A DNA stretch of 64,000 nucleotides from the NCBI GenBank assembly GCA_049322955.1, contig JBMOPU010000012.1, positions 83,581 through 147,580 of the forward strand, read 5' to 3'. This DNA comes from Patescibacteria group bacterium (GTDB taxonomy: Bacteria; Patescibacteriota; Microgenomatia; UBA10105; UBA927). This document shows positions 1 through 64,000 of this stretch, piece after piece. Numbering within the stretch: position 1 is the stretch's first letter; the number at the start of each line of letters is the position of its first letter. The position numbers were made by a program, and so were the translations under genes. The notes below the pieces were generated by a model. It saw nothing but the letters and a program-made list of their open reading frames with translations, was not told the origin of the DNA and made no database searches.

Positions 1-984
1 GAGGAACGCAAACACACAAAATATCATTCCCCAATACAGGAGAGAAAAATTTTTTTTCGCAATCCATACAGGAATACCCGCAATAGTACCACCCACAATG
101 ATGAACATGGTTTTCCCCAGTTGAAGGGACAGCGGATCCTGTTCCAGTACTCCACCATACCCCCAAGGTGAATGCCATAGCCCGCCTATCGTTAAAAGAA
201 AGAAGTTAAGGGGAAACGCGTAGAGAGTGGAGGTGTGTATATATCGGGATTCAATAAGGAGCGGAATCCAATACCATCCGCTTACCCCCAGCGCTATAAG
301 GACGGAAATAAAAACACAAAGCAAAAACGGCTTTACCGGGGGTCGAATACGCATGTATGCATAGAAAAGATACGGCAAATAAAACATCCCGTACAAAAGG
401 CCTGTTATGTGGTGTGTTGAAACAAGCGCTCCGGTAAGGAGCCCCGTGCCGATACATGCAACCCTCGAGCGCTCTTTTACCATCTTCCAATGCAGAAGGA
501 GTATCCACGGAAGGAGCGAAAGTCCGGCAAATTCCGCAAGCGCACCGCGTATATACAAATCAGTTGCGCGATACGGTGCATAACTATACAGCAGGGCTCC
601 GACGAAAGCTCCGATAGTATTGTTGGTTAATGCCCTAAGCCAAAGAAATATGCCAAGCGCTCCACCGATAATAAATAACCCGCTTAACAGCTTCACTGAA
701 GTAAGCGCGCTCAAGCCAGCGATACTTATGATCGCACCGGCGGCATACACAAGAGGAGAATAGAATATAAAGAGCGGATACCCGTGTCCGTACAGCAAAT
801 TATCCGACCATCGTGCCGGAAAATCTCCGTTTTGAAGTGATGCTTTATATTCCAGAACCCTCTGTACACTAAAGTCATCATGACTATGATAGTAGCCTTC
901 TTGCAATAAGGGAGAAAGAAGCGGGAACTGGAGAAAGAGAAGAAGCACCAGAAATATCCATGGTTTTTTTACAAATACATCCAT
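1..984 (-). CDS. Partial (N-terminal 328 aa; runs off the left edge) polytopic membrane protein. Contains HSHDDFSVQRVLEYK...GDFPARW...GYPLFIFYSPLVY, resembling PTPS-related/YfhO-like membrane proteins; putative GT-C-like glycosyltransferase.
   Basis: I translated the minus strand from ATG at 984-982 to position 1 with no stop. It has multiple hydrophobic segments and a PTPS-related-like motif block. It is absent from the ORF track because it is not closed by a stop inside the window. Confidence 0.5.
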   Translation of the reverse strand, partial: MDVFVKKPWIFLVLLLFLQFPLLSPLLQEGYYHSHDDFSVQRVLEYKASLQNGDFPARWSDNLLYGHGYPLFIFYSPLVYAAGAIISIAGLSALTSVKLLSGLFIIGGALGIFLWLRALTNNTIGAFVGALLYSYAPYRATDLYIRGALAEFAGLSLLPWILLLHWKMVKERSRVACIGTGLLTGALVSTHHITGLLYGMFYLPYLFYAYMRIRPPVKPFLLCVFISVLIALGVSGWYWIPLLIESRYIHTSTLYAFPLNFFLLTIGGLWHSPWGYGGVLEQDPLSLQLGKTMFIIVGGTIAGIPVWIAKKNFSLLYWGMIFCVFAFL

Positions 985-1096
985 GAGAGTATAGTACCTT
1001 TTTCTTGCATCTCCCGCTTTACGTATTGAGCGGGTCGGTCGTCTCCCCTTTCTCGGGTATCGCGTCGCGTGATACACTACCGTTGTTTTTCACCCT

Positions 1097-1483
1097 ATGA
1101 GAACGGTGACGCTACCACGTTTCTTTGACGACGCGCTTCTTTTATCCACACAACACAGGAGGGTGCTTCCGTTTGCAATAAAACGGGTTTTTTTTATTAA
1201 GGACATCAAAAAAAATACCATTCGGGGAAAACATGCGCATAAACGCACCAGGCAAGCGCTTTTTTGTCTCCAGGGATCGGTAAAAATCCTCCTGGATAAC
1301 GGTAAACGGAAAAAAGTCTACACGCTTTCCACACCACATAAGGGGGTATTTATCGATCGCCTCGTGTGGTCTGAGATGTTTGACTTTAGCGAGGATGCAC
1401 TGCTCGTAATTTTTGCATCTGACTATTTTACCCCCGATGAATATATCCGCGATTATAAAAAATTCCTGAAAGCAGTGAGATGA
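1097..1483 (+). CDS. Small cupin, WxcM-C/FdtA/QdtA-like sugar 3,4-ketoisomerase (dTDP-4-keto-6-deoxyhexose isomerase).
   Basis: 128 aa with IRGKHAHKRTRQALFCLQGS...DNG, the WxcM-like/FdtA signature (RGxHAHK...Q...C). It sits directly upstream of a DegT-family aminotransferase and overlaps it by 4 nt. Confidence 0.6.
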   Translation: MRTVTLPRFFDDALLLSTQHRRVLPFAIKRVFFIKDIKKNTIRGKHAHKRTRQALFCLQGSVKILLDNGKRKKVYTLSTPHKGVFIDRLVWSEMFDFSEDALLVIFASDYFTPDEYIRDYKKFLKAVR

Positions 1484-2583
1484 ATATGAGAATTGCCATG
1501 AATGATTTTGCGAAAGAGTACGCCTCGCATAACAAAAAACTTTTGCGGCGACTCGACGCTTTTTTTTCTGAAGGCAATTATATTTTGGGACCCAATGTTC
1601 TTGCTTTTGAGAACGAGTTTGCCCGCCATATGGGATCCCGATACGGTATTGGCGTCGCAAACGGATTGGAGGCGCTTCAAATTGCCCTGTTGGGTCTCGG
1701 TATAGGAAAGGGTGATGAGGTTATTACCGTATCAAATACAGATGCGGCAACGGTACTTGCCATCATTTTTACCGGAGCGACCCCGGTGTTTATTGATATT
1801 GATGAGTATTACCATATGGATCCCGGGCAATTGGCGAAAGCGGTTACCAACCGAACGAAAGCAATTATTCCGGTTCATCTTTTCGGTCAAACGGCGGATA
1901 TGAAGGGGGTGCTGACCGTGGCAAAGAACCATAATCTGTTTCTCATCGAAGACGCATGTCAGGCGCACGGTGCTCGATATCATGGCAAAAAAGCAGGAAC
2001 ATTCGGAGATGCGGGTTGTTTCAGCTTTTATCCCACCAAAAATCTCGGGGCAATTGGTGATGCTGGTGCCATTATTACCAAGCGCAAGTTTCTGTACACG
2101 CGCTCAATGCTCCTTCGCAACCGAGGATCACTCAAGCGCGCCATACATATCCTTCCCGGCCTCAATAGCAGGCTTGATGAGTTACAGGCGGTAATTCTTC
2201 GCGACAAACTCCCCAGGTTGGAAGCAATGAATGAAAAACGAAGAACAATTGCTCGTTGGTATGGAGAGATGCTTGCCGGACTTCCCGAAGTTGAATTACC
2301 GAAGGAGCGAAGTGGGGCAAAACATGTGTACCATCTGTATGTTATTCGTGTACGGCAACGGGAAAAGCTTCAACGTTATTTACTTCGTCATGGAGCGACG
2401 ACTCTTATTCACTACCCGCTTCCCCTTCATCAGCAGAAGCCTTTTCGTCGCTATTCCCGTCATCCGCTCCCGGTGACCGAACGGTATGCAAAAGAAATTC
2501 TTTCCCTTCCCATCCATCCCTATATGACCAAAACGGAAATTATCTATATAAGTAAGCTTATTTGCAGATTTTATAAAAAATAA
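1480..2583 (+). CDS. DegT/DnrJ/EryC1/StrS-family PLP-dependent sugar aminotransferase (FdtB/QdtB/WecE-like).
   Basis: 367 aa with typical family blocks (GVANGLEALQIAL, FDIDEYYHMD, IPVHLFGQTADM, EDACQAHGARYHGKKAGTFGDAGCFSFYPTKNLGA). Confidence 0.85.
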   Translation: MNMRIAMNDFAKEYASHNKKLLRRLDAFFSEGNYILGPNVLAFENEFARHMGSRYGIGVANGLEALQIALLGLGIGKGDEVITVSNTDAATVLAIIFTGATPVFIDIDEYYHMDPGQLAKAVTNRTKAIIPVHLFGQTADMKGVLTVAKNHNLFLIEDACQAHGARYHGKKAGTFGDAGCFSFYPTKNLGAIGDAGAIITKRKFLYTRSMLLRNRGSLKRAIHILPGLNSRLDELQAVILRDKLPRLEAMNEKRRTIARWYGEMLAGLPEVELPKERSGAKHVYHLYVIRVRQREKLQRYLLRHGATTLIHYPLPLHQQKPFRRYSRHPLPVTERYAKEILSLPIHPYMTKTEIIYISKLICRFYKK

Positions 2584-2597
2584 GTAATTTTGTGACA

Positions 2598-3296
2598 ATG
2601 AAGCACACCGGTATATCCGTTTTTTTTCCCTGCTATAACGACGCCAAAAGTATCGGCACGCTCGTCTCTGATGCGGCTTCGGTGCTTCGCAAGCTGTGCA
2701 ATGACTGGGAAATTATTGTGGTAAATGACGGATCAACCGATGAAAGCGCGTCGGTATTGGCGCACCTGGCAAAGTCACTTCCGCAACTTCGCATCATTAC
2801 GCATCTGCGGAACCAAGGGTATGGCGCCGCATTACGAAGCGGGTTTGTCGCGGCAAGAAAGCCGTATATCTTCTACACCGACGGTGATGGCCAGTATGAC
2901 GTAAAGGAACTCGCAATACTTCTTCCCTTAATGACGAAAGAGATTGATTTTGTTAACGGTATAAAAATATCCCGCAAAGATCCGACTTACCGCGTGGTGT
3001 TGGGGAACTGGTACAGTCTTGTCGCCCGATGGCTTTTTTGGTTGCCCATATACGATGTCGATTGCGATTTTCGCCTGATACGGGCATCAGTGCTTCGAAA
3101 AATAAAACTGACAAGCAACAGCGGCGCCATTTGCGTTGAACTGGTGAAGAAAGCCCAACGTGCAGGAGCAAGATTCCGGCAGGTTTCCGTGCATCATTTT
3201 GAACGAAGACACGGAGCTTCACAGTTTTTTCGCATTGATAGACTTCTCACAACTCTGGAAGAATTGGTGCGGTTACGCATGGAACTTCTCTCATAA
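2598..3296 (+). CDS. Family 2 glycosyltransferase (DPM1/polyprenyl-phosphate sugar synthase-like).
   Basis: Has FFPCYNDAKSIG...VVNDGSTDES...YTDGDGQYD, the GT2 DxD architecture. The ORF track starts at GTG 2592; the first ATG is at 2598. Confidence 0.8.
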   Translation: MKHTGISVFFPCYNDAKSIGTLVSDAASVLRKLCNDWEIIVVNDGSTDESASVLAHLAKSLPQLRIITHLRNQGYGAALRSGFVAARKPYIFYTDGDGQYDVKELAILLPLMTKEIDFVNGIKISRKDPTYRVVLGNWYSLVARWLFWLPIYDVDCDFRLIRASVLRKIKLTSNSGAICVELVKKAQRAGARFRQVSVHHFERRHGASQFFRIDRLLTTLEELVRLRMELLS

Positions 3297-3333
3297 TCCG
3301 TGGTACGTTAATACAGTGGAGAGCAAACAATAC

Positions 3334-5070
3334 ATGAAATTTTTCCGGACATTTCGGCATACGTACGGCCGGTTTTTCATGGTAGGTGTTCTTTTGTTTA
3401 TTCTCACGGTCATTGTTACGTTTCCGCTAATTCTCCGGTTCAACAGTATCCTTCCCGGAACCCGTGACACGTTTATTTACCTATGGACGCTTTGGTGGTT
3501 TGCATACTCGTTGCTATCCCTCCATCAGATTCCTTTATATACCGATTTATTGTTTTATCCAACGCCGATCAATATCGCTCAGGATGTATCACTTATTCAC
3601 GGCTTAATCGCCATGCCGATCACCCATTTTTTCGGACCGATTGCGGGGTATAACTTTGTAATTTTTTTCACGTTTATCGTTACGGGATTGGGGCTTTTTC
3701 TTTTCCTGCGATTACTCACAAAACATACGTGGGCGGCTTGTATAGGGTCGGTTATCTTCACCTTTTCGTATTATCGGATCTTTCGGGCACTTATCGGACA
3801 TCTCGACCTTGCCTCAACCGAGTGGTACGGTTTCGCACTGTATTTTTTAAGTCTGCTTTTTATTTATCGGAAGCATGAGTGGAAAAATTATTTCGGTGCC
3901 GCGGGATTCATGGCACTGACTGCCTACACGGAATATCGGAGTTTTTCGTACTTTCTTATTTTTTCCGGGGTCTTTTTTGCGGGCTCCGTTTTTGTACACC
4001 TTGCGGTCGACAGAACAAAGAAAGTAACCACGCAGTTATTTGAAGGATTGATTGCCTATGCGCACACACTGGTGCTCCTTTTCATATTTATCATTCCGCT
4101 TATTGCCGTGAACATAACCAAAACGTTCGATGTGCAATTTGCTCCGACGTACCCTGAATTTAACGCCCCCCCCATTGCTTTTATCGCCCCCCCCTGCTCA
4201 ATCATTGTCTCCCAACTCTTGCCCGGATGTTATACATCGAAATCCTGGGAAGGAAATATCGTGTATTTGGGCATTATTCCAATGCTCCTTTCCGCGATAC
4301 TTTTTTTTCAGAAAAAAACAGCACAGGAAAAAATATATCTTTTACTCTTTGCCATCATTTTTATCGTTTTTGTGCTTTTTGCTATGGGCACCAGCACCCC
4401 GCTTTTTTCCTGGTTGTTTTACCATATCTCTCTCTTTCGGATCATGCGCGTGCCGAGCAGATTTGTTGTGATTGCGGAAATAAGTATGGCCGTATTCGCC
4501 GCTTTTGCAACGAAACATCTGTTGGACAGTATTCACGGCAAGACAAAAAAAGGCATTATTATGGTGAGCCTTTTATTCCTCCTTACCGTCGAAGCGTTGC
4601 CACGCAATCTGCCCGTTGTGGATATCGAAAAAATTCCCGACGAGCATTTACGAGTATTGCGACAATCCCGTAACTATGCCGTGCTTGAAATTCCCTTCGG
4701 ATTTCGGGGCAATATTTATGAAACAATCGGTTCGCATTTCAATGATATAAGTTTTTATTATCAAATCCGCCATCGGATCCCGTTAATAGGAGGGTACATG
4801 TCCATGATCGATAAAGATACCTGGATAAAAGCGAGAAGAAACCAACTGATTCAAAAAATGGCCTTGTGTCAGACGACGACACAATGCGATGACCTAGATG
4901 ACGGAGATCGGGAGCAATTCAGCCATGTGTTTAAGATCCGTTACGTGATATTTCACGACGATCAGCATAAAGCCCTCGAGCGATATCTCATTGACGGGTT
5001 CGGACTTATTCCGCTCTACCAGAAGGGAAGCGTAGCCGTTTGGGAAAATCCCGCAATCGGAATGCAATGA
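3334..5070 (+). CDS. Large polytopic membrane protein of the glycan locus (GT-C-like/YfhO-like fold suspected); function unknown.
   Basis: About 578 aa from ATG 3334; the track ORF from 3160 overlaps the GT2 stop. More than 10 hydrophobic segments. Contains two C8 homopolymer tracts at 4166-4173 and 4187-4194. Confidence 0.55.
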   Translation: MKFFRTFRHTYGRFFMVGVLLFILTVIVTFPLILRFNSILPGTRDTFIYLWTLWWFAYSLLSLHQIPLYTDLLFYPTPINIAQDVSLIHGLIAMPITHFFGPIAGYNFVIFFTFIVTGLGLFLFLRLLTKHTWAACIGSVIFTFSYYRIFRALIGHLDLASTEWYGFALYFLSLLFIYRKHEWKNYFGAAGFMALTAYTEYRSFSYFLIFSGVFFAGSVFVHLAVDRTKKVTTQLFEGLIAYAHTLVLLFIFIIPLIAVNITKTFDVQFAPTYPEFNAPPIAFIAPPCSIIVSQLLPGCYTSKSWEGNIVYLGIIPMLLSAILFFQKKTAQEKIYLLLFAIIFIVFVLFAMGTSTPLFSWLFYHISLFRIMRVPSRFVVIAEISMAVFAAFATKHLLDSIHGKTKKGIIMVSLLFLLTVEALPRNLPVVDIEKIPDEHLRVLRQSRNYAVLEIPFGFRGNIYETIGSHFNDISFYYQIRHRIPLIGGYMSMIDKDTWIKARRNQLIQKMALCQTTTQCDDLDDGDREQFSHVFKIRYVIFHDDQHKALERYLIDGFGLIPLYQKGSVAVWENPAIGMQ

Positions 5071-5189
5071 TGCGTCGCAGAAAAGGCCTCTTATAACACC
5101 AGAGATAATCTCGTGACTCAAAATATGTTCCCCTGGAAATATGTGGATGCTTGCTTTATCCTAGTAGCGCCAAAAAAGGTAATACAACT

Positions 5190-6314
5190 ATGCGTGTGAC
5201 TCTGTATCGGGATTACAAGGAAGAAGGATGGGAAAGCATGGAGGTCTATGCGGATAATCTGCATCGGTCACTGACAATGAGAAGAAAAGATCTCTCCGTG
5301 GGTGAATTCACCGCTCTTCCCGCTCTTTCACGGATATTTGCGGCAAACAATAAATTCCTTCGTTACTTTTTTCGTTTTGTCATTAATCCATTCTTTGCCA
5401 AATGGCATCAGGGGGATGTCAACCATATTATTGACCAGGCCAACGCGCATCTGCTGTATCGATTAGATCCCCGAAAAACAGTCGTCACTTGTCACGATCT
5501 TATCGTGCCCTATTGGGTTATGCACAACGTTCCGCAAACATATAAGAAGCGCATAAAAAGACTCGGCGAATTATGGAGGATACGTTTTTTAAAGAAAGCC
5601 GCAAAAATCATCGCCGTTTCACAGGCAACAAAAGATGATATCGTTCATACGCTTGGCATAGATCCCGGAAAAATTGTCGTTATTCACGAAGGCGTTGACG
5701 ATTTTTTCAAAAAACGGCCCGATGAACGAGATCTGCGTAAAGCAAAGATCGACCTTATGCTTCCCCGTCGGTATATCCTGCATGTGGGGACGACGCATGA
5801 GTATAAAAACATGGAAACGCTTATTTCGCTCTTCGCATCGCTGAGAAAAAAAGATAAAAATCTTTTTTTGGTAAAAGTGGGAGCACCGTGGACGGCTGAT
5901 CAACAGGTGCTTATTGAACGGCTCGGCTTGGGTAACTTTATACGTCACCTGGGATTTATTACCAAACGGGAACTTCCCGCGGTGTATCGTATGGCGGTCG
6001 CATTGGTACATCCGTCTCGTACGGAGGGATTCGGATTTACCGTTTTGGAAGCCATGGCAAGCGGCTGTCCGGTTATCGTGTCGGATATTCCCGCGCTTCG
6101 TGAACTTGTCGATACTGCCGGCATCTATATTCACCCCCTGCTCACAAAAAAAGATATACAACGTGTGGCCAGCCTCCTCAACTCTCCCCCTCTCTTACGT
6201 ACATATAGACTGCGCGGTCATAAACGTGCGGTGCGCTATTCTTGGCAAAATTGCGCAAGACAAACATACGGTCTTTATCAAGAAATAGTAAAGCGCAACA
6301 TACACCAACGATGA
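5190..6314 (+). CDS. GT4-family glycosyltransferase (retaining GT-B).
   Basis: C-terminal EGFGFTVLEAMASGCPVIVSDIPALRELV (the EX7E GT4 motif region); the first ATG is at 5190. Confidence 0.8.
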   Translation: MRVTLYRDYKEEGWESMEVYADNLHRSLTMRRKDLSVGEFTALPALSRIFAANNKFLRYFFRFVINPFFAKWHQGDVNHIIDQANAHLLYRLDPRKTVVTCHDLIVPYWVMHNVPQTYKKRIKRLGELWRIRFLKKAAKIIAVSQATKDDIVHTLGIDPGKIVVIHEGVDDFFKKRPDERDLRKAKIDLMLPRRYILHVGTTHEYKNMETLISLFASLRKKDKNLFLVKVGAPWTADQQVLIERLGLGNFIRHLGFITKRELPAVYRMAVALVHPSRTEGFGFTVLEAMASGCPVIVSDIPALRELVDTAGIYIHPLLTKKDIQRVASLLNSPPLLRTYRLRGHKRAVRYSWQNCARQTYGLYQEIVKRNIHQR

Positions 6315-7486
6315 ATATTGTTTTTGTTTCACTAAAATCGCCGGTCTCGTATTTGGGAGGTGCGGAAATACTTACGTTTGTGCTTGCCGAATCGCTTGTC
6401 AGTTCGGGGCATCGGGTAACTATCTATACCGCCGGAAACGGCGTGCGGAGAGTGCTCCGGGGCGTCACGATACAGGAGGTCAGGCTTTTTCGATTACCGT
6501 TGCGTTTCCGCACGACATTATTGCCATTGTACTCATTTGTTTTGCAATTTTTTTTCTATTTTAATAAAGATTTTCGCAACGCTTCTATCGTTCATGCCGT
6601 TGACAGTTCCGCCATCATGCTTCTTGCGGGTTGGCAATTTCTTGAAAAAAAACTCGTCGCGACCATCCAGGACTATACGCTTATTTGGCCAAAAAAAGAT
6701 TATTTTTCATACGGAAGCGAAAGAAAACGCGATCGCTCCATTGTGACCGCATTTGCCGAAGGAATCCGTCAAAAGAATAGTTACGCCGCTTTGCATAAAC
6801 TGACACATGTCATATGCGTCAGCGACTATGTCGCCAAACGATACAAGGAAGTGAACGATAAGACAAAAATTTCCGTTATAGGAAACGGTGTATCATCCGG
6901 ATGGAAAATGCCGCGGGCGATACATAAGCGAGACATCGACATACTGTATGTCGGCAAATTGATGCCGTATAAAGGACTGGATATCCTCCTTGATGCCCTT
7001 CCTTTATTGCCGAAATCTAGTAGGGTTAGCGTAGTTATTGTCGGGGAAGGGTTGCATGAGCGATATAAAAAACAATTACAAAAACTACGAATTCCCCATG
7101 AGGTGCTATTTACCGGCCCGATCCCGTATCGGGATATTCCCGATTTTTATCAGCGGTCAAAAATAGTCATATCGCCCTCTATTTGGCCTGAGCCCTGCGG
7201 GCGATCCATCATTGAAGCAATGTGGATGGGATGTGCAGTCGTGGCGACGAGCGTCGGCGGTACTCCGGAATCACTTGTAGATACACTACACGGGTATCTT
7301 GTTCCCCCCAACGATCCTAAAGCAATTGCCCGTGCAACGGGATACCTGCTTGCGCACCCCGTCATTCGCGACAGAATCGGCCGGCAGGCCGCATCATATG
7401 CACGAAAAAATTATTCGGCTCGGAGAATAGCCCGTGAGTACGTAAAATTCTATAGCTTGATAAAATCCCAACGACTGGTAATATAA
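6311..7486 (+). CDS. GT4-family glycosyltransferase.
   Basis: Has EPCGRSIIEAMWMGCAVVATSVGGTPESL. ATG 6311 overlaps the upstream stop as ATGA. Confidence 0.8.
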   Translation: MNIVFVSLKSPVSYLGGAEILTFVLAESLVSSGHRVTIYTAGNGVRRVLRGVTIQEVRLFRLPLRFRTTLLPLYSFVLQFFFYFNKDFRNASIVHAVDSSAIMLLAGWQFLEKKLVATIQDYTLIWPKKDYFSYGSERKRDRSIVTAFAEGIRQKNSYAALHKLTHVICVSDYVAKRYKEVNDKTKISVIGNGVSSGWKMPRAIHKRDIDILYVGKLMPYKGLDILLDALPLLPKSSRVSVVIVGEGLHERYKKQLQKLRIPHEVLFTGPIPYRDIPDFYQRSKIVISPSIWPEPCGRSIIEAMWMGCAVVATSVGGTPESLVDTLHGYLVPPNDPKAIARATGYLLAHPVIRDRIGRQAASYARKNYSARRIAREYVKFYSLIKSQRLVI

Positions 7487-7491
7487 GTGAT

Positions 7492-8307
7492 ATGAAAAAA
7501 TTGAAGCTCATAGTAAAGAACACTCGCCTTCTTGCCGTTGTGGGTATAGTTCTTATAGGAATTATTTTTTCGGGTATTCTTGCCTACCAGCTGTATATCC
7601 AGAAACCCACCTATGTCACCGTTCGTATTAAGGGTAGCCCGGGAAATTGGTGGTGGGTAACTCCCCGCCCTCCCGATTGGTTAGCTAGCTCGATTCGTCC
7701 CGGCGATAAAGAATTTAATGCAACAAATAAAGCAATTGCCGAGGTTATGTCGGTGGACGTCTATGATGCGGGAGGACCGACAAAAGACGTGTATCTTACC
7801 GCAAAGCTGGATGTGCGATACAACGCACAGACAAAAAAATACCGATATAAGGGCGAACCCCTTGAAATAGGCGGTCCGATCAGTTTAAGTCTTGGGAGCA
7901 CATTCTTCCCCGGTATGGTAACAAGCATTGCCGGTGAGAATGGCGGTGCCAAACAATATAAAAATATTATCGTCCATATACGATATAGAGACCGATGGCC
8001 GCACGAGTTTGAGGCTCTCAAAATCGGTGAAAAAATCCTTGACGGGGATAACAATGCCATTGCGGAAATAATCGCGAAAGAACGAAGACCGGCGGAGCGG
8101 GAGGTGCACACGGCAACCGGCCAGGTGCTCCAGCGCTTTAGTCCCGTTCTCGATGATTTTTTTGTTACCTTACGGCTTGCCGTTGAAACACGCGGGGAAC
8201 AATACGTCTATCGTGAGGAGCAATACATCAAGGTGGGTAATCAGCTGTGGCTTCTGTTCCCCCATTACAATCTAAGCGGTCCGACGATCACGAAGATAGA
8301 AGAGTAA
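7492..8307 (+). CDS. Hypothetical protein with an N-terminal signal-anchor and a large extracytoplasmic domain.
   Basis: 271 aa with one N-terminal transmembrane segment (LLAVVGIVLIGIIFSGILAY). No recognisable catalytic motif. Confidence 0.45.
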   Translation: MKKLKLIVKNTRLLAVVGIVLIGIIFSGILAYQLYIQKPTYVTVRIKGSPGNWWWVTPRPPDWLASSIRPGDKEFNATNKAIAEVMSVDVYDAGGPTKDVYLTAKLDVRYNAQTKKYRYKGEPLEIGGPISLSLGSTFFPGMVTSIAGENGGAKQYKNIIVHIRYRDRWPHEFEALKIGEKILDGDNNAIAEIIAKERRPAEREVHTATGQVLQRFSPVLDDFFVTLRLAVETRGEQYVYREEQYIKVGNQLWLLFPHYNLSGPTITKIEE

Positions 8308-8310
8308 CAC

Positions 8311-9855
8311 ATGGATAACACTGTCTATCCGGGTGCCATAAATGAGGTGCATTACGGGCTTCAAAAACAGACCCCCAGTTATCAAAGTGAATTTCCTAAC
8401 GATCTTCCCTTTGACCCCGGAGCAACCTCAAGTCTTTTTGAACTCAACTATTTTCCCTCGACGGCGTCGAGGCTTCTACTTATGATTCCGCTGGTGTTAC
8501 TTCTTTTTCTGTTTTTTTTTCGTAAATATGCAAAAAACAGACAGGGGGAATTATTATTTCTTATCGCGATGTCGCTTGTTTTTTTTGGTCCGCTAAGGCT
8601 TCCTTCATTCCTGCAATTTAATACGACACTCGGGTTAGTCAAAGGCGTAGGACTGTTGCTCCTCTTATATACTTTTGTTGGAATTGTCGTGAGAAAAGTG
8701 CGCTTTGATATTTTTGCCATACCTTCGCTTGTAAGGGTGGGTTCTTATGTGCTGAGCCTGATGCTTTCCGTATTGGTTATGACGAACCCCAGTTTTTTCC
8801 TTGACGATTTCGGTATTGTCATCACCGGCTTGTTATTTTATTTTTTCGGTTATCTATATTTTTCATGGGAAATGGCAAAAACGCTACTCCTTATGTGGGC
8901 ACGACTCCTAGTTATCCCCAGTTTTATGGTGATATTCATTTTTTTGAATAACGCGATCGGTAAAGAACTGGTTTCTCTCCTGTTTCAGCGGTATGATAAC
9001 TTTGTTTTTTTGCATGATCTGAATAGAGGAAGAATTTTTTCCGTTATCGACTTTGAGTACTTTATTCCGTGCATCGCAATGTTCTTTGTTGTCGCCAAAA
9101 CCCAGAGAAAACACCTGGCCGGATATCAGTTTGCATTGCTTACCGCGCTTTCGTTTATCGCAATATTGCTGGTGAATTATCGGTATAGATTTCTTACCTA
9201 CATGTTGGGACTTGTTACGGTGTCATTTCTTCTTAAAAAATTTTCTCCGATCATACGAAAATATACGACGATTATTATCGTTTCACTCGGCACCCTCTAT
9301 TTCTTTTTCTCTTTAGCATTTTTTAGATCAACAATTCTCGATCGGTTTTTGGTAAGAAACTATGCGGAAGATCAGGTGAGTATTGAGCGGCGATTTACGA
9401 TGTACGGTCAGGCTTGGGAGCTCTTTACACAAAAACCGATTCTCGGAGTAGGCCTCGGAAACTATAAGGATAACGTTCAAATAGTTTATTCACGATTTGG
9501 AGGTAGAACGTACGAACCGTACTATAAAATTCTCCAAAACGTCTATGCATACCCGCATAATTGGTTTCTCACCGTACTTGCGGAAAACGGCATTGTCGGA
9601 TTTGCGGTATTGATGTGGATGCTTATCATGTTCGGGGTGATGGATTTCAGGCTATACAAAAAACTTCCCCTGGAAAACCACGCAATTTTTGTGATTATAA
9701 GCACGATCAGCTGGTTATATATCTTTGCAAATATGTTCACGATGATGCACGTATCACTTCCCATGGTAATCGTTTTCTGGGCGTGTCGCGGAATGATCGA
9801 ACGGATGTATCTTGATCTGTCGATACAGAAGAAACTTCGCTCAGCGCGAAAGTAA
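8311..9855 (+). CDS. O-antigen ligase/polymerase-family membrane protein (Wzy/WaaL-like).
   Basis: 514 aa polytopic protein with GVGLGNYKD...YAYPHNWFLTVLAENGIVGFAVLMWML, typical of the Wzy_C/O-antigen ligase domain. Confidence 0.7.
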   Translation: MDNTVYPGAINEVHYGLQKQTPSYQSEFPNDLPFDPGATSSLFELNYFPSTASRLLLMIPLVLLLFLFFFRKYAKNRQGELLFLIAMSLVFFGPLRLPSFLQFNTTLGLVKGVGLLLLLYTFVGIVVRKVRFDIFAIPSLVRVGSYVLSLMLSVLVMTNPSFFLDDFGIVITGLLFYFFGYLYFSWEMAKTLLLMWARLLVIPSFMVIFIFLNNAIGKELVSLLFQRYDNFVFLHDLNRGRIFSVIDFEYFIPCIAMFFVVAKTQRKHLAGYQFALLTALSFIAILLVNYRYRFLTYMLGLVTVSFLLKKFSPIIRKYTTIIIVSLGTLYFFFSLAFFRSTILDRFLVRNYAEDQVSIERRFTMYGQAWELFTQKPILGVGLGNYKDNVQIVYSRFGGRTYEPYYKILQNVYAYPHNWFLTVLAENGIVGFAVLMWMLIMFGVMDFRLYKKLPLENHAIFVIISTISWLYIFANMFTMMHVSLPMVIVFWACRGMIERMYLDLSIQKKLRSARK

Positions 9856-11124
9856 ATGCTTTTGTCGCACGAGGAAAATACTTCCCGTAGCTTCTATCAC
9901 CCAACCCGCCGATATCGCATACGCAAGGTGCGCGCCATTAATAGTATTCTGGAAAAGCAGAAATATAATGATCGTGATAGCCCTGAGTATCGTCAGCAAA
10001 AAATTCTGTCGGGTGTAACCGGCCATATCAAGAAGTTGCCTGTTTGGCCATACCAATAACGCATACACGGTATAGGCAATCAGGAGAATGCTCAATATCG
10101 ATTCCGCCTGCTGATACGATTGTCCAAAAAGCAAAATGATAAGTGGTGAACGGATACTAAAGAGGATGAGAGCGGGAACAAAAACTGCCGGTGCCAACCA
10201 GCCAAGGAGCTTCATATAGACGGGTGCAACCGCACGATTTTGCGCATGGCGCTCGCTGGCTATCGGAAGGAAGATGGCAAAAACCATCTGGGGGATAATA
10301 TGCAATAACGTCGCGATAGAAATCGCCGCTCCGTATAATCCGACCTCCTGAGCTCCCGCATGTGCCTGAAGCAATGAAAGTGCCAAAATGCCCGTTGCGG
10401 CGGTAATAATTTCGGAGGCGCCGACGGGAATCGCATACGGTAAAAGACCGGGCGCAAGTTGCGGCATATACCTTGTTTGCGGGAGTGTTTTTGCCATGAG
10501 AACGATATTCGTCACCGCACCCAAACCCGTCCCTACCGCATATCCTATTAAGGCGCCCGTAATGGCATGATCGAAGATTGCCATGCCGGCAATCGTCCCG
10601 ACGAATCGCAATACGATCTCAGAAGCTTCCGCGGCGTAGGCTAAACGAACCTTCAGTAATCCGAAAAAAGCGGCCCGCACAACGAGCGTAACCCCCGCTC
10701 CGATGATTGCCGACGAGAGGACGCGAAAATAACGGGCGGCATGGGGTGCTTGGATCGCATCGGCGAAAGGTGAGGAAAAAATAAAAAGCGCTATCCCTGC
10801 GGCCAACGACGTCACTGTCACCAGTGTCATCCCCGACGTGATTGCGGACGGTATTTTGTTGTCCTGATTATTCCCGCGGAAATAGGAGACAAATCTGGTT
10901 ATACTCATCGGGATGCCGAACGCGGCAAGGGTAACGAGTCCGGTCAGCGTGGAGGTGGCAAAATAAAAATCACCAAAACCTTCTAAGCCAATTCGTGCGA
11001 CATAGATTTTAAGAATAAAGCTCAGGAGTTTGGATATCCCGATGAGGAGCGAACCGAAGAGAATGCTCGAGATAAATGATAGTTCGAGCGTACCGAAAGA
11101 GAAAGCGAATCGATTTTTATCCAT
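9841..11124 (-). CDS. MOP-superfamily polysaccharide flippase (Wzx-like).
   Basis: 427 aa with about 12 predicted transmembrane segments; N-terminal region typical of the polysaccharide biosynthesis protein family. The 3' end overlaps the convergent Wzy-like gene by 15 nt. Confidence 0.7.
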   Translation of the reverse strand: MDKNRFAFSFGTLELSFISSILFGSLLIGISKLLSFILKIYVARIGLEGFGDFYFATSTLTGLVTLAAFGIPMSITRFVSYFRGNNQDNKIPSAITSGMTLVTVTSLAAGIALFIFSSPFADAIQAPHAARYFRVLSSAIIGAGVTLVVRAAFFGLLKVRLAYAAEASEIVLRFVGTIAGMAIFDHAITGALIGYAVGTGLGAVTNIVLMAKTLPQTRYMPQLAPGLLPYAIPVGASEIITAATGILALSLLQAHAGAQEVGLYGAAISIATLLHIIPQMVFAIFLPIASERHAQNRAVAPVYMKLLGWLAPAVFVPALILFSIRSPLIILLFGQSYQQAESILSILLIAYTVYALLVWPNRQLLDMAGYTRQNFLLTILRAITIIIFLLFQNTINGAHLAYAISAGWVIEATGSIFLVRQKHLLSR

Positions 11125-11145
11125 GAGCGTATGAACTCTGCAAGG

Positions 11146-12159
11146 TTAGGCAGGGAGAATCACCCCAAAGTTCGGTTTATCGGGTATGGGAAAATGAATA
11201 CGCCCTTTGTCTTTGAGCGCTTCGAGTGCCACGCGGAATATTTTCTTTCTCATCATGGATTTTGCGGTGCACACCATCCAACACGCATCGCAGGAGGCGA
11301 CGCGTTTTGCGTATGTTTGGTTTGCGAGTATTTTTTCCATTGACTCCGTTTTGATATTTCCCATTTTCCACGGCTTGAGATGACACGTGTACACGTTGCC
11401 GAGTGAATCCATATAGAAAAAACCGGTTCCCGCATCGCAGACCAGCGCCCGCTTCCCCGTCTGGACAAACGAGATGAGCCGCTTGATAAACCACCCGCGC
11501 ATAAGTTCTTTCGGGGACATTCGCGCAAGATGTTTCCGTGCGGTTTCCTCAAGCCTCATTTCAAGCCGTTCAGGATTTTTCGGCCGGAGATTTTCCTTTC
11601 CCGAACCGAAGTATATAACCGAGTTCGTCGCTACCGTCATGGAAAACTCCACTCCTAAATCATCGGCAAGCTTTTGTACTTTCGGGAGTTCGTCGACATT
11701 TTGGTCGATAAGCGTGAATGCAATTCCCAAATCCCTGGTGCCCAGCTCCTTGGCAATTTTCAGGGATTCCATTATTTTTTTATATCCGCCGGGAATCCGC
11801 CGTATTGCATCATGCGCATCTCCGATACCGTCAATGGAAACACGAAAAGCAAAATTCGGATCAATTTCCAGAATCTTAGGAAGGTGTTTTTTTACCATAT
11901 GCGGCATGAACCCATTGGAATTCATGATAAATCGCGCGTTTGGAGCTGCAGATTTCATATTGCGGACAATTTCGACAATATCTTGCCGTAAGAACGGTTC
12001 ACCCCCGGTAATATTGATGTCTTTGAGGCTTGAAGGTAACTTTTTGTAAAACTCCGGAGGAAGTTCGTTGGGAATTTTATTTTTCCAAATATCACACATG
12101 ATGCACCGTGAGTTGCAGTTTAACGTGATGGCGATAATTGCGGATGTTGGTGAAACCAT
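11146..12159 (-). CDS. Radical SAM enzyme with a C-terminal SPASM/twitch-like Cys cluster.
   Basis: CNSRCIMC (CxxxCxxC) near the N-terminus. C-terminal cysteines in VCDAGTGFFYMDSLGNVYTCH...CDACWMVC. Confidence 0.75.
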   Translation of the reverse strand: MVSPTSAIIAITLNCNSRCIMCDIWKNKIPNELPPEFYKKLPSSLKDINITGGEPFLRQDIVEIVRNMKSAAPNARFIMNSNGFMPHMVKKHLPKILEIDPNFAFRVSIDGIGDAHDAIRRIPGGYKKIMESLKIAKELGTRDLGIAFTLIDQNVDELPKVQKLADDLGVEFSMTVATNSVIYFGSGKENLRPKNPERLEMRLEETARKHLARMSPKELMRGWFIKRLISFVQTGKRALVCDAGTGFFYMDSLGNVYTCHLKPWKMGNIKTESMEKILANQTYAKRVASCDACWMVCTAKSMMRKKIFRVALEALKDKGRIHFPIPDKPNFGVILPA

Positions 12160-12178
12160 AGCAAGCGAGACTATTGTA

Positions 12179-13369
12179 TCAGAAGTTATTTGGAAAATGT
12201 TTTGTCAGAATATCCCTGATCGTGCGCATTTTTTCCTCAAGGGTATTGCGAATCGCAATATCTTTTTGCTTTTTTATTTCCGCCTCTTTCGGTTTATGAG
12301 ACAACAGTTTCCGTAGCGCATCGGCGGCATGATCTTGGTTGCGGTAAATTGAAACCAAAGGCTCAAGCAGAAGTACCTCGGGAATCGGCGCAGACAACAG
12401 CGGTTTCCCCATATAGAGAAATTCCTGTATTTTCATGGGGTATGAAAAACGCACAAACTCATCGTCGGTATCATACGGGATGATGCCGGCATCCGAATGG
12501 CGGATGTATCGGTATATATCCTCCCTCCTCTTTGCTCCGAGAAAAAAAACATTTGGAAATTTTTTGAGCGTCGCAATATGTGAGAAAAGATCCTGGGACC
12601 GCATCGGGCGGTACTGAGGGTCAACCGCACCGACAAATACAAATGATATCCGGGACAAGGAGGTCAACATCTTCGTAATAACACGAAAATCCAAACGCAT
12701 ATTGATGTTTCCCAAAAATAACACCCGGGGATGAGGAACACCGCGAAGGTCGGTCGGCTCTGATATGCGCGTCAATTTCGGCCGAATAAACATTCCTTCG
12801 GGAGTTTGGAATACCCGCGGGTGCCGGGGGAAAAGCCGGGTAAATAAGGTGCGAGAGTTTGCAAAAACAACATGTGCACCGCTGAGTACGGCATCTTCAA
12901 CATGGGGAAAACCCGACGGATGATTGATGCGGAGCGGTCCGTCAACGCAGTCATATATTTTAAAGAATTGGTTGCCAAACCACCTCGGTAACACGGCATA
13001 TTGGAGCGAAAACATCCACAACACGCTCCCCTTATGTGTTCTTGGTAAAAAAAATCGCAGAATCAGCAGTAAAAGCTTCGTGCAAATCCAATGATTCACC
13101 GAAGCTATGTTGGAAAAACGATGAAACGGAATTATATAAAGCGGGGTATATATATATTCCGTTCCTTTTCGGGAGAGTATGGGTTCGGGGTGACGTAGCC
13201 AACGAAACAGAGTCTTTCCCTCATATACCCGATACAGGACGACCGTGTTATCCCGTGCGAGATAATATGCGGTAGTCCGCTCATAGTCGGCGCTCGAAGA
13301 AAGCGGTAAAGCGAGAGGAATCACGACGCACTGTCCGCTAAATGGTGTAACCCGCGATGTACTTCTCAT
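12179..13369 (-). CDS. GT-B (GT4/GT1-like) glycosyltransferase.
   Basis: Blocks RVLFLGNINMRLDFRV...FVFVGAVDP...NVFFLGAKRREDIYRYIRHSDAGIIPY. I chose the internal ATG at 13369 because the longer track ORF overlaps the divergent downstream gene. Confidence 0.55.
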   Translation of the reverse strand: MRSTSRVTPFSGQCVVIPLALPLSSSADYERTTAYYLARDNTVVLYRVYEGKTLFRWLRHPEPILSRKGTEYIYTPLYIIPFHRFSNIASVNHWICTKLLLLILRFFLPRTHKGSVLWMFSLQYAVLPRWFGNQFFKIYDCVDGPLRINHPSGFPHVEDAVLSGAHVVFANSRTLFTRLFPRHPRVFQTPEGMFIRPKLTRISEPTDLRGVPHPRVLFLGNINMRLDFRVITKMLTSLSRISFVFVGAVDPQYRPMRSQDLFSHIATLKKFPNVFFLGAKRREDIYRYIRHSDAGIIPYDTDDEFVRFSYPMKIQEFLYMGKPLLSAPIPEVLLLEPLVSIYRNQDHAADALRKLLSHKPKEAEIKKQKDIAIRNTLEEKMRTIRDILTKHFPNNF

Positions 13370-13446
13370 GAATGGATAGGTGCGGCAGTGAACAATCCGC
13401 TTTGTCCGAAGCTTTACTCGTTTGCACTTTATTATAGTATAGAAAT

Positions 13447-14715
13447 ATGCGGAAAATACACGCAACATACCGGCGCATCACCCAGGGCGTTTTCCTGAGG
13501 TTTTTTCTCCTGATACTTATCCTCTCGGCTCTTTTTGTCAATCTTGCAGTGAAGGTCAAAAGCGTTCCGTATGAGCTTGATGAGATCATGTACTTTAACG
13601 ATACGGAAGTGCTGGATGCATTTATCCGATTTGATTTTGTATCCCCCGTCTGGGACGAGCCCGCGGCTTTTATCCAACCGCCGATGTCAAAATACATATA
13701 TGGCATGTATCTTCATCTCCGTCACAACGACGTAGGGCAAGTTCGTGATGAAATCTTACAAAATAATAACCGATACTTTCTTGACCAAATTGACGTAGAA
13801 ACTATCTCCGGATCATCTTTGGAGCCGTATTTAATTTCAATGCGTCATGTCGCGTTATTCTTCGCATTTATCACACTGATCCTTTTTGGGTACATCATCT
13901 ATATGATCGTGCCGGACATACGGGTGACGATACTTCTGCTTCTGATCATCGTACAAAGCAGGCTGTTTTACACAACTATGCTCGTTGCAAAGCCCGATCC
14001 GATTTATCTGGCATTTTTACTTGCGGGCATCATTCTGTTTGAGCGGGGAATTGCACGAAAATCAATGCCCGCTCTTATGGGGTCGGCAATCTTAGGAGGG
14101 ATCAGTACGTCAACCATACTTACCGGAGCGCTCTTTTTTATGCTGATCCCGCCGCTTTTGATTGTTCATGGATTATTTGATCGCACGGCAAAGCTTCGGT
14201 TTTCCCTCGGCGCTTGTATACTCATGCTATATGCGGGGATGTGGACATGGTATATCGTGAATCCGTCTTTGTATAGAAACCCCGTCGCCAACACGGTAAA
14301 AAACATATCAATACGGCAGGAAGTGCTCTATTACCAACGGAAAATTCCGTTGAATCAGCCCGCAAAGATCGTTTCCTGGCACGATATGGGGGCATCGCTC
14401 TCCTGCGTATTTATCCGCCACAAGGAATCAGCTTGTGAAAACGGCGCTATTTCCCCCTGGCCGATTATAAACATAGCCCTGTTGCTCCTGGGAATGTACC
14501 ACATATTACGCAGAGTGCTCATCGATAGCGATCAGAAAGCGGCAACGGTGTTAACAAGCGCGCTGTTTATCATCAGTGTAGTGTGCGGATTTCTTCCGTT
14601 TAACTGGGCACGGTATTACCTTCCGGTATTTTTTATCTATTCGCTTATCAACGCATACGGCCTATGGTATCTATTACGATTTCTCCCCGGCTACCGGCCG
14701 CTTCGTGTCATATAA
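13447..14715 (+). CDS. Polytopic membrane protein, GT-C-like (ArnT/PMT-like) putative glycosyltransferase.
   Basis: 422 aa with many transmembrane segments. Acidic first-loop motifs (YELDEIMYF, VWDEPAAF) resemble GT-C DE/DD loops. Confidence 0.45.
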   Translation: MRKIHATYRRITQGVFLRFFLLILILSALFVNLAVKVKSVPYELDEIMYFNDTEVLDAFIRFDFVSPVWDEPAAFIQPPMSKYIYGMYLHLRHNDVGQVRDEILQNNNRYFLDQIDVETISGSSLEPYLISMRHVALFFAFITLILFGYIIYMIVPDIRVTILLLLIIVQSRLFYTTMLVAKPDPIYLAFLLAGIILFERGIARKSMPALMGSAILGGISTSTILTGALFFMLIPPLLIVHGLFDRTAKLRFSLGACILMLYAGMWTWYIVNPSLYRNPVANTVKNISIRQEVLYYQRKIPLNQPAKIVSWHDMGASLSCVFIRHKESACENGAISPWPIINIALLLLGMYHILRRVLIDSDQKAATVLTSALFIISVVCGFLPFNWARYYLPVFFIYSLINAYGLWYLLRFLPGYRPLRVI

Positions 14716-14755
14716 CCTAAAGGATGATAGAATACTTCCGTTTCCTCACAAGCGT

Positions 14756-15487
14756 ATGCACATCGGCATTATCGGCGGTACCGGTTTTGAAAATCATCAA
14801 TGGCTCGTCGGGAAGAAAACGAAAATTCAGAAGACGAAGGCCGGATTTCCTTCCTCTCCTCTTCTGACTGGAGTTATTCACGGACATCAGGTCGCCGTTA
14901 TATCACGCCACGGAAAAAATCATCAATATGCCCCCACACATGTTCCGTACGCCGCTAACATTCTCGCACTAAAATCATTAGGATGTACGCATATTCTTGC
15001 CACCACCGCGTGCGGGTCGCTTCGGAGGGCGATGAAACCAGGTGATATCGTTTTTGTTGATCAGATGATCGACATGACAAAACACCGGGATGACACCTTG
15101 TTTCATAGCCGGCCGACGCATACTGCTATGGCGGAACCCTTTGATGAAAAACTTCGGGCTATTTTGGTTCGAGCCGCCCGCTTACGTGGTATGCATTTTC
15201 ATTCAAGCGGCACGATTGTCACCATCGAAGGGCCCAGATTCTCTACCCGGGCAGAGTCCCGAATGTTCCGGATGCTCGGTGCCGACGTGATTAATATGAC
15301 CACGGCAACCGAGGCGGTTCTCGCAAGGGAAGCGGGACTCTCCTACCAGGCTATTGCTATGGTGACCGATTATGATTCTTGGGACAAACGAATTTCTCCC
15401 GTCACGGAAGAGGTTGTCTTTGATAGGATGAAGAAATCGACGCAGGCAATACAGGAGTTACTGCATTTGGCGATATCTCATATATAA
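14756..15487 (+). CDS. S-methyl-5'-thioadenosine / purine nucleoside phosphorylase (MTAP family).
   Basis: Has MHIGIIGGTGF...HILATTACGSLRRAMKPGDIVFVDQMIDMT...GPRFSTRAESRMFRMLGADVINMTTATEAVLAREAG, the PNP/MTAP family blocks. Confidence 0.8.
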   Translation: MHIGIIGGTGFENHQWLVGKKTKIQKTKAGFPSSPLLTGVIHGHQVAVISRHGKNHQYAPTHVPYAANILALKSLGCTHILATTACGSLRRAMKPGDIVFVDQMIDMTKHRDDTLFHSRPTHTAMAEPFDEKLRAILVRAARLRGMHFHSSGTIVTIEGPRFSTRAESRMFRMLGADVINMTTATEAVLAREAGLSYQAIAMVTDYDSWDKRISPVTEEVVFDRMKKSTQAIQELLHLAISHI

Positions 15488-15495
15488 TACCCTTG

Positions 15496-16239
15496 ATGAA
15501 ACGCACGTTTATCCATCAGGGTATGAGCGACTTAGGAGTACGCGACAGGCTAAGGATCTTGTTCCGTCACTATATCCTCCACCCGCTCTTCGGAGATATG
15601 TTCACGAATACGGAACTTATTCATGAACTTATCGAGTATTACGATGGGTATCAGTTGCAAAACGCAAATTCGAAAAAAGGGATACTGGGATTTGGGTTGA
15701 TTCATTACGCCCTGATAACGAATTTGCGTCCCCGTCGCTTGCTGTGTATCGGTTCGAAGAAGGGATTTGTTCCCGCAATCTGTGCCCTCGCCTGTAAGCA
15801 TAATGGGTTTGGGAAAGTGGATTTTGTCGATGCGGGTTATGGGGAGTCGGACGCAACAAATCAATGGGGAGGGGTGAGTCTTTGGCGTCGGATTAATCCG
15901 CGAAGCCATTTTTCGTTTTTGGGACTCGACGCGTTTATTCAACCGTTTATCATGACCACGAAGGAATTTATCAAACGAGAAAAGCATCGTTACCAGTATA
16001 TCCATGTTGACGGTGACCACTCATATGAAGGAGTAAAAAATGACGTGCTGGGGGTGTGGCCGCGTTTATCTAAAAACGGGTATTTGGTTCTTCATGATGT
16101 CACTGTTCGCCATATGAATAATCAGCCCGACTATGGCGTATGGAGACTATGGAATGAAATAAGCGGGGCAAATAAAATTTTAGTCGACCAATCGGCAGGA
16201 TTAGGAATTATCCAGAAGAAATCAAACAGATTGTTTTAA
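15496..16239 (+). CDS. Class I SAM-dependent methyltransferase (Methyltransf_24/CmcI/TylF-like), likely a sugar O-methyltransferase.
   Basis: Has LLCIGSKKGFVP...VDFVDAGYGE...IHVDGDHSYEGVKNDVLGVWPRLSKNGYLVLHD. Confidence 0.65.
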   Translation: MKRTFIHQGMSDLGVRDRLRILFRHYILHPLFGDMFTNTELIHELIEYYDGYQLQNANSKKGILGFGLIHYALITNLRPRRLLCIGSKKGFVPAICALACKHNGFGKVDFVDAGYGESDATNQWGGVSLWRRINPRSHFSFLGLDAFIQPFIMTTKEFIKREKHRYQYIHVDGDHSYEGVKNDVLGVWPRLSKNGYLVLHDVTVRHMNNQPDYGVWRLWNEISGANKILVDQSAGLGIIQKKSNRLF

Positions 16240-16243
16240 AAAT

Positions 16244-17272
16244 ATGAAACTACTCGTTACGGGAGGATGCGGTTTTGCCGGATCACATATCTGCGAATAT
16301 TTTAGGAAAGAAGGTGCAACCGTTGTGTCGTACGACAATCTGACGACCCATGAGCTTATGCGAACCGGTTACAAAGCCACAAGCGCCAGGCAGTACAACG
16401 AATCACTGCTTCGGTCGATAGGGGTGAAGATGGTGAAGGGAGACATTCGCGATTTATCCGCGCTGGCTTCTCATGCAAAAAGCGCGGACTATATTATCCA
16501 TACGGCGGCTCAACCCGCCGTGACCATATCCCTAGAGGATCCGGTGTTGGACTTTACCACCAACGCGGTGGGCACGTTCAACGTGCTTGAATGCGCGCGA
16601 AAATACAAAATACCGACCGTTTCCTGTGCGACCATTCACGTCTATGGCAATGAGCTCAACCAAATGCTTACGGAAGAAAAAACACGGTATGCGTATGCCA
16701 AAAAAACAATTGCGGAATCCTTCCCGATTGGGAACGGAGTGCTCACCCCGCTTCATGCATCAAAAATCGCGGGTGATACCCTGGTGAAGGCATATGCGGA
16801 CTCTTTTCGTCTGCCGGTAGCCTCGTTTCGCCTCACCGGCCTTTACGGCACACGGCAGTTCGGTGGTGAAGATCACGGATGGGTAGCAAATTTTGTCATT
16901 CGTGCCCTGACACAACGGCAAATTACGGTCTACGGAAACGGAAAACAGGTGCGCGATATTTTATACGTCACCGATTTGGTAAAAGCATTTGAGCGATTTT
17001 ATCGCTACCAAAAAGCAGGCATTTACAATATCGGGGGAGGTCTTCCCACCAAAATTTCACTCATCGAGACGCTATCGCTTATAGAAAAACTGGTAAAAAC
17101 TCCGCTGAACGTATCATATCAGCCGGGAAGGGTCGGAGATCTCCGATACTTTGTTTGTGACATAGCGCGTGCCAAAAGACATCTTCATTGGAGGCCTCTG
17201 GTCTCCCCCAAAACGGGTATCACCCATATGATACGGTGGGTGAAAAAAAACATGGAGCTTTTTACCGAATGA
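16244..17272 (+). CDS. NAD-dependent epimerase/dehydratase (extended SDR; CDP-paratose-2-epimerase/UDP-Glc-4-epimerase-like).
   Basis: N-terminal VTGGCGFAGSH Rossmann motif, SCATIHVYG, and C-terminal YNIGGG. The YxxxK region is atypical (YAYAKK ... LHASKIAGD). Confidence 0.7.
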   Translation: MKLLVTGGCGFAGSHICEYFRKEGATVVSYDNLTTHELMRTGYKATSARQYNESLLRSIGVKMVKGDIRDLSALASHAKSADYIIHTAAQPAVTISLEDPVLDFTTNAVGTFNVLECARKYKIPTVSCATIHVYGNELNQMLTEEKTRYAYAKKTIAESFPIGNGVLTPLHASKIAGDTLVKAYADSFRLPVASFRLTGLYGTRQFGGEDHGWVANFVIRALTQRQITVYGNGKQVRDILYVTDLVKAFERFYRYQKAGIYNIGGGLPTKISLIETLSLIEKLVKTPLNVSYQPGRVGDLRYFVCDIARAKRHLHWRPLVSPKTGITHMIRWVKKNMELFTE

Positions 17273-18018
17273 CAAAGAACACACTTACCATCGGAGTTAT
17301 TCCGGCGGCCGGTGCCGGAACACGGTTAGGGTATCTCAGCACGGTACTGCCGAAAGCGCTTTTCCCGTTGTATGACCGGCCGATCCTTCATTATGTCATT
17401 AACCAGATGCAATCCCTCGGTATTGAAGATATTTACATCGTCATTCACGTGTATGGGGATAAAATTATGGAATATTGTCGAAACATACAGGGAAGCCTGA
17501 AGGCAAGAATCCATTTTGTTCATCAGCCGAAACTCTTGGGAACAGCAGATGCGATTCTCCGAACGGAGCAATATATAGGCAAGAATCCCTTTCTTGTCAT
17601 GTATGGCGACGATTGTACCGTTTCCGATTCCCTCCCCGAGCTTCTTTCTTTTTTCCAATCATCCGACGGGGTCGTAACGGAGGCCGTCATACGTGAAAAA
17701 CGAACGACAATTCTTCAACAAACATGTTCCGTCAAATTATTGCGAAATCATAAAATTGCGGAAATTTTAGAAAAACCGAAACGGCCGCCGTATCCGATGC
17801 GCGGGTGTGGCGTCTATGCTTTTCGATCTGAAATATTTCGCCATATTCGTCAAACGCCCTTGCATGCTCAGCGAAAGGAGCGCGAGATAACATACACCAT
17901 TAATCAATTGGCACAACAAGGCAAGGCATACGGGTATCCTATACGCGGGCATAATATAAATATTAATAACTATGACGAGCTCATCCGCGCAAGTTTTTTG
18001 GTGAAGCGGACGCGGTAG
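17269..18018 (+). CDS. Sugar-phosphate nucleotidyltransferase (NDP-sugar pyrophosphorylase; RfbA/RfbF-like).
   Basis: Has IGVIPAAGAGTRLGYLSTVLPKALFPLYDRPILHYVI. ATG 17269 overlaps the upstream stop as ATGA. Confidence 0.75.
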   Translation: MTKNTLTIGVIPAAGAGTRLGYLSTVLPKALFPLYDRPILHYVINQMQSLGIEDIYIVIHVYGDKIMEYCRNIQGSLKARIHFVHQPKLLGTADAILRTEQYIGKNPFLVMYGDDCTVSDSLPELLSFFQSSDGVVTEAVIREKRTTILQQTCSVKLLRNHKIAEILEKPKRPPYPMRGCGVYAFRSEIFRHIRQTPLHAQRKEREITYTINQLAQQGKAYGYPIRGHNININNYDELIRASFLVKRTR

Positions 18019-18067
18019 TATATAATTTTCTATTCCTCATTGCGTAAAGGAGAAAACGGGTATTTTT

Positions 18068-19468
18068 ATGAAATCTAATTTCATTGTCATCGGCGCGGGT
18101 CCTGCCGGACTTGCCTGCGGATATGAGTTGACGCGTCTTATACCGGGGAACCGACAAAACATCATCGTGTTAGAAAAAAACGCATTGCCCGGCGGTCTGG
18201 CCCGCTCCAGTACATTTCGGGGGCGCGTGTATGATATCGGACCGCACCGATTCTATACAAAAAATATGGAAGTGCTTCGTTTGTGGAAAAAACTGCTCGG
18301 GCGGGATTTTCGAAGGGTAAAGCGACACACCCGCATTTTTTATAAGGGGAAGTATTTCCATTACCCGCTGGATATGCTGGACGTCATTATCAATATAGGA
18401 GTTATTGAGTCATTGAAGTGTCTGATAAGTTATGCGGGAGCGCAGATTGCTTATAGGGGCAAGGAATCAAAAACCTTTGAAGATTGGGTGATCGCCCATT
18501 TCGGGAAAAGGCTTTATGAAATGTTTTTTCAAAGTTATACGGAAAAGGTATGGGGAATACCGTGCAAAGAAATTGCGGCAAAGTGGGCAAGCCAACGGAT
18601 AAAAAATCTGGATTTTAAGGAGCTCCTATTAACCGCATTGCATATACGGACAACGCCCAACGCCAAGAGTTTGGTGAAAGAATTTTATTACCCCAAAAAA
18701 GGGGCGGGACAGATGTATCGGAAGATAGCCGAGGTAATACGCCGGAAGAACGGAAAAGTAGCGTTACGATCTTCGGTTACACGAATGCGGGTGAAAGGCG
18801 ATGTGATCGCGTCCGTGACGTATACGAAGGCGGGCAAAGAATATACGTTACCGGCAACGGAAGTGTTTTCAAGTATGCCAATTACCTCCTGTATTGAGGC
18901 CTTGGAACCCCCTCCTCCCAAAAAGGTTTTGCTCGCTTCCCGATCATTACGCTACCGGGATCATATAACGGTAAATCTTTTGGTGAAGGGAAACAATATC
19001 TTCCCGGATCAATGGATTTATATTCATGACAAACAGGTAAAAGCGGCAAGAATCGCCAATTACAATAACTTCTCCGATCGGCAATCCTCATTGAGGCAAA
19101 GCGCGTTATCCGTCGAATATTTTGTTTTCCGTACCGATTCATTATGGCGGGCAAAAGATGAAGCTCTTATCGCTTTTGCAACGGAGGAATTGCAACGAAT
19201 TGGATTACTCCGGCACGGAGCGGTTATTGATGGCTTTGTGGTAAGGGAGGCGGATTCTTATCCGATGTATTTTGTCGGGTACGAATCACATTTTGCTACC
19301 GTTTCACGGTATCTTTCATCGATACGAAACCTTCACCTTATCGGCCGTGGCGGCATGTATAAATATAATAATATGGATCACTCAATGATCGACGGATTGA
19401 TTTCCGCAAGGAATATGGTGCATTCGGGCACGATGAAACAAAAGGAAACCCATGATTATCTTGAATAA
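18068..19468 (+). CDS. FAD-dependent oxidoreductase of the amine-oxidase/UDP-galactopyranose-mutase-like superfamily.
   Basis: Has FIVIGAGPAGLACGYEL (GxGxxG)...LEKNALPGGLARS...YDIGPHRFYT. It is 466 aa, longer than canonical Glf. Confidence 0.55.
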   Translation: MKSNFIVIGAGPAGLACGYELTRLIPGNRQNIIVLEKNALPGGLARSSTFRGRVYDIGPHRFYTKNMEVLRLWKKLLGRDFRRVKRHTRIFYKGKYFHYPLDMLDVIINIGVIESLKCLISYAGAQIAYRGKESKTFEDWVIAHFGKRLYEMFFQSYTEKVWGIPCKEIAAKWASQRIKNLDFKELLLTALHIRTTPNAKSLVKEFYYPKKGAGQMYRKIAEVIRRKNGKVALRSSVTRMRVKGDVIASVTYTKAGKEYTLPATEVFSSMPITSCIEALEPPPPKKVLLASRSLRYRDHITVNLLVKGNNIFPDQWIYIHDKQVKAARIANYNNFSDRQSSLRQSALSVEYFVFRTDSLWRAKDEALIAFATEELQRIGLLRHGAVIDGFVVREADSYPMYFVGYESHFATVSRYLSSIRNLHLIGRGGMYKYNNMDHSMIDGLISARNMVHSGTMKQKETHDYLE

Positions 19469-20678
19469 GACAATTCAGTCGAATGTCTTCGTAACGTATG
19501 CGTTGATTCTTACGATTATCTCCGGCATAGTATTTATCTTTCGAGGATATCCAGAAACAACGACCCCCCAAAGTCATCAGCGGGAACTGGGTATTTTTCA
19601 TCGAGTTGTTGTGGGTAATATTGCGCAAAATAACGGTCTTGTGGCGAGTAAATTCGGCATGCTGTTGCGTCTTCCAAAAGACGGCGAATACTACTATACA
19701 CACCATCCGACCTTATATACCGTACTTTTGTATAGCGTGTATAGCGTGATCGGAAAGTACGCATTTTTCCTCATGCCGTTTTTCACCTCGCTCGGGATCA
19801 TTTTGTGCCTCTACGTCGTTATCGCGAAAGCCTCTACTCTCCCCGTTGGTTTCTGGTCGGCGATGCTTTTGACAATTCATCCGTTATTTCTTCGTTATTC
19901 GTTATTTATAAACTACGATCCGTTAACGCTCCTCCTTGCGATACTTGCACTTGGTATATTTGTTTGGAGAGTCCTTGACAGAGAGAAACCGTCGTGGCTT
20001 CCGTTATATGCGGTGCTTATCGTGTCCATGCTTGTTGATTGGCCGGGATATTTTTTGACGTACTGCATACTCGCCTACTATGCGATCATAAAACGGTCGA
20101 TGCGCCTTGATACCCACTGTTATATCCTGTTTTTTCTGCCGATAGGGATGTTTTTGGGGTTTCTTGCGCATAACGTATGGTTAACCGGCTCCATAAACGG
20201 CGGAAATTTATTACGGACCTTCATCGGGCGGGTTTCGAATGCCGGAGAAGTTGATTTTTTCGGAGGCATACGTCCGAATAAACCCCCGTATGCAACGTAC
20301 GGTGATTTTTTGTTATTTCTTATCCATAACCTATTCCGTCACGGCACAATGCCGTACGTCATAAGCGGTCTCGCCGGCGCATTGATCGGCCGGCGCAGTT
20401 CTCACAGTAGTCGCATACGTCTCTTTAGCGGACTCGTATTTATCATCGGCATATCATTTCTCCTGGTCTTTAATTCATTCGCGTTTTATCATGATTTTTC
20501 TCTCCTGCAGGTGCTCCCGGCATTTACGGTGATGACTGCCGTGTTATTTTTTGAAGTCGTACGATGGATATCCAAACGTACAGATTTCATAGCAACGGGA
20601 TCATTTTTGACCACGGAGCGAGCGTATCACGTGCTCCTTTTTATTTTTGCGCTGTTCATTCTTATAACGGGGTCATGA
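19452..20678 (+). CDS. Polytopic membrane protein of the glycan locus (possible GT-C-like glycosyltransferase).
   Basis: 408 aa with at least 9 hydrophobic segments. Loop motif YYTHHPTLY. No soluble domain. Confidence 0.4.
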   Translation: MIILNKTIQSNVFVTYALILTIISGIVFIFRGYPETTTPQSHQRELGIFHRVVVGNIAQNNGLVASKFGMLLRLPKDGEYYYTHHPTLYTVLLYSVYSVIGKYAFFLMPFFTSLGIILCLYVVIAKASTLPVGFWSAMLLTIHPLFLRYSLFINYDPLTLLLAILALGIFVWRVLDREKPSWLPLYAVLIVSMLVDWPGYFLTYCILAYYAIIKRSMRLDTHCYILFFLPIGMFLGFLAHNVWLTGSINGGNLLRTFIGRVSNAGEVDFFGGIRPNKPPYATYGDFLLFLIHNLFRHGTMPYVISGLAGALIGRRSSHSSRIRLFSGLVFIIGISFLLVFNSFAFYHDFSLLQVLPAFTVMTAVLFFEVVRWISKRTDFIATGSFLTTERAYHVLLFIFALFILITGS

Positions 20679-20852
20679 CATGAGGGAAAAATCCCACATG
20701 AGGCGCCGCTGACGGCACCGCGGTCTTGGGATCCATCCGCTTCTGACCTATCCCCTTCCCCTCTTCAACACAGATAGCCGGCTTTTTGCTATGTTTTTTT
20801 ATTTATACTATAGTAACGCGGTGCAACCACATCGGAAGGAAACTTTATCGTC

Positions 20853-22028
20853 ATGAGAAAACGGATTATACGGACGGGCATTGTTCTATTTTCCTGTCTC
20901 GGTTCATTGTTGATACTAGAGATACTATTGGGAATTATCCGTCCCCGATATGGTCGGCTGGCATGGACCGAGGGTGAAGAAGGGTTCTTTCAGCTAGACG
21001 AACGGCGTATCTATCGGCTTAGTCCGTCGTCCTCGTACCCGAAGGAAGAAACGGATTCCCTCTTTTACCGAACAAACGACCGAGGGTTTCGCTATGCGCC
21101 AGAAGCGTCTCCTGCCGGAGAAACAAAAATGAGGATTCTTATGGTCGGTGACTCGTTCACGTTTGGAAAAGGCGTATCACATGAAGAAGCGTACCCGGCA
21201 CGCGTACAATCCATCCTCAACAGCACCGGTATCCCCGCTGAAGTAGTAAATGCCGGGGTTCCCGGATACGGGATTGACCAGGAATACCGCTATCTCACGG
21301 ACGAATTAATTCCTCAGCAATCACCAGACATCATCGTGTGGAATCTTAATGCAAATGATGTCGATGACACGAATAAAGCCTGTCTGTATGCGGTGCGCAG
21401 TAGCACGCTCGTGCCATTCTCCGGCCGACGAAACCTTTTGTATTTACAGGGTGTTTTTGCGAAAAAATCCCCGCCGATGTTTAAGAAAAGTAATATTTTC
21501 CGATTTCTGCTCTATACATCAAACGCCATTATCGGATCAGACAGATTTACGTTCGGGTGCAGTGCCCCGATCAGAGGTTCCCGTGAAGTTATGTACCGCG
21601 CATTTCGCGAAAAGCTTGCAATCTATCTTCCGCGTGTCCGTGCCGCCCTCTCAAAAAGAAATGCGAAACTGATCATTACCATGATGCCATTTGAATATTA
21701 TTTTGACCCCCGTCGCACCAACGATCCGATCATCGCCGATTATCACGCCATACAACAAACGCTCGCAGCTTTGTCGGAATCGAATGTCGATTTGAATGAA
21801 GTAATCGCCGCCCAACGTGATCCTGGTTTGTATTCCCTGCGGACAGGGCGGATGATACCGCCCGAATTGCCCGATGAATCCGGTTCGCCCCAACCCGGAG
21901 GAAATATTATTGAGTCGCTTTATCTTCCGGAAAAAAACCCGTTTGACGGTGCCCACCTTAACGGGCTTGGAAACAATTTTATTGCACAGCATGTGGCGGA
22001 GGTTCTCCGGGAGGCATTGCTCCCATGA
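20853..22028 (+). CDS. SGNH/GDSL hydrolase-family protein (possible glycan O-acyl esterase/acyltransferase helper) with an N-terminal signal-anchor.
   Basis: Block I MVGDSFTFGKG (GDSx), block III VNAGVPGYG, block V DGAHLNGLGNNFIAQHV (DxxH). Confidence 0.7.
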   Translation: MRKRIIRTGIVLFSCLGSLLILEILLGIIRPRYGRLAWTEGEEGFFQLDERRIYRLSPSSSYPKEETDSLFYRTNDRGFRYAPEASPAGETKMRILMVGDSFTFGKGVSHEEAYPARVQSILNSTGIPAEVVNAGVPGYGIDQEYRYLTDELIPQQSPDIIVWNLNANDVDDTNKACLYAVRSSTLVPFSGRRNLLYLQGVFAKKSPPMFKKSNIFRFLLYTSNAIIGSDRFTFGCSAPIRGSREVMYRAFREKLAIYLPRVRAALSKRNAKLIITMMPFEYYFDPRRTNDPIIADYHAIQQTLAALSESNVDLNEVIAAQRDPGLYSLRTGRMIPPELPDESGSPQPGGNIIESLYLPEKNPFDGAHLNGLGNNFIAQHVAEVLREALLP

Positions 22029-22876
22029 GCCTGACCCTCTCTCTCCTTGTTTCGTATTCCGGTGACAGACTCGAACAGTTTCACCGTGCACTGCACTCGA
22101 TTTTTTGTCAGCAGTCGGATATGCGAGGGGTGGAATTATTGGTGCTCAATGACAGCGAACAGACGAGTCCTCTCTCGCTCCTACGACGCTACACGGGAAA
22201 GTTCCCCATACGGTATTTCGAAATGAAAAACCCCACACGGAAGGCATATGTAAACAGCGCGTCACGAAGAAATTTTTTGGTGAAGAAAGCCCGGGGCCAC
22301 TACCTGTTGATCACTGATCCCGAAGTGGTGCATCTTTCGCCGACGATTCACCAGATCAGATCCGCGTTTGCAACGCAGGGAGACGGCATATGGTATTGTG
22401 GCCCTGTTTTGGCAACATCATCCGTAGTGACGCCATCGGGGAGACTTGCCTACTATGATAGGCGACAAGAACGAAATATGCGATTGCTTTGGGGTCCCCC
22501 TCCGGTGAAGGAAAAACCGATACACACGTCATGGTATATGAATAACGCAGAATATACGAGTATTAACGATCCGCACTTTACCGAATTTTTCTGGTGTACC
22601 GCGATGGCAAAATCGCAGGTGGTTGCCGTTGAGGGATGCAATGAATCTTTTAAGGTATACGGGTACGAGGAAATAGAATTATTTCGCTTATTGTACAAAC
22701 GGGGAGTTCGTCGTCTCTATGATCCGGCATACATTACCTGCCATCTGCCCCATCGCATTGCACTTTCGCCGGCGGAGCAACGATATTGGTGGATATACAA
22801 CCGATATCAAAAGCGTCTTCCCCAGCCGAATTGGGGAACGCTACACGGAACGGAAACGAAAGAAGTTAAGCTATGA
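22025..22876 (+). CDS. GT2-family glycosyltransferase.
   Basis: Has LSLLVSYSGDRLEQFHRALHSIFCQQ...VELLVLNDS...HYLLITDPE. It overlaps the upstream gene by 4 nt. Confidence 0.6.
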   Translation: MSLTLSLLVSYSGDRLEQFHRALHSIFCQQSDMRGVELLVLNDSEQTSPLSLLRRYTGKFPIRYFEMKNPTRKAYVNSASRRNFLVKKARGHYLLITDPEVVHLSPTIHQIRSAFATQGDGIWYCGPVLATSSVVTPSGRLAYYDRRQERNMRLLWGPPPVKEKPIHTSWYMNNAEYTSINDPHFTEFFWCTAMAKSQVVAVEGCNESFKVYGYEEIELFRLLYKRGVRRLYDPAYITCHLPHRIALSPAEQRYWWIYNRYQKRLPQPNWGTLHGTETKEVKL

Positions 22877-23490
22877 AACAAAAAAACTCATTTCTTATTG
22901 TGATCCTTGCCACTAAACGGATTGAAGATCACCCTAAGGTGTTGCAGGAACAGATGAGTGCGTTGGCAACAGTCGGGCGCATTGTCTATGTCTGTCGTTG
23001 TGAAACAAACTTTCTGGTCGCCGTTGCGAAATTTTTACGAAAACGGGTATCAGACAACTATGGAAAACCCGGGCGTTGCCCCGACGTCACTCGTCTCTAT
23101 GTGTATAGTCCGCTCCCCTTTCTCCGTTTTGCATTCGTGCGGCGGATACATACCTTGCTCTACGATTTTGTGGCAGTGTGGAGCACGCGATGGTGGTTGT
23201 TATCTGAAAAACCTCTCGCCCATGCGGTGTGGATGATGCATACGGATTTGTATAAATACCTACATGTATGGCAAAAAAGCATCCTGATTATCGATACCAT
23301 CGATCATGATAAAGATAAGGATAAACACGGAATATTTATGAAGCGGTATCGCACGACGGGAATTTTCATACATAAAAAGGGAGTGCCGACACTTGCGGTC
23401 GTGCCGTGGGGAGCAACACAACAAGAACGGATAAAAAAAACTATCGCAAAAATTACCGAAATGATGAATCTTTCAGTGTCTTCCCCGTGA
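22873..23490 (+). CDS. Hypothetical protein (possible stand-alone GT-B N-domain-like).
   Basis: 205 aa with no recognisable motif. It overlaps its neighbours by 4 nt upstream and 38 nt tail-to-tail downstream. Confidence 0.35.
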   Translation: MKQKNSFLIVILATKRIEDHPKVLQEQMSALATVGRIVYVCRCETNFLVAVAKFLRKRVSDNYGKPGRCPDVTRLYVYSPLPFLRFAFVRRIHTLLYDFVAVWSTRWWLLSEKPLAHAVWMMHTDLYKYLHVWQKSILIIDTIDHDKDKDKHGIFMKRYRTTGIFIHKKGVPTLAVVPWGATQQERIKKTIAKITEMMNLSVSSP

Positions 23491-24700
23491 TTGTGCGGTC
23501 AATCAGCGCGAGAAAATATGCCGTAGCAGAGGGTTTGTTGAATGTGGCGGCAACCTCCGTACAACGCTTACTCAGTTTCCTATACGAATGACTCGAAAGC
23601 CGCATCATCCATTGCATCTTTTTTGCAAAAACAAGCGGATCCGGTGAGGGAATAATAAGTCGCGGATCTACTTTTGTAAGAAGTTCAGGAATGGCTCCTT
23701 CATTGGAGCCTAACACGGGCCGTCCGTAGGTGAACGCTTCCAACGCGACATACCCGAACATTTCTAAATTAACCGAAGGAAACAACACACAGTCACTTGC
23801 CTGATACAACCGCGAAAGCAGATGTTTGGGAAGATGAGGAAGAAACACAAGATGATTTTCTAAATTGCGGGCACGAATCCAGGATAGCCATTTCTCTCGA
23901 TGGGCGTGGTCAGCATACCCGGAAAATACGATCGTATAATCCGGACTCGTAAGATACGGCAGTGCGGCAAATACCCGTTCGGGCTGTTTCCACGGTTCAA
24001 ATCGGGAGGGAAATAAAAAAACAAAGTCGTTTTGCGGAATACCAAAACGTTTCCGTACGCTTCTCTTAGTCTGCAGGTTCAGTCTCCTTTTTTGTGTTGG
24101 GGAAATAAACCCCGGAATAATACGGATGGGTTTTGTGACATGATAATACGTTTGTAAGAGACGCATGGCATACGTGCTATAGGTAAGAATAGTAGGAAAA
24201 GCAGACAGGCCTATCCAAGTAATCCAATAATAGAGCAATGATCTGAACCGGTTCAGAATCCCCGAGTCCATTGCAAAGTTCTTTTTTAGTTCTAAGTCCA
24301 ACGGACTGATGAAAAAAAACAGCCGTGGGATGCGTAACACCAAAAGGGGAAAAGACAGTGCGGCCGTTGCGATTGGGCCGACGCATAATACCAGCGAAAT
24401 CTTTTTTTGCGTGATAATCCGGAAAAAAAGCCTGAGGGTCTGAAGTACGATCCGTAGTTTATTTCCGGGACCGTGGTACGAGCGAAGCGGCATGTGATAG
24501 ATGCGGTCCGCATCCTGAAACCGTTTTCTGAATGTCGCATCGTGACGATGCGTGGTAACGGTGAGGATATGTACGTGATACCCGTTTTTTTTGAGGAGAG
24601 TGGATGTCTCGGCGACAAGCGTACTCATACCGCCGTATCCGAGCATCTCCGCCACCAAAAGCACCGTTTGTGCGGTGTGATGCTTCGGGTGGGGTTTCAT
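23453..24700 (-). CDS. GT4-family glycosyltransferase with an internal hydrophobic segment.
   Basis: Has EMFGYVALEAFTYGRPVLGSNEGAIPELL. I chose the start at the internal ATG (MKPHPKHH...) to avoid overlapping the HD gene. Confidence 0.7.
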   Translation of the reverse strand: MKPHPKHHTAQTVLLVAEMLGYGGMSTLVAETSTLLKKNGYHVHILTVTTHRHDATFRKRFQDADRIYHMPLRSYHGPGNKLRIVLQTLRLFFRIITQKKISLVLCVGPIATAALSFPLLVLRIPRLFFFISPLDLELKKNFAMDSGILNRFRSLLYYWITWIGLSAFPTILTYSTYAMRLLQTYYHVTKPIRIIPGFISPTQKRRLNLQTKRSVRKRFGIPQNDFVFLFPSRFEPWKQPERVFAALPYLTSPDYTIVFSGYADHAHREKWLSWIRARNLENHLVFLPHLPKHLLSRLYQASDCVLFPSVNLEMFGYVALEAFTYGRPVLGSNEGAIPELLTKVDPRLIIPSPDPLVFAKKMQWMMRLSSHSYRKLSKRCTEVAATFNKPSATAYFLALIDRTITGKTLKDSSFR

Positions 24701-24716
24701 GGGTATTCTGAAATCG

Positions 24717-25361
24717 CTATTTTGATGGATCGGCAAACTGCATAACCGCATGCCGTAACAATCTGCGTTTTGACGCCGCAAGCTTGGGCATACCTGCAAG
24801 CTGTGTCCACCATTCCGTACTCGCCACCGCTTCGGCATTTGCCGCGAGACGCCGGGATTGCGGGAGAGTAAGTTGTTTTTTGGAATATTTCAACCATTTC
24901 TTTGCTTCCGTATATCCCTGTTCGACAAGAATATTTTCCTGAAATAGCTGATCCAATATATCCGCATCTTTTACCACTTTTGCCGCAAGCGACTTTTGGG
25001 CAAGAAAGGTATGATAGTGCGTAAGAAAGATACTACGGATAGTTGGCGGCAACGGATGGATGATATCGGTAAAGGCGTCGGTTTCCGCCTTTGTTTGATA
25101 CCGCTTATGCACGAAATTGGCATCACCAACCCGTGATTCCGCAATATCATGAATGAGCGCCATGAGGCTTACCTCCTGCAAATTCGCTCCGACCTCTTCC
25201 GCAAGCAGTAAGGCGATCATTGTGACATTGTATGAGTGGTCGGCTATGGATCCCATGTCGACGTTGAATGTTTGGTAAGAACTTCTTCTGATACGCTGGA
25301 GTGAACGAATTTCATTGATAAAGTTCACAACGCCGTTATCTTTTTTGAATGCTTTTTTCAT
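24717..25361 (-). CDS. HD-domain phosphohydrolase (YfbR-like 5'-deoxynucleotidase family).
   Basis: Has ADHSYNVTMIALLLAEE...LIHDIAESRVGD (H...HD...D). It overlaps the 3' end of the upstream QueC-like gene. Confidence 0.7.
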   Translation of the reverse strand: MKKAFKKDNGVVNFINEIRSLQRIRRSSYQTFNVDMGSIADHSYNVTMIALLLAEEVGANLQEVSLMALIHDIAESRVGDANFVHKRYQTKAETDAFTDIIHPLPPTIRSIFLTHYHTFLAQKSLAAKVVKDADILDQLFQENILVEQGYTEAKKWLKYSKKQLTLPQSRRLAANAEAVASTEWWTQLAGMPKLAASKRRLLRHAVMQFADPSK

Positions 25362-26301
25362 ACGAGTGTTGCAGGGCAACGGTTATTCTTCTGGTGGCGT
25401 TGTGTATTTTACTTTGGACCATTCCCATCGGCAAGTCTGTCCAATAGACCGTGTGATCGCATATTCCCGCCCGTTCGTACGCCTCTTTTCTTGTCCGACA
25501 TCCGTCACATCTCCCGCAATGGTACACCCCTCCCCAGTAACAACTCCATGTTTTTTCAAGCGGCATGCCATAATGATTCGCCCATTGGATAAGCGTTTCT
25601 TTTTCCCAAAAATATCCGCACTCTCTTTCCAGCGCGAGTGAGGCGATCTGCCATGACGAATCGTTGGTAAGTACGATAGTATTCATGGTCACCGAACGAA
25701 GCGCGGTGAATGTTTCATACGCCATACCGACCCCGTCCTTGGCGATAAAACTGTTAAATACGGTACGTATCCTTACTCCCCGGGTTAACTCCAGGTATCG
25801 GGCATATTGGACCGCATACCCGTTCAATAGCGATGAGTACATCGGGATCCCGTGTCGTTGAAGCGTTGTAGTATTGAAAATAGCGTCCGCAACGTCCGTA
25901 ATTCTCCATCGGATTTCCCGTGGCGGTATCGGTGCATTGATGAGTATCGGCTGATGATACTGCGAAGGGTATTGCTTCTGGAAAAAATCGGTAAAAAAGT
26001 AAAACGATCGAAGCTCCTTCGCAACGCGTCGATGTCCTCTTTTTATATATAACGGGTAAATATGCAATCCGTATTTTCTCATAAGAATGTCGCTAGCGAC
26101 CGTGCTGTCCAGACCGCCGGAAGAGAGCATGATAACCGGCGTGTTGGGTCGGGGCATGCGGAATATATATCCGCGTGTTTTCAATAAAAACGATTCGATA
26201 CTTGCGACCGCCGGCATGTTTTCCAGCGGGCGTTTTTGTAAAAGCATTGTGATGGTATTTTTCTGTTTTCGGGGAAGGATATAAGCGGTCTGCTTCTTCA
26301 T
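25336..26301 (-). CDS. QueC/ExsB-family PP-loop ATP pyrophosphatase with an N-terminal extension. Either an N-acetyl-sugar amidotransferase (WbpG/PseA-like) or a 7-cyano-7-deazaguanine synthase homolog.
   Basis: Has VIMLSSGGLDSTV (SGGxDS) and a C-terminal CYWGGVYHCGRCDGCRTRK (Cx7CxxCxxC, a QueC-type Zn motif). 321 aa. Confidence 0.65.
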   Translation of the reverse strand: MKKQTAYILPRKQKNTITMLLQKRPLENMPAVASIESFLLKTRGYIFRMPRPNTPVIMLSSGGLDSTVASDILMRKYGLHIYPLYIKRGHRRVAKELRSFYFFTDFFQKQYPSQYHQPILINAPIPPREIRWRITDVADAIFNTTTLQRHGIPMYSSLLNGYAVQYARYLELTRGVRIRTVFNSFIAKDGVGMAYETFTALRSVTMNTIVLTNDSSWQIASLALERECGYFWEKETLIQWANHYGMPLEKTWSCYWGGVYHCGRCDGCRTRKEAYERAGICDHTVYWTDLPMGMVQSKIHNATRRITVALQHSYEKSIQKR

Positions 26302-26318
26302 GGAGAATAGTAATTTTT

Positions 26319-27008
26319 TTACAGATGCGCGGTATGGATTTTTCCGTTTTTAAGCTCAAACACCCGTTCGCAATTTCGTCGAATATACTCAAGCCAGTGC
26401 GATGCTATGATAAATGTCTTGTTTTCTTTAATCAACTGCTTTAAGACGCGCTGGGATTTGCGGCGAAATTCGGCATCCCCTACTCCAAATCCCTCGTCGA
26501 GTATAAAAATATCGGGATTGGATTGTATTGCAACGGAGAATCCGAGACGCAACATCATCCCCTCGGAATAGGTATAAAGAGGAACATCGACAAACTGACC
26601 GATATCGGCAAATGCGATGATCTCGTTGAGTTTTTGATCGATCGTCCGTTTGGACATACCCAACAGCATGCCGTTCAGATAAATATTCTGAATACCCGAC
26701 AGTTCGGGATGGAAGCCTGCCTCTAGATCAATAAGCGATACGACTTTTCCATATCGTTTTACCGTTCCGCTAGTGGGAGTGGTAATCCCCGCAATTATTT
26801 TGAGCAGGGTTGTTTTTCCACTGCCGTTCGGCCCGATTATTCCTATTTTTTCCCCTCGCTTCACCGTCAAATTTATTTTTTGGAGTGCCCAGAATGTTTC
26901 GTGATCGTGTTTCACGAACTTTTCCACGAGCGTTGGCTTTTCATGATGGATTTCATATTTCTTGCTTACGTGATTTAACTCGATGGCAATATCGTATGTT
27001 GTGTTCAT
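26319..27008 (-). CDS. ABC transporter ATP-binding protein (Wzt/TagH-like polysaccharide exporter).
   Basis: Walker A GIIGPNGSGKTTLLKIIAG, signature LSGIQ... region, Walker B ILDEGF. Confidence 0.85.
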   Translation of the reverse strand: MNTTYDIAIELNHVSKKYEIHHEKPTLVEKFVKHDHETFWALQKINLTVKRGEKIGIIGPNGSGKTTLLKIIAGITTPTSGTVKRYGKVVSLIDLEAGFHPELSGIQNIYLNGMLLGMSKRTIDQKLNEIIAFADIGQFVDVPLYTYSEGMMLRLGFSVAIQSNPDIFILDEGFGVGDAEFRRKSQRVLKQLIKENKTFIIASHWLEYIRRNCERVFELKNGKIHTAHL

Positions 27009-27772
27009 AACCAGTCATCAAATGTTTTGCTTTCTTTTTCAAAGATCAGTATTCCCAAAAAGGCAACCCCAAGGATAACGCTGATGTTACTCACAAGCAT
27101 TGCGGGGCCCGGCGCGGGAGCGCCGATGAGCGCATGTTGAAACAACTGGACAATCGAGGTGAGGGGATTAATCCGCCAAAGCCACAATACTTCCTTGGGT
27201 AACTGGATAAAAGAGTAGACGATCGGTGTCGCGTAGAACCATACGATCAGGATAGCCTGAACAAAAAAATTAACGTCTCTGAATCGAACGTTGAGCGCCG
27301 ACGTCAAAAGCGAAATTCCGGAAGTAAATATGAGTAGTAACGCCAGGGCAATACCACTATACACGGGCGCAAGCGGTGTCATCGTGCCCAGCAAAAGTGT
27401 GGGAAGAAGAAAAATAAGAAACCCCGCGGTGAAATGGATAAAGTTTGAAACAACGATGGATAGAGGAATAATACCTCGCGGAAACGCTGACTTCTTTACG
27501 AGTGAACGTTCATACACAATCGAGGGAGTTGCCTTGGTTAACGAAGTTGAAAAAAAATTCCAGGTAAGCAGGCCGATATATAAATAATAGTAATAATGCG
27601 GAATCGGCTCCTGTACAAAGAGGGTAAAAATAAAACCGATCACCATCATTTGAAGCAACGGATTGATGATCAGCCAGAGAAAACCGAATGCGGTGTTTTT
27701 GTAGCGGGACTGCAATTCCTTTTGGGTCATTCCCCACAAAAGTTCAAAAAAATGCCGGGTATCCGTTGTCAT
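27005..27772 (-). CDS. ABC-2 type permease (Wzm/TagG-like).
   Basis: 255 aa with 6 transmembrane segments. It overlaps the ATPase gene by 4 nt, a typical ABC-2 permease arrangement. Confidence 0.8.
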   Translation of the reverse strand: MTTDTRHFFELLWGMTQKELQSRYKNTAFGFLWLIINPLLQMMVIGFIFTLFVQEPIPHYYYYLYIGLLTWNFFSTSLTKATPSIVYERSLVKKSAFPRGIIPLSIVVSNFIHFTAGFLIFLLPTLLLGTMTPLAPVYSGIALALLLIFTSGISLLTSALNVRFRDVNFFVQAILIVWFYATPIVYSFIQLPKEVLWLWRINPLTSIVQLFQHALIGAPAPGPAMLVSNISVILGVAFLGILIFEKESKTFDDWL

Positions 27773-27961
27773 GGGGAGTATTATAATAGACCATCTATCA
27801 AATATGATACAGTAAATTCTTCTTCAGTAACGTGCCATGAGTGAAACAGACCCGTGATGAGGGAAAAAGATGGCGCCAGATGCACAAAAAAATACTTTAT
27901 CACTGCGGGCACGGTATGTCATGCTGGCGCATGCCCTAAGGAAATTGGTATAGTATCGCAT

Positions 27962-28573
27962 ATGCGGATCATGTATTGGCTACATTATATTGCCATAGTC
28001 GCTCTCTTTATCCTGTCGTTGCCGTTTCAAGTCGGCATTGCGCTGCTCATCCTGTTTATTGACGGATCACCGGTAATTTTTTGTCAGCGACGGGTCGGGA
28101 AGGACGGGAAATCCTTCATGATGTATAAGTTCCGTACCATGGTGAACGGTGCCGAAAAAAAACAGCCCAAATATATACGCCTGAATGAATCGCAGGGACC
28201 CGCCTTCAAAATTCATGACGATCCCCGCTTCACGAAGCTGGGCAAGTTCTTAAGCCATACGGGGCTTGATGAATTGCCGCAACTTGTGAATGTGCTGGAG
28301 GGTTATATGACCCTCATCGGTCCCCGCCCGCTCCCCGTAGCTGAGGCAAAGAAGTTAAAAAAATGGATGAAAGCACGGGAAAAAATGCGCCCCGGCATCA
28401 TTTCCCCCGCCATACTCACGGGGAAGTATCATGAGAATTTTGATGCCTGGATGAAAAGTGATATATCATACGTGAACCAAAAAGACCCGTTTCGTGATGT
28501 GCGGCTCTTTTTCAAAAGTTTTCCGTTTTTGGCGAAATTATTTCTCCGAAGTATCCGCGAGAGTAAGTCTTGA
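27962..28573 (+). CDS. Bacterial sugar transferase, small monotopic phosphoglycosyl transferase (PglC/WbaP C-domain-like); initiating enzyme.
   Basis: Has LLILFIDGSPVIFCQRRVGKDGKSFMMYKFRTM...DELPQLVNVLEGYMTLIGPRPLP. The track ORF starts earlier at an alternative codon; the first ATG is at 27962. Confidence 0.85.
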   Translation: MRIMYWLHYIAIVALFILSLPFQVGIALLILFIDGSPVIFCQRRVGKDGKSFMMYKFRTMVNGAEKKQPKYIRLNESQGPAFKIHDDPRFTKLGKFLSHTGLDELPQLVNVLEGYMTLIGPRPLPVAEAKKLKKWMKAREKMRPGIISPAILTGKYHENFDAWMKSDISYVNQKDPFRDVRLFFKSFPFLAKLFLRSIRESKS

Positions 28574-28610
28574 CAACGTCTGTGTATATATATGTATACT
28601 ATATACGTAA
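28571..28610 (+). promoter_or_regulatory. Sigma-70-like promoter candidate (TTGACA, 17 nt spacer, then TATACT) upstream of the 28747 gene.
   Basis: cTTGACAacgtctgtgtatatatatgTATACTata is read directly from the sequence. A second TTGACA/TATAAT pair at 28710-28731 has only a 10-nt spacer. Confidence 0.4.
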
Positions 28611-28746
28611 TGCGCGACAGCAATTTTTCCAATCGGACAATTTTCTTTTTATAGTATATAGGTCGCTTTATACCCGGTTAACCACCGGGTTTTTTATAGG
28701 AATAGAGTTGACAACCGTTGATTTATAATGTTACTATAGGTTAATT

Positions 28747-30870
28747 ATGGTGGCTCCTGAGGCACTACATATACCGGAGAAAAGCATACACGAAGCGTTA
28801 ATAAACGACGCGAGACGCCCCAAGTTGGTCGAGACACTCCCCGATTGGATGCAACGAGATACCCACGTACGATTCGGTGACCATGACATTGAACTGGAAA
28901 CAAACAGACTCCCGCGCATCGAAGGCGTCATGGGGGTTGTTAACCTCCTGCGGAAAGGCCAAGCGGAACTGAACCGGCCCTCAGGAGCCGTTACGCACGA
29001 GACGGCACAAGACAAGGAAGCTGGTGTGTTGCTTATCAAAAGCATTCTTGAAATAGCCGGGCTTGCGGCGGGTAGTGCCGCTATGAAAAAGGGTCGGGGC
29101 AAAAACGCCCTGCTTTTTTTGGGAGGGCTTGGGCTATTTGCCGGAGGCGGCATCGGGCTCACGATGGATTTATCGGGCTGTGCCTCTGCGATAGCGACCG
29201 AAGTGCCCCCGGGCACGCCGACCGCGCTTCCTGCGACGGAAATGCCCCCACAAGTTACCGTAACGCCGCTCAGCAACGAGGTTGTGGTGGGAACGCCTTC
29301 TTCCGCACCCGAGACCCCCGCTCCCATCCAAGGGGCATCATATCCTACCGAGGTATCGGTTCTTGAATCGCCGCTTGTGTATAGTTACGGAGGCGAGGCG
29401 GGACGCCAAAACATGAACGAATATACCCGGCAATTATTTGACCGTTATGTTGCGGAAATGAGTCGCTCCGGGTTCCTTACGGGTACCACCGTTGACCAGC
29501 TCTATCGATCCTTTGACCAGGGATACGATTTTAAACTTTTCACTACGGATCAGGGGCTTACCTGGTTAGTGCAAAGCAAATCTGATGGGAGCTTCTTGGT
29601 GCCAAAAGATCTGGACGGACAAATTTTTCGTGATTTACAACTTCCGTATAATTACCTGTTTGACTCAGGAGTAGCCGTTGAGGTTGGGCTTGATAACTTT
29701 AATTTCCAACGGTTTCAGGCAAACAAAGTAGGGTTTGTCGGCGCATGGCCGGTGCTTGTCACGGTTGACGGACAAGGTGTTCCGGTGAGTTGGGTGAACA
29801 TGGAACAGGGTGGTGCCGCAACCCCGATTACGGTAGCCTCTACAGTAGAGGCACCTACCCATGCATCGACCGATGTCCCCGACTCCCGTGTCGCCCTTAC
29901 GGTGGGAGCCGAGACGTTTCGAGTAACCACCGACGTTCGGTATTCGGAGTCGATCACCGATGTCAACATCGATCCTGCAAAGGCACAAAAAATCGGTGAA
30001 GTATTGGTCTATACCGATGCCGCAGGACGACTACTCTGGAATGAGCACCTGCAGGCATGGGTGCCGGAGTTTGGAACCAGTATGGACTATAAAACTCCCG
30101 AAACCGCACCAGTAGTACCGTTTGATGCGTATTATGACGGATCGAAGCCTGATGCCAGTACGTATATACCAAGTTCAGCCGCTTTGAGTGATATGTTGTA
30201 TATAGCCGAACACCCAGACCTGATTTCTCCTGATGCGTCATATCCCTACTATAGAGTGGCACTCTTCGGCAATGATAAAGCGAGGATAGGCTACGAAATT
30301 GTTCTTACTGGACCAAATCAATATCTTATTAGTAACGAAAACAAGACGGAGGTAACAAACAAAAAGCCGTTACCGTTTAATTATTTTGGTGTTCAGCAAA
30401 CAAAAGATAAAGACGGCAACATAATTTACGTTATAAAAAAGGCTAACTGGAATCCGATGCCGACAAATGAGCGAAATATCCTTGTGACTAATATGGGATT
30501 TGATAAGTCTGCATATGATGAATGGTTTAAATATCCATTAATTATGAGATACATTGAAGCCGATTCCTCAGTGACTGGTGGTGAGCTTGTGCCTCTTTTT
30601 CTTTCACCTGACGGACAGTTTCAGGAAACGAATCCGAATCTTTTTTATCTTGAAACTCAGCCGGCGAATCCTCATGTGGCCGCACTTGTGAGTAAAGATC
30701 TGACTGATATTTTTAGTCAGGAGGTCCAGACCAGTATTGATCTCCTGTATCCGCAGATAAATAAGCCTTTTGACGAAAAAACGAACCCAGGAAGCTATCT
30801 CATAGGAGTCTTACCGTCTGGGTTAACAAATATGATTCACTATACAGGAGTCCAGACGTTTTATCCCTAA
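28747..30870 (+). CDS. Large cell-surface protein, no recognisable family. The internal ATG at 29083 gives a perfect lipoprotein signal peptide (MKKGRGKNALLFLGGLGLFAGGGIGLTMDLSGC). The C-terminal ~190 aa are compositionally distinct.
   Basis: One long ORF of 707 aa. Hydrophobic stretch plus lipobox L-S-G-C at residues 113-145. Pro/Thr-rich linker. The 3' 570 nt are conspicuously AT-rich compared with the rest of the gene. Confidence 0.6.
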   Translation: MVAPEALHIPEKSIHEALINDARRPKLVETLPDWMQRDTHVRFGDHDIELETNRLPRIEGVMGVVNLLRKGQAELNRPSGAVTHETAQDKEAGVLLIKSILEIAGLAAGSAAMKKGRGKNALLFLGGLGLFAGGGIGLTMDLSGCASAIATEVPPGTPTALPATEMPPQVTVTPLSNEVVVGTPSSAPETPAPIQGASYPTEVSVLESPLVYSYGGEAGRQNMNEYTRQLFDRYVAEMSRSGFLTGTTVDQLYRSFDQGYDFKLFTTDQGLTWLVQSKSDGSFLVPKDLDGQIFRDLQLPYNYLFDSGVAVEVGLDNFNFQRFQANKVGFVGAWPVLVTVDGQGVPVSWVNMEQGGAATPITVASTVEAPTHASTDVPDSRVALTVGAETFRVTTDVRYSESITDVNIDPAKAQKIGEVLVYTDAAGRLLWNEHLQAWVPEFGTSMDYKTPETAPVVPFDAYYDGSKPDASTYIPSSAALSDMLYIAEHPDLISPDASYPYYRVALFGNDKARIGYEIVLTGPNQYLISNENKTEVTNKKPLPFNYFGVQQTKDKDGNIIYVIKKANWNPMPTNERNILVTNMGFDKSAYDEWFKYPLIMRYIEADSSVTGGELVPLFLSPDGQFQETNPNLFYLETQPANPHVAALVSKDLTDIFSQEVQTSIDLLYPQINKPFDEKTNPGSYLIGVLPSGLTNMIHYTGVQTFYP

Positions 30871-30941
30871 AAGCATAAAGAGAGCCTCCCCTGCCCTTAG
30901 TCTAATTGCATCTTCGTTCGGCTTTTGTTACAGTTTTCTTA

Positions 30942-32552
30942 ATGAGGAAGTTATTGTTTTTTATCGTATTGCTTTTCCTCTTTGTGCCGTTCGCTTCTGT
31001 ATCCGCGCAATATGTCACCCCTACGCAGGGTATCACCCCCACCGCTTGTCAACCGAGAACTTGTGATCAGCCTCCACCCAGTAATTGTAGTACTCTTCCA
31101 AATACAACATGGGGATCATTCCCTGTCTGTAATCATGGTGCTGACGGGTGTGGAGCGGTGTGGAGTTGTACGCAGACAACGGGTTGTACGGACGATGCCT
31201 CTTGGTCAGATTGGTCAGGATGTGCACCGGGAATAGAAGGAGAAACGAGGTACTGTATTAACTCAGCCTGTTGTGGTAATGCCGCCGAAGCACGTCTTTG
31301 TGATCCCAGTCCGACGGGACCCGGAGGACCGGGAGGAAACCCAACTGATCCGCCCGGGGTACCAACGGCCACACCCAACACTCCGCAGATCGGTGATATT
31401 CAGGCTCGAGCCGTTCAAGTAGATCCCGCCGATACGTCGTGTGCCGCCATCCGGGCAATTCCCACGACCGACGGCGAAGTGAACGGCGCGGTGCATCAGT
31501 TCACTCCCTCATCCGCTAGCCAACCGGCCGCCCAAACACAAACAGGTGCAAATTACGTAACCTTTGCCAATGTTGCGGCAGGGACCTACACGATAGATCC
31601 CAGTCCCCCAAGCGCGGATTGGGCATACGTACGGGCTTGCTCCAGAAACCTTGACAATGGTACCAATGCCGAAGGACTTTCACGCAACCTGCCCAATGCC
31701 GCGGTGCTCCGATGGGATATCGGATACACTTTAGGAACCGCGTGGGTGCAAGCTCAGGGAGGTGACGTCTATAGTTCGGGAACCATCCGTTCCTATCTTC
31801 CGTCGGTGACGCCAAGAGTATTTATCACCGACGGGACGGGCGGCTATCCCGGCATCATGACGTACGGCACAAGCTTTGATTTTGACAGCGATCCGTATGA
31901 AACGGGAGCGACTATCGTATCTGCCGACAACTGGCAGGTCAACGCAAGCCGTGCGAGCGTCAATTACTATGACTATTTTTACCGACGGTTCGGTGCCCCG
32001 ACGACTCCGACAACCGCCGCTCCGTTTGATAACCTCACCGCGGTTACGCAACCCGCGTCAAACTGTACGGCATCGACCTGTACTCCCTACTATGTCGTCG
32101 GAGATATGACGACCAGCGGCGCCTGGTCGGTGGGTGCCGATGAGCGGATAGTAATTCTTGTGAACGGTAATTTAACTATCGGCGGACGAATCAATATTAC
32201 GGGTAACGGCTTTATCGCATTCATCGTCAACGGGACAATCACGGTTTCGGATACCGTGGGTACGACGGCCGCTTCCACAACCCCCGTTGTCGAGGGCATT
32301 TATATCGCGACAACCGAAACTCAAACCGGGAGCATCAATACGGGCGAAAGTTTAGCGGCGGGAACTGCCCGATTTGTCGGAAAGGGCATGTTCGTCTCAA
32401 ACGGCTTCCTTCTTCAACGGGATCTACAGGGTTTTGGCTCGGGAAATACCGCAAATGCCGCGGAGTTATTCGTATATAATCCTCAGCTCTTGCTTACGAT
32501 GCCCGACAGTATGAAGGAGTTATCCGTCACCTGGCAGGAGGTATCACCGTAA
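30942..32552 (+). CDS. Secreted protein with a Sec signal peptide, an N-terminal Cys-rich module, a Pro/Gly linker, and a beta-helix-like C-terminal domain; no recognisable family.
   Basis: MRKLLFFIVLLFLFVPFASVSA then QYV. There are 14 Cys in about 90 aa. Linker PSPTGPGGPGGNPTDPPGVPTATPNTPQ. Repetitive VILVNGNLTIGGRINITGNGFIAFIVNGTITVSD. Confidence 0.6.
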   Translation: MRKLLFFIVLLFLFVPFASVSAQYVTPTQGITPTACQPRTCDQPPPSNCSTLPNTTWGSFPVCNHGADGCGAVWSCTQTTGCTDDASWSDWSGCAPGIEGETRYCINSACCGNAAEARLCDPSPTGPGGPGGNPTDPPGVPTATPNTPQIGDIQARAVQVDPADTSCAAIRAIPTTDGEVNGAVHQFTPSSASQPAAQTQTGANYVTFANVAAGTYTIDPSPPSADWAYVRACSRNLDNGTNAEGLSRNLPNAAVLRWDIGYTLGTAWVQAQGGDVYSSGTIRSYLPSVTPRVFITDGTGGYPGIMTYGTSFDFDSDPYETGATIVSADNWQVNASRASVNYYDYFYRRFGAPTTPTTAAPFDNLTAVTQPASNCTASTCTPYYVVGDMTTSGAWSVGADERIVILVNGNLTIGGRINITGNGFIAFIVNGTITVSDTVGTTAASTTPVVEGIYIATTETQTGSINTGESLAAGTARFVGKGMFVSNGFLLQRDLQGFGSGNTANAAELFVYNPQLLLTMPDSMKELSVTWQEVSP

Positions 32553-32571
32553 TTTTGATACAATAAGGGGC

Positions 32572-33969
32572 ATGACCTTCGAACAGCTTCGGTTGAAGCA
32601 CCCACGACTCATTTATAAGCGATACAACGTAACCAAATCCGATGCGGCGATTACGATAGAACATGAATTTCTGCTTGAGCCTGATATACCGTTTCGCGCA
32701 TCCACTACCATTCCCCATACGGGTGAGTTTCACGAGGAGGCGTTTGCCCCCTATGCGTTCCATTTAGGGCTGATTGAAGCGGTAAGCTATTGGAAAACGG
32801 CATGCCCCCGTGAATTTGTAGTAGAAGCGGGATATCTTGACGCTACGCAACTGCGGTTTTGGTACGATCTTTTCATCCATGGGTTGGGCGAGTTTTTCTA
32901 TCGAAATGCCATAGACTTCACCGCTCCCGAATTTCTTACCATTCGTACTACGGGTGAAGCGTTGCCTCCGAGCATTCCGTTTTCCCCCGCAGATATCGCC
33001 TCAACGGATCTGGTACTCGTCGGCGGCGGCAAGGATACTGCAGTGACGTTGGGAATGTTAAAAAATAGCGATAGAACAATCCAAACCATGATTGTTAATC
33101 CGACTGACGCGGCACGAAAATCCGTTGCTATCGCCCACTTCTCCTCCCCTCTTATCGTGAGGCGGGTAATGGATCCGCAACTTATGATCTTAAATAAGTC
33201 GGGGTATTTAAACGGGCATACCCCATTTTCCGCCTATCTTGCATTTCTTGGTATAGCGGTTGCATTTCTCCATAGAAATACTTCGGTGATTGTCTCCAAC
33301 GAAAGAAGTGCAAACGAAGGAAACGTTGTCTATAAGGGAATGGAAATAAATCATCAATACTCCAAAAGTTTCCGCTTTGAAACGCTGTTTCGCCGGTATA
33401 TTGCGGATGTATTTCCCGCGGCGGCTAACTACTTTAGCATGCTTCGTCCGTTAAACGATATTCAGATCGGGTTACTCTTTGCAAGGCTTCCGGAGTTTTT
33501 TCCCACTATCAGGAGTTGCAACGCCGGAAGTAAAAAAGGTATTTGGTGCGGGAAGTGCTCCAAATGTGCCTTCACCTACCTTGTCCTTTCTCCGTTTATC
33601 GCCGAAGCGGATCTTCTTCGCATATTCGGGAGTGATTATTTTCATGATCCCGATATCATCCAATATGTCCGTGAGCTCGTCGGGTTAACCCCGGTGAAAC
33701 CCTTTGAATGTGTGGGCACCCGGGATGAGGCAAAACTCTCGTTGCTTCTTGCGATTTCCCGGTATAAAAAAGAATCACGGGAAATACCCGAGGGCTTGCT
33801 TACGATAAAAAGTGATCTCGGTCTTACCGAAGAAGATACCTTGTTTCTCAAGGAACGGGTATTTGATGCGTGGGGTGATACCTTTAATCTCCCGCCGGAG
33901 CATATGAGTCTGCTTCGACTTACTTGGGAGAGAGCGCGAGAAAACTACGAGAAAACCGCACAACCATGA
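32572..33969 (+). CDS. Hypothetical protein with a PP-loop-like motif and a Cys cluster. Candidate MurL-like UDP-MurNAc-L-Ala-L-Glu epimerase, based on synteny with murD.
   Basis: 465 aa with LVLVGGGKDTAV (an AANH/PP-loop-like variant) and CNAGSKKGIWCGKCSKC. Its stop overlaps the murD start as ATGA. Confidence 0.35.
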   Translation: MTFEQLRLKHPRLIYKRYNVTKSDAAITIEHEFLLEPDIPFRASTTIPHTGEFHEEAFAPYAFHLGLIEAVSYWKTACPREFVVEAGYLDATQLRFWYDLFIHGLGEFFYRNAIDFTAPEFLTIRTTGEALPPSIPFSPADIASTDLVLVGGGKDTAVTLGMLKNSDRTIQTMIVNPTDAARKSVAIAHFSSPLIVRRVMDPQLMILNKSGYLNGHTPFSAYLAFLGIAVAFLHRNTSVIVSNERSANEGNVVYKGMEINHQYSKSFRFETLFRRYIADVFPAAANYFSMLRPLNDIQIGLLFARLPEFFPTIRSCNAGSKKGIWCGKCSKCAFTYLVLSPFIAEADLLRIFGSDYFHDPDIIQYVRELVGLTPVKPFECVGTRDEAKLSLLLAISRYKKESREIPEGLLTIKSDLGLTEEDTLFLKERVFDAWGDTFNLPPEHMSLLRLTWERARENYEKTAQP

Positions 33970-35333
33970 ACGAAATACACGGCACATCAGCACTCATTGT
34001 CGGATTCGGCCGGGAAGGTAAAAGCGTGTTGGCATGGCTCAATACGCACTATCCGAACCTTCGTATCGGAGTTGCCGATCGGACATTTGCACCCGACCAT
34101 ATGTCAGGAAGCACAAAGGATGGGGTGACGGTGTATAACGGAGAAGGATACCTTTCGCATTTGGCTGAGTATGACACGGTTATTCGAAGCCCGGGCGTAT
34201 CCCCGTATCTTCCCGAGTTTATTGCATATAAGAAGGGACCCGGTCATCTGACGAGCGCAACTAATATTTTCTTTTCGAAAGTCAAAGGGATTACGGTGGG
34301 AATAACCGGTACCAAGGGGAAAAGTACCACGTCAAGTCTTATCGCACACCTTTTGAAATTTCACTATACCGATGTCCGCCTCGTCGGGAATATCGGTATC
34401 CCCATGTTGGATTCCCTCGATACCGCTACATCAAAAACGGTGTTTGTCATGGAGCTTTCGAGTCATCAGCTCTATGATTGCCGGTATAGCCCGCAGGTGG
34501 CGGTGATGTTGGGAATCGTATCAGAACATCTGGATTACTATCCGGATCTCATAAGCTATGCGCATGCGAAAGCAAATATCATAGCGCATCAGACAAGCGA
34601 TGGGTTGTTAATTTATAATCCGGCTCATACCATCCTTCGTACGCTTGCCGCCTCCCATCGGGGAAAGAAAATTACGTATGGTTTGGAGAAGGCCGACGAA
34701 CACCACGTCACGATAAAAGATGGGATAATCACCGTGAATCAAAAAGGACGATTGGTATCGGTGATACCGATGACACAAGTTCCCCTTCTCGGAAATCAGG
34801 AGAATATTCTCGCCGCCGTCTCCGCGGCTTCGGTACTGGGTGTATCACCCGAAGTGATTGCGCAGGCAATTACCCCGTTTCAATCACTTCCCCACCGTCT
34901 CGAATACGTCGGGGAATTTTTGGGCATTCGATTCTATAACGACTCGCTCGCAACGATTCCCCAAGCGACGATTCATGCGCTTTCCGCACTCGGTCCCGAT
35001 GCAAGCACCCTTATTGCCGGAGGCTACGATCGACATCTGGATTTTGCCGAACTCGGAGCATATCTGCGGAGTCATCCGATAAAAACGCTTATTCTTTTTC
35101 CCGACACCGGCGAAAAAATATGGGAGGCAATCGGCCAAGTACAGGCCGGGGCAATTACCAGATTTACCGTGAACACGATGAAAGAAGCGGTACAACTGGC
35201 ATATGACAACACTCCGCAAGGAGCAATTTGTCTGCTCTCACCGGGAAGTGCAAGCTATAATCTATTTCGTGATTATGCCGATCGGGGAGATCAGTTTAAG
35301 CACTGGGTAAGGGCTTTTGGTGGTGCGCAGTGA
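33966..35333 (+). CDS. murD: UDP-N-acetylmuramoyl-L-alanine--D/L-glutamate ligase (MurD family).
   Basis: Has LIVGFGREGKSV...GITGTKGKSTTSSLIAHLL (Mur ligase P-loop) and the C-terminal Mur ligase domain. Confidence 0.85.
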   Translation: MNEIHGTSALIVGFGREGKSVLAWLNTHYPNLRIGVADRTFAPDHMSGSTKDGVTVYNGEGYLSHLAEYDTVIRSPGVSPYLPEFIAYKKGPGHLTSATNIFFSKVKGITVGITGTKGKSTTSSLIAHLLKFHYTDVRLVGNIGIPMLDSLDTATSKTVFVMELSSHQLYDCRYSPQVAVMLGIVSEHLDYYPDLISYAHAKANIIAHQTSDGLLIYNPAHTILRTLAASHRGKKITYGLEKADEHHVTIKDGIITVNQKGRLVSVIPMTQVPLLGNQENILAAVSAASVLGVSPEVIAQAITPFQSLPHRLEYVGEFLGIRFYNDSLATIPQATIHALSALGPDASTLIAGGYDRHLDFAELGAYLRSHPIKTLILFPDTGEKIWEAIGQVQAGAITRFTVNTMKEAVQLAYDNTPQGAICLLSPGSASYNLFRDYADRGDQFKHWVRAFGGAQ

Positions 35334-35386
35334 CCCTCCTTTTATCGTGACTTGTAGAAAACTCGGTAATTCGGTATACTATTGCT

Positions 35387-35524
35387 ATGCCAAAGCGAAC
35401 CTACCAACCAAAGAAACTCAAGCGCAAACGAGTCCACGGATTCCGTGAACGGATGAAAACCGTGAAGGGCAGACTGGTATTGAAGCGTCGCCGATCTATC
35501 GGGCGAAAAAAGCTTACTGTCTAA
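35387..35524 (+). CDS. rpmH: 50S ribosomal protein L34.
   Basis: [45 protein letters not shown] (45 aa), not in the ORF track because it is under 60 aa. It sits upstream of rnpA in the canonical arrangement. Confidence 0.95.
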
Positions 35525-35531
35525 TTATTTC

Positions 35532-35864
35532 ATGCTTCCACAATCTCTGCGTGTCCCCTCTCGGCTCATTTTGCCATTGCTCCGTCGCGGCAAAAAGATC
35601 AGAGAAGGTTCGCTTGAACTGGTCTTTGAACGAACATCGGCAAAAAGCGCATTTGCCTGTATCGTCCCCGTGAAAGTTGATAAGCGTGCAACCAAGCGAA
35701 ACCGCATGAAGCGTCTTGTTCGGGAAGCGGTAGCCTTGCTGTTACCGGAAATAACCGTTGACTTCATCGGAATTATTGTCGTCCGGGGGAAGATCCCCGA
35801 CATGCAACAAGAGGTTGTTTCCCTTGTTCGCAACGCCCTGATAAAGGCGGGGTTGCATCAATAA
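35532..35864 (+). CDS. rnpA: RNase P protein component.
   Basis: 110 aa basic protein, ...[15 protein letters not shown]..., located between rpmH and yidD. Confidence 0.85.
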
Positions 35865-35865
35865 T

Positions 35866-36111
35866 ATGAAAACCACACTCCTCGCCGCCATACGCTGGTA
35901 TCAAAAATATCTTTCTCCCGATACCGGAGTATTCCGTTCGCTCTGGCTTGTTGGAGCGGGGTGTCGGTATCAACCGACATGTAGTGAGTATATGTATCAA
36001 GCGGTGAATCGCTATGGTATAATCTACGGATTGTGGTTAGGGGTGCGAAGGATCATGCGCTGTCACCCCTTAGCCCGCGGAGGATTCGATCCTGTTCCTT
36101 CGTCCCGATAA
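35866..36111 (+). CDS. yidD: Membrane protein insertion efficiency factor YidD.
   Basis: Has [11 protein letters not shown]...[19 protein letters not shown]...[17 protein letters not shown]. Confidence 0.9.
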
Positions 36112-36115
36112 TATT

Positions 36116-36919
36116 ATGACAAATCCTACCCTGTGGAATCAGTTGCTCGTTTGGCCCATCATCAACCTTCTCATGGTGTTTTACAAGTTTTTTGAATGGC
36201 TCAATATTCCAGGACCGTTGGGATTTGCGGTGATTGCTCTGACCGTTGCCATCCGATTTATTCTGTATCCCCTCATGGGAGCACAGATGAAATCCGCAAA
36301 AAAGATGCAGGCACTTAAGCCTCATTTGGATGCGTTAAGCGCAAAGCACAAGGACGATAAAAAAGCACTGCAACAGGCGCAAATGGATTTATATAAAGCG
36401 CATAACATAAATCCCGCCGCAGGATGCCTGCCGCTTCTCGTGCAAATGCCCGTACTGATCGCGCTCTACAACGTGTTTTATCAGGTTTTGCAAAACGGAG
36501 ATCTTGCAAAGCTTGTCAATGATCTTAATCAAGTGGCGTACACGTCCTCTCTCAAAATTGGTACATTGGATCTTTCGTTTTTCGGAACAAATCTCGGGAT
36601 TAAACCCAGTCAATGGCAGACGCACGGATATTGGTTGCTTCTTATTCCCGTTATTACCGCGGCGCTTCAATGGTGGCAAAGCAAATTGGTGATGCCTCCC
36701 GCACCGGCGCCGGGATTGGTGAAGCATGCAACCGGGAAAGATGCGGAAGAAAAAAAACCGGAAGATACCGCGCTTGAGATGCAGAGACAAATGGCAATGA
36801 TAACACCGATTATGTTTGGTATGTTCGCCTACCAGTTTCCATTGGGATTGGCGCTCTACTGGAACGTTTTCGGGCTTTTTGGTATTATTCAGCAGCTTCA
36901 AATAAATAAGGAGGCATAA
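36116..36919 (+). CDS. yidC: Membrane protein insertase YidC (short form).
   Basis: 267 aa with conserved YidC/Oxa1 core helices (AGCLPLLVQMPVLIALY...FPLGLALYW). Confidence 0.85.
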   Translation: MTNPTLWNQLLVWPIINLLMVFYKFFEWLNIPGPLGFAVIALTVAIRFILYPLMGAQMKSAKKMQALKPHLDALSAKHKDDKKALQQAQMDLYKAHNINPAAGCLPLLVQMPVLIALYNVFYQVLQNGDLAKLVNDLNQVAYTSSLKIGTLDLSFFGTNLGIKPSQWQTHGYWLLLIPVITAALQWWQSKLVMPPAPAPGLVKHATGKDAEEKKPEDTALEMQRQMAMITPIMFGMFAYQFPLGLALYWNVFGLFGIIQQLQINKEA

Positions 36920-36921
36920 CT

Positions 36922-37377
36922 ATGGAAGACATACAAGTGGTTACCGGGGTAGTCGAAGAGCTTATTCAAAAGCTTGAAATAGTCGGTACGGTTTCCGTAA
37001 CTACCGACGAAACGGACGCGTTTCGTATCAATATTGCCACCGAAGAAACGGGGCTCCTCATCGGACATCACGGGAAAACACTTGAAAGTCTCCAGGTTAT
37101 TTTGGGGGTGATTGTTTCCAAAAAGCTCGGACGATGGGTAAAAGCGTACGTAAATGTTGGTGACTATCGTGAAAAACGCGAAGAGGCATTAATGCATATG
37201 GCACAACGTGCGGCCGATCGTGCCCTCGCATCGGGAAGACCTGTCGAGCTTTCCCGACTTTCCCCGGCAGAACGAAGAATAATTCATTTAACACTTTCCG
37301 GTGATGAACGCATTGAGACGGAATCAATGGGTGAAGGAGATGGTCGCATTCTGCTCGTCAAACCCAAAAGCGTATAA
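36922..37377 (+). CDS. jag: Jag/KhpB-like RNA-binding protein (KH plus R3H).
   Basis: R3H region LSPAERRIIHLTLSGDERIETESMGEGDGRILLVKP. Preceded by an AAGGAGG RBS. Confidence 0.8.
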   Translation: MEDIQVVTGVVEELIQKLEIVGTVSVTTDETDAFRINIATEETGLLIGHHGKTLESLQVILGVIVSKKLGRWVKAYVNVGDYREKREEALMHMAQRAADRALASGRPVELSRLSPAERRIIHLTLSGDERIETESMGEGDGRILLVKPKSV

Positions 37378-37385
37378 TAGCCGTA

Positions 37386-38729
37386 ATGGCACTGCATAGA
37401 AGATTATTTTTTCTTCTTATTCTCTTTTTACCCACGCAACTCGGAATACATTTTTGGCCGGAATGGACCCACGTGTTGGGACGAAGAGTCGATTATCTTT
37501 CGCCCACCATTTATTTTACCGACGTGCTGTTGCTTGCCGTGTTTTTCACGTGGATGGTCTCTTTGAGGCAAAAGAAATTTTTGCGAAAACTAACCATCCC
37601 ATTCCCTTTCTCTCTAACTGCAGTAGTGCTCGTGGGTGTTACTGTCGGAAACATTTCTGTTGCGGCAAATACGCCGCTGGTGATATATAAGTGGATAAAA
37701 TTTTATGAATACCTTTTGCTTGGATGGTATATTATTGCGACGAACGTGCGGATGAAAGATATTGTCCTCCCGCTTGCCATTGCAGTCCTTTACTCATCAC
37801 TCATTGCATTGACCCAGTTTATTTTGCAACGATCCGTCGGCGGCGTGCTATGGTTTTTGGGTGAACGCTCATTTATGATTGACACTCCGGGAATTGCCAG
37901 GATTGCGCTTTGCACCCGGTATAGCACCGATTGTCCGCTACTGCTTCGGTCGTACGCGACCTTCCCCCACCCCAATGTATTTGCTGGATTTGTTGCGGTA
38001 GCGCTCCCCTATTTTTTACTTCGTATCCTGCGTACCGACTTATGGTTGGGTCCCTTTTGGCTTGCAATAGCGGCATTCATGGTGAGTGTTGCGGGATTGC
38101 TGACCTCATTTAGCCGGAGTGCATGGGCCGTGAGCGTCATCATGGTATTGGGCACGTGGCTTATCGTAAAAATATTGTCGCGACACAAAAAAATTGCGAC
38201 TTTCCATCCGCTTACCGTGGCGGCCTTTTTTAGTGCGATTTGTTTCATCGTATTGGTTATGCTACGGCTTCCGGCAAGATCCGACGAATCTCTCGTGATT
38301 CGGCAGCAATTACATCAAACCGCAATCCATATGTGGACTACAACACCGTTTTTCGGAGTAGGACTCGGGAATTTTCTTATAGAGCTCCCCTCCTTTGCTC
38401 CCTACAGAGCAGGAAATTTTTTACAGCCGGTGCACAATATCTATGTGTTATTCATGACTGAAGCCGGCATCGCCGGATGGGGTGTATTGCTTATTCTGGG
38501 GGGCATGTGTTTCTTACACAGGAGACGCATAGGGTATGCTGTCATGCACAATCTCGATGACGTGACACTCCCCCTTCTTTCCTTATGCGGCGTCCTCCTT
38601 TTGGGTGTGGTTGACCACTATCCGATAACCCTTCAACAAGGGCAATTGCTTTCTTGTGTCTTTGCCTCCGTTATCGCGGGACAATTTATATCCAGTAGCA
38701 ACGCTAAAAGATCTCATTTTCTGGACTAA
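37386..38729 (+). CDS. O-antigen ligase-family membrane protein (Wzy_C domain).
   Basis: Has TPFFGVGLGNFLIELPSFAPYRAGNFLQPVHNIYVLFMTEAGIAGWGVLLIL. Polytopic. Confidence 0.7.
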   Translation: MALHRRLFFLLILFLPTQLGIHFWPEWTHVLGRRVDYLSPTIYFTDVLLLAVFFTWMVSLRQKKFLRKLTIPFPFSLTAVVLVGVTVGNISVAANTPLVIYKWIKFYEYLLLGWYIIATNVRMKDIVLPLAIAVLYSSLIALTQFILQRSVGGVLWFLGERSFMIDTPGIARIALCTRYSTDCPLLLRSYATFPHPNVFAGFVAVALPYFLLRILRTDLWLGPFWLAIAAFMVSVAGLLTSFSRSAWAVSVIMVLGTWLIVKILSRHKKIATFHPLTVAAFFSAICFIVLVMLRLPARSDESLVIRQQLHQTAIHMWTTTPFFGVGLGNFLIELPSFAPYRAGNFLQPVHNIYVLFMTEAGIAGWGVLLILGGMCFLHRRRIGYAVMHNLDDVTLPLLSLCGVLLLGVVDHYPITLQQGQLLSCVFASVIAGQFISSSNAKRSHFLD

Positions 38730-38842
38730 CGGCATCGGCTTACCACTACACGTGCGTATGCATCGCGTCCGGACATGCGAGTGTCGACACATTTTCATAG
38801 CGTGAGAGGAAGAAACGCACCGGTATCTGTTACAATGAGCCC

Positions 38843-40141
38843 ATGTTGAAAGATTGGTTCCCCGCCGGTTCACTGCGACGAATAATCGCCGGTAATACCG
38901 TAAGTCAACTGATCGGACGCATGGTGAGCTCGGTCACGATTGTCATCGTAAGCGTGCTCATTGCCCAACGATTCGGCCCCGAAGGATATGGGGATTTTGT
39001 AAAAATTACCACCTACGTAGGATTTTTTTATCTTCTTGCCGATTTCGGGTTGAATGCCGTGTATTTACAGCAAACAGCCTCACAAGGAATGAAGACCAAA
39101 CAGATAGCATCCGCACCCTGGCGCACACTTCTCGGGCTCCGCTTAGTTATTAGTTCGACGCTTGTTCTTGTGGCGCTTGCCGTCCTTTCCCTCTTTCCTC
39201 ACACCGTTGCCTACGGGTATACGCCGCTTGTGCGGTTCGGCATCGTATTGCTTGTGCCCGTGATTATTGCCCAGGCGATAACAACCACAACCAATGCCCT
39301 TTTCCAAAAAATGCTTCGGTACGATTACTCCACAAAAGCGCAGAATATCGGATCATTTTTTTTGGTTGCCGTTGCCCTCGTGCTTGCTACGACAACGGCT
39401 ACCGCAGGTCCTTTGCTGGGTGTCGCCGCAGTTTTTGCCGGAAGCAGTGTTACCGCAATTGTTGCGCTCTTTTTGGTTTCTCGCCATCTCGGCTCGATAA
39501 CTCCCCTTTTTCGTACGGACACGTTTATGTCGATACTTCGCCAGGGGGCACCTTTGGGGTTTGCCCTGGTGTTTAATTTAATCTATTTTCACTCCGACAG
39601 CGTAATTCTCACCCTCACCCGTTCCACCGAAGAGGTCGGCATATACGGGCTTGCCTACAAAGTATTTGAGTTGCCGTTGGTGCTTCCGATTTTTTTTATG
39701 AATGCCGTCTATCCGTTGCTTCTTGAAAAACAACAAACCGATAATAGCGGTCAAAAAAAAATTTTTGAGCGCTCCTTGCAATTCTTGCTGGGAAGTTCTC
39801 TGCTCCTTGCAAGTGGTCTTTGGATCACCGCGCCGCTTGTCACATTTGTTCGTCCTGATTTTGCCCCCAGCGTTTTGCCACTTCGAGTATTAAGTATGGG
39901 ACTCCCGATTTTTTTTGTTTCCGCTCTTTTTATGTGGTTTATTATCGCGCAGAAAAAGCAATTGTCCCTCGTTGTTATTCATGGTGTCGGCATGATCGGG
40001 AGCATATTACTCAATATATTGCTGGTTCCATCGTACGGGTATATGGCGGCGGCTTGGGTAACAATCGCGTCTGAATTTTTTGTGCTCGCGGCAACGGCCT
40101 TTCTTGTCCTTCCGCGCATATATGCGAGGGAGGGGAAATAA
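38843..40141 (+). CDS. MOP-superfamily flippase (Wzx/MurJ-like).
   Basis: 432 aa with about 12 transmembrane segments; N-terminal region typical of the polysaccharide biosynthesis protein/MurJ family. Confidence 0.6.
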   Translation: MLKDWFPAGSLRRIIAGNTVSQLIGRMVSSVTIVIVSVLIAQRFGPEGYGDFVKITTYVGFFYLLADFGLNAVYLQQTASQGMKTKQIASAPWRTLLGLRLVISSTLVLVALAVLSLFPHTVAYGYTPLVRFGIVLLVPVIIAQAITTTTNALFQKMLRYDYSTKAQNIGSFFLVAVALVLATTTATAGPLLGVAAVFAGSSVTAIVALFLVSRHLGSITPLFRTDTFMSILRQGAPLGFALVFNLIYFHSDSVILTLTRSTEEVGIYGLAYKVFELPLVLPIFFMNAVYPLLLEKQQTDNSGQKKIFERSLQFLLGSSLLLASGLWITAPLVTFVRPDFAPSVLPLRVLSMGLPIFFVSALFMWFIIAQKKQLSLVVIHGVGMIGSILLNILLVPSYGYMAAAWVTIASEFFVLAATAFLVLPRIYAREGK

Positions 40142-40235
40142 ATTCGATTATCCCCGAAACGGGGAACATATAGTAACACGCATTCCTACACGGTTATGAA
40201 ATAGCCGGGTAGTCAAAAACCAAAGGAGGTTTTTT

Positions 40236-40682
40236 ATGAACTATATTATTCATACTGACGGTGGAGCGAGAGGAAATCCCGGACCTTCTGCGGTCGGTGT
40301 TGTTGTCGAGGCGTGTGTATGTGATGAGAACAACCAATGTCACGAATCAGTCAGAAAGGAAATCGCGGGATTCGGAAAAAGGATAGCTGATGGTACAAAT
40401 AATGTTGCCGAGTATACTGCAGTGATTGAAGCATTAACTTTTCTCGCAGGATATGGTGATAGAGAAAAGGGGAGAGTTGTGAAATTTTATTTGGATTCTA
40501 CACTTGTCGTCAACCAACTCAACGGAGTGTATAAAGTAAAAGATTCACATCTTCGTGATCTTTTACTCAGGGTGAGAGGATTAGAGTTGGAGGTCGGGGG
40601 AGATATTACCTACACGGCAATTCCCCGAGAGCAAAACAGAAGGGCTGACTTCTTTGTCAATCAGGCACTCGACGCATCGTGA
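40236..40682 (+). CDS. Ribonuclease H (type 1, RNase HI-like).
   Basis: Has HTDGGARGNPGPSAVG (D), AEYTAVIEAL (E), LDSTLVVNQL (D), RRADFFVNQA (D). Preceded by an AAAGGAGG RBS. Confidence 0.8.
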   Translation: MNYIIHTDGGARGNPGPSAVGVVVEACVCDENNQCHESVRKEIAGFGKRIADGTNNVAEYTAVIEALTFLAGYGDREKGRVVKFYLDSTLVVNQLNGVYKVKDSHLRDLLLRVRGLELEVGGDITYTAIPREQNRRADFFVNQALDAS

Positions 40683-40806
40683 AGTTGTTCGTGAAGGGTA
40701 TGTTCCTCATGTGAGATGCCAATACGATTACATCGTAGGCATGCCGCAACTCTGTTGTTTTCGGTACGGCTGTTTGTCATAATGGTTTTAGAGATATTTT
40801 CCCTCT

Positions 40807-43272
40807 ATGACCCAAGCAGACCATTCCACAAATAACGCGCAAGATTCTCAGCTTCCTATAGCGCGTATTCAGGCGCAGGACAGTAATTGGATACAGCCGT
40901 TGCGGGAATATTTTGAACAGAATGGATGCCGTGTAGCAGTGAATAGGGAAGCCGCGTCCTCGCCGCTGTATGTGATCGGCGTCGGTGACACTTCCTTCGT
41001 GAAATCTTTTTTTGAAGACTCAAAATGGGAGCATGCGAAAAAACTTGCCATTGTCTATGAAGGCGATGAAGAAGATCTTCATTCATTACGGCCGCTCTCC
41101 GTTAAACAATACTATCTTGACCCCAAATCGCTGACGCCCCAGGACGTGCAGGATATATTTGCATTTTTTTTCACCGGAAGAGGAATAAGTATAAACTCCC
41201 GAAAAGAACCGAAGAAGCCCAAAAAGGTGAGTGTAATCCCACGGGAACCGACACGTGAGACTACACACGAACTGGAAAAACGTGAGTCCCTTGACCGTGT
41301 ACGTGTCGCAAACGAGATGCAACAGATTTATCAGCGGACGAAAGTCCGGTCTCATTCTTCTTTACTAAACAATGCCAAAAAAATTACTGTGGTTTTGGGA
41401 ATAATTTTCCTTTTCTTTATTACACCGTTTATTTTTTACTTTCTTTCACTTTCGGCATCAGTGGGACTTCTTGCGTTAAGTGCGAAGACCCTTATCGATG
41501 GAAATACTCGGTGGACGACACCATTGATTTCTTATAGCACCACCTATCTTCAGGCTTCACGGGGGCTTCTTACCATCGGATCACCGATTCTTATTTTTAT
41601 GCGTCAAGGGGGTGTCATTGAGGATCAGGACAGATTACTTTCTATTCTCTCGCAGACTGCGGCGGCGGAACGGGGAGTGCTTACCATTTTCCAGACGAGC
41701 AAGGTCGTGGCGGCCGGCGTGATCTTTCCCGACGATAAAACACAAAAGGCAGGAGTTGCTGATGTTATTAACCTCGCAACGGAAGTGTCTCGCGTATCCC
41801 AGCATCTTGCACTAATTTCCGCCCAACTTAACTCAATTTCACAATCAACCCGTTTCCCTTTTACTGCCAAGGGGGTGTCTGATATTGTCGCGAGGGGAGT
41901 GACGAAACTGACATCGCTTCGAAGCGTCGTGGGATACACTGATCGGTTACTCACCCTTTACCCGCGTATAGCGGGATTTCGTAAAAAGCAGACATATCTT
42001 GTCTTGTTACAAAACAGTATGGAACTTCGTCCTGCTGGAGGGTTTATCGGAAGTCTATTGGTTGTCTCATTCGTTGATGGAAAAGTAGAAACATTGGATG
42101 TGCAGGATGTCTATACCGCGGATGGCCAGCTTAAAGGCCATGTTGATCCGCCACTGCCCATTCGAGAAATATTGGGGCAGGAACACTGGTATTTGCGTGA
42201 CAGCAATTGGGATCCGCAGTTTGCCGTAAGCGGTGCACAAGCGGCGTGGTTTTATGAAAAAGAATTGGGACAGTCCGTGGACGGGGTCGTCGCAATAAGT
42301 CTTCCGATGGTTACCGAATTGCTACGCCTCACCGGCCCTATTGAGCTTCTTGATTTTAATGAACGCATCTCCGAAAGCAATTTCTTCGCAAAGTCCCTTC
42401 TTTATACGGAAACCGATTTTTTCCCCGGGAGCACACAGAAAAAAGATTTTCTCGGAGCACTTATCAGTGCGCTCCTTACAAAAATAACGACCGATGCGTC
42501 GCTGTCTTCCGGCGGACTGCTTTCCGTTCTTACCCGCTCAATACAATCAAGAGATCTTCAATTTTATTTTCCGGATGAGGAACTGCAGTCACTTATTACC
42601 CAGTGGGGGTGGGACGGGGGAGTATCGGTTAATCGGTGTCAGGCACCCTACAATAATATACCGTGTGTCAGTGACGGCATTGCGGTTGTCGATGCAAACC
42701 TCGGAGTCAATAAATCAAACTTCTTTTTAAAGAAAGAAGGTGTTGCGCAGATAAGCCTGGCAGAAAACGGAGACATAGAACACATATATACAATGAGTGT
42801 CCATAATGGCGCGCCGGTTGTGGAGAACGGGGCGGGAACCTACCAGGGATACACACGATTTTATATACCGCCTGATGCACAAATCAGATCAATAACCCTT
42901 GACGGCACGGAGGTCCCACTTCGTGATAGCGAAAATCCGGTGCCCCCGCCGGCTCCGTATTGGATAAACGAACAACAGGAGACACTCCGTGTTATTCATG
43001 TTCCTTTTGCCGTGGCTCCACGCCAGACACGACAGCTCACCCTTCATTGGGTGAGACCGCAAGCAATTTCGTTTGCCGAGCAGGGAATCTATCAGCTGAC
43101 CTTACGGAAGCAGGCCGGGGTACCGTCATTCCCTTGGCGGGTGGTGATGACATACCCCGAGGGGTGGCAGGCGATAAGCGAGGGCGCAGTTGCAAAACCG
43201 GGTTCACTTGAGTACAATACAGATCTTACGAAAGATGCAGAATATCGAGTGCTCTTTCAAAAAAAACTATGA
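40807..43272 (+). CDS. Large membrane-anchored protein: cytoplasmic N-domain of about 190 aa, one transmembrane segment, and an extracytoplasmic domain of about 600 aa. Function unknown; possibly DUF4012-like.
   Basis: 821 aa with the transmembrane segment VVLGIIFLFFITPFIFYFLSLSASVGLLAL. No catalytic motifs recognised. Confidence 0.45.
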   Translation: MTQADHSTNNAQDSQLPIARIQAQDSNWIQPLREYFEQNGCRVAVNREAASSPLYVIGVGDTSFVKSFFEDSKWEHAKKLAIVYEGDEEDLHSLRPLSVKQYYLDPKSLTPQDVQDIFAFFFTGRGISINSRKEPKKPKKVSVIPREPTRETTHELEKRESLDRVRVANEMQQIYQRTKVRSHSSLLNNAKKITVVLGIIFLFFITPFIFYFLSLSASVGLLALSAKTLIDGNTRWTTPLISYSTTYLQASRGLLTIGSPILIFMRQGGVIEDQDRLLSILSQTAAAERGVLTIFQTSKVVAAGVIFPDDKTQKAGVADVINLATEVSRVSQHLALISAQLNSISQSTRFPFTAKGVSDIVARGVTKLTSLRSVVGYTDRLLTLYPRIAGFRKKQTYLVLLQNSMELRPAGGFIGSLLVVSFVDGKVETLDVQDVYTADGQLKGHVDPPLPIREILGQEHWYLRDSNWDPQFAVSGAQAAWFYEKELGQSVDGVVAISLPMVTELLRLTGPIELLDFNERISESNFFAKSLLYTETDFFPGSTQKKDFLGALISALLTKITTDASLSSGGLLSVLTRSIQSRDLQFYFPDEELQSLITQWGWDGGVSVNRCQAPYNNIPCVSDGIAVVDANLGVNKSNFFLKKEGVAQISLAENGDIEHIYTMSVHNGAPVVENGAGTYQGYTRFYIPPDAQIRSITLDGTEVPLRDSENPVPPPAPYWINEQQETLRVIHVPFAVAPRQTRQLTLHWVRPQAISFAEQGIYQLTLRKQAGVPSFPWRVVMTYPEGWQAISEGAVAKPGSLEYNTDLTKDAEYRVLFQKKL

Positions 43273-43973
43273 AAAAACATACCTTGGATGCCACAAAGCG
43301 AGATATCACGAAAACCAAAGCCGCGGTTTTGCGACGACAGGGACTGGTCCCCGCGACCGTTTATGGGAAAAAAATAGCAAGTGAAAGTTTGTCGGTAACA
43401 CATTCAGATTTCGTTAAAGTATACAATGAAGCGCACGAAACTGGTCTTGTGGAATTAAAAGTGGACGGAAGTGTAAAACCCGTCCTTATTCATACGGTGC
43501 AGAAGGACCCGGTCAAAGGAGAAATTCTTCATGTGGAGTTACACCAGGTTGACTTGAAAGAGAAAGTACATGCAAATGTACCTCTGGTTCTTACCGGGGA
43601 AGCTCCCGCTGTAGCACAAAAAATTGGCGTAGTGCTTACGTTAGTCTCCGAGGTAGAAGTGGAAGCATTGCCCACCCATTTGCCAGAGAAACTTGATGTG
43701 GATGTGAGCACGCTCGCCGAAGTAGGACAGGAATTAAAAGTTTCCGATATAAATGTCGGATCAGACGTCACTATTCTTACCGATGGGTCGGTGGTCGTTG
43801 CCCGTGTCGGTGAACTGGTAAGTAAAGAAGCAGAAGAACAAGCGGCGGCTGATGCGGCGGTTGCCGAAGCGGCTTCCACCGAAAGTGCCGCGGGAGAAGA
43901 CACAGCGCAAGGTGGAGAAGCGGCTCCTGCTGAAAAGAAATCGGAAGAAGAAAAGAAACCGGAAGCAAAGTAA
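43269..43973 (+). CDS. rplY: 50S ribosomal protein L25/general stress protein Ctc, with an Ala/Glu/Lys-rich C-terminal tail.
   Basis: Has LDATKRDITKTKAAVLRRQGLVPATVYGK...LIHTVQKDPVKGEILHVEL. Confidence 0.8.
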   Translation: MKKHTLDATKRDITKTKAAVLRRQGLVPATVYGKKIASESLSVTHSDFVKVYNEAHETGLVELKVDGSVKPVLIHTVQKDPVKGEILHVELHQVDLKEKVHANVPLVLTGEAPAVAQKIGVVLTLVSEVEVEALPTHLPEKLDVDVSTLAEVGQELKVSDINVGSDVTILTDGSVVVARVGELVSKEAEEQAAADAAVAEAASTESAAGEDTAQGGEAAPAEKKSEEEKKPEAK

Positions 43974-44016
43974 TATCCCGGCGCAACAGGAACGGTATTC
44001 CTTGTCGGCGTATGAA

Positions 44017-44529
44017 CTACTTTTTGGGCGAGAGTGAGTTGCTCAATTCCTCAAGCGATTGAATTCCCAAGAAATTCGGATCAAGTTCCTTAATCTCCGC
44101 CATATGTTCCCGCATTTTTTCATTGTCTCCGAGCTGAAATGCAATGAGGGCCGCCTGATAATGTGCATCCCGATAGTCGGGATTGTCACGTAACACCTCC
44201 GTCCAATAGTCGTACCGCCGCTCAAGTATGACTCGTTCCTCAAGATCAGGAGGATGCGTTGATGCAGAGTCGCCGAGCACATCGGACTTATCAGCAAAGA
44301 AGGGAATCGTTAATGAAAACCTACGATTGTCTTGTGCGGCGGCGATATTGATGCCGATCGCGCATGCAAGCAGAACCCAGAGAATAAGGCCGGTTACCCG
44401 CCGAATCCGATGAAAAAACGGGTTTGCGGCAAATAATCGGGTATATTGCGGGAAAAATCGGGAAAGAAATGAAGCCGGAGCGGGAAGCAACAGCGGCGTT
44501 TGTGATTTATGTTTTAGCGGTTTAGTCAT
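44017..44529 (-). CDS. Membrane-anchored hypothetical protein with a TPR-like C-terminal region.
   Basis: 170 aa with one transmembrane segment (GLILWVLLACAIGINIAAA). The helical region contains DAHYQAALIAFQLGDNEKMREHMAEIKELDP. Confidence 0.4.
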   Translation of the reverse strand: MTKPLKHKSQTPLLLPAPASFLSRFFPQYTRLFAANPFFHRIRRVTGLILWVLLACAIGINIAAAQDNRRFSLTIPFFADKSDVLGDSASTHPPDLEERVILERRYDYWTEVLRDNPDYRDAHYQAALIAFQLGDNEKMREHMAEIKELDPNFLGIQSLEELSNSLSPKK

Positions 44530-44613
44530 GGATGTTAGGTAATCGTGACTCCATAATACCTATCTTCGGGTTGTAAATAAACCACCTATTTGTCTTGAAC
44601 CGCAGACGCCACT

Positions 44614-45282
44614 ATGGTATCCTTCTCGAATATGAAGAAAGCATCCGCCAAAAAGCATCCTGTTCCCGTTCCTCCTCAGTTTGAGTCCGCACCTGTGAAC
44701 TCGCCGAAAGTGAAGCATTTTTCATGGCAATGGATTCTTGTGGGACTTTTTGTTCTTTTGGGCGTGCTTGTCGCGGTGAATAAAGGATGGGTCGTCGCCG
44801 CAGTTGTTGACGGACGGCCGATATTCGCCTGGCAACTTAACTCGACGCTTCGTACGCGCTACGGGCAACAAACCCTTGAAGGGATGATCGGCGAGGCCCT
44901 GATAAAGCGTGAAGCGGAAAAGAACGGTGTGGTGGTAACAAAAGAGGATATTACCAAAAAACAAAATGAGATATTGTCGAGTCTGGGAACAGAAGTGAGC
45001 CTTGAAGATTTTCTGAAATTCCAGGGCATGACGGAAGCGGATTTCAATAGCCAGCTTGTCATACAACTGACCGTCGAACGATTACTGACGAAGGACAGAG
45101 TCGTTTCTGAAGCGGATATTGATAACTTTATCGCAACGAGTGCGGCAACGCTCTCCGCGACTGAGCCGGCGGCGCTTCGTGAGGAAGCAAAGAATGCAAT
45201 CATCAGCAACGAAATAAGCGAGAAACTCCAGCCGTGGTTTTTGGAACTTCGCCAGAAATCCAATGTCATGAAGTTTCTCTAA
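44614..45282 (+). CDS. SurA-N/PpiC-type periplasmic chaperone-like protein (no PPIase domain) with an N-terminal transmembrane segment.
   Basis: 222 aa; a transmembrane segment followed by a SurA N-terminal-domain-like helical region. Confidence 0.45.
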   Translation: MVSFSNMKKASAKKHPVPVPPQFESAPVNSPKVKHFSWQWILVGLFVLLGVLVAVNKGWVVAAVVDGRPIFAWQLNSTLRTRYGQQTLEGMIGEALIKREAEKNGVVVTKEDITKKQNEILSSLGTEVSLEDFLKFQGMTEADFNSQLVIQLTVERLLTKDRVVSEADIDNFIATSAATLSATEPAALREEAKNAIISNEISEKLQPWFLELRQKSNVMKFL

Positions 45283-45288
45283 ACGTCT

Positions 45289-45543
45289 ATGATGCCCTGG
45301 TACTTGGGAAGCGGCAGGATTAATTTTGAACACATGTGGGGTGCAGGATTCGGTCTCCTCGCTCTTTGGTCCGTAATATGGACCGGATTGGCATTGTGGC
45401 ATGCGGCGAAGCGTGATGAGAAAGGGTGGTTTCTTTTTTTCCTCTTTGTGCATACGGCGGGAATTATTGAATTCGTGTATCTCATGTTTATCGTAAAAGC
45501 GTTCACCACTTCAACAAAAAAAACCGCGAGAAAGCGAAAATAA
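45289..45543 (+). CDS. Small two-transmembrane membrane protein, hypothetical.
   Basis: 84 aa with two hydrophobic segments and a basic C-terminal tail. Confidence 0.4.
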   Translation: MMPWYLGSGRINFEHMWGAGFGLLALWSVIWTGLALWHAAKRDEKGWFLFFLFVHTAGIIEFVYLMFIVKAFTTSTKKTARKRK

Positions 45544-45576
45544 TTCTTGTAATACGGATAGTGGCTTCGCCCGTCT

Positions 45577-46635
45577 ATGAATACTTGGCAAATGCTTCAC
45601 CGGAATCCCGATTTATGGCAGAGATACTTTGTTCGTGAGAAAGTGCTTCGCGCAATCCGATCGTTTTTTGAGGAACGAAATTTTCATGAAGTCGAGACGC
45701 CGATATTGATTGCCCATCCTCCGGCGGAGAGTTATCTTGATGTTTTTGAAACGACATTGCTTGACCGATCAAGAAACCGACAGCCGGCATATTTGTCCAC
45801 CTCCCCTGAAGTGCCGTTGAAAAAACTCATGGTCGCGGGGCTCGGTGATTGTTATGCCCTCACCAAAAGTTTCCGGAACATGGAAACGCAAGGAACCCTG
45901 CATAATCCTGAATTTACCATTCTCGAGTGGTATAGGAAGGGAGTTGATTATCGAGCGATTATGGAAGATTGCGAGGCGTTACTTCGGTTTATCTATCACA
46001 GGGTTAACGGAGCAGGCCAGGAATCCACGCAACCTATTACTTACAAACAGCACCAAGTTCGTCTCGACCTTCCGTGGGAGCGGCTCACGATGGTTGAGGC
46101 ATTTGCCAAATGGGCAAACATTAATTTTGTGGATTTCCTTGATATGAACCATGCGATTGCCATCGCACGGCAAAAAGGGTATACCGTCGAATCTGACACC
46201 ACATGGGAAGCACTGTATAATCAAATTTTTCTGAATGAAATTGAACCTCACTTAGGGGGCTCCCGTCCGACCATATTGTATGATTTTCCCGGAAGTATGG
46301 CGGCACTTGCCAAACGGAAGGAAGCGGATCCCCGTTTTGCCGAACGATTTGAATTTTATATCGGCGGGTTAGAGCTCGGTGATTGCTATAGCGAACTTAC
46401 CGATTGGAAGGAACAACAGGAACGATTTGAAAATGAACTCCGTGAAATACGCAAAGCAGGAAAAACCGTCTACGAGTATGACACGGATTTTATCGAAGCA
46501 CTAAAGGTCGGACTCCCGCCGTGTAGCGGTATAGCAATCGGAGTCGATCGATTGGTGATGCTTTTTAGCGGAGCGGCAACTATTCAGGAGACGCTTTTTT
46601 TTCCGGCAGACGAAATGTTTGAGGACAACAAATAA
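45577..46635 (+). CDS. epmA: EF-P--lysine ligase EpmA (PoxA/GenX; class II LysRS catalytic-domain paralog).
   Basis: About 352 aa with no anticodon-binding domain. Class II motifs: FHEVETPIL, FRNMETQGTLHNPEFTILEWY, GGLELGDCYSEL. Directly upstream of efp. Confidence 0.75.
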   Translation: MNTWQMLHRNPDLWQRYFVREKVLRAIRSFFEERNFHEVETPILIAHPPAESYLDVFETTLLDRSRNRQPAYLSTSPEVPLKKLMVAGLGDCYALTKSFRNMETQGTLHNPEFTILEWYRKGVDYRAIMEDCEALLRFIYHRVNGAGQESTQPITYKQHQVRLDLPWERLTMVEAFAKWANINFVDFLDMNHAIAIARQKGYTVESDTTWEALYNQIFLNEIEPHLGGSRPTILYDFPGSMAALAKRKEADPRFAERFEFYIGGLELGDCYSELTDWKEQQERFENELREIRKAGKTVYEYDTDFIEALKVGLPPCSGIAIGVDRLVMLFSGAATIQETLFFPADEMFEDNK

Positions 46636-46698
46636 TTGCCCTCGGAACGGGTTTGTGGGATAATAGATATATCCCGAAAGGGATTTTATTTTTCTCAT

Positions 46699-47262
46699 AT
46701 GGCAACAATAACCACTGCACAGTTTAAAAAAGGCAATTTTATAGAGTTTCGAAACGAACCCAATCAGATCATGGATTTTCAATTCGTGAATCCCGGGAAG
46801 GGAAGTGCGTTTGTTCGGGCAAAACTGAAGAGTCTGAAAAGCGGGAAGGTTATTGAATTTACCTATAAGTCGGGTGAATCGGTAGAAGAACTTCCCATCA
46901 ACACCCGGGAAATGCAATATCTCTATAAAGAGGGCGATGCCTATGTTTTTATGGATAACTTCAGTTACGAGCAATATAACATTGCCGAAAGTCTTCTTGA
47001 AGGATTTATCCGCTACCTCAAACCCAATGATACCTATCAGGTGCTCGTGTACGGAGAAGATGCCGTGGGAGTCAGATTCCCCAAGAAAGTATGGTTAAAA
47101 GTAACGGAAGCCGATGAAGGGGCGAAAGGAAATACCGCAACGGGGGCTACCAAAACCGTCGTTGTGGAAACGGGCGCGGTGATCACGGTACCGCTGTTTA
47201 TCAAAGAAGGCGATGTCATTGGCATTGATCCGGAAACGGGATCCTACCTCGAACGCGGCTAA
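46699..47262 (+). CDS. efp: Translation elongation factor P.
   Basis: MATITTAQFKKGNFIEF...FVNPGKGSAFVRAKLK, with the modifiable Lys in the PGKG loop. The first ATG is at 46699. Confidence 0.9.
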   Translation: MATITTAQFKKGNFIEFRNEPNQIMDFQFVNPGKGSAFVRAKLKSLKSGKVIEFTYKSGESVEELPINTREMQYLYKEGDAYVFMDNFSYEQYNIAESLLEGFIRYLKPNDTYQVLVYGEDAVGVRFPKKVWLKVTEADEGAKGNTATGATKTVVVETGAVITVPLFIKEGDVIGIDPETGSYLERG

Positions 47263-47323
47263 GCGCATCCCCTCTATTTTTGCGAAATTGTATTCTTCCA
47301 TACCGTCGTATTACACTGGAAAT

Positions 47324-48514
47324 ATGACGCCGTTTCGTCCGGGAAACATTGTTTTATCCCGCAACTTCCTGACCATTCTCCTTGCTATCCTTGTTTTTTT
47401 TGGTGTCGTCGGCATGATTGCGAGTGTGATCGGGGTGTGGCAGGGAAGAAACCGTGCGTTGGAAGTACAAAAAAACCAAGCGCAGGAGGAAATTAACCGC
47501 CTGATAGGCGTCATTACGCGCATCACCAACGAAGATCAGTATGTGCGAAATGACCGATTGCAGGATGAACTCACGAATATCCAAAAAACCTATCGCCAGG
47601 CAACGATCGTGTATGAGGAGCTTGTTGATTTGCGCGCGCTCACCCGTGATACGAGAGTCCTTGATGAACGGTTTGCGCATATACTCGGCAAGCTTGCCGA
47701 AAGACAATGGGCAACCGCCTCAGCCGACATTATTCTTCTCACGGGCGATATCGCCGCGGCAAAAGCAAAAATTGCGGCAAGTTTTGCCATTCCTGCAAAT
47801 GTTCCCGAAAACAATACGGCGCCGCAGACAGGGTATCGTCGTCAGGTGGTCAAACTTGATATCGGAGAGTATCTGGTCGATATTGTCGCCGCCGATATGA
47901 ACTCGACCCGTGTGATTGTGGATACGGCATCTGAGGCGACGTGTACTCGAGATTGTCCCGTACTTTCCCTCGGTGAGTATGTAGCCAGAAACAATGCCTT
48001 TGCCGGAATTAACGGTTCGTATTTTTGCCCCGCGGATTACCCGAGCTGTAGTGAAAAGAAAAACTCTTTTGACACGCTTCTTATGAATAAGAACAAAGTG
48101 TATTTCAATTCCGACAATAACGTATATAGCACGGTTCCCGCGGTAATTTTCCTCTCCGGCTCTATGCGGTTTGTCGGAAGGTCGCTGGAATGGGGGAGAG
48201 ACACCAGCCCCGACGGCGTGCTTGCCAACCAACCGTTACTCCTTTCCGGGGGCAGTGTCACCTTCGGCGGGGATACGGATCCCAAAAAAGGGAGCAAGGG
48301 AACACGGGGATTTGTCGGCAACAAAGGGTCGGTAGCCTATATCGGCGTCGTTCATAATGCGACGGTCGTTGAGGTTGCCCACGTGTTGAAGACCATGGGA
48401 TTGGAAAACGGATTAAACCTCGACAGCGGTGGTTCAACGGCGCTGTGGAGCGGGGGATATAAGGCAGGGCCGGGGAGAGGGATTCCTAATGCCATCTTGT
48501 TTGTCAGAAAGTAA
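47324..48514 (+). CDS. Phosphodiester glycosidase-family protein (NAGPA/DUF2233 domain) with an N-terminal transmembrane segment and a coiled coil.
   Basis: C-terminal NAFAGINGSYF...GLNLDSGGSTALWSGGYKAGPGRGIPNAILFV, the family signature. Confidence 0.7.
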   Translation: MTPFRPGNIVLSRNFLTILLAILVFFGVVGMIASVIGVWQGRNRALEVQKNQAQEEINRLIGVITRITNEDQYVRNDRLQDELTNIQKTYRQATIVYEELVDLRALTRDTRVLDERFAHILGKLAERQWATASADIILLTGDIAAAKAKIAASFAIPANVPENNTAPQTGYRRQVVKLDIGEYLVDIVAADMNSTRVIVDTASEATCTRDCPVLSLGEYVARNNAFAGINGSYFCPADYPSCSEKKNSFDTLLMNKNKVYFNSDNNVYSTVPAVIFLSGSMRFVGRSLEWGRDTSPDGVLANQPLLLSGGSVTFGGDTDPKKGSKGTRGFVGNKGSVAYIGVVHNATVVEVAHVLKTMGLENGLNLDSGGSTALWSGGYKAGPGRGIPNAILFVRK

Positions 48515-48534
48515 TGAGGGTACAATAGCTGAGT

Positions 48535-49491
48535 ATGGACAATGAAGTGCCGCAAAAAACGTCACTCACGTATGAGGAGACGCCGATAATCGATCCTCAC
48601 TCCGGGCAAGTGCAGGAACATCCGCAATCAGATGAAGAAGCGCGGAATGTTATTCCCGAAGCCGCACAGGTTTTTGATGAACATGCGTCCGTCACGCTCC
48701 CGAAAAATGATCATACGAGTCCGCCCGAGACGCCGCATCAGAAACCCATGCGTCGCGGCGTGCACGCGGGTACGGTTTTGTTTATTGTTCTCCTTTTCGG
48801 ACTTGGCGTATGGCTTAGCGGACAAATTCGTTCGTTTTTTGCCCCGACAGTCAGTGATGAAATCGCTATCCCCACCTATGCACCCGCCAATGAAGATACC
48901 ACTGCTGAAACCACCACTGCGAGTCCTTCAGGTCTCAGTCCCGTACCGCTCGCGACGAAACGAATTGAGCAGATCATGAGCGGGGCCACAAAGAAACCAA
49001 TTCCCGGGTTGTCATATCAGTTGCCGAATGAAGTGAAAGCACCCGTATGTGATAACACCAGTTGTGCATCATACGGTACCTATCTCCCAGGCGGGACCCG
49101 TTTTACGGTTGCGCCGAGGGGAAAGGGACAACTGCTTCCTGATTTCCGTGGGGCAATTCTTACCGATGCCGCAGGGAGAGAATTTACGATGAAGCAGGCG
49201 ATGTATGCAGGGACACTTGCCTATGAATATGTCGGTAATTTTACGGGAAGAACGGGCGGGGGATACACATTCACTGCCATTCGCGGTGTGTTGATTCCCG
49301 TGTCCGAAACGCTTGCTATCGAATTTAATCACTTTGCCCCGTTGGGAATCACCAGTGATTTCACAAAAGATGAAGTTATCTTTAATGATATATTGGCTTC
49401 TTTTAGCAATACCGCGGCATCTTCTTCGGGGGCTCCTCTTCTTCAGCCTTCGCGAGTGCCGCAACAATCAACCACCTCGGGAAGTTTTTAG
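48535..49491 (+). CDS. Hypothetical single-pass membrane protein with an extracytoplasmic domain.
   Basis: 318 aa with a transmembrane segment (VHAGTVLFIVLLFGLGVWLSGQI) after an acidic N-terminal region. Confidence 0.4.
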   Translation: MDNEVPQKTSLTYEETPIIDPHSGQVQEHPQSDEEARNVIPEAAQVFDEHASVTLPKNDHTSPPETPHQKPMRRGVHAGTVLFIVLLFGLGVWLSGQIRSFFAPTVSDEIAIPTYAPANEDTTAETTTASPSGLSPVPLATKRIEQIMSGATKKPIPGLSYQLPNEVKAPVCDNTSCASYGTYLPGGTRFTVAPRGKGQLLPDFRGAILTDAAGREFTMKQAMYAGTLAYEYVGNFTGRTGGGYTFTAIRGVLIPVSETLAIEFNHFAPLGITSDFTKDEVIFNDILASFSNTAASSSGAPLLQPSRVPQQSTTSGSF

Positions 49492-49496
49492 TCGTC

Positions 49497-51722
49497 TTAC
49501 TTTGTCGGCCAAGGAGAAATAATAAGTGGCCGTGTGTTTTTTTGAGAAATCTTTCCCCAGATTTCCTCCGTCACAAAAGGCATAAACGGATGGAGTAACC
49601 CAAGGAATGTGAGCATGCCCTTCTCGAGAACGGCAAGCGATATCTCTCCCTTTTTCCGTTGCTCGATAGCGATATCGCAGTACCAATGCCAAAACTCATT
49701 GTGCACTGTTTCTGCGGCCAAACCGACACGATATGAATCCAAAAGCTGTGTCACATTCTCTGTAACATCGGCAAGTTTTTTGAGGAACTGTGTATCGCCA
49801 ACCTTCGGATGAGTATCATCAGTGCCCGCGTGTTGTTTTTCCAGCAACACATAGCGTGCGGCATTCCACACCTTATTAGAGAAATTACGCATACCGCGAA
49901 TCGTGTTTTCTCCCACCGCCTTATCCTGGCCGGGGGTTGAACTCATTATTAACGCGATCCGTATGGCATCAGCACCATACTTATCGACCATATCCAACGG
50001 ATTGATGACATTTCCTTTTGACTTACTCATTTTTTGACCCTTTTCGTCTCTGACGAGCCCGTGAAGATAAACGGTTGCAAACGGTGATTTCCCGGTGACG
50101 TACATGCCTAAAAGCATCATTCGCATGACCCAGATCGGCAAAATATCATACCCAGTCTCCATCACCGATGTCGGATAAAATTTTTCAAATACGGCAATGC
50201 CATTCGTCTGCAACGTTACGACAGGCCACTGACCGGACGAAAACCACGTATCAAACGTGTCCGTTTCTTGGATCCATAACCCGTCATCATTCGGCTGGGC
50301 AATGCTTACGACCCAGGGCGCACCGCCGTCTGCCCACGTGCCGACATCAAGGTGTTGGAGGTTTCTTTTAATGTATTCAAATCCGAACTCGTCAATCCAT
50401 TGGGAGAGGGGACCATGTTTTTGTTTCTTCTCGTGATCAAGGAAACTCACCAGTATTTGATGCTCATGTCCTCGTGCGTTGTACCACACCGGGATTCGGA
50501 TGCCCCAAACAATTTGTCTGCTTATATTCCAGTCGCGGATATTGGTAAGCCAATGCCGAAGTATTTTATCCTGACCCGCGCCTAATATCTTGGTTTCCCC
50601 AGAATCAAGTGCACGAAGCGCCCCTTCGACAAGCGGCTTAGTTTTGATAAAAAATTGGGTGAGCGGAAGTGGCTCGAGGACCGTCTTACAGCGATAGCAA
50701 ACGCCTACCGTATGAGTGTAGGCTTCACTGGGTTTGGCCAGTAGCCCCATTGCATCAAGATCCTTTTCAATAACCTCCCGCGCCGCCTTTACCTTCATGC
50801 CGGCATATTTTCCTGCTATCGACGTCAACTTGCCCTGTTTATCGATGACCTGCTTCGGTTCAGGAATCTCTCCGAGATGCCGTTGCCATACCTCAAAGTC
50901 GTTAAAATCGTGATATGGGGTGATTTTGACCACTCCCGTGCCAAACTCAGGGTCAACATACTCATCACCAATTACTTTCAGGGTAAATGACCCTAAGAGT
51001 CCGTCCACCGTGATCTCTTGACCGATATATTTTTTATATCGCTTGTCGGAAGGATGCACTGCTACTGCGGTATCGGCGAACTTTGTTTCCGGTCGGGTTG
51101 TGGCGAGCACAAACGGGCCGTATTTTATGTAATAAAGCTTTGTTGTTTCTTCTGTATGTTCCACCTCAAGTTCCGAATAGCCTGTGCCGCATTTGGTACA
51201 GTAGTTAATGAGTTTTTCCCCACGGTAAATAAGACCTTCCTTGTGGAGTGAAATAAAGGTTTCGAGCACGTTCGCCACGATATCGGGATCGAGAGTGAAT
51301 TTAAACTTCGTCCAGTCAGCTGAAGCCCCCAGCTTTTTCATCTGGTTGACCGCCACTCCTGAATTTTCCTGCACATAGTCCCAGATCATCCGGTACAGCG
51401 TTTCACGATCAAAATTAAAGCGGCTTTTATCTTGTTTAGCGAGCTTTTTTTCGAATACGAATTGCGTTTCAATACCCGCATGGTCAGTGCCGGGAAGCCA
51501 AAGGGAACTGTCTCCCTTCATCCGGTGATATCGAATCAGAATATCCTCAATGGTGATAAACATGGCATGTCCGATATGCAAGGGATCGTTTGCATTAGGA
51601 GGCGGCATAATGATGGAGAAAGGGGGAGCGCTTGGATCTTCTTTGGGCACAAAGTACCCTCCGGATTCCCACATCCGGTAGATGGCATCTTCACACGCTT
51701 TCGGATCAAAGTTTTTGTCCAT
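49497..51722 (-). CDS. valS: Valyl-tRNA synthetase (short form).
   Basis: N-terminal FDPKACEDAIYRMWESGGYF, HIGH (PLHIGHAM), KMSKS (QKMSKSKGNVI). The ATG at 51722 is preferred over the TTG at 51740 used in the ORF track. Confidence 0.85.
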   Translation of the reverse strand: MDKNFDPKACEDAIYRMWESGGYFVPKEDPSAPPFSIIMPPPNANDPLHIGHAMFITIEDILIRYHRMKGDSSLWLPGTDHAGIETQFVFEKKLAKQDKSRFNFDRETLYRMIWDYVQENSGVAVNQMKKLGASADWTKFKFTLDPDIVANVLETFISLHKEGLIYRGEKLINYCTKCGTGYSELEVEHTEETTKLYYIKYGPFVLATTRPETKFADTAVAVHPSDKRYKKYIGQEITVDGLLGSFTLKVIGDEYVDPEFGTGVVKITPYHDFNDFEVWQRHLGEIPEPKQVIDKQGKLTSIAGKYAGMKVKAAREVIEKDLDAMGLLAKPSEAYTHTVGVCYRCKTVLEPLPLTQFFIKTKPLVEGALRALDSGETKILGAGQDKILRHWLTNIRDWNISRQIVWGIRIPVWYNARGHEHQILVSFLDHEKKQKHGPLSQWIDEFGFEYIKRNLQHLDVGTWADGGAPWVVSIAQPNDDGLWIQETDTFDTWFSSGQWPVVTLQTNGIAVFEKFYPTSVMETGYDILPIWVMRMMLLGMYVTGKSPFATVYLHGLVRDEKGQKMSKSKGNVINPLDMVDKYGADAIRIALIMSSTPGQDKAVGENTIRGMRNFSNKVWNAARYVLLEKQHAGTDDTHPKVGDTQFLKKLADVTENVTQLLDSYRVGLAAETVHNEFWHWYCDIAIEQRKKGEISLAVLEKGMLTFLGLLHPFMPFVTEEIWGKISQKNTRPLIISPWPTK

Positions 51723-51973
51723 ATCTCTATTTAACCACAAAAAAAGGTACCGTTTTGTATAAGGACCCCGCCGTGGCGGGATGGTACCACCTTATTTGCT
51801 TCTCGTTTCTGCTATGACGGGCAACCCGTTCAACTTACTTCCTGTTCGGTTGAAAGCTTGTCCGAGGACTGGTCGGACTCAAACGCTTTTCATGATTATT
51901 ATACGGCAGGACACCTTTAGGTGTCAAAAAGCCGAAGGTGGGGGTATGTGGTATCGAATGGGGGAAAACGCGT

Positions 51974-52834
51974 TTAGAGCTCTTCAAGCTTTACGCGTTC
52001 GGTGTGTTTATCCGAGATAAATTCGAGATATTTTTCGGTGGTTGAAAGTCGTTTATGTCCGACAAGCTTACTGATCGTCGTAAGCGCGGTTCCCGACATA
52101 AGGTGATGGGCGATAAAGGTGTGGCGGAGGTCGTTGACCTTCGCGTCCTCGATACCAGCCACTTTAAAATAACGGTCAATTGCCGTGCGGATGTTGCGAA
52201 TGAGAAGCGGACGTCCGGTTTTTGTGATGAAGAGAGAAGAAGATTTCGCCTCGGCATTTCGTGCTTTACGCCAATTATCAAGCGCTTCTTTTGCGGCACG
52301 GTTTAACGGAACGGTTCGTTCTTCATGCCCTTCCTGAGCGGCAATGTGAAGCTCGGAATCTTTAACATCGGAAACGGCTAAGTTCGCCAGTTCACCGATC
52401 CGGAGGCCCGTTTGCAAGAAAAGCTCGACGATGGCATACGTGCGGATGTCACCCCGGCATGCATCACGGAGGGCACGGTATTCAAGCTTCGAGAGAATGC
52501 GCGGCGGTTTCACCTCATATTTCGGGTGTTCGATATCAGTTGCGGGATCCTGGGTAATACTTCCTGACGTTTTTAAGAAACGGTAAAACGTCTTCATTGA
52601 GTTGATCTTCCGGGAGATTGATTTCGGTGTGTAGCTATCGGCCGCTAGTTTTTTTAGAAAGGCCTCGAGCTCCTCTTTGGTAACGGTGGTGATGTCTTTT
52701 TTGCCGACGTTCGTAAGAAACGCCACTAACTGCTCAATATCCTTGCTGTATGCTACGATAGTTGCGTGGGCCCGCTTCCGCGAGGACAGATATTCCACAA
52801 ATTGCTTGTGAGCCGATTTCAAATCAAGTGTCAT
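51974..52834 (-). CDS. Tyrosine site-specific recombinase (XerC/XerD-like).
   Basis: 286 aa with an N-terminal SAM-like core-binding domain and C-terminal catalytic residues (...RHTFIAHHLMSG...LVGHKRLSTTEKY). Confidence 0.8.
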   Translation of the reverse strand: MTLDLKSAHKQFVEYLSSRKRAHATIVAYSKDIEQLVAFLTNVGKKDITTVTKEELEAFLKKLAADSYTPKSISRKINSMKTFYRFLKTSGSITQDPATDIEHPKYEVKPPRILSKLEYRALRDACRGDIRTYAIVELFLQTGLRIGELANLAVSDVKDSELHIAAQEGHEERTVPLNRAAKEALDNWRKARNAEAKSSSLFITKTGRPLLIRNIRTAIDRYFKVAGIEDAKVNDLRHTFIAHHLMSGTALTTISKLVGHKRLSTTEKYLEFISDKHTERVKLEEL

Positions 52835-52944
52835 GATATGTCCCTAAGGCAACATACACCGTTCAATTGAGGCAGGAAATTGAGGCGGTATGGAACCCGG
52901 TTATTGAAGCCTATAATATCATATACAAGACCAAAATACAACCT

Positions 52945-53277
52945 ATGAAGATCGCCCGTATTATCATCGCCGTTATTAGCCTCGGATTAGCCGTGTCGGC
53001 GGGCAGGACGATAGCCGAGTTATGGCAACAAAAGGGGAGGGTGGGCGACCGGGAGCGTGAACTGAACCGTATTCTCACGGAAAATAAACGGCTGGAATCT
53101 CAACTTGCCGATATGAAAGATCCTTCGTATGTTGAGCGGGTAGCGAGGGATCAGCTGGGCATGGTAAAAGAAGGTGAAGCGATCGTGATGTTGCCACAGG
53201 GGGGATCAAGCGCAGGCATAAGCGGCGGTGAACGGACACTGCCCGTCTGGCAACAATGGCTCAGACTTTTCTTTTAG
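52945..53277 (+). CDS. FtsB/DivIC-like septum formation initiator (single transmembrane segment plus coiled coil).
   Basis: Has MKIARIIIAVISLGLAV...LNRILTENKRLESQLADMKDPSYVERVARDQLGMVKEGEAIV. Confidence 0.6.
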   Translation: MKIARIIIAVISLGLAVSAGRTIAELWQQKGRVGDRERELNRILTENKRLESQLADMKDPSYVERVARDQLGMVKEGEAIVMLPQGGSSAGISGGERTLPVWQQWLRLFF

Positions 53278-53298
53278 TTTGGTATTCACCCGTACAAG

Positions 53299-53370
53299 TG
53301 CCAGCGGCAGGGATCGGACCTGCGACAAATGCCTTATGAAGACACTGCTCTACCACTGAGCTACGCTGGC
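53299..53370 (-). tRNA. tRNA with a CAT anticodon (elongator Met or lysidine-Ile type).
   Basis: Hand-folded 72-nt cloverleaf: acceptor GCCAGCG/CGCTGGC, D arm GCTC-AGTGGTA-GAGC, anticodon loop TTCATAA, T arm GCAGG-TCCGATC-CCTGC. CCA not encoded. Confidence 0.8.
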
Positions 53371-53592
53371 AAAATATTGGATACTGTCGGCCAAGGGCTG
53401 ATGAGCCATTGACCCAAACGCCACTGGCGCAAGTTTATGTATTTTATCAGATTGAGACGGGAAGACAACCTACGTATTGGGCCTCTCTTCGTGATACAAT
53501 ACCCCTATCTAGCCTTTCTGCTCGTATACTGTTCCCCGAAAGTTGAATAGGTACGTGATAGATAGGAAGTAAAGAGGAGGTGAATTGTAACT

Positions 53593-54024
53593 ATGGCAAC
53601 GAAATTGTTTGTTGGGGGACTTTCATGGGATACGACGGAAGACACACTTCGCAATCATTTTGCGCAGGTGGGTCAGGTAGCAAGTGCACAGGTGATTACC
53701 GATAAATTTACGGGAAGATCACGCGGATTCGGATTTGTTGAAATGACCAATCCCGATGATGCACAAAAAGCTATCCAGGATTTGAACGGCACACAGCTCG
53801 ACGGAAGATCCATTGTGGTCAACGAGGCAAAACCGATGGCCCCTCGTGAGAATCGGGGTGGTGGAGGATACCGTGGCGGTGGTGGTAGCGGCGGCGGATT
53901 TGGAGGTGGAAGAAGCGGTGGCAGAGGTGGATACGGAGGCGGAAGACGAGATGATCGTGGCGGACGCGGAGGATATGATCGACGCGACAATCACGGTGAT
54001 GATCGTGGAGGAAGAGATTGGTAA
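53593..54024 (+). CDS. RRM-type RNA-binding protein with a Gly/Arg-rich (RGG) C-terminal tail.
   Basis: KLFVGGLSWDTTE (RNP2) and RGFGFVEM (RNP1), followed by GGGYRGGGGSGGGFGGGRSGG. Perfect AGGAGGTG RBS. Confidence 0.85.
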   Translation: MATKLFVGGLSWDTTEDTLRNHFAQVGQVASAQVITDKFTGRSRGFGFVEMTNPDDAQKAIQDLNGTQLDGRSIVVNEAKPMAPRENRGGGGYRGGGGSGGGFGGGRSGGRGGYGGGRRDDRGGRGGYDRRDNHGDDRGGRDW

Positions 54025-54050
54025 CTCTGAAATTGCGTTATGAATAAAAT

Positions 54051-54078
54051 CACCCCGCCTAGGCGGGGTGATTTTTTA
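54051..54078. terminator. Bidirectional intrinsic terminator between the RRM gene (+) and the GIY-YIG gene (-).
   Basis: CACCCCGCC-ta-GGCGGGGTG stem followed by ATTTTTTAT, with an A-rich stretch on the other side. Confidence 0.7.
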
Positions 54079-54321
54079 TAGGGAAAGATGGAGTCGTTCA
54101 ATCTTTTGTTTGTGTGACCATGATTTAATTTCCCATTCCCTTCGCAATGCGTTCGATTTTGTTTCGCATGATTCGGTATAGATTACCGCAAGCGGGGGAT
54201 GGGTGCGGGTATACGCACCACCCTTTCCCTTTTCATGCATACGCGTGCGTTTTGCGAGATTGTTGGTAATGCCGGTATAAAGGCTGTTGCCGTTGCATCG
54301 GAGAATATAAACCGTCCACAT
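54076..54321 (-). CDS. GIY-YIG nuclease-domain protein (UPF0213/YhbQ-like).
   Basis: Has MWTVYILRCNGNSLYTGITNNLAKRTRMHEKGKGGAYT...REWEIKSW. The internal ATG at 54321 was chosen. Confidence 0.7.
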   Translation of the reverse strand: MWTVYILRCNGNSLYTGITNNLAKRTRMHEKGKGGAYTRTHPPLAVIYTESCETKSNALRREWEIKSWSHKQKIERLHLSL

Positions 54322-54378
54322 GGGGAAATTGTACGAGAAAGAACGAGCATTCGATAGTCCTCCCAATGAGGACATGAC

Positions 54379-54412
54379 AAAAAAAGACTCCCGAAAAAGG
54401 AGTCTTTTTTAT
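54379..54412 (-). terminator. Intrinsic terminator downstream of the tRNA at 54413-54485 (minus strand).
   Basis: AAAAAAAGACTCC-cgaaaaa-GGAGTCTTTTTTATT hairpin, flanked by A and T runs. Confidence 0.6.
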
Positions 54413-54485
54413 TGGTTGCGGGGCCGGGAATCGCACCCGGCCTAGGAGATTATGAGCCTCCTGTGCAACTTTACACTACCCCGCG
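54413..54485 (-). tRNA. Initiator-like tRNA-fMet (CAT anticodon).
   Basis: Hand fold: acceptor CGCGGGG/CCCCGCA with a C1:A72 mismatch, U8A9, anticodon loop CTCATAA, T arm CCGGG-TGCGATT-CCCGG, discriminator A, encoded CCA. The D loop is unusually short (6 nt). Confidence 0.65.
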
Positions 54486-54539
54486 GCACGAGTCGTACAA
54501 AATAATTATAACAGGTTACCCAGAGGCTGGCAAAGCTGG

Positions 54540-55004
54540 CTATATGGTCGGGGGAGAAGAGGGTCTCCGAAATGCCTTAATAAGCTTGGGCGCAATATAC
54601 ATGATAAGACCTGTTACCATTTGGATAAAAAATGCGATGGAAAAATAGGTGGCGACATCAAAATGGAGCACTCGTACTGACCCCTGATCGATACCTGTGA
54701 ACATCTGCGGATATTTCATGATACTGCCGGTTACCATTTGGATAATCCCCAGCACGATAACAAAAAGCATAGCCACGCGGTGCACTCTGCGGCTGTAATA
54801 GGAAAGTCTGCCGATGTCCATATCCGTATTGTAACAAAAAATAGTCATACCGTTTTGACGCGATATGGTATACTGGTCTCCACAAGTGAATAAAAGCGTC
54901 GATCCGGAGGGTTGGAACCGGGGAAAGCTGACTCTTAAATCAAGTACGGAGCCGAAACCGTAAAAAGTCTGGAACGAGTGTCGTAAATAAACGGAGCTCG
55001 TCAT
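54540..55004 (-). CDS. Hypothetical membrane protein with an internally repeated helix motif (IQMVTGxIMY).
   Basis: 154 aa with two hydrophobic helices sharing the motif (...VLGIIQMVTGSIMKY... / ...AFFIQMVTGLIMYIAP...). Confidence 0.35.
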   Translation of the reverse strand: MTSSVYLRHSFQTFYGFGSVLDLRVSFPRFQPSGSTLLFTCGDQYTISRQNGMTIFCYNTDMDIGRLSYYSRRVHRVAMLFVIVLGIIQMVTGSIMKYPQMFTGIDQGSVRVLHFDVATYFSIAFFIQMVTGLIMYIAPKLIKAFRRPSSPPTI

Positions 55005-55207
55005 GAATGAGATTTATCCTCACCTGACGTCCCGCTTGGCGGGATTTTTTGTAGGATAATAAAAGCAAGGTGGCAACGCCTTTTGTGAAGGCCCTTGCAA
55101 ATTTTTCACCATTTTATGGTGGATAATTTGCGAGGGCTTTTATTATGCCCTAGAAAAGGAGTTTCTTATGACAAAAGAAACATTGCATCGGCTGGTACAA
55201 AGCAATT

Positions 55208-56707
55208 TTGCCAGGGAGGAAGTTATACAACACGAATCCCCGGGGTGTCTTTGGTGACGTCGCCGCAATCTCACTTCACGGTGAACCGTATCAACAGATA
55301 CGGGAGGTCGGGGGAATAACGACGCATATCGATAGCAATGATACGCTTCGTCAGTTGGCAAAAAACGCCCGATACAAGGAATTGTTACCGGCAAAAATTT
55401 TTGCGGTGGAACCGTTCCTGTCGGACCTCTTTGAAAAAGACGGCTATTACGGGATTCAGAGAAAGATCGAGCAGGGCGCATCACTCACCTTTGAAGAAGC
55501 GTTTTCGCTTGCCACCTTCGTCTGTATCGGATTGAATATTCCCTTGAGAGAGGTAATAGGAGAGCGGTTAAAAAATAAAATGCCCGAGGACACCCATTTG
55601 CTCCAGGCGACGGCTCTGCTTGCCGCTATGTCCACGAAAGAAGCGTATGTGGGACTTACCGCCGCCGAAATTGCGGGTCTTGTTGCCGCAACGGTGCATT
55701 TGGATACCGTGGTCCGTACGGAATGCGAGAATCCAGTTATCGCGTTCGGGGGGATGGGAGGGGATAAAGGCTATCCGCTGAACGGACACGCCACAAAGCT
55801 TTTCAGTCTTTCGACCCTTGCCGCTATTATTCTATCGGCAGATACACCGGTGCATAAACATCACTCGTACCCCAATACGTCGAAGGTGGCGGGACAAAGT
55901 GCAATCGAAGCATTCGGCGCCCGGTCAGACTTCCAGACCGAGGCATCTTTAGGAGATACCTTTCATGCATCGCAATTGCTTATGACAAGTTGTCATATGA
56001 CGCGAACACTGCACACGCTCTCACATAAGCTGAAAGGCGAGACCGTGAATCATGTGGTGGGTCCGTTGTCCTTTACGATGTCTGCAAAAACACCGCTCCA
56101 CGCAATGATTGGGGTAAATGAAAAAATCCATCCGTCGGTTATCGTGGACGCATTGGCGATTCTTTCACAGAAAGGCTTTCAACGGTACGAAAACAGCGCG
56201 GTGTATTGTGGCACGCTGACGTCTTCACGTGGCGCGGATGTGCTCGATCCAGCGCTTATGAAACACATCGTGGTGCTCGATGAGGTGGCTCCGCCTCCCT
56301 ACGATAGCATCGTGTCCTTTCTGGTAGAGGGTAAAAATGCGGGGACATTCGTCCTATCACCGGAGGATTTCTACGACACCGATACACTCCGTTCGTTTGT
56401 TCCCGAGGCGCTGGCTATTCCCAACGACCGCCATGCAATCATGGAGGCAAATACGAGCGCCATAACGGGGGAGAATATGACGCGTGCCCGATACCTTGCG
56501 ATGACGGTGGGGTTGGGGTTGTTTGTACGGCATTGTCTCGGTGATCCGCAAGCGCTAGATATGAATAATCACCGGGTGCACAGACAAATGCTTCGTGCCT
56601 GTACCCAACGCGGGCTCGATCTTATTCTTTCGGGAAAGGGTCGGGAACAATTAGAAAAATATATTGCGGCATCCAACGTGCACGCAGGAGAGAAAGGAGA
56701 TGTATGA
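55208..56707 (+). CDS. GT3-fold protein (TrpD/anthranilate phosphoribosyltransferase - nucleoside phosphorylase II superfamily), long form of about 500 aa. Possible AMP/nucleoside phosphorylase-like or TrpD2-like. The N-terminus is probably frameshifted; the likely real start is ATG 55168.
   Basis: FGGMGGDKGYPLNGHATKLFSLST and PVHKHHSYPNTSKVAGQSAIEAFG parallel TrpD GTGGDG...N.ST and KHGNRSVSSKSGSADVLEALG. The track ORF begins at a TTG with no RBS. ATG 55168 has an AAAGGAG RBS but is in another frame. Confidence 0.55.
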   Translation: MPGRKLYNTNPRGVFGDVAAISLHGEPYQQIREVGGITTHIDSNDTLRQLAKNARYKELLPAKIFAVEPFLSDLFEKDGYYGIQRKIEQGASLTFEEAFSLATFVCIGLNIPLREVIGERLKNKMPEDTHLLQATALLAAMSTKEAYVGLTAAEIAGLVAATVHLDTVVRTECENPVIAFGGMGGDKGYPLNGHATKLFSLSTLAAIILSADTPVHKHHSYPNTSKVAGQSAIEAFGARSDFQTEASLGDTFHASQLLMTSCHMTRTLHTLSHKLKGETVNHVVGPLSFTMSAKTPLHAMIGVNEKIHPSVIVDALAILSQKGFQRYENSAVYCGTLTSSRGADVLDPALMKHIVVLDEVAPPPYDSIVSFLVEGKNAGTFVLSPEDFYDTDTLRSFVPEALAIPNDRHAIMEANTSAITGENMTRARYLAMTVGLGLFVRHCLGDPQALDMNNHRVHRQMLRACTQRGLDLILSGKGREQLEKYIAASNVHAGEKGDV

Positions 56708-57537
56708 ATATTTTTAAGGAACTTTTTTCCGTCAAAAAACCCATCATCGGTATGATTCATTTGCCTCCGCTTGCCGGGTATGACGGTCATCGGCCGATTG
56801 CGGAAACCAGGCGTCGAATTTTAACCGAGGCAGGCATTTTGGAAGAGCGGGGAGTGCACGGCATTATGATCGAAAACAATTACAGCGTACCGCATCGTGA
56901 GTTTATAAAAAAGGCCGAAGCGCTCGAAATGAAACGTCTTGTGCACGCGGTGACTCGTGCCGTGAAGATCCCCGTAGGAGTAGATGTACTCTGGAGCGGG
57001 TACCAGTCGGCTTTGGTAATCTGCAAGGAAACGGGTGCCCGATTTGTCCGTGTCGCCTCATTTGTTGATGACGTTATGACGCAATACGGGCCGATGCCGG
57101 CGCGGGGAGCTGAAGCGGTTGCAGAGAGAAAGAAGCTCGGTTTGGAGGACTCGGTGGCAATACTGGCGGATGTGCAAGTCAAACATTCGCACATGATGGA
57201 TCCCAAAAAACCGCTCCGACAATCAGTACGGGAGGCGGTGGATACCGGAGCCGATGCTATTATCGTTACCGGAACATGGACGGGAGTGGCCCCGATCATG
57301 AAAGATTTGCATATCGCCAGACGATTCGGACGGGGACTTCCCATTGTGGTGGGAAGCGGATCAACGCCTGAGACTTTGCACAGGTTATTTACCGGTGCCG
57401 ATGCCATCATTGTTGGCTCCGCAATCATGACTGATAAAGTTGTTGATGCACAAAAGCTGTCATCCTATATGGATAGCTATCGATCCTTGCGAGTACGAAA
57501 TTTTCGGAAAGTCAGGTACAATAAGGAGGAACTATGA
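56704..57537 (+). CDS. BtpA/SgcQ-family TIM-barrel protein.
   Basis: KPIIGMIHLPPLAGYDG is the BtpA-family N-terminal signature. Its start overlaps the upstream stop as ATGA. Confidence 0.65.
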   Translation: MNIFKELFSVKKPIIGMIHLPPLAGYDGHRPIAETRRRILTEAGILEERGVHGIMIENNYSVPHREFIKKAEALEMKRLVHAVTRAVKIPVGVDVLWSGYQSALVICKETGARFVRVASFVDDVMTQYGPMPARGAEAVAERKKLGLEDSVAILADVQVKHSHMMDPKKPLRQSVREAVDTGADAIIVTGTWTGVAPIMKDLHIARRFGRGLPIVVGSGSTPETLHRLFTGADAIIVGSAIMTDKVVDAQKLSSYMDSYRSLRVRNFRKVRYNKEEL

Positions 57538-58925
57538 ACATACAAACACATAAGCGGTTACTTTCAGGAATCACACCAAGCGGTGACGGGAGTCTGCATA
57601 TCGGCAATTATCTGGGAGCGGTCCGTCAATTTATTGAGCTCGCTCAGACACATGAGACATTTCTTATGGTTGCAGATCTGCACGGACTTACGACTATTCA
57701 GGACAAGAAACAGTTGCAACACAATATCGAAGCTCTTGTCATCAATGAATTGGCGTTACTTCGGGGTTTCATGAGTGAGGAAGCGTTTAAGAATATTGTC
57801 TTTTTTCGACAGTCGGATGTGCCGTTGCACACCGAGTGTCAATCTATTATCAACAATGTGACCCCTTTGGGATTGTTGAAGCGGGCACATGCATATAAGG
57901 ATAAACTTCAAAAAGATGTGATGGAAGACGACATTAATGTCGGATTGTTCAGTTATCCGATGTTAATGGCCGCGGATATTCTGCTTTATCAGGCGGAACT
58001 GGTTCCGGTGGGGAAGGATCAAAAACAGCATATTGAGATAACGCGTGATGTAGCACAACGATTCAACAAAATTTATAAGAAAAATATCTTTGCGCTTCCG
58101 GATGCTTACATTCCCCAAGAAGTGGCGACGGTTGTGGGTACGGACGGCAAGCGGAAGATGAGTAAATCGTTGGGAAATGTCATTTCGATATTTGAGTCGG
58201 AAGAAATATTGCGAAAACAGGTTATGGGCACCTATACCGATCCTGCAAGAGTGCATGCAACCGACCCCGGCCATATCGAAGGCAATATGGTATTTACGTA
58301 CCTCTCATTTTTTGGGGAACCCGAAAAAGTGGCGGCACTTGCCAAAAGGTATCAGGAAGGCGATGTATCCGATGTTGAAGTAAAAGAATATCTCTTTGAA
58401 AGCCTGCTTAGTTTCTTCGGGCCCGCACGACGTGCCTACAGGGAGTTGAAAGAAAATCCTTCGCTTGTCAAACGAATTCTTGCCGATGGGCAAGGCAGGG
58501 CGCTCGCCGTTGCGACAAAGACGATGGAAGAAGTACGAAAAGCAACGGGAATTACCACCGCCTATTCATTTTTCGCTTACCCCCAGCCGAAAGAGGAGGG
58601 GAGGGTTTCCATAGATGAATTTGCCCGGGTTGAACTTCGGGTCGGCAAAGTGCTGGAAGCAAAAAACAAAGAGGGGAGTGACAAACTCATCCGCTTACTC
58701 GTGACGTTCGGTGAAAAAACTCCTCGAGTTATTTTCACGGGGGTGCGCACATTCGGATATACACCCGAAGACTTTTCGGGGAAGCAATTTTTCTTTATCA
58801 CCAACCTGGCTCCCCGAAAAATGATGGATGAGGAAAGTCAGGGAATGATTCTCGCCGTCGACGGCGAGGACAAGCCGATCTTCCTTTCCGGTGAAGGCAT
58901 GCCGATAGGGGCGAAAATCCGCTGA
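57534..58925 (+). CDS. trpS: Tryptophanyl-tRNA synthetase fused to a C-terminal EMAP-II/Trbp111/CsaA-like tRNA-binding OB domain.
   Basis: SGITPSGDGSLHIGNYLGA (TrpRS HIGH region) and KMSKSLGN. About 110 C-terminal residues (VELRVGKVLEAKNKEGSDKLIRLLVTFGEK...QGMILAV) are typical of the Myf/EMAP tRNA-binding domain. Confidence 0.75.
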   Translation: MNIQTHKRLLSGITPSGDGSLHIGNYLGAVRQFIELAQTHETFLMVADLHGLTTIQDKKQLQHNIEALVINELALLRGFMSEEAFKNIVFFRQSDVPLHTECQSIINNVTPLGLLKRAHAYKDKLQKDVMEDDINVGLFSYPMLMAADILLYQAELVPVGKDQKQHIEITRDVAQRFNKIYKKNIFALPDAYIPQEVATVVGTDGKRKMSKSLGNVISIFESEEILRKQVMGTYTDPARVHATDPGHIEGNMVFTYLSFFGEPEKVAALAKRYQEGDVSDVEVKEYLFESLLSFFGPARRAYRELKENPSLVKRILADGQGRALAVATKTMEEVRKATGITTAYSFFAYPQPKEEGRVSIDEFARVELRVGKVLEAKNKEGSDKLIRLLVTFGEKTPRVIFTGVRTFGYTPEDFSGKQFFFITNLAPRKMMDEESQGMILAVDGEDKPIFLSGEGMPIGAKIR

Positions 58926-58947
58926 ACATGCTATACTTGAGGCTCGT

Positions 58948-60831
58948 ATGGCAGAGAAACCCCATCAATCCGCACGCAAAAGCGGCAACGGCAAGAAGAC
59001 CAAGAAAGTGTTTCAGTTTCAATTGCAACTCAATTTCAAAAACGTTGTAATCGGATTGTTTGTGCTGTTTTTCCTTTTTTCTCTCTTCGGCAGTGTCAGC
59101 AATCAGGCGGCGCTTGCTGAGGCAAAGCCGTTGTCTCAGGTGATCACCGACGTCAAGGACGGTACGGTAAAAACCATTGAGGTTGAAGACACAAAACTCA
59201 CCGTCATCCGTAAAGACGGAGCGACATACACATCGACTAAAGAATCACAGGACTCGTTGGTCACGCTTCTTGAAAAATCCGGCGTAGATCCGAAAACCGT
59301 TGAAATTGCCGTCAAAGATCTTTCCGCGGGAGCCATCTGGATGGGTATTATTGCCAATGTATTACCGCTTGTTCTCACCGTCGTTTTTTTCCTTTTTCTC
59401 TTTCGCCAAGCAAGGGGAGCGCAGGACAATATTTTTCAGTTTGGTCAAAGCAAAGCACGAGTGTGGAATAAAGATCTTCCCAAAGTGACATTCAAGGATG
59501 TTGCGGGAGTTGATGAAGCCAAAAAAGAACTCGAAGAAGTTGTAGACTTTTTGAAGAACCCCGCAAAATATAAGCTTCTGGGAGCGCGCACTCCCAAAGG
59601 GGTGATTTTAGTCGGCCCTTCCGGAACGGGAAAGACGTTGTTGGCAAAAGCCATGGCCGGAGAGGCAAAGACCGCATTTTTCTCTATTGCCGGCAGTGAG
59701 TTTATGGAGATGTTAGTCGGTGTCGGTGCCGCTCGTGTCCGCGATCTTTTTGCCCAGGCAAAAAAAAGTGCGCCCGCGATTATTTTTATCGACGAAATCG
59801 ATGCTATCGGAAGGATGCGAAGCGTCGGGGTTATGGGCGGCCATGACGAACGGGAACAGACGCTCAACCAAATACTCGTTGAAATGGATGGGTTTGAACC
59901 GAGTACCGCGGTGCTTATTGTTGCGGCAACCAACCGGGGTGATTTACTGGATCCCGCACTCACCCGACCCGGACGGTTTGACCGGCGTGTGGTACTGGAT
60001 CTGCCCGATTTGGAAGGACGAAAGGCTATCCTTGCCATTCACGCAAACGGAAAACCGTTTGATAAGCAGGTGGATTGGGATAAGGTCGCAAAGCGAACGG
60101 TCGGTTTTTCCGGAGCCGATATTGAAAATATGCTCAATGAAGCCGCAATTCACGCCGCGCGTGGCGCAAAGAACGAAATAGACATGAAAGATATTGAAGA
60201 GGCGGCAACAAAAGTAAAATTGGGTCCTGAAAAAAAACGATTGCAAAGCGATCTTGACCGCAAGATGACTGCCTATCATGAGGCGGGACATGCGATTGTC
60301 AATTACTACAGCCCTCATTTGGATCCGGTGCACCGGATAAGTATCGTTTCCCGTGGGATGGCACTCGGATTTACCATGGCGCCTCCCGAGAAGGATAGGC
60401 TTCATGAAACAAAATCCCGGCTTATTGAAGAAATGGCGATGACTATGGGGGGGCGTGCGGCCGAACAGATTATCTTTAAGGAACAGACCAGTGGAGCGGC
60501 AAACGACATTAACCAAGCGACGCGTATCGCACGGTATATGGTTACCGAGTTTGGTATGAGCGAGTTGGGGCCCATTAATTTCGGACCGCAAACCGATATC
60601 ACGGAGTGGGGGAAGTCCATGTACGAACAACAGTCGATCTCCCAGGAAATGCAAGCCGTCATTGATAAGGAAATAAAAAAGCTTATTGACGCCGCGTATG
60701 CCAAAGCACTCGAACTGCTGAAAAAATATCGCAAGGATCTTGATAAAGTTGCGGAAGAATTAGTGAAAAAAGAGACTTTGGAAGGCGATGACTTTGTCGC
60801 ATTGTTGGGTGGCGAAAAGAAGCGACTCTAG
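58948..60831 (+). CDS. ftsH: ATP-dependent zinc metalloprotease FtsH.
   Basis: N-terminal transmembrane segments. AAA+ Walker A GPSGTGKT, Walker [12 protein letters not shown], and the zinc motif HEAGHAIV. Confidence 0.95.
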
Positions 60832-60842
60832 CGCATATCTCC

Positions 60843-61802
60843 ATGAATCGACTAGTACTTATTGACGGTAATGCCGTCATGCATCGGGCGTATCATGCTC
60901 TCCCTCCGCTGACGGATCCTCGGGGACGTCCGGTCAATATCGTGTACGGTTTTATTTCGGTCATCATCAAGCTCACTGCGGCGCTCAAACCGACTCATAT
61001 GGCGGTTGCCTTTGACCGACCGGGCAAAACGTTTCGTGAGCATCTTTTGCCCACCTATCAGTCACAGCGGCCGAAAATGGAAGACGACTTCATTTCGCAG
61101 ATTCCGTTAGTGCATGAGGCGGTGACGGCATTCGGTCTCCCGATTTTTGAACTTGACGGTTTCGAGGCGGATGACATGATCGGTACCATTGCGGCCACTG
61201 TAATGGCCGCTAAAGGCTCGGAGATAGATCAGATGGTCATTGTGACAGGGGATCGGGATATATTACAACTCGTGCGTGACGATAAGGTGTTAGTCTATAT
61301 GCCGACCAAGGGATTATCGGAAGGGATGTTGTATGGAGAAAAAGAGGTGTATGAACGTATGGGCGTACCCCCGTCGCTTATCGTTGACCTCAAAGCGTTG
61401 ATGGGGGATGCATCCGATAACTATCCGGGCGTTTCCGGCATCGGACCTAAAACGGCGATAAAGTTACTTACTACCTACGGTTCATTCGAGGCAATATATG
61501 CCCGTATTGACGAGATTTCCAGTAAGACCCTCAAAGCGAAATTATTAGCGGGGAAAGAAAGCGGGACGCTCAGTAAAAAGCTTGCCGCTATCCGAACGGA
61601 TGCCCCCATTGTGTTTGAGGCAACATATGCGCGCGTGCCGACACTTCAGAAAGAGGAGGTGCGGGATATGCTTACGGCATTCCGATTCCCATCACTTATC
61701 CGGAGAATCGGTTTTGAAGAACGGGTGAAAAAACCCGATGTCTCAACCAGTGAGGACAGCCAGACGAATCCGACTGTGGTTGAACAACAGGAGCTGTTTT
61801 AA
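60843..61802 (+). CDS. 5'-3' exonuclease (Pol I N-terminal domain-like/FEN-type).
   Basis: Has LIDGNAVMHRAYHALP...TGDRDILQL...YPGVSGIGPKTAIKLL (H3TH motif). Confidence 0.85.
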   Translation: MNRLVLIDGNAVMHRAYHALPPLTDPRGRPVNIVYGFISVIIKLTAALKPTHMAVAFDRPGKTFREHLLPTYQSQRPKMEDDFISQIPLVHEAVTAFGLPIFELDGFEADDMIGTIAATVMAAKGSEIDQMVIVTGDRDILQLVRDDKVLVYMPTKGLSEGMLYGEKEVYERMGVPPSLIVDLKALMGDASDNYPGVSGIGPKTAIKLLTTYGSFEAIYARIDEISSKTLKAKLLAGKESGTLSKKLAAIRTDAPIVFEATYARVPTLQKEEVRDMLTAFRFPSLIRRIGFEERVKKPDVSTSEDSQTNPTVVEQQELF

Positions 61803-61803
61803 T

Positions 61804-62910
61804 ATGCGCGTTGCATTGGTTCATGACTATCTCGGCGAATTTGGAGGAGCGGAACGGGTCCTTGCGGCGTTATCGCAAATGTGGCCGGATGCTCCCATCT
61901 ACACCGCCTTCTGGCGAAAGGGGCCAGCGTGGGAGCGACTGAAAGATAAAGATATTCGGGTGTCATGGGCGCATCGGATACCGTTTTTCTCCACTAAACT
62001 CCATAGCCCGCTCCGATTTCTTGCCCCGCTGATATGGAACTCTTTTGATTTTTCCTCATATGACGTGGTGATAAGTAGCGCCAGCTGGTATATCACCAAG
62101 GGATTTACCAAAAAGGGAAATGCGATCGAAATATGTTATTGTCACACGCCACCGCGATGGCTATACGGGTATCCTACCAGTATCGAGTGGCAACGGTATC
62201 GTTTGGTTCGATGGTACGCGAAGATTGTTGGATTTTTTATGCGCCAATATGATTGGGAGGCTTCTCAGCGGGTGGATTACTTTATTGCAAACTCATTCAA
62301 TACGAAACGGCGTATCGAAAAGTTTTATCGGCGCACTTCTGTCGTTATATATCCGCCGGTGGCGATGCCGCCATCGCCGCAGGGGAAGAAGAAAGGTGAC
62401 TATTATCTTATTATTTCGCGAATTGTGGGGGGAAAGGGATTATCACTTGCCGTTGCCGCGGCGACAAAATTGGGCATCAAGCTGAAAATTGCGGGAGCGC
62501 CTGCGGGTTATGCCTCTGAGATGCAGAAATTGATTGCTACTGCAGGAAAAACCGTCGAATTTTTGGGATTCGTGTCGGATAGCGAGCTTCGCAGGCTCTA
62601 TAGTGAGGCTAAAGGATTTTTGGCAACATCCGCGGACGAAGATTTCGGAATCACTCCAGTCGAGGCCATGGCGAATGGCACTCCCGTTATCGCGTTTCGG
62701 GGGGGCGGGTATAGAGAGTCGGTTATTGACGGGAAAACCGGTGTTTTCTTTACCGAGCCGACCGTCGAGAGTCTCATCGACGCTATCCATCGATTCGAAA
62801 AAACGAAATTTTCGCCGCTTTCCTGCCGAAAACAGGCAATGCGATTTTCTGAAGAGAGATTCCGCAAAGAAATAAAGCGGTTTGTATTGTCCCATAAGGA
62901 AAAACGGTAA
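61804..62910 (+). CDS. GT4-family glycosyltransferase.
   Basis: Has MRVALVHDYLGEFGGAERV...EDFGITPVEAMANGTPVIAFRGGG. Confidence 0.8.
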   Translation: MRVALVHDYLGEFGGAERVLAALSQMWPDAPIYTAFWRKGPAWERLKDKDIRVSWAHRIPFFSTKLHSPLRFLAPLIWNSFDFSSYDVVISSASWYITKGFTKKGNAIEICYCHTPPRWLYGYPTSIEWQRYRLVRWYAKIVGFFMRQYDWEASQRVDYFIANSFNTKRRIEKFYRRTSVVIYPPVAMPPSPQGKKKGDYYLIISRIVGGKGLSLAVAAATKLGIKLKIAGAPAGYASEMQKLIATAGKTVEFLGFVSDSELRRLYSEAKGFLATSADEDFGITPVEAMANGTPVIAFRGGGYRESVIDGKTGVFFTEPTVESLIDAIHRFEKTKFSPLSCRKQAMRFSEERFRKEIKRFVLSHKEKR

Positions 62911-62998
62911 TAGAACAGTAGAGAGCGAAACTTTGATAATTGATGGCAGTGTGGTAGCATTAAAGCCACCTAACGACATTTTCGTAAGGAGAAACCTG

Positions 62999-63700
62999 AT
63001 GACACAGAGTCCGGATGTTTTTGTACTCTCACTCGGCGGCTCACTTATTGTCCCCAACGGCGGCATTGATGTCGCCTTTCTTAAGGATTTTCATGAATTT
63101 ATACGTCAGCAAGTCTCCGAAAAACATCGGAGATTTTTTATAACAGTCGGTGGGGGAGCGATTACGAGACACTATCAACAAGCCGCACGTGAGGTGCGAA
63201 AACATGATTTAAGCGACATTGATGCTGATTGGCTGGGTGTTCATGCGACGAGACTAAACGCACAACTTATCCGAGCGATATTTCAGGATCTTGCCGATCC
63301 GCGAGTTATTAAGCACTATGAAATTATTTTAAAAATTCAATCCCCGGTCGCTATTGCGGCGGGATGGAAGCCGGGGTGGAGCACGGATTATTGTGCCGTT
63401 ACCGTATGCCAGGATTACGGGCTCACGCAGGTCGTTAATATGACCAATGTGGATCAGGTCTACGATAAGGATCCGAATAAGTTCTCCGACGCGACCGCGA
63501 TAAGCAATATATCCTGGGGAGAGTATCGCAAAATGGTGGGTGACGTGTGGAAACCCGGGATGAATGCGCCGTTTGATCCTATCGCGAGCAAGCTTGCGCA
63601 GGATCTGGGCGTTACGGTAAAAATAGTGAATGGCAAGAACCTTTCCAATCTCGCGCTTGCCCTCGACGGCCAGGCGTTTGTGGGGACGACTATCACCTAA
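62999..63700 (+). CDS. pyrH: Uridylate kinase (amino-acid-kinase fold; archaeal-type PyrH-like).
   Basis: Has VLSLGGSLI...ITVGGG...VDQVYDKDPNKFSDATAISNISWGEY. The first ATG is at 62999. Confidence 0.65.
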   Translation: MTQSPDVFVLSLGGSLIVPNGGIDVAFLKDFHEFIRQQVSEKHRRFFITVGGGAITRHYQQAAREVRKHDLSDIDADWLGVHATRLNAQLIRAIFQDLADPRVIKHYEIILKIQSPVAIAAGWKPGWSTDYCAVTVCQDYGLTQVVNMTNVDQVYDKDPNKFSDATAISNISWGEYRKMVGDVWKPGMNAPFDPIASKLAQDLGVTVKIVNGKNLSNLALALDGQAFVGTTIT

Positions 63701-63706
63701 TGCAAC

Positions 63707-64000
63707 ATGGTGACCTCGTTAGCACTTCATAATTTTCGAAGCCATAAAAATGTTTCCTGGACATTAGACAACGGTGTCACCTGTATTGTGGGGGCCAATG
63801 CGGCTGGCAAAACGAATATTCTCGAGGCGATGATGTTGCTTGCGACGGGAAGAAGTTTCCGAGCGTCCATTGATCGGGAAATGATCCGTTGGGGTGAAGA
63901 GGTAACGCGAATTTCGGGAAAAACAAAAGACGCCACCGTGGAAATTATCATCACGCCCGGTGAGGTCTCCGGACAAAAGGCGCCCCTGAAACGATATCTG
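63707..64000 (+). CDS. recF: DNA replication/repair protein RecF (N-terminal part; truncated by the window edge).
   Basis: MVTSLALHNFRSHKNVSWTLDNGVTCIVGANAAGKTNILEAMMLLATGRSFRA, the RecF Walker A region. There is no stop before position 64000. Confidence 0.8.
   Translation, partial: MVTSLALHNFRSHKNVSWTLDNGVTCIVGANAAGKTNILEAMMLLATGRSFRASIDREMIRWGEEVTRISGKTKDATVEIIITPGEVSGQKAPLKRYL

Follow-up and report, generated by a model that had tools for sequence, protein, structure and literature searches.

Nearly all radical SAM (rSAM) enzymes known so far to act on sugars belong to antibiotic pathways (BtrN, NeoN, HygY, AprD4, DesII and BlsE). BlsE, the cytosylglucuronate decarboxylase of the Streptomyces pathway to the nucleoside antibiotic blasticidin S, has a sugar (glucuronide) substrate and carries an unusual CxxxCxMC motif (PMC3715490). 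NeoN, HygY and AviX12, from aminoglycoside and orthosomycin biosynthesis, are twitch-type rSAMs; working on an already assembled (pseudo)oligosaccharide, they reverse the configuration at an unactivated sugar carbon. In the sugar epimerase NeoN, Cys249 is the hydrogen-atom donor (PMC10991966), and the sugar epimerase HygY is reported to use a conserved non-ligand cysteine in this role. BtrN and SpeY, whose substrates are a sugar or cyclitol, have one auxiliary [4Fe-4S] cluster, held by a beta-hairpin and a CxxC motif. SkfB, CteB and anSME modify a peptide or protein encoded nearby; SkfB and CteB have an N-terminal RRE, and CteB and anSME possess a full 7-Cys SPASM domain with two auxiliary clusters. 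Uncharacterised rSAMs have also been recorded beside a glycosyltransferase on a Brachyspira hyodysenteriae plasmid (an rSAM, GT1 and rfb block; PMC4267127) and in the C. jejuni HS:19 capsule region, next to PAPS/sulfotransferase genes (CjjRM3420_1441 and 1449; PMC8743553).

Here we describe an rSAM protein encoded in a stretch of 64,000 nucleotides from a Patescibacteria group bacterium (hereafter, the window). A sequence-only reading had proposed that this protein is a SPASM/twitch enzyme that modifies a sugar in a glycan locus by oxidation, epimerisation or C-alkylation. In a full-text literature search, we found no paper describing the family to which it belongs.

Results

A twitch-type radical SAM protein

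The gene occupies positions 11146-12159 on the minus strand (ATG at 12159, TAA at 11148-11146) and encodes an intact protein of 337 aa, which matched Pfam Radical_SAM (PF04055) above the gathering score (E 1.6e-17). Both cysteine regions noted in the sequence-only reading are present as quoted: a CxxxCxxC motif, CNSRCIMC (C15-x3-C19-x2-C22), and a C-terminal region with five cysteines, C241 (VCDAG), C259 (YTCH) and C290/C293/C297 (CDACWMVC), spaced as a CX12GX4C hairpin followed by CX2CX3C. C15/C19/C22 were 100% conserved in an alignment of all three family types described below, and all eight cysteines were invariant or nearly so among 30 aligned sequences of 42-91% identity. G52-G53-E54-P55 was invariant, and the GGEPF motif was conserved in the family alignment. 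A SAM-binding [4Fe-4S] cluster would sit on C15/C19/C22 and a twitch auxiliary [4Fe-4S] cluster most likely on C241/C259/C290/C293, with C297 as an extra conserved cysteine paired with D110 and H116. We refer to this pattern as type A.

In an AF2 model (pLDDT 91.3), beta and alpha elements alternated, the hairpin C241-X12-G254-X4-C259 lay on predicted strands E247-250 and E255-257, and C290xxC293 lay in a loop preceding helix 296-305. Profile alignments placed this hairpin on those of SkfB, BlsE, BtrN and CteB. At the motif level, the protein therefore has the two-Cys beta-hairpin and downstream cysteines of a twitch domain, with a predicted auxiliary cluster. Pfam SPASM also matched (E 6.3e-6; 26.8 bits, cutoff 21.5), over model positions 1-51 of 67 only. 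In the alignment with CteB, the full 7-Cys SPASM pattern (PF13186/TIGR04085; CX9-15GX4C...CX2CX5CX3C...C) was absent, the CX5C spacing and the final cysteine being missing. Because there are only five C-terminal cysteines, the domain is a twitch or partial SPASM; the SPASM/twitch assignment holds for twitch and fails for a full SPASM. No B12-binding domain (PF02310), the marker of class B GenK-type C-methyltransferases, was matched by Pfam in the protein. C-alkylation, one of the three reactions proposed earlier, is therefore unlikely, since there is no cobalamin domain. The related locus L083 has a separate B12-rSAM gene, which encodes a different protein.

Comparison with characterised rSAM enzymes

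Foldseek matched the model to more than 40 rSAM structures with a probability of 1.00. The best PDB match was BlsE (7VOB; E 3e-15, TMq 0.68, TMt 0.70), followed by SkfB, CteB and anSME. Like the window protein, BlsE has GGEP, is similar in size and is without an N-terminal peptide-binding domain; the CxxxCxMC motif is also common to both. By contrast, its C-terminal cysteines are arranged differently, with no equivalent of WMxCT as far as the alignment shows. We rejected membership of the BlsE family (TIGR04466), since the protein reaches 45.7 bits on a model whose cutoff is 400 and since its Wzx/Wzy glycan context differs from a nucleoside cluster of the blasticidin/mildiomycin type. Epimerase structures (EpeE) and BtrN fitted the model less well (TM 0.43-0.54). 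BtrN and SpeY resemble the protein in the single auxiliary cluster, but their TMq values are 0.33-0.43, and BtrN (~250 aa) has no fifth conserved cysteine.

At the sequence level, the best PDB matches were SkfB (profile E 5e-18), CteB and anSME, with the CX9-15GX4C hairpin aligned. The RRE of SkfB and CteB and the two-cluster SPASM of CteB and anSME are, however, absent from the protein: its residue 4 aligns to SkfB 108 (4-6 to 108-110) and its residue 46 to CteB 150, and no RRE or PqqD domain was matched by Pfam. No NCBIfam model, including any for a non-glycan family, reached its cutoff. An anSME identity was rejected, as the C-terminal cysteines number five, not seven or eight, and the profile match reached only 35 bits. 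A viperin-type defence role was likewise rejected; the PADLOC pVip match (31 bits) spans only residues 10-112, the generic rSAM core, and PADLOC gave no matches among the neighbouring genes.

The window locus

The rSAM gene is the middle one of a minus-strand run that reads GT-B-like, rSAM, Wzx, with gaps of 19 nt and 21 nt. Directly upstream in the same operon, across the 19-nt gap, is a divergent GT-B-like glycosyltransferase gene (12179-13468, minus strand; cluster c22). This neighbour had been called a GT4; its GT-B-like character stands and its orthologues pass Glyco_trans_1_4, but its own Glycos_transf_1 match (22 bits) is under the cutoff of 26.4, with a TuaH-like match at 43 bits. Translation probably begins ~30 codons after the ATG that was listed, since the orthologue has 397 aa. 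Directly downstream in the operon, across the 21-nt gap, lies the Wzx-type flippase gene (9841-11124, minus strand), confirmed as such by its Polysacc_synt match (E 6.5e-16).

The run is convergent with four plus-strand genes. These encode a Wzy_C-family polymerase or ligase (8311-9855), a DUF4330 protein with one N-terminal TM segment (7492-8307) and two GT4 glycosyltransferases. The GT4 encoded at 6242-7486 is closest to the partner subfamily sub1 ('GT4b'; 134.5 bits against 96.4 on sub0), and that at 5151-6314 to sub0 ('GT4a', DUF1972-type; 116 bits against 64 on sub1). These are diverged relatives, 3.7 kb off; the two canonical GT4 subfamilies do not directly flank the window rSAM. Elsewhere in the window are a nucleotidyltransferase gene (17188-18018) and an MTAP/PNP-family gene (14705-15487) that is near-canonical (270.5 bits against the MTAP cutoff of 274.85). 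The products of 13447-14715, 3160-5070 and 19452-20678 are multi-pass membrane proteins that have no Pfam match and give no hint to the chemistry.

No intergenic Cys/Gly-rich ORF was detected in 9000-15500, and no small ORF was conserved in related loci, in agreement with the earlier statement that a precursor peptide is missing. As neither a precursor ORF nor a non-glycan family was found, the glycan reading stands. A core of seven genes, which includes those for Wzy_C and the DUF4330 protein, recurred in orthologous loci at 62-93% identity with variable flanks; the rSAM gene and the same glycosyltransferase genes co-occur there.

Family distribution, gene neighbourhood and fusions

Homologues at E<=1e-5 numbered 1,091. 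The family is present in CPR, DPANN, Chloroflexota, Planctomycetota and gut Bacteroidales and Firmicutes. Most members occur in anaerobes, CPR and DPANN included. With ~1,000 clusters at 50% identity in this family alone, sugar-acting rSAMs of the SPASM/twitch group can no longer be called rare in sequence space, as the sequence-only reading had it. Relatives of one type (type B, below) were very abundant in human gut metagenomes, and their proteins in Segatella and Clostridia were 85-87% identical; type B passes from one phylum to another in this habitat. Membership of the Brachyspira hyodysenteriae plasmid rSAMs was not supported at E<=1e-8.

We then analysed 80 related loci. Of these, 59 contained GT4 genes; the distance to the rSAM was two genes at most in 46 loci, and in 33 the GT4 and rSAM genes were direct neighbours, with the strand nearly always shared. 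Two specific GT4 subfamilies recurred, in 38 and 36 loci respectively and together in 27; neither fits a known equivalog, the nearest being Cps2T (91 bits, cutoff 500). The other top recurring neighbours were Wzy_C and SAM methyltransferase genes, and SDR genes also recurred. The same GT-rSAM-GT4 order was found in polysaccharide loci of the cultured species Segatella copri (rSAM WP_050758626.1 in DSM 18205) and Pseudobutyrivibrio xylanivorans (WP_151625889.1 on pNP95 of MA3014); Butyrivibrio sp. MC2021 also has the rSAM. PAPS/sulfotransferase genes stand beside the rSAM in loci L083 and L085, as in C. jejuni HS:19. No sulfatase was found among annotated neighbours in the window or the related loci.

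Fusion proteins provided a second line of evidence. We found rSAM-GT4, GT4-rSAM, GT2-rSAM, GT28C-rSAM, rSAM-methyltransferase, rSAM-GHL15 and LicD-rSAM fusions, as well as a giant GT2-GT2-GT4-rSAM-rSAM protein. The fusions with GT2, GT4, GT28-C, LicD, methyltransferase and GHL15 arose independently, and the partners are exclusively glycan enzymes, which use different donors and have a lipid-linked glycan acceptor in common. Because the family adjoins or is fused with sugar transferases in surface-polysaccharide loci, a role in tailoring a surface sugar, and not a peptide, is well supported. The glycan context across phyla, the recurring GT4 subfamilies and the fusions thereby bear out the earlier choice of a sugar-modifying enzyme over a RiPP or sulfatase maturase.

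C297 and three cysteine patterns

The C-terminal cysteines divide the family into three types. Type A, to which the window protein belongs, has both the four putative cluster ligands and C297. Type B is a clade in which the four cluster cysteines are kept and Gly takes the place of C297. In type C (~35 sequences), C297 is kept and all four other C-terminal cysteines have been lost. Positions 110/116/297 co-varied, being D/H/C in 260 sequences and E/N/G in 27, although this pattern may reflect one clade split (type B) and not repeated coupling. Since C297 co-varies with D110/H116 and survives loss of the four cluster cysteines, we suggest by analogy with NeoN and HygY that it is a hydrogen-donor thiol. 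It is a candidate counterpart of the donor cysteine of these epimerases. Cluster-only, Cys-only and cluster-plus-Cys enzymes are all found in the same GT4b-rSAM-GT4a module. Therefore, either the chemistry differs by type or the types share a reaction that strictly requires neither the cluster nor the cysteine.

Discussion

The explanation that we favour overall, with modest confidence, is that the protein is a soluble cytoplasmic rSAM that modifies a sugar within the repeat unit of the surface glycan, for which we propose an epimerisation mechanism. The neighbouring glycosyltransferases would build the repeat unit on a lipid carrier, the rSAM would tailor the sugar before flipping by Wzx, and after the flip Wzy_C would polymerise or ligate the tailored unit. 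Reductive cleavage of SAM would yield a 5'-deoxyadenosyl radical that abstracts hydrogen at an unactivated sugar carbon. The C297 thiol would then return a hydrogen atom to the substrate radical from the opposite face, assisted by H116 and D110, with epimerisation to a rare sugar configuration as the net outcome. The auxiliary cluster may be structural, may re-reduce the thiyl radical, or both. Epimerisation is the reaction that we favour, though only tentatively. The epimerases NeoN, HygY and AviX12 belong to secondary metabolism and act on small soluble substrates, whereas the present family lies in primary surface-glycan loci and forms glycosyltransferase fusions. Counting against an epimerase, BlsE, whose structure fits best, catalyses a decarboxylation, and the fit of EpeE and BtrN is poorer.

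The substrate of the rSAM is probably a lipid-linked intermediate. A different proposal is that its substrate is a soluble donor, either a nucleotide sugar or a CDP-polyol, which it would turn into a rare activated sugar for the transferase beside it or fused with it. Action of rSAM enzymes on nucleotide substrates has precedents in DesII and viperin, and nucleotidyltransferase genes are present in some loci (that of the window, S. copri and, as IspD, L087). About ten basic residues conserved in the family alignment, including R58, R106, R120, K188 and R237, are compatible with a diphosphate-bearing ligand; however, Und-PP-glycans also carry a diphosphate, so these residues do not discriminate. 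Nucleotide-sugar pathway genes are much less constant neighbours than GT4 and Wzy_C, and the unrelated donors of the fusion partners argue for a shared acceptor. Hence, action on a soluble donor seems unlikely, though it deserves some weight.

With regard to the reaction, a radical dehydrogenase like BtrN or SpeY would convert a hydroxyl group of the sugar into a ketone and pass the electrons to the auxiliary cluster, and neighbouring enzymes would then reduce, transaminate or C/O-methylate the keto-sugar. BtrN, too, is built as a twitch enzyme with four cysteines for its auxiliary cluster, members of the family often adjoin or are fused to SAM methyltransferases, and SDR genes recur nearby; type B, with the cluster and without C297, fits such chemistry best. 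The window enzyme is instead of type A, where, by analogy, a HygY-type cysteine with H116 would divert the radical to epimerisation. In addition, type C enzymes occupy the same module without an electron-accepting cluster, and the structural fit of BtrN is poor (TMq 0.43). We regard dehydrogenation in the window enzyme as quite improbable.

We give no greater credence to a lyase-type reaction, either a BlsE-like decarboxylation of a uronic acid to a pentose or a dehydration (deoxygenation) like those of AprD4, DesII or viperin, with reductive quench via C297 or the auxiliary cluster. The structural match to BlsE and the rare CxxxCxMC motif speak for such a reaction, and two quenching routes, by cysteine or by cluster, would explain types B and C in the same module. 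Against this, identity to BlsE is 17%, the score on its equivalog model is far below cutoff, the genes that recur close by do not include one for UDP-glucose dehydrogenase, and there is no conserved AprD3-type partner reductase.

Modification of the polyprenyl carrier or another lipid (saturation, cyclisation or HpnH-like adenosylation) in place of the sugar is very improbable. The protein has weak generic matches to HpnH (4.5e-13) and GDGT-MAS, and the nearby MTAP/PNP gene recalls the HpnH-HpnG pair. The HpnH match is, however, 48.9 bits against a cutoff of 225, and lipid-biosynthesis genes do not recur near the rSAM. We rejected HpnH/HpnG-like adenosylation in particular, since the MTAP gene adjoins the rSAM in no related locus and resembles a housekeeping MTAP. 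Least credible of all is a RiPP or protein maturase forming sactipeptide or ranthipeptide thioethers, peptide epimers or anSME-like formylglycine on an unrecognised peptide or surface protein: although most characterised SPASM/twitch enzymes are peptide maturases and the nearest PDB and NCBIfam sequence matches include SkfB, CteB, PapB, WgkB and anSME, these matches are far under family cutoffs (PapB, 61 bits against 340), the protein starts at the rSAM core, the short gaps in the window leave no space for a precursor ORF, both flanking gaps are <=60 nt in 31/61 related loci and larger ones hold no conserved small ORF, the locus has no sulfatase, and all fusions are to glycan enzymes, for which reasons we rejected a RiPP maturase.

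A wider reading of our preferred explanation, possible but doubtful, is that the family represents the first rSAM class dedicated to primary cell-surface glycan assembly. Its members would be radical epimerases of lipid-linked oligosaccharides (with type B as a dehydrogenase variant) that make rare stereochemistries beyond the reach of NAD-dependent epimerases, such as L-hexoses from D-hexoses. Physically coupled to two dedicated GT4s as a portable three-gene module, they would have spread from CPR/DPANN to the Bacteroidales and Firmicutes that dominate the human gut, and the three cysteine types would form a series of swapped radical-quenching devices, thiol or Fe-S cluster. The natural cysteine-pattern variants offer a ready-made test set for a switch between epimerase and dehydrogenase.

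A large family tied or fused to glycosyltransferases in Wzx/Wzy surface-polysaccharide loci would bring radical chemistry into mainstream cell-envelope glycobiology. It would also explain how the capsules, EPS and S-layer glycans of strict anaerobes come to contain unusual sugars. Because type B is abundant and exchanged across gut phyla, the modification likely affects capsule antigenicity, phage receptors and host recognition. That CPR and DPANN organisms keep a costly rSAM enzyme despite their minimal metabolism implies an important part for the modified glycan in the surface biology of these episymbionts.

Sequence and predicted structure of the radical SAM protein

The radical SAM gene (hereafter rSAM) was found exactly where the sequence-only reading had placed it, as a minus-strand ORF (12159 to 11146) starting with ATG, ending with TAA and encoding 337 aa. 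The CxxxCxxC motif noticed in that reading was confirmed as C15-NSR-C19-IM-C22, and the protein matched Pfam Radical_SAM (E 1.6e-17). Five further Cys residues (C241, C259, C290, C293 and C297) are spaced as CX12GX4C followed by CX2CX3C, and the Pfam SPASM match was partial (26.8 bits, model positions 1-51/67). On this Cys pattern, the C-terminal domain is predicted to be a twitch/partial SPASM rather than a seven-Cys SPASM; the earlier SPASM/twitch assignment thus stood for twitch and failed for full SPASM, as there are only five C-terminal Cys. All eight Cys and GGEPF were kept across a 30-member alignment (42-91% identity), as were a number of Arg, Lys, His and aromatic positions. The protein is predicted to be cytoplasmic, because its sequence contains neither a TM segment nor a signal peptide.

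Profile searches assigned rSAM to no non-glycan family, as it came near no NCBIfam cutoff: the best profile was TIGR04053 (77 bits vs 395), and the BlsE model gave 45.7 bits against a cutoff of 400. In the structural comparison that had also been proposed, a confident AF2 model (pLDDT 91.3, pTM 0.88) was closest among solved structures to BlsE, a sugar-acting decarboxylase (TM 0.68/0.70). SkfB came second (TM 0.64), followed by CteB, anSME, MoaA, SuiB and PqqE; BtrN reached a TM of only 0.43.

The rSAM locus in the window

The surface-glycan region extends from position 1 to ~27.8 kb. A plus-strand block (1097-9855) encodes FdtA, a DegT aminotransferase, a GT2, an unknown 9-TM protein, two GT4s, a DUF4330 protein and Wzy_C. 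The minus-strand operon comprises a GT-B-like gene (12179-13468), rSAM and wzx (9841-11124). Beyond it, the plus strand encodes an unknown 7-TM protein, an MTAP-like protein, a methyltransferase, an SDR dehydratase/epimerase, a nucleotidyltransferase, a FAD/GLF-like protein, a second unknown 7-TM protein and a GDSL protein. The Wzx flippase was therefore correctly identified as one neighbour of rSAM; the other is GT-B-like, not a plain GT4.

Four multi-pass membrane proteins among the glycan genes, at 13447-14715 (+), 3160-5070 (+), 19452-20678 (+) and 1-1077 (-), are predicted to span the membrane 4-9 times, matched nothing in Pfam or NCBIfam, and may be GT-C-type polyprenyl-phosphate-sugar-dependent transferases. 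The GT2 at 2592-3296 is short. The MTAP-like purine/MTA phosphorylase (14705-15487, +), two genes from rSAM, scored 270.5 bits on TIGR01694 (cutoff 274.85) and might recycle the 5'-deoxyadenosine or MTA that SAM-consuming enzymes release; it was co-conserved with rSAM in 0/80 related loci. A further GT4 and a pair of ABC-2 transporter genes (ABC_tran and ABC2_membrane; 23453-24838 and 26319-27772, both minus strand) adjoin the Wzx/Wzy locus, so the region may encode two export routes. A 321-aa ORF (25336-26301, -) matched QueC over its last ~47 residues only (profile positions 161-209/210) and is perhaps a PP-loop ATPase, either divergent or fused. Elsewhere in the window, a run of three large ORFs (707, 548 and 465 aa; 28747-33969, +) without a Pfam match is followed by a MurD-like ligase (33924-35333), and an 821-aa DUF4012 protein lies at 40807-43272 (+). 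Two tRNA-Met (CAT) genes ~1 kb apart (53298-53370 and 54413-54485, both minus strand) were the sole RNA genes detected in the window.

Distribution of the family

We found 1,091 rSAM homologues at E<=1e-5, and an exhaustive profile search at E<=1e-30 yielded 1,026 clusters at 50% identity. The nearest homologue is 93% identical; the next, at 91%, carries the annotation Candidatus Gottesmanbacteria, which makes a CPR origin of the window probable. The 93% homologue, which is syntenic (locus L001, CAYUZE010000001.1), sits in a MAG labelled 'uncultured Gammaproteobacteria'; this label is probably wrong, given the annotation of the next-best match and the CPR-like gene content. Scanning one genome per species gave 564 confirmed loci, 80 of which were fetched for neighbourhood analysis; they came from CPR/Patescibacteria, Acidobacteriota, Chloroflexota, Planctomycetota, Verrucomicrobiota, Fibrobacterota, Bacteroidales, Clostridia, and DPANN and other archaea. 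The window copy is an ordinary member of this family, which is distinct from BlsE, NeoN, HygY and BtrN and has no NCBIfam model; full-text searches found no paper describing it.

Conserved partners and fusions

Neighbours were clustered from ORF calls made in the present analysis. Of the 80 loci, 59 have a GT4 cluster. It lies at most two genes from rSAM in 46 and next to it in 33; the two nearly always share a strand, and GT4-rSAM-GT4 is a frequent order. Two GT4 subfamilies recurred: GT4a (DUF1972-type; 38 loci), mostly directly downstream of rSAM, and GT4b (36 loci), mostly directly upstream. They co-occurred in 27 loci, and no named equivalog was found for either. Wzy_C (15) and class-I SAM methyltransferases (~10) were the most frequent families in a set of 115 non-GT4 neighbours located no more than two genes away. 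In the window, the GT4s at 5151-6314 and 6242-7486 scored best on GT4a and GT4b, respectively, so that the trio is present, in a rearranged form.

The orthologues in L001 and two other loci, L083 and L085 (62-93% identity), share a core of seven genes, in which a GT-like gene, rSAM and wzx converge on Wzy_C, DUF4330 and two GT4 genes. Their flanking regions vary. Sulfotransferases and a B12-binding rSAM flank the module in one CPR genome (L083:2309-5627), and a TauE exporter and a bifunctional ATP-sulfurylase/APS kinase flank it in another (L085:4193-6746), suggesting that sulfated surface glycans occur in CPR. For C. jejuni HS:19, rSAM, GT and PAPS genes have been reported together in the capsule region in a comparable way (PMC8743553). 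In Segatella copri DSM 18205 the order is glycosyltransferase, rSAM, GT4 and nucleotidyltransferase, and Pseudobutyrivibrio xylanivorans pNP95 has the same arrangement within an EPS locus; both copies are annotated merely as 'radical SAM protein'. The S. copri locus (L081, NZ_CP085934.1) is flanked by IS elements.

All unusually long family members examined were fusions to glycan-assembly enzymes: rSAM-GT4(DUF1972) (L057), GT2-rSAM (L028, P0153, P0184), GT4-rSAM (P0185, P0186, P0261), Glyco_tran_28_C-rSAM (P0136), rSAM-methyltransferase (P0182), rSAM-GHL15-FG-GAP (P0170), rSAM-rSAM (P0255), GT2-rSAM-rSAM (P0267) and LicD-rSAM (P0326, P0345, P0387). A single 2,224-aa ORF in a Candidatus Omnitrophota MAG (L067:5465-12139) reads GT2-coiled-coil-GT2-GT4-rSAM-rSAM, in which the first rSAM belongs to the present family and the second is an rSAM/SPASM; the protein resembles a complete assembly line for glycan tailoring within a single chain. 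The rSAM-LicD fusions (L087:1449-3539, P0345 and P0387) belong to a Gram-positive-type locus with DUF1972-GT4, LicD, IspD (CDP-polyol cytidylyltransferase), SDR, class II aldolase/epimerase, Gtf3, Wzy_C and Wzx genes, after which comes a choline-binding-repeat protein of >3,000 aa. These results couple the family to glycan assembly both genomically and physically. The fusion partners differ in their donors (UDP, GDP or dTDP sugars, CDP-alcohols, SAM) and share the growing lipid-linked glycan as target; we therefore infer that rSAM acts on that intermediate rather than on a specific nucleotide sugar, and a lipid-linked substrate is somewhat favoured.

The RiPP-maturase reading was rejected, as rSAM lacks an RRE domain at its N-terminus, where residue 4 is already aligned with residue 108 of SkfB. 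The reported absence of a nearby precursor peptide held: the flanking gaps in the window are 19 and 21 nt, with no intergenic Cys/Gly-rich small ORF. Both gaps were <=60 nt in 31/61 related loci, and the larger gaps contained no conserved small ORF. No sulfatase was found in the neighbourhood of rSAM loci and no defence context at the rSAM locus.

Cys patterns and proposed chemistry

Three types were distinguished when 340 members were aligned to the family HMM. In type A (235/340, including the window rSAM) the five C-terminal Cys are all present. Type B (34/340), from gut Bacteroidales and Firmicutes, Fibrobacter and Planctomycetes, keeps the hairpin Cys and CX3C and has Gly at 297 ('CWMIGT'). 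Type C (35/340), from CPR and DPANN, includes several of the fusions; here the four putative cluster ligands are all missing, yet C297 is retained ('WMICTAR'). This retention points to a role of C297 independent of the auxiliary cluster, whose ligands would most simply be C241, C259, C290 and C293, as in BtrN. Residues 110/116/297 co-vary (D/H/C in 260 sequences, E/N/G in 27, mixed in <15), which is suggestive of coupling and not proof of it, since type B may be a single clade. Each of the three types is found in the GT4b-rSAM-GT4a module, which would fit a radical that either a thiol or an Fe-S cluster can quench. The CxxxCxMC variant, present in 278/340 sequences, is common to the family and BlsE, in which it was noted as unusual (PMC3715490).

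Type-B relatives form >7,700 90%-identity clusters, single ones reaching 5,000-10,000 metagenomic members. Segatella (Bacteroidota) sequences are 85-87% identical to those of Firmicutes (Faecalicoccus pleomorphus and 'MULTISPECIES Clostridia'; Clostridia/Erysipelotrichia), which implies recent cross-phylum transfer of the type-B module in gut communities.

The conserved GT4/Wzx/Wzy_C context, the fusions to glycan enzymes and the absence of peptide-maturase features support the sugar modification that the sequence-only reading had favoured, and rSAM is very probably a glycan-tailoring enzyme. As its reaction we tentatively propose epimerisation, by analogy with HygY and with NeoN, whose Cys249 is the model for C297 (PMC10991966). 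The 5'-dAdo radical would attack a carbon of one sugar in the lipid-linked repeat unit and remove its hydrogen, and the thiol of C297, with H116 and D110, would return one on the other face to give the epimer. The main chemical rivals are dehydrogenation, an activity that loss of the Cys reportedly unmasks in HygY, and dehydration or decarboxylation, the last being the reaction of BlsE; we consider each of the two unlikely.

By mode of action, rSAM is closest to the sugar-acting twitch enzymes BlsE, NeoN, HygY and BtrN, a small set. Its setting is new, in Wzx/Wzy surface-glycan loci with dedicated GT4 partners and many GT fusions, as is its distribution, from CPR and DPANN to the human gut. 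The proposed chemistry rests on analogy; the role in glycans is well supported, and the family looks important.

Follow-up and report, generated by a model that had tools for sequence, protein, structure and literature searches.

What does a gene annotated as a 7-cyano-7-deazaguanine synthase (QueC) do in a surface-polymer export operon of a Patescibacteria group bacterium, where its end overlaps the gene for an HD-domain hydrolase? An earlier note on this DNA had pointed out the overlapping pair next to a Wzm/Wzt exporter and had proposed an amidotransferase-hydrolase module acting on a nucleotide sugar. Both reading frames are indeed present on the minus strand of the window, by which we mean the whole 64-kb stretch of DNA analyzed. 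The larger protein represents an undescribed branch of the QueC family in ultra-small bacteria (Patescibacteria), with a nucleotide-cleaving partner in a surface-polymer export operon (Table 1). As judged from sequence, the QueC-like protein probably attaches a nitrogen group to a precursor.

Table 1 Features of the QueC-like/HD locus and of a methyltransferase gene pair elsewhere in the window.
Feature	Position	Strand	Basis
PNP_UDP_1 nucleoside phosphorylase/nucleosidase adjoining Methyltransf_24	14705..15487	+	PF01048, 154.6 bits
Methyltransf_24 protein, orthologue of the family's methyltransferase, 9 kb from the pair	15493..16239	+	PF13578
GT4 glycosyltransferase, final operon gene, start taken as ATG 24700	23453..24700	-	Glycos_transf_1 and Glyco_transf_4
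HD_3/YfbR-HDDC2-type metal-dependent nucleotide phosphohydrolase, 214 aa from ATG 25361	24717..25361	-	Pfam, PDB sequence matches, PHROG
QueC-family PP-loop ATP pyrophosphatase, 321 aa, Patescibacteria-specific branch	25336..26301	-	ORF; Pfam QueC; hhalign; AF2; Foldseek
QueC-type zinc motif, C254-x7-C262-x2-C265-x2-C268	25498..25542	-	Sequence reading
PP-loop, S61-G-G-L-D-S-T67	26101..26121	-	Sequence reading
Family-specific N-terminal extension, residues 1 to about 52, two helices	26146..26301	-	Alignment A1, hhalign, AF2 model
Wzt/TagH-type ABC exporter ATPase, short form without C-terminal binding domain	26319..27008	-	PF00005, NCBIfam
Wzm-type ABC-2 permease	27005..27772	-	PF01061, 63.5 bits; galactan_ABC_perm, 71.6 bits
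Bac_transf, initiating polyprenyl-phosphate sugar-phosphate transferase, divergent	27854..28573	+	PF02397, 162 bits

Five genes follow each other in the order wzm-wzt-QueC-like-HD-GT4, and none of the gaps or overlaps between them exceeds 26 nt. The wzm and wzt genes overlap, and 17 nt separate the end of the upstream wzt gene from the QueC-like start. When ATG 25361 is taken as the start of the HD gene, in agreement with the called gene P0186 (214 aa, 91% identical), the overlap with the QueC-like gene, whose stop codon lies at 25336-25338, amounts to 26 nt; the longest HD reading frame starts with TTG 25379 and overlaps by 44 nt. The ATG of the GT4 gene is located 16 nt past the HD stop codon. 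Within this operon, the HD nucleotide phosphohydrolase gene is translationally coupled to the QueC-like gene. The identical gene order occurs in two other genomes (loci L020 and L048) at protein identities of 51-63%, in both cases including the GT4 gene after HD, and in L048 the QueC-like/HD overlap is 4 nt. The Bac_transf gene adjoining wzm is kept in eight related loci. Since homologues of the QueC-like protein are found down to E=1e-203, its AlphaFold (AF2) model reaches a mean pLDDT of 93 and the gene order recurs in two genomes, these are not chance reading frames. The ATPase scores 179 bits with the Wzt/RfbE and 170 bits with the TagH model of NCBIfam, both under the equivalog cutoffs. 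Permease and ATPase lie beside an initiating transferase and glycosyltransferases (PF01061, PF00005, PF02397, GT4), as is characteristic of Wzm/Wzt glycan export, and annotated relatives of the QueC-like gene are set among genes for glycosyltransferases, Wzy_C, WecG/TagA and Bac_transf proteins. The glycan-export setting proposed earlier is thus borne out by the operon itself.

The 321-aa protein had been described as carrying SGGLDST, a Cx7CxxCxxC zinc motif and an N-terminal extension, and all three can be read. In an alignment with 33 relatives, S61, G62, G63 and D65 of the PP-loop as well as the four cysteines of the zinc motif are invariant. According to hhalign, the cysteines pair with C188, C197, C200 and C203 of QueC, the first spacing being x7 here versus x8 in QueC (C-x8-C-x2-C-x2-C). 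QueC residues E42, D127 and K165 are retained as E96, D189 and K234 (hhalign and family alignment), and a C-terminal D-x-T-x-Y is common to both proteins. The Pfam QueC match is confined to residues 232-278 (54 bits); the hhalign comparison with true QueC yields a probability of 99.9 across residues 51-291. Foldseek places Cap9 and QueC at the top of the structural matches, and the best PDB match by sequence is also Cap9 (9nto_B), with local similarity only (E=3e-7). The protein therefore keeps the QueC parts for ATP binding and oxygen adenylation, i.e., the PP-loop, the Glu/Asp/Lys residues and the Zn-Cys4 site. Since fold and motif order are the same as in QueC, the protein would be expected to adenylate its substrate with ATP, whereupon a nitrogen nucleophile attacks; QueC and Cap9 adenylate a carboxylate and then transfer it to NH3 or an amine (PMC13279940). 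The extension places about 50 residues ahead of the PP-loop strand relative to QueC, is kept in 33/33 aligned relatives and has no QueC counterpart in the hhalign result. It forms helices at 14-22 and 29-43 in the AF2 model, with Glu27 invariant and Glu36 and Arg43 near-invariant (alignment A1). Its F-E-D/N motif is also present in family forms fused to PqqD.

Despite this likeness, the protein is not the queuosine enzyme QueC, as the residues that hold the deazaguanine are lost. With TIGR00364 it scores 37 bits against an equivalog cutoff of 150.3, and this match involves residues 232-271 alone. By hhalign, Y35 is replaced by R88, R99 by Y155, Y131 by M193 and D133 by Y195, so the YxD motif is lost, and the columns of M193 and Y195 are variable across the family. 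The protein does not conform to the catalytic signature of QueC (YxQxHxxE, VPxRN and YPDC). Y35, R99 and Y131 of QueC are essential by experiment (PMC13329287), and its Tyr/Asp pair serves recognition of 7-carboxy-7-deazaguanine (CDG; PMC13279940). The QueC-like protein is moreover 100 aa longer than QueC and belongs to a family that forms a clade of its own, restricted to Patescibacteria and to glycan loci and never adjoining queD or queE. This branch comprises 264 cluster representatives at 50% identity, and none of the ten clusters of the 2026 PF06508 survey matches it. As had been noted before, genes of the preQ0 pathway are missing nearby: QueD, QueE, FolE, QueF and TGT were not found among window ORFs of at least 150 aa, where the 36-64 kb part covers 25 of the 38 families found, nor in 14 Pfam-annotated related loci. 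Score, motifs and genomic context thus all reject a canonical QueC.

The HD partner matches Pfam HD_3 with 82.6 bits (cutoff 22.5) and YfbR-like with 43 bits, and its H...HD...D metal ligands are readable as H48, H77-D78 and D145. In the PDB, the closest sequences are those of HDDC2, an oxetanocin-like protein and the HD-domain protein YGL101W, and the PHROG match is a 'dATP triphosphohydrolase' (1e-10). With the YfbR equivalog model NF003009 it reaches 30.4 versus 122 bits. By these scores, the protein falls within the YfbR-like superfamily but is predicted not to be the 5'-deoxynucleotidase YfbR equivalog. The link between the QueC-like gene and a phosphohydrolase, already noted for the overlapping pair, is conserved, as shown by a count of neighbors in 37 dereplicated loci of the family. 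Twenty loci encode exactly one nucleotide hydrolase (HD in eight, Ham1 in seven, Metallophos in four and MazG/dUTPase_2 in one), 0/37 encode two, and in 19/20 the hydrolase gene is located within 300 nt of the QueC-like gene. The eight loci in which HD adjoins the QueC-like gene are spread over three clades and show both gene orders; elsewhere Ham1, Metallophos or MazG takes the place of HD. One family member, P0258, is a natural QueC-like-Ham1 fusion. Given this conserved link, an amidating enzyme and a nucleotide hydrolase working on a nucleotide-linked substrate is the most economical reading.

Considering the family as a whole, the strongest partners are a PLP decarboxylase, present in 21 of the 37 loci (19 HDC/SDC-like group II enzymes and two of the Orn/DAP/Arg type instead), and a Methyltransf_24 protein, present in 18. 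Wzt is likewise encoded in 18/37 loci, and in seven loci only some 20 nt or less separate its gene from the QueC-like one. The earlier note missed the decarboxylase and Methyltransf_24 proteins as well as PqqD/RRE and nucleotide-type genes because none of them resides beside the pair in the window. Taken together, these neighbors mean that a nucleobase- or peptide-directed reaction has to be weighed as well. Gene neighborhoods in compact genomes can mix unrelated functions.

We tentatively favor, with a probability of roughly 0.35, an AMP-forming amide or amidine ligase, re-tooled for a substrate other than CDG, that would use a polymer precursor linked to a nucleotide before export. The QueC-fold enzyme would adenylate a carboxyl group (or an amide carbonyl) on this precursor, and ammonia or a small amine would then take the place of AMP to form an amide (or amidine). 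The amine would, in most relatives, stem from the adjacent PLP decarboxylase and be processed by the Methyltransf_24 enzyme. The HD enzyme may then cut off the nucleotide or phosphate handle or destroy a stray non-canonical nucleotide by-product, a role that Ham1, MazG or Metallophos enzymes would fill in other genomes. Part of the earlier proposal of an amidotransferase-hydrolase module survives in this form: the hydrolase link is conserved and a nucleotide-linked substrate fits, but the kinship with sugar amidotransferases of the WbpG/PseA/LfnA type is not supported. Several findings count against the ligase reading. There is no decarboxylase in the window. Ham1 and MazG are known as NTP pyrophosphatases and not as nucleotide-sugar hydrolases. 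The recurrent thymidylate-synthase-like (TS-like), kinase, phosphoribosyltransferase and tRNA-nucleotidyltransferase-like neighbors suggest that a base or nucleotide is modified, and peptide substrates are suggested by the PqqD/RRE domains that are fused to the enzyme or encoded beside it in three of five major clades. A precedent exists in the Campylobacter jejuni capsule, an ABC-exported polymer, where a decarboxylase, an ATP-dependent amidoligase and a phosphatase work together (PMC12409886). In this HS:2 glucuronamide module (Cj1436 decarboxylase, Cj1438C amidoligase, Cj1435 phosphatase), the decarboxylase makes the amine, the ligase amidates a carboxylate of the polymer and the phosphohydrolase trims the product. 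The likeness is one of logic. Uronic-acid or carboxy-sugar genes, e.g., for a UDP-glucose dehydrogenase or another glucuronic-acid synthesis enzyme, are found neither in the annotated QueC-like loci nor among the commonest pooled neighbor families, and Ham1 and MazG misfit a simple phosphomonoesterase role. Uronic-acid amidation of the C. jejuni type was therefore rejected and serves as an analogy only.

An alternative that we consider possible but unlikely is modification of a nucleobase. In the manner of GMP synthase, TilS and QueC, a base carbonyl or carboxyl of a nucleoside monophosphate would be adenylated and an amine installed, resulting in a non-canonical nucleotide; HD, Ham1 or MazG would either supply the monophosphate from the triphosphate or remove a toxic modified triphosphate. 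This would account for the adjacent hydrolases, which belong to classic 'house-cleaning' NTP pyrophosphatase families and in one case are fused to the enzyme, and it agrees with the dATP triphosphohydrolase match of the HD protein in the window. In nine loci the QueC-like gene adjoins a TS-like gene whose product has the catalytic Cys and an R-S-x-D motif; in one subgroup, Asp occupies the position that corresponds to ThyA N177. Other recurrent genes are of the kinase, phosphoribosyltransferase, PNP_UDP_1, NUDIX, cytidylyltransferase-like and tRNA-nucleotidyltransferase-like types, and for QueC and Cap9, the closest relatives, the substrate is a nucleobase acid (PMC13279940). On the other hand, the position of the gene between wzt and a glycosyltransferase gene and the presence of Wzt in 18/37 loci would remain unexplained, the TS-like gene could simply encode the thymidylate synthase of the cell, and the window contains neither this gene nor a kinase or phosphoribosyltransferase. 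A DNA/RNA transglycosylase or polymerase is not encoded nearby, no close family member occurs in the viral contigs of IMG/VR, which yielded only canonical phage QueC with 21-28% identity, and there was no match to a defense system. An anti-phage system (Qat, CBASS or other) was rejected, as PADLOC returned partial C-terminal matches only and none for the partner proteins.

A peptide-directed ligase of the RiPP type, analogous to a lasso cyclase or to Cap9/QatC, appears rather doubtful for the window copy. Here, a carboxylate would be activated and joined to a peptide, or a peptide carboxylate would itself be activated, and the copy in the window would be a derivative that has no RRE and whose target is a peptide or protein of the envelope. 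Note that a quarter of the family (38 of the best 150 representatives) carries a C-terminal PqqD/RRE domain. These members form one block in the neighbor-joining leaf order, among other family members, and stand-alone PqqD genes occur in seven loci. S24-like peptidase domains are fused or adjacent in some members, and YcaO plus nitroreductase, radical-SAM/SPASM, NTP_transf_5 and HINT genes are frequent neighbors. As in lasso-peptide systems, a PP-loop adenylating enzyme, PqqD/RRE and a peptidase co-occur in the RRE-bearing part of the family, and this part is accompanied by NTP_transf_5 genes, as are some lasso clusters. In contrast to the lasso system with its Asn-synthetase-type cyclase and leader protease, the PP-loop enzyme is of the QueC and not the AsnB type, the peptidase is S24-like and no convincing precursor peptide was found beside the RRE-type relatives. 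An HMM built from the fused and stand-alone PqqD domains detected no PqqD-like ORF in the 64-kb window or in HD-type or Wzt-adjacent loci (E<=0.01), and the operon in the window consists of export, glycosyltransferase and hydrolase genes only.

The comparison with Cap9 of type IV CBASS and QatC of the QatABCD system is instructive in this respect. Both target protein N-termini (PMC13279940). Only recently was the QueC family shown to go beyond preQ0, with the attachment of a deazaguanine to proteins demonstrated or proposed for these two enzymes. The QueC scaffold is thus able to use an amine other than ammonia. In QatC, just as in the QueC-like family, the Tyr/Asp pair for deazaguanine recognition is replaced and terminal extensions are added, and part of the QueC-like family carries a peptide-binding (RRE) domain. 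However, CD-NTase, QatA, QatB and QatD are not among the neighbors; in place of a defense setting there is one of glycan export, with a decarboxylase and a nucleotide hydrolase. Cap9, a minimal protein of some 185 aa, has kept the pocket of QueC, and its gene lies beside that of a CD-NTase; the protein studied here has 321 aa, a replaced pocket and no CD-NTase. With the QatC equivalog model NF041925 it scores 20.8 bits versus a cutoff of 280, and with the PADLOC QatC model 14 bits. A wider proposal, speculative and in our view unlikely, sees in the family conjugating enzymes of a new class, with a QueC fold and specific to Patescibacteria, that would join a nucleotide- or nucleobase-type acid to amines from a dedicated decarboxylase or, in the quarter of the family with RRE domains, to a bound peptide. 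The built-in pyrophosphatase partner would shield the cell against the non-canonical nucleotide, and the product would be a nucleobase-amine or nucleobase-peptide decoration not seen before, on, or exported with, the surface polymer of these episymbiotic bacteria.

In its original form, with an N-acetyl-sugar amidotransferase like WbpG, PseA or LfnA as the maker of an acetamidino sugar, the proposal is improbable; such a sugar is one candidate product among several. WbpG, PseA and LfnA work with HisH/HisF-like partners, which are absent here, as had been observed: the cluster contains no glutaminase or cyclase gene. Free ammonia would have to replace them. The resemblance is that of PP-loop enzymes in surface-polysaccharide clusters that swap the oxygen of a sugar substituent for nitrogen; amidine formation is compatible with PP-loop chemistry, the operon setting fits, and the DegT aminotransferase, 4,6-dehydratase and nucleotidyltransferase of the cluster could make an N-acetylated amino sugar. 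Nevertheless, the protein matches no N-acetyl-sugar amidotransferase model at E<=0.01, the NCBIfam and Pfam matches at this threshold being QueC, QatC and ThiI only, and the closest proteins are QueC and Cap9; for want of any profile match, a WbpG-type enzyme was rejected. Its associations with decarboxylase, Methyltransf_24 and RRE would also be left unexplained. Finally, its motif order is that of QueC, while WbpG, PseA and LfnA form subcluster 2 of PF06508 cluster 5, in which the motifs are reversed relative to QueC (2026 PF06508 survey).

That the protein is a true preQ0 synthase after all, or a variant that salvages 7-deazaguanines imported from a host, is highly improbable in view of the low TIGR00364 score, the replaced pocket, the additional length, the missing pathway genes and the separate clade, even though public sources annotate the protein as QueC, zinc motif and D-x-T-x-Y are shared, three loci of a single clade have a Vut_1/YhhQ-family transporter gene no more than 2.3 kb away, and an altered pocket alone does not exclude deazaguanine, as QatC shows. 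Labeling these genes '7-cyano-7-deazaguanine synthase', as public sources do, is very probably an error, and one that would lead to false assignments of the queuosine pathway when the metabolism of the Patescibacteria that carry them is reconstructed. With its own N-terminal module, a remodeled pocket and an unusually informative set of partners, the branch would extend the chemistry of the QueC scaffold, and it points to a new metabolite or surface decoration in Patescibacteria, a group in which the chemistry of the envelope and of contact with the host is almost entirely unexplored.

Our analysis also yielded insight into the Methyltransf_24 protein of the family, an orthologue of which is encoded in the window at some distance from the pair. 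It is 49% identical to the copy of locus L002, and the mean column identity in the family alignment (A6) is 43%. A 422-aa ORF next to PNP_UDP_1 and Methyltransf_24 was considered as a hidden decarboxylase and rejected: it encodes a polytopic membrane protein without PDB or Pfam match. The recurrent combination of a class-I methyltransferase-fold protein, a PLP decarboxylase and a PNP_UDP_1 nucleosidase around the QueC-like gene is reminiscent of microcin C aminopropylation, where MccD, a domain of MccE and Mtn, respectively, form such a triad and decorate a peptide-nucleotide conjugate. This likeness is again in logic only, and an MccB/ThiF-like enzyme is not present. Homology of Methyltransf_24 to MccD (5FCD) was likewise rejected, as neither sequence nor family profile retrieved a solved structure (best 6g7d, E=0.26). 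The PNP_UDP_1/Methyltransf_24 gene pair also occurs in L048, and in L011 and L029 a PNP_UDP_1 gene resides beside HD, about 1 kb from the QueC-like gene.

The QueC-like gene is part of a tightly packed minus-strand operon in which wzm, wzt, the QueC-like gene, the HD phosphohydrolase gene and a GT4 gene are arranged head to tail. The HD gene can start at TTG 25379 or ATG 25361. A called gene for a 214-aa protein 91% identical to the window HD protein (P0186) starts at the ATG equivalent to 25361, and the overlap including the stop codon of the QueC-like gene (25336-25338) is therefore 26 nt, while use of the TTG would extend it to 44 nt. The GT4 start codon (ATG 24700) follows 16 nt past the HD stop. 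The overlap and the position beside Wzm/Wzt that the earlier note had described were confirmed, as were the two motifs it had read in the protein (S61-GGLDST and C254-x7-C262-x2-C265-x2-C268). Among the families listed from scans of the window ORFs of 150 aa or more (25 of 38 for 36-64 kb), there was no QueD, QueE, FolE or QueF, as the note had it, and no TGT.

Features of the window and of related loci
Feature	Sequence	Position	Strand	Remark
DUF4330 protein	window	7492-8307	(+)	adjoins Wzy_C
Radical-SAM/SPASM enzyme	window	11146-12159	(-)	within glycan cluster
PNP_UDP_1 nucleosidase-like gene and Methyltransf_24	window	14705-16239	(+)	PNP_UDP_1 directly upstream
GT4 glycosyltransferase	window	23453-24700	(-)	
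HD-domain ORF	window	24717-25361/25379	(-)	upper bound depends on start codon
QueC-like protein, 321 aa	window	25336-26301	(-)	
Wzt	window	26319-27008	(-)	
Wzm	window	27005-27772	(-)	
Bac_transf initiating transferase	window	27854-28573		divergent to wzm operon
707-aa protein	window	28747-30870	(+)	
548-aa protein	window	30906-32552	(+)	
MurL-like protein	window	32572-33969	(+)	
MurD-type Mur ligase	window	33924-35333	(+)	overlaps MurL-like gene
328-aa protein	L001	6137-7123		
TS-like protein	L009	3833-4570		
TS-like protein	L042	10963-11577		
TS-like protein	L016	636-1424		
Aminoacyl-tRNA-synthetase-like protein	L046	9057-10004		
Citrate-synthase homologue	L046	7235-8503		

The protein is a QueC-fold enzyme and not QueC itself. 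Pfam QueC covers residues 232-278 only; TIGR00364, the NCBI equivalog model for QueC, scored 37 bits (cutoff 150.3) and the QatC model 20.8 bits (cutoff 280). AlphaFold gave a confident model (mean pLDDT 93.2). Among solved structures, Cap9 (9nto_B) and QueC (2pg3) come closest to it, and the remaining PP-loop enzymes are more distant. Profile-profile alignment with true QueC gave a probability of 99.9 over residues 51-291. QueC numbering was anchored on the E. coli sequence, the motif positions of which match those in PMC13329287. The adenylation apparatus proved intact: the PP-loop, E96, D189 and K234 (QueC E42, D127 and K165), the four zinc cysteines and the C-terminal D-x-T-x-Y are all kept. 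The acceptor pocket is remodelled. QueC Y35 corresponds to R88 and R99 to Y155, VPxRN has become G-I-P-x-Y-S, and the YPDC motif is replaced, with Y131 and D133 aligning to M193 and Y195 in two columns that vary across the family. In E. coli QueC, Y35, R99 and Y131 are essential (PMC13329287). In Cap9 and QueC, the deazaguanine is held by stacking against the Tyr, and the Asp recognises its Watson-Crick edge; QatC also has a replaced Tyr/Asp pair, which suggested a different substrate to its authors (PMC13279940). Further family-specific features are an N-terminal extension of about 50 residues, containing two helices and an invariant Glu27 in an F-E-D/N motif, as well as Q218 and the near-invariant R202.

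A search of 5.8 billion proteins yielded some 47 close relatives with E-values between 1e-203 and 1e-24; true QueC came next, after a gap, at 1e-13. When the family profile was searched exhaustively with HMMER, it returned 264 cluster representatives at E<=1e-30. The family stands apart from true QueC in NJ trees. Wherever a source is named, it belongs to the Patescibacteria (Roizman-, Gottesman-, Collier-, Shapiro- and Pacebacteria). The label 'uncultured Gammaproteobacteria' is attached to a few metagenome-assembled genomes from third parties, and the one looked at closely (locus L006, extended by L048) shows the same synteny as the window. The 2026 survey of PF06508 distinguishes QueC, QatC, LarE, PfkB-linked, WbpG-like, GMP synthase, Cap9 and three archaeal groups, and describes no branch resembling this one. 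We place the gene in a fairly large, so far undescribed branch of the QueC family in Patescibacteria that has an unusual set of partners.

For analysis of these partners, 50 loci were collected, of which 37 family loci, many on short contigs, remained after dereplication. Neighbours were assigned to families by scanning representatives against Pfam, NCBIfam and PHROGs and from precomputed Pfam tables, and counted within the available flanks. In 20 of the 37 loci a single nucleotide hydrolase adjoins the QueC-like gene, at a distance of 300 nt or less in 19 of them. It is of the HD type in eight loci, Ham1/RdgB in seven, Metallophos in four and MazG/dUTPase_2 in one; two such hydrolases were never found in one locus (0/37). 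The HD partner, which in the window belongs to the HD_3/YfbR/HDDC2 group and scores far under the YfbR equivalog cutoff, is found in three clades, before the QueC-like gene in some loci and after it in others. In P0258 (481 aa) the QueC-like core is naturally fused to a Ham1 domain (phmmer E=1e-36 to neighbour-type Ham1). We read this exchange as non-orthologous displacement of one required step, the hydrolysis of a phosphoanhydride or phosphoester in a nucleotide-like molecule. The pairing is biologically meaningful, and the strongest argument that the two window genes form a functional unit, and that something nucleotide-linked passes through it, is the one-hydrolase pattern.

Other recurrent neighbours are PLP decarboxylases (21/37 loci; 19 of group II, equally far from histidine and serine decarboxylases, and two of the Orn/DAP/Arg type, in L009 and L044), Methyltransf_24 and Wzt (18 each), Wzm (15), thymidylate-synthase (TS)-like proteins (nine, directly adjacent in six), Bac_transf (eight) and PqqD (seven). 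Fewer loci contain tRNA-nucleotidyltransferase-like, HAD, kinase (AAA_17/dNK-like), cytidylyltransferase-like, PNP_UDP_1, phosphoribosyltransferase, NUDIX or Vut_1 genes; among the remaining neighbours radical-SAM enzymes, some with SPASM or B12-binding domains, are most frequent. The window arrangement wzm-wzt-Q-HD-GT4 (Q, QueC-like) recurs in L020 and L048. Others are Methyltransf_24-decarboxylase-Q-HD (L008, L022), TS-like-Q-Ham1-kinase (L016, L040), Ham1-Q convergent with Methyltransf_24-decarboxylase-wzt-wzm (L045), and PqqD-unknown-Metallophos-Q convergent with TPR-decarboxylase (L001, L007, L018, L021). On the family tree the contexts are intermixed, and they therefore look like excerpts of one larger pathway rather than separate subfamily functions. 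In the last four loci, the Metallophos gene upstream of the QueC-like gene is always preceded by that of a conserved 328-aa protein to which Pfam, NCBIfam, PHROG and PADLOC gave no match. The TS-like proteins adjoining the QueC-like gene are short (204-275 aa) and come nearest to the archaeal TIGR03283 type, below its cutoff. At the position of E. coli ThyA N177 one subgroup carries Asp, which in dCMP hydroxymethylase is the cytosine-specific state; the other carries Asn. In the distant locus L046, a class-I aminoacyl-tRNA-synthetase-like protein (weak tRNA-synt_1f match, 27.8 bits) overlaps the start of the QueC-like gene, and a citrate-synthase homologue adjoins the decarboxylase.

In the window, the QueC-like gene is translationally coupled to a nucleotide hydrolase gene within a polymer-export operon. 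Our preferred reading, to which we assign a probability of roughly 35%, is that the enzyme would adenylate a carboxyl or carbonyl oxygen, that AMP would then be displaced by ammonia or an amine, and that the HD protein would strip a nucleotide or phosphate handle or sanitise a by-product. The substrate would most simply be a nucleotide-linked precursor of the polymer exported by Wzm/Wzt; in other genomes the amine would probably come from the adjoining decarboxylase. The logic of such a module, as distinct from homology, has precedents in the glucuronamide module of C. jejuni, in which an ATP-dependent amidoligase works with a decarboxylase and a phosphatase (PMC12409886), and in the aminopropylation of microcin C, where a PLP decarboxylase and an MTA nucleosidase join an enzyme of methyltransferase fold (PMC10491745). 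No uronic-acid gene turned up in the annotated loci or among the most common pooled neighbour families.

Of the main alternatives, modification of a nucleotide base is less probable, and a peptide-directed reaction slightly less probable still. Among the 150 best family representatives, 38 are longer (390-465 aa) because their C-terminus bears a further domain alignable with free-standing PqqD proteins (P0270 also has a precomputed Pfam PqqD match); they form one block in NJ leaf order among other members, and in two other clades some members have PqqD encoded by a separate gene nearby. S24-like peptidase domains occur as fusions with P0205, a member of the family, with an NTP_transf_5 protein (L001) and with an ABC ATPase (L044), and such a domain is encoded downstream in L049. 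YcaO/nitroreductase, HINT and NTP_transf_5 genes also recur. These PqqD/RRE fusions and genes, S24-like domains and YcaO/HINT neighbours make a peptide substrate plausible for some of its members; in the window itself there is no PqqD-like ORF at E<=0.01. The acetamidino-sugar version put forward in the earlier note, a special case, is unlikely. Its notion of a presumably amidating enzyme, other than QueC, that is paired with a hydrolase within a glycan locus stands, but the kinship with WbpG does not, because the protein is QueC/Cap9-like: N-acetyl-sugar amidotransferase models, like those for TilS and NAD synthetase, gave no match at E<=0.01 in Pfam and NCBIfam scans. True QueC function is highly improbable given the TIGR00364 score, the replaced pocket residues and the separate NJ placement.

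The left part of the window (1-28.5 kb) is a single large envelope-glycan cluster encoding a DegT aminotransferase, GT2 and GT4 glycosyltransferases, a 4,6-dehydratase/epimerase, a sugar nucleotidyltransferase, a GLF-like flavoenzyme, a GDSL esterase, Wzy_C, a Wzx-type flippase and GT-C-like membrane proteins, along with a radical-SAM/SPASM enzyme, PNP_UDP_1 and Methyltransf_24; a PLP decarboxylase is absent from the window. By analogy with Mtn for MccD, PNP_UDP_1 may be an MTA/SAH nucleosidase for a SAM-using enzyme. Its pairing with Methyltransf_24 is also present in L048. The DUF4330 protein recurs in related glycan loci (L012, L008, L042, L043, L044, L045). The right half (36-64 kb) holds housekeeping genes. 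Between the glycan operon and murL lie two proteins of 707 and 548 aa without Pfam match, the latter rich in Cys, Thr and Pro with a hydrophobic N-terminal segment. Both are kept in L006/L048 and are therefore probably surface proteins. The adjoining MurL-like protein reaches 226 bits with NF041275, below the cutoff of 700. MurL is the UDP-MurNAc-L-Ala-L-Glu epimerase, and together with the overlapping Mur ligase the gene corresponds to the MurD2/MurL pair of Xanthomonadales, here in a Patescibacteria genome; L048 keeps the pair, with MurL_N and MurL_epimerase_C domains.

What the first reader, a model, noticed from the sequence alone, without database searches (positions are those of the whole stretch)
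28747..30870. Large orphan surface lipoprotein with an abrupt composition shift in its last ~570 nt (swappable C-terminal module?)
No recognisable family. The internal Met at 29083 starts a textbook lipoprotein signal (MKKGRGKN, a hydrophobic core, then L-S-G-C). The 112 codons upstream are in frame and hydrophilic. A Pro/Thr-rich linker follows, then a domain of about 400 aa. From about 30300 to the stop the DNA becomes markedly AT-rich (visibly much lower GC than the rest of the gene), encoding ~190 aa rich in K/N/Y/F. Such composition breaks are typical of horizontally exchanged or cassette-switched C-terminal domains (polymorphic toxins, adhesin tips, receptor-binding modules).
Basis: seen in the sequence. 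Interest (0 to 1): 0.75.

Follow-up and report, generated by a model that had tools for sequence, protein, structure and literature searches.

The report
Mosaic surface protein with swapped tail
This gene from an uncultured Candidatus Gottesmanbacteria bacterium encodes a probable membrane-anchored surface protein, and its AT-rich tail marks a roughly 1.3 kb stretch, reaching into the next gene, that recombination has swapped between strains.

Summary
The ORF (28747-30870, 707 aa) and the composition break are real. GC3 falls from 0.54 to 0.37 at about nt 30088, reached by 2 of 2000 permutations and the strongest break among 21 long genes in the window. About 60% of the GC drop comes from amino-acid composition and about 40% from codon choice. 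The low-GC3 tract runs past the stop codon, about 480 nt into the next gene.

Two strain pairs are 100% identical in DNA up to the module and then drop abruptly to about 40-45%. Synonymous divergence in the window's tail is saturated, against 0.33-0.39 in flanking genes.

The "swappable module" idea holds, with different boundaries. The internal Met start does not hold. No toxin, diversity-generating retroelement or silent cassette was found. Function is inferred only: an exposed recognition domain kept diverse by allele exchange.

The parts
28672..28696 (+). Intrinsic-terminator-like hairpin plus T-run that ends the upstream sugar-transferase gene.
   Evidence: Found by the scan. The hairpin and T-run are conserved in the 5 loci closest to the window and diverged in L012.
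28708..28737 (+). Promoter-like site: TTGACA, 18 nt, (TG)TACTAT. It ends 9 nt before the ATG, so the mRNA is probably leaderless or nearly so.
   Evidence: 10 of 12 consensus matches. Both hexamers are invariant in 6 loci. In L012 the ATG lies 2 nt further from the -10 and its N-terminal protein is only 15% identical.
28747..30870 (+). Coding sequence of the 707-aa modular surface protein.
   Evidence: The exact protein occurs on 4 contigs from several sequencing runs.
28747..29082 (+). N-terminal domain, aa 1-112. It is translated and probably cytoplasmic. It is itself mosaic between strains.
   Evidence: Conserved in homologues. dN/dS is 0.15-0.18. pS against L009 is 0.66, compared with 0.29-0.38 in flanking genes. 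A hydrophobic or amphipathic helix lies at aa 94-112.
29083..29181 (+). Internal signal-peptide-like segment, aa 113-145. It has a positively charged stretch (KKGRGKN), a hydrophobic helix (aa 121-140) and the lipobox L-S-G-C. Cys145 is the only Cys in the protein.
   Evidence: C145 is invariant in 17 homologues. The protein has a single Cys.
29182..29268 (+). Pro/Thr-rich stalk, aa 146-174.
   Evidence: It matches the linker that follows the lipobox in stand-alone lipoproteins.
29269..29841 (+). Conserved core domain, aa 175-365. It holds most of the invariant residues (VYSYGG, FDRYxAE, GAWPV, PVxWxNM).
29842..29886 (+). Thr/Pro/Ala inter-domain linker, aa 366-380. It is the left crossover site in the pair L022 / L002.
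29887..30867 (+). C-terminal module A, aa 381-707. It is an autonomous domain that also occurs as stand-alone lipoproteins.
30088..31425 (+). Low-GC3, deeply diverged tract interpreted as the exchanged cassette. It covers the 3' 780 nt of the gene, the spacer, and the first 161 codons (signal peptide, Cys-rich N-domain and Pro-rich linker) of the next gene.
   Evidence: GC3 change points. DNA identity to L006 falls to 36-60% against about 90% in the flanks. pS is 0.85-0.98 in the tail and 0.70-0.73 in the downstream 5' part. The nearest relative switches at aa 431-445.
30942..32552 (+). Conserved downstream partner gene, 536 aa counted from ATG 30942. It has a signal peptide, a variable Cys-rich N-domain, a Pro-rich linker and a highly conserved C-domain of about 400 aa.
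   Evidence: It follows the target, directly or after one small ORF, in all 9 loci whose downstream flank was held (window, L001-L006, L009, L012). Alignment. Its copy in L009 gives a borderline DUF7305 match (27.5 bits against a cut-off of 27). The family has at least 175 members.

Best explanation
**What it is (shown).** The ORF is a real gene for a modular protein of a family found so far in Candidatus Gottesmanbacteria and related Patescibacteria.

**Layout (inferred from sequence).**
- An N-terminal domain of about 112 aa stays in the cytoplasm.
- An internal signal-peptide-like helix ends in a lipobox with the protein's only cysteine.
- A Pro/Thr stalk, a conserved core domain and a distal 330-aa module are outside the cell. 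They are held by the membrane helix, a lipid on Cys145, or both.

**How it varies (shown).** The distal module exists in several deeply diverged allele classes. These classes are moved between strains by homologous recombination. The left crossover falls in the conserved core, the linker, or the start of the module. The right crossover falls in the conserved part of the next gene. So the module's 3' part, the spacer and the 5' end of the partner gene travel together as a cassette of about 1.3-1.45 kb.

**The window's allele.** It is such a recombinant. Upstream of about nt 30090 it is closest to strain L006. Downstream it matches the allele class of strain L009 and of a uniformly AT-rich stand-alone lipoprotein gene (L018). 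The visible AT-richness is partly the module's K/N/Y/F/I-rich composition and partly the foreign, low-GC3 codon usage of that allele class.

**Function (inferred, not shown).** The distal module is an exposed recognition or binding surface, for a host cell, a polymer or a phage. It may work together with the secreted partner protein. Frequency-dependent selection would keep it diverse.
For: **Gene and start codon**
- Homologues conserve the 112 N-terminal codons but not Met113.
- dN/dS of that region is 0.15-0.18.
- The promoter hexamers are invariant and an ATG follows within 9-11 nt in 6 loci.

**Anchor**
- Lipobox-like motifs and an invariant Cys occur in all 17 homologues.
- It is the only Cys in the protein.
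- Stand-alone relatives of the module carry canonical N-terminal lipoprotein signals.

**Module**
- The AlphaFold2 model has pLDDT 90.4 and pTM 0.89.
- The profile search finds the module alone in proteins of about 320-400 aa, and behind other N-termini.

**Exchange**
- L012 and L015 are 100% identical in DNA for 3.9 kb, then about 40% identical from about aa 415-445 to the gene end.
- L022 and L002 are 100% identical for 1170 nt. They are about 45% identical until 100-290 nt into the downstream gene, and 0.9-0.99 identical after that.
- Window against L006: flanks are about 90% identical, and 30016-31100 is 36-60% identical.
- pS in the tail is 0.85-0.98, against 0.33-0.39 in five flanking genes.
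- The segments give incongruent groupings. P0004 is 95% identical in the core but 46% in the C-terminal part. P0013 is 15% identical in the N-terminal part but 64% in the C-terminal part.
- L006 and L009 are 96-97% identical in the flanks, yet the window shares its tail with L009.

**Composition**
- The GC3 change point at nt 30088 coincides with the switch of nearest relative.
- The stand-alone allele in L018 has GC3 0.356 along its whole length, in a locus of 44.7% GC.

**Reproducibility**
- The window's protein occurs on 4 contigs, P0002 on 8 and P0004 on 4.
Against: - No experiment or homology gives a function. Surface exposure, lipidation and a binding role are all inferred.
- Topology is ambiguous. 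There are two hydrophobic segments, aa 94-112 and aa 121-140.
- A lipoprotein signal 112-200 aa from the N-terminus is unorthodox. No lgt or lspA gene was found among the window ORFs that were scanned.
- Low GC3 in this module also occurs in several genomes of 46-49% GC. So it could be a maintained property of the module, such as codon selection, rather than a sign of recent import.
- P0016 and P0006, one partner in each clean pair, were each seen on a single contig.
- Whether the stand-alone copies sit in the same genomes as the long genes is unknown.
Confidence: 0.72

Rival explanations
1. There is no exchange. The AT-rich tail is a vertically inherited part of a single domain. Its low GC simply reflects a K/N/Y/F/I-rich composition plus local codon preference.
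For: - About 60% of the GC drop is predicted from amino-acid composition alone.
- The tail belongs to one compact modelled domain, present at the same position in 13 of 17 homologues.
- Low GC3 recurs in this module in several genomes.
Against: - GC3 itself drops, reached by 2 of 2000 permutations.
- Synonymous divergence in the tail is saturated, while flanking genes show pS of about 0.35.
- There are abrupt 100% to about 40% junctions in two strain pairs.
- The groupings of N-terminal part, core and tail disagree.
Confidence: 0.08
2. It is a polymorphic toxin or contact-dependent effector. A conserved N-terminal carrier bears interchangeable C-terminal toxins, each with a cognate protective gene next to it.
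For: - The architecture is a conserved front plus at least six unrelated C-terminal modules.
- Divergence junctions are sharp.
- Part of the next gene co-varies.
- Loci with other modules carry extra, mutually unrelated small membrane-anchored ORFs of 116-232 aa.
Against: - Module A also exists as ordinary stand-alone lipoproteins with their own signal peptides.
- No toxin family, defence family or fold was found.
- The window's tract holds no small immunity-like ORF.
- The next gene is a 536-aa secreted protein conserved in every locus.
- No secretion-system domain is present.
- dN/dS is well below 1 throughout.
Confidence: 0.1
3. It is programmed intragenomic variation. Either a diversity-generating retroelement rewrites the tail, or silent cassettes are copied into the expressed gene by gene conversion.
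For: - The variable region is C-terminal.
- Related module copies exist elsewhere as separate genes carrying the same allele classes.
Against: - There is no template/variable repeat pair, and no other repeat of 30 nt or more involving the gene, in 64 kb.
- No other copy of the core or the module occurs in the window or in the flanks (2.7-10 kb) held for the homologous loci.
- The differences are whole-segment replacements with saturated synonymous divergence, not adenine-targeted changes.
Confidence: 0.04
4. It is an assembly artefact. The mosaic genes are chimeras of co-occurring strains or species, joined by the assembler.
For: - All sequences are metagenome assemblies.
- Two contigs carrying the window's protein end within 24 nt upstream of the gene.
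- Several alleles sit on very short contigs.
Against: - The same full-length alleles recur in independent assemblies: 4, 8, 4 and 3 contigs.
- All mosaics are in frame and full length.
- The two-sided junction in L022 / L002 returns to 0.9-0.99 identity.
Confidence: 0.04

Closest known systems
Recombining surface-protein cassette loci, such as the Clostridioides difficile S-layer cassette (slpA with neighbouring genes). This comparison rests on my own knowledge and was not checked here.
   Same: - An exposed envelope protein exists in discrete, deeply diverged allele classes.
- The classes are swapped between lineages by homologous recombination.
- The exchanged tract spans more than one gene.
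- The locus lies next to surface-glycan genes.
- The protein is acidic and free of Cys apart from the anchor residue.
   Different: - There is no sequence or fold relationship.
- Only the distal module and the start of the next gene are replaced.
- Anchoring is by a membrane helix and lipobox rather than cell-wall-binding repeats.
- An S-layer role is untested.
Host-interacting lipoprotein loci of Borrelia that diversify by selection and recombination (PMC11389397; title and abstract seen).
   Same: Lipobox-bearing surface proteins with allele classes maintained and shuffled by recombination.
   Different: - The organism and the fold are different.
- Here the lipobox is internal, behind a conserved 112-aa domain.
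- The variable part is one module of a multi-domain protein.
- No host or immune system is known.
Polymorphic toxin systems (CdiA-CT/CdiI, Rhs). This comparison rests on my own knowledge.
   Same: - A conserved N-terminal body with abruptly diverging, interchangeable C-terminal modules.
- Adjacent sequence co-varies.
   Different: - There is no toxin domain, no small immunity gene in the tract and no secretion apparatus.
- The module also exists as a free-standing lipoprotein.
The hypervariable gene module of Thermococcales, centred on a large Ig-domain protein (PMC8416519; abstract seen).
   Same: A large exposed protein with variable neighbouring genes, interpreted as a conflict or recognition locus in a poorly studied lineage.
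   Different: - The domains are different.
- That system varies mainly in its downstream gene content.
- Here a defined intragenic cassette is replaced.
The hypervariable PTD-repeat surface protein of a Gracilibacterium (PMC6851277).
   Same: A candidate-phyla-radiation surface protein with one N-terminal membrane helix and extreme local variation that fragments assemblies.
   Different: - That case is nucleotide variation within a tandem repeat whose amino-acid sequence stays conserved.
- This case is replacement of a globular domain by diverged alleles. It has no repeats.

Membership tests
Bacterial lipoproteins (substrates of Lgt and LspA) | A lipobox [LVI][ASTVI][GAS]C with an invariant Cys (consensus as quoted in PMC12462473). 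| tested here: met
   The window has L-S-G-C. Most of the 17 homologues carry a canonical motif (LSGC, LASC, LAGC, LTGC, LSAC); a few deviate at position -3 (e.g. FASC, ATAC). The Cys is invariant and is the only Cys in the protein.
Bacterial lipoproteins (substrates of Lgt and LspA) | The signal peptide (charged stretch, hydrophobic stretch, lipobox) lies at the N-terminus of the precursor. | tested here: not met
   The signal-like segment is aa 113-145. The preceding 112 aa are conserved, under purifying selection, and start right after an invariant promoter. In type-2 homologues it lies about 190 aa into the protein.
Bacterial lipoproteins (substrates of Lgt and LspA) | The genome encodes Lgt and LspA. 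| tested here: inconclusive
   Neither was found among the window ORFs that were scanned. The rest of the genome is not available. Stand-alone relatives with canonical lipoprotein signals suggest the pathway exists in these lineages.
Bacterial lipoproteins (substrates of Lgt and LspA) | Diacylglycerol modification and cleavage before the Cys. | not testable with these tools
   This needs mass spectrometry or a globomycin experiment.
Polymorphic toxin systems (CdiA-CT / Rhs type) | A conserved N-terminal region followed by abruptly variable, interchangeable C-terminal domains. | tested here: met
Polymorphic toxin systems (CdiA-CT / Rhs type) | The C-terminal domain is a toxin (nuclease, deaminase, pore former, peptidase and so on). 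| tested here: not met
Polymorphic toxin systems (CdiA-CT / Rhs type) | A small cognate immunity gene lies immediately downstream and co-varies with the toxin. | tested here: not met
   The next gene is a conserved 536-aa secreted protein. Only its 5' part, about 60-160 codons, co-varies.
Polymorphic toxin systems (CdiA-CT / Rhs type) | A dedicated delivery system or trafficking domain. | tested here: not met
   No such domain is in the protein or its neighbours.
Targets of diversity-generating retroelements | A template repeat matching the variable region, and a nearby reverse transcriptase. | tested here: not met
   No repeat involves the gene in 64 kb. No reverse transcriptase is among the neighbours.
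Recombining surface-protein cassette loci | Near-identical flanks with abrupt junctions to deeply diverged alleles, and groupings that disagree between segments. | tested here: met
Recombining surface-protein cassette loci | The variable part is exposed on the cell surface. | not testable with these tools
   This is inferred from the signal-like helix, the lipobox, the Pro/Thr stalk and the lipoprotein relatives.

The most novel reading that the evidence does not exclude
The C-terminal module and the N-terminal Cys-rich domain of the secreted partner are a co-adapted pair that is inherited as one cassette. It would be a strain-specific lock-and-key on the cell surface of a candidate-phyla-radiation bacterium, setting host or partner specificity or self/non-self recognition. 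The carrier would be a new kind of lipoprotein precursor, whose conserved cytoplasmic pro-domain of 112-200 aa is cut off at an internal lipobox.
Probability: 0.15. Interest if true: 0.8.

Novelty: new variant of a known kind. Interest (0 to 1): 0.55.

Why it matters
- Candidate-phyla-radiation bacteria are thought to live attached to other cells, but the proteins that mediate and diversify that contact are almost unknown.
- This locus gives a concrete candidate with no curated family: a modular surface protein whose distal domain has no similar solved structure.
- Natural strains visibly replace that domain as a cassette, together with the start of a conserved secreted partner.
- It gives specific constructs for binding or localisation tests, namely module A and the partner's N-domain. 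It may also serve as a marker locus for strain typing in groundwater metagenomes.
- The internal lipobox behind a conserved N-terminal domain raises a question for lipoprotein biogenesis.
- The general principle is well known: exposed proteins diversify by recombination.

Tried and rejected
**Searches that found nothing**
- Pfam, NCBIfam, PHROGs and PADLOC scans of the protein, its relatives and alternative-module proteins. Only noise-level hits appeared, SSSPR-51 and BNR.
- A PDB sequence-profile search: none.
- Foldseek against viral structures: nothing at E <= 0.001.
- A viral-contig scan for the module: none.
- Rfam and tRNA scans: nothing near the gene.
- Lgt and LspA among the window ORFs that were scanned: not found.
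- Literature searches for Gottesmanbacteria lipoproteins and for DUF7305: no papers.

**Searches that failed or added little**
- The AlphaFold database library was not available.
- The metagenome-contig scan only re-found the P0002 contig. Two earlier attempts failed because the alignment was too diverse.

**Ideas rejected**
- A diversity-generating retroelement or silent cassettes. There are no meaningful repeats in 64 kb, and no second copy of the core or the module in the window or in the flanks of homologous loci.
- An internal start at Met113.
- Amino-acid composition as the sole cause of the shift.
Full report
**1. Observation**

The ORF 28747-30870 (+), 707 aa, exists as described. The window averages 47.5% GC. 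The front of the gene is 54-62% GC and the last 570 nt are 38.9% GC. That is z = -2.8, and only 0.4% of 570-nt windows are as low.

The drop is not only a matter of amino acids.
- GC3 of codons 519-707 is 0.365, against 0.50 +/- 0.03 for the window's genes.
- A likelihood change-point places the GC3 break at codon 448 (nt 30088; support interval 29956-30166). GC3 is 0.544 before and 0.373 after.
- Only 2 of 2000 permutations reach that score. It is the highest of 21 long genes in the window.
- The second-highest score belongs to the next gene. Its first 161 codons have GC3 0.41, against 0.58 for the rest. So the low-GC3 tract runs from about 30088 to about 31425, across the stop codon.
- With the window's own codon usage, amino-acid composition alone predicts GC falling from 0.530 to 0.452. 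The observed fall is 0.541 to 0.408. About 60% of the drop is therefore composition (K/N/Y/F/I make up 32% against 16%) and about 40% is codon choice.

**2. Organism and locus**

Related loci in genome collections are titled Candidatus Gottesmanbacteria, a lineage of the candidate phyla radiation.

The gene order is conserved in nine related loci:
- an ABC-2 exporter
- a Bac_transf sugar transferase
- the target gene
- a secreted protein of about 540 aa
- a MurL-like epimerase
- MurD
- rnpA
- yidC

Upstream in the window lies a surface-glycan cluster with Wzy_C, a Wzx-like flippase and glycosyltransferases. In L005 the wider context differs, yet the target and the secreted protein stay together. 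They are the constant pair.

**3. Anatomy of the gene**

A terminator-like hairpin (28672-28690) ends the upstream gene. A promoter-like site follows: TTGACA, 18 nt, TACTAT, at 28708-28737, ending 9 nt before the ATG. The promoter hexamers are invariant in six loci, and the ATG position in five. In L012 the ATG lies 2 nt further from the -10 and its N-terminal protein is only 15% identical.

The 112 N-terminal codons are conserved as protein. Met113 is A or I in other members. dN/dS of this region is 0.15-0.18. Translation therefore starts at 28747, not at the internal Met.

Residues 113-145 look like a lipoprotein signal. They contain KKGRGKN, a hydrophobic helix at aa 121-140, and L-S-G-C. 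All 17 homologues keep a lipobox-like motif and the Cys. It is the only Cys in the 707 residues. A second hydrophobic or amphipathic helix at aa 94-112 leaves the topology somewhat open.

After the Cys come four further parts.
- **Pro/Thr stalk,** aa 146-174.
- **Conserved core,** aa 175-365. It holds most of the invariant residues.
- **Thr/Pro/Ala linker,** aa 366-380.
- **C-terminal module,** aa 381-707.

No curated family matches any part.

**4. The C-terminal module is an autonomous domain**

A profile search of 1.84 billion representative proteins gave 50 relatives. They fall into three groups.
- About 35 contain only the module. Many are proteins of about 320-400 aa with canonical N-terminal lipoprotein signals (MKK...L-T-S-C) and a Thr/Pro linker.
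- Some carry the module behind other N-terminal regions (P0024, P0025, P0033).
- Others carry the core followed by different C-termini (P0021, P0022, P0028 and others).

So the AT-rich 570 nt are the back part of one larger domain, not a module of their own.

**5. Evidence for exchange**

Per-segment identities disagree strongly.

| Pair | N-terminal part | Core | C-terminal part |
|---|---|---|---|
| window and P0004 | 79% | 95% | 46% |
| window and P0013 | 15% | 61% | 64% |
| P0006 and P0010 | 100% | 100% | 36% |
| P0013 and P0016 | 99% | 98% | 26% |

At the DNA level, three comparisons show the junctions.
- **L012 and L015** come from two wells of one groundwater site. They are 100% identical for 3.9 kb, then about 40% identical from about aa 415-445 to the end of the gene.
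- **L022 and L002** are 100% identical for 1170 nt. They are about 45% identical from the core/module linker until 100-290 nt into the downstream gene. After that they are 0.9-0.99 identical again. Both junctions of a 1.3-1.45 kb cassette are visible here.
- **Window and L006** are about 90% identical in the flanks, but 36-60% identical from 30016 to about 31100.

Nei-Gojobori estimates for window against L006:
- pS is 0.33-0.39 in five flanking genes.
- pS is 0.85-0.98 (saturated) for aa 441-707.
- pS is 0.70-0.73 for the partner's signal peptide and Cys-rich domain.
- dN/dS is below 0.2 wherever dS can be estimated; in the saturated tail it cannot be computed.

The tail is therefore an old, separately evolving allele and not a decaying or fast-evolving one.

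L006 and L009 are 96-97% identical in the flanks, yet the window shares its tail with L009 at about 85%.

A three-way scan shows where the window's nearest relative switches. Up to aa 431-445 it is closest to L006. After that it is closest to L009 and to the stand-alone lipoprotein gene in L018. This is exactly where GC3 falls.

That stand-alone gene has GC3 0.356 along its whole length, in a locus of 44.7% GC. An alternative module in L004 has the opposite bias, GC3 0.63-0.78.

The allele classes seen in the long proteins recur in stand-alone genes:
- P0065 and P0023 match the window's class.
- P0064 matches the P0004 class.
- P0066 and P0020 match the P0007 class.

The partner's N-domain class follows the module's class. 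The window matches L009, and L001 matches L002.

The N-terminal domain is a second mosaic segment. Its pS is 0.66 against L009, and it assorts independently of the tail.

**6. What was excluded**

- There is no repeat of 30 nt or more involving the gene in 64 kb, so no template/variable pair of a diversity-generating retroelement.
- There is no second copy of the core or the module in the window or in the flanks (2.7-10 kb) held for the homologous loci.
- There is no viral relative.
- There is no toxin or defence family.
- The tract holds no small ORF that could be an immunity gene.
- Assembly chimeras are unlikely. The same alleles recur on 4, 8, 4 and 3 contigs.

**7. Interpretation**

*Shown:*
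- The gene is real, with its start at 28747.
- The architecture is modular.
- The C-terminal domain is autonomous.
- The tract that holds this gene's tail and the 5' end of the next gene is replaced as a cassette by homologous recombination.
- The composition break coincides with one such junction.

*Inferred:*
- The part after Cys145 is extracellular. It is held by the helix, a lipid, or both.
- The distal module is a recognition surface kept diverse by selection. It possibly acts with the secreted partner, whose N-domain travels with it.

*Not resolved:*
- Whether the N-terminal domain is cleaved off at the lipobox.
- Why that domain is also mosaic.
- Whether the stand-alone genes are the donors.
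- Whether low GC3 reflects recent import or a maintained property of the module. It recurs in several genomes of 46-49% GC.

**8. Comparison with known systems and novelty**

The behaviour matches recombining surface-protein cassette loci, such as S-layer cassettes and Borrelia lipoprotein loci (PMC11389397). It resembles polymorphic toxins in architecture only. The toxin, immunity and delivery features were tested and not met.

The family itself is uncharacterised and has no similar solved structure. The internal lipobox behind a conserved domain is unusual.

I rate it a new variant of a known kind, of moderate interest.

Noticed in passing
window 32572-35333: A MurL-like epimerase sits directly before a MurD-type ligase, and the two genes overlap by 4 nt. 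The NCBIfam model MurL_Xanthomonadales scores 226 bits, far below its cut-off of 700. Pfam MurL_N and MurL_epimerase_C match the orthologues. This suggests the MurD2/MurL route to D-Glu in peptidoglycan in a candidate-phyla-radiation genome.
   Followed up: partly
window 28816-29200: The N-terminal, presumably cytoplasmic, domain and the membrane helix form a second mosaic segment. DNA identity to L009 is 61-75% against about 90% in the flanks. pS is 0.66, and L006 and L009 are only 59-77% identical here. It assorts independently of the tail. Why a cytoplasmic part should be exchanged is unexplained.
   Followed up: partly
L003 11585-12283; L005 11746-12411; L004 8738-9415; L012 7104-7454: Three of these loci (L003, L004, L005) carry an alternative C-terminal module; L012 carries module A. 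Each has an extra small ORF of 116-232 aa with one N-terminal membrane helix. The ORFs are mutually unrelated and match no family. They could be module-specific accessory or protective proteins.
   Followed up: partly
window 30906-30942: The mechanical ORF call for the downstream gene starts at TTG 30906. Every orthologue begins at the position of ATG 30942 (MRKLL..., a typical signal peptide). The true start is probably 30942.
   Followed up: yes
L020 and L021 (contigs carrying the window's exact protein): Both short contigs begin within 24 nt upstream of this gene; their other ends lie 24 nt past the partner gene (L020) and about 180 nt past the target's stop (L021). L015 ends about 200 nt after its copy, and several other alleles sit on contigs of 2-5 kb. 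This pattern is typical of strain heterogeneity breaking assemblies at the locus.
   Followed up: no
L016 2098-4401: This locus holds a copy that contains only the C-terminal module. It has a garbled N-terminus and a possible frameshift. It is followed by a truncated homologue of the partner gene, and it sits next to unrelated membrane proteins. It is either a rearranged locus or an assembly chimera.
   Followed up: partly
window 8311-9855: A Wzy_C-type O-antigen ligase or polymerase gene is the lowest-GC gene in the window, at 40.8%. The lowest 570-nt window, 37.2% GC, starts at 8791 inside it. It may be a second compositional outlier within the surface-glycan cluster.
   Followed up: partly
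window 25336-26301 (-): A 321-aa QueC-like protein lies between the glycan-export genes and an HD-domain gene. It matches only the C-terminal part of QueC and gives a weak QatC-like hit. It is conserved at this position in related loci.
   Followed up: no
L012 221-2639, also L014 and L015: In the Hainich groundwater strains, toxin-antitoxin-like genes lie around the sugar-transferase gene upstream of the target: DUF6922/AbiEii before it and DUF7387/HicA between it and the target.
   Followed up: no
P0045 (representative search hit): The N-terminus of this protein looked to me like the start of a type I restriction methylase (recalled, not tested). It is joined to the type-2 N-domain, a lipobox and another C-terminal module. 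It is probably a chimeric or misassembled gene.
   Followed up: no
window 51974-54485 (-): A Xer-type tyrosine recombinase (51974-52834) lies close to two tRNA-Met genes about 1.1 kb apart (53298-53370 and 54413-54485).
   Followed up: no
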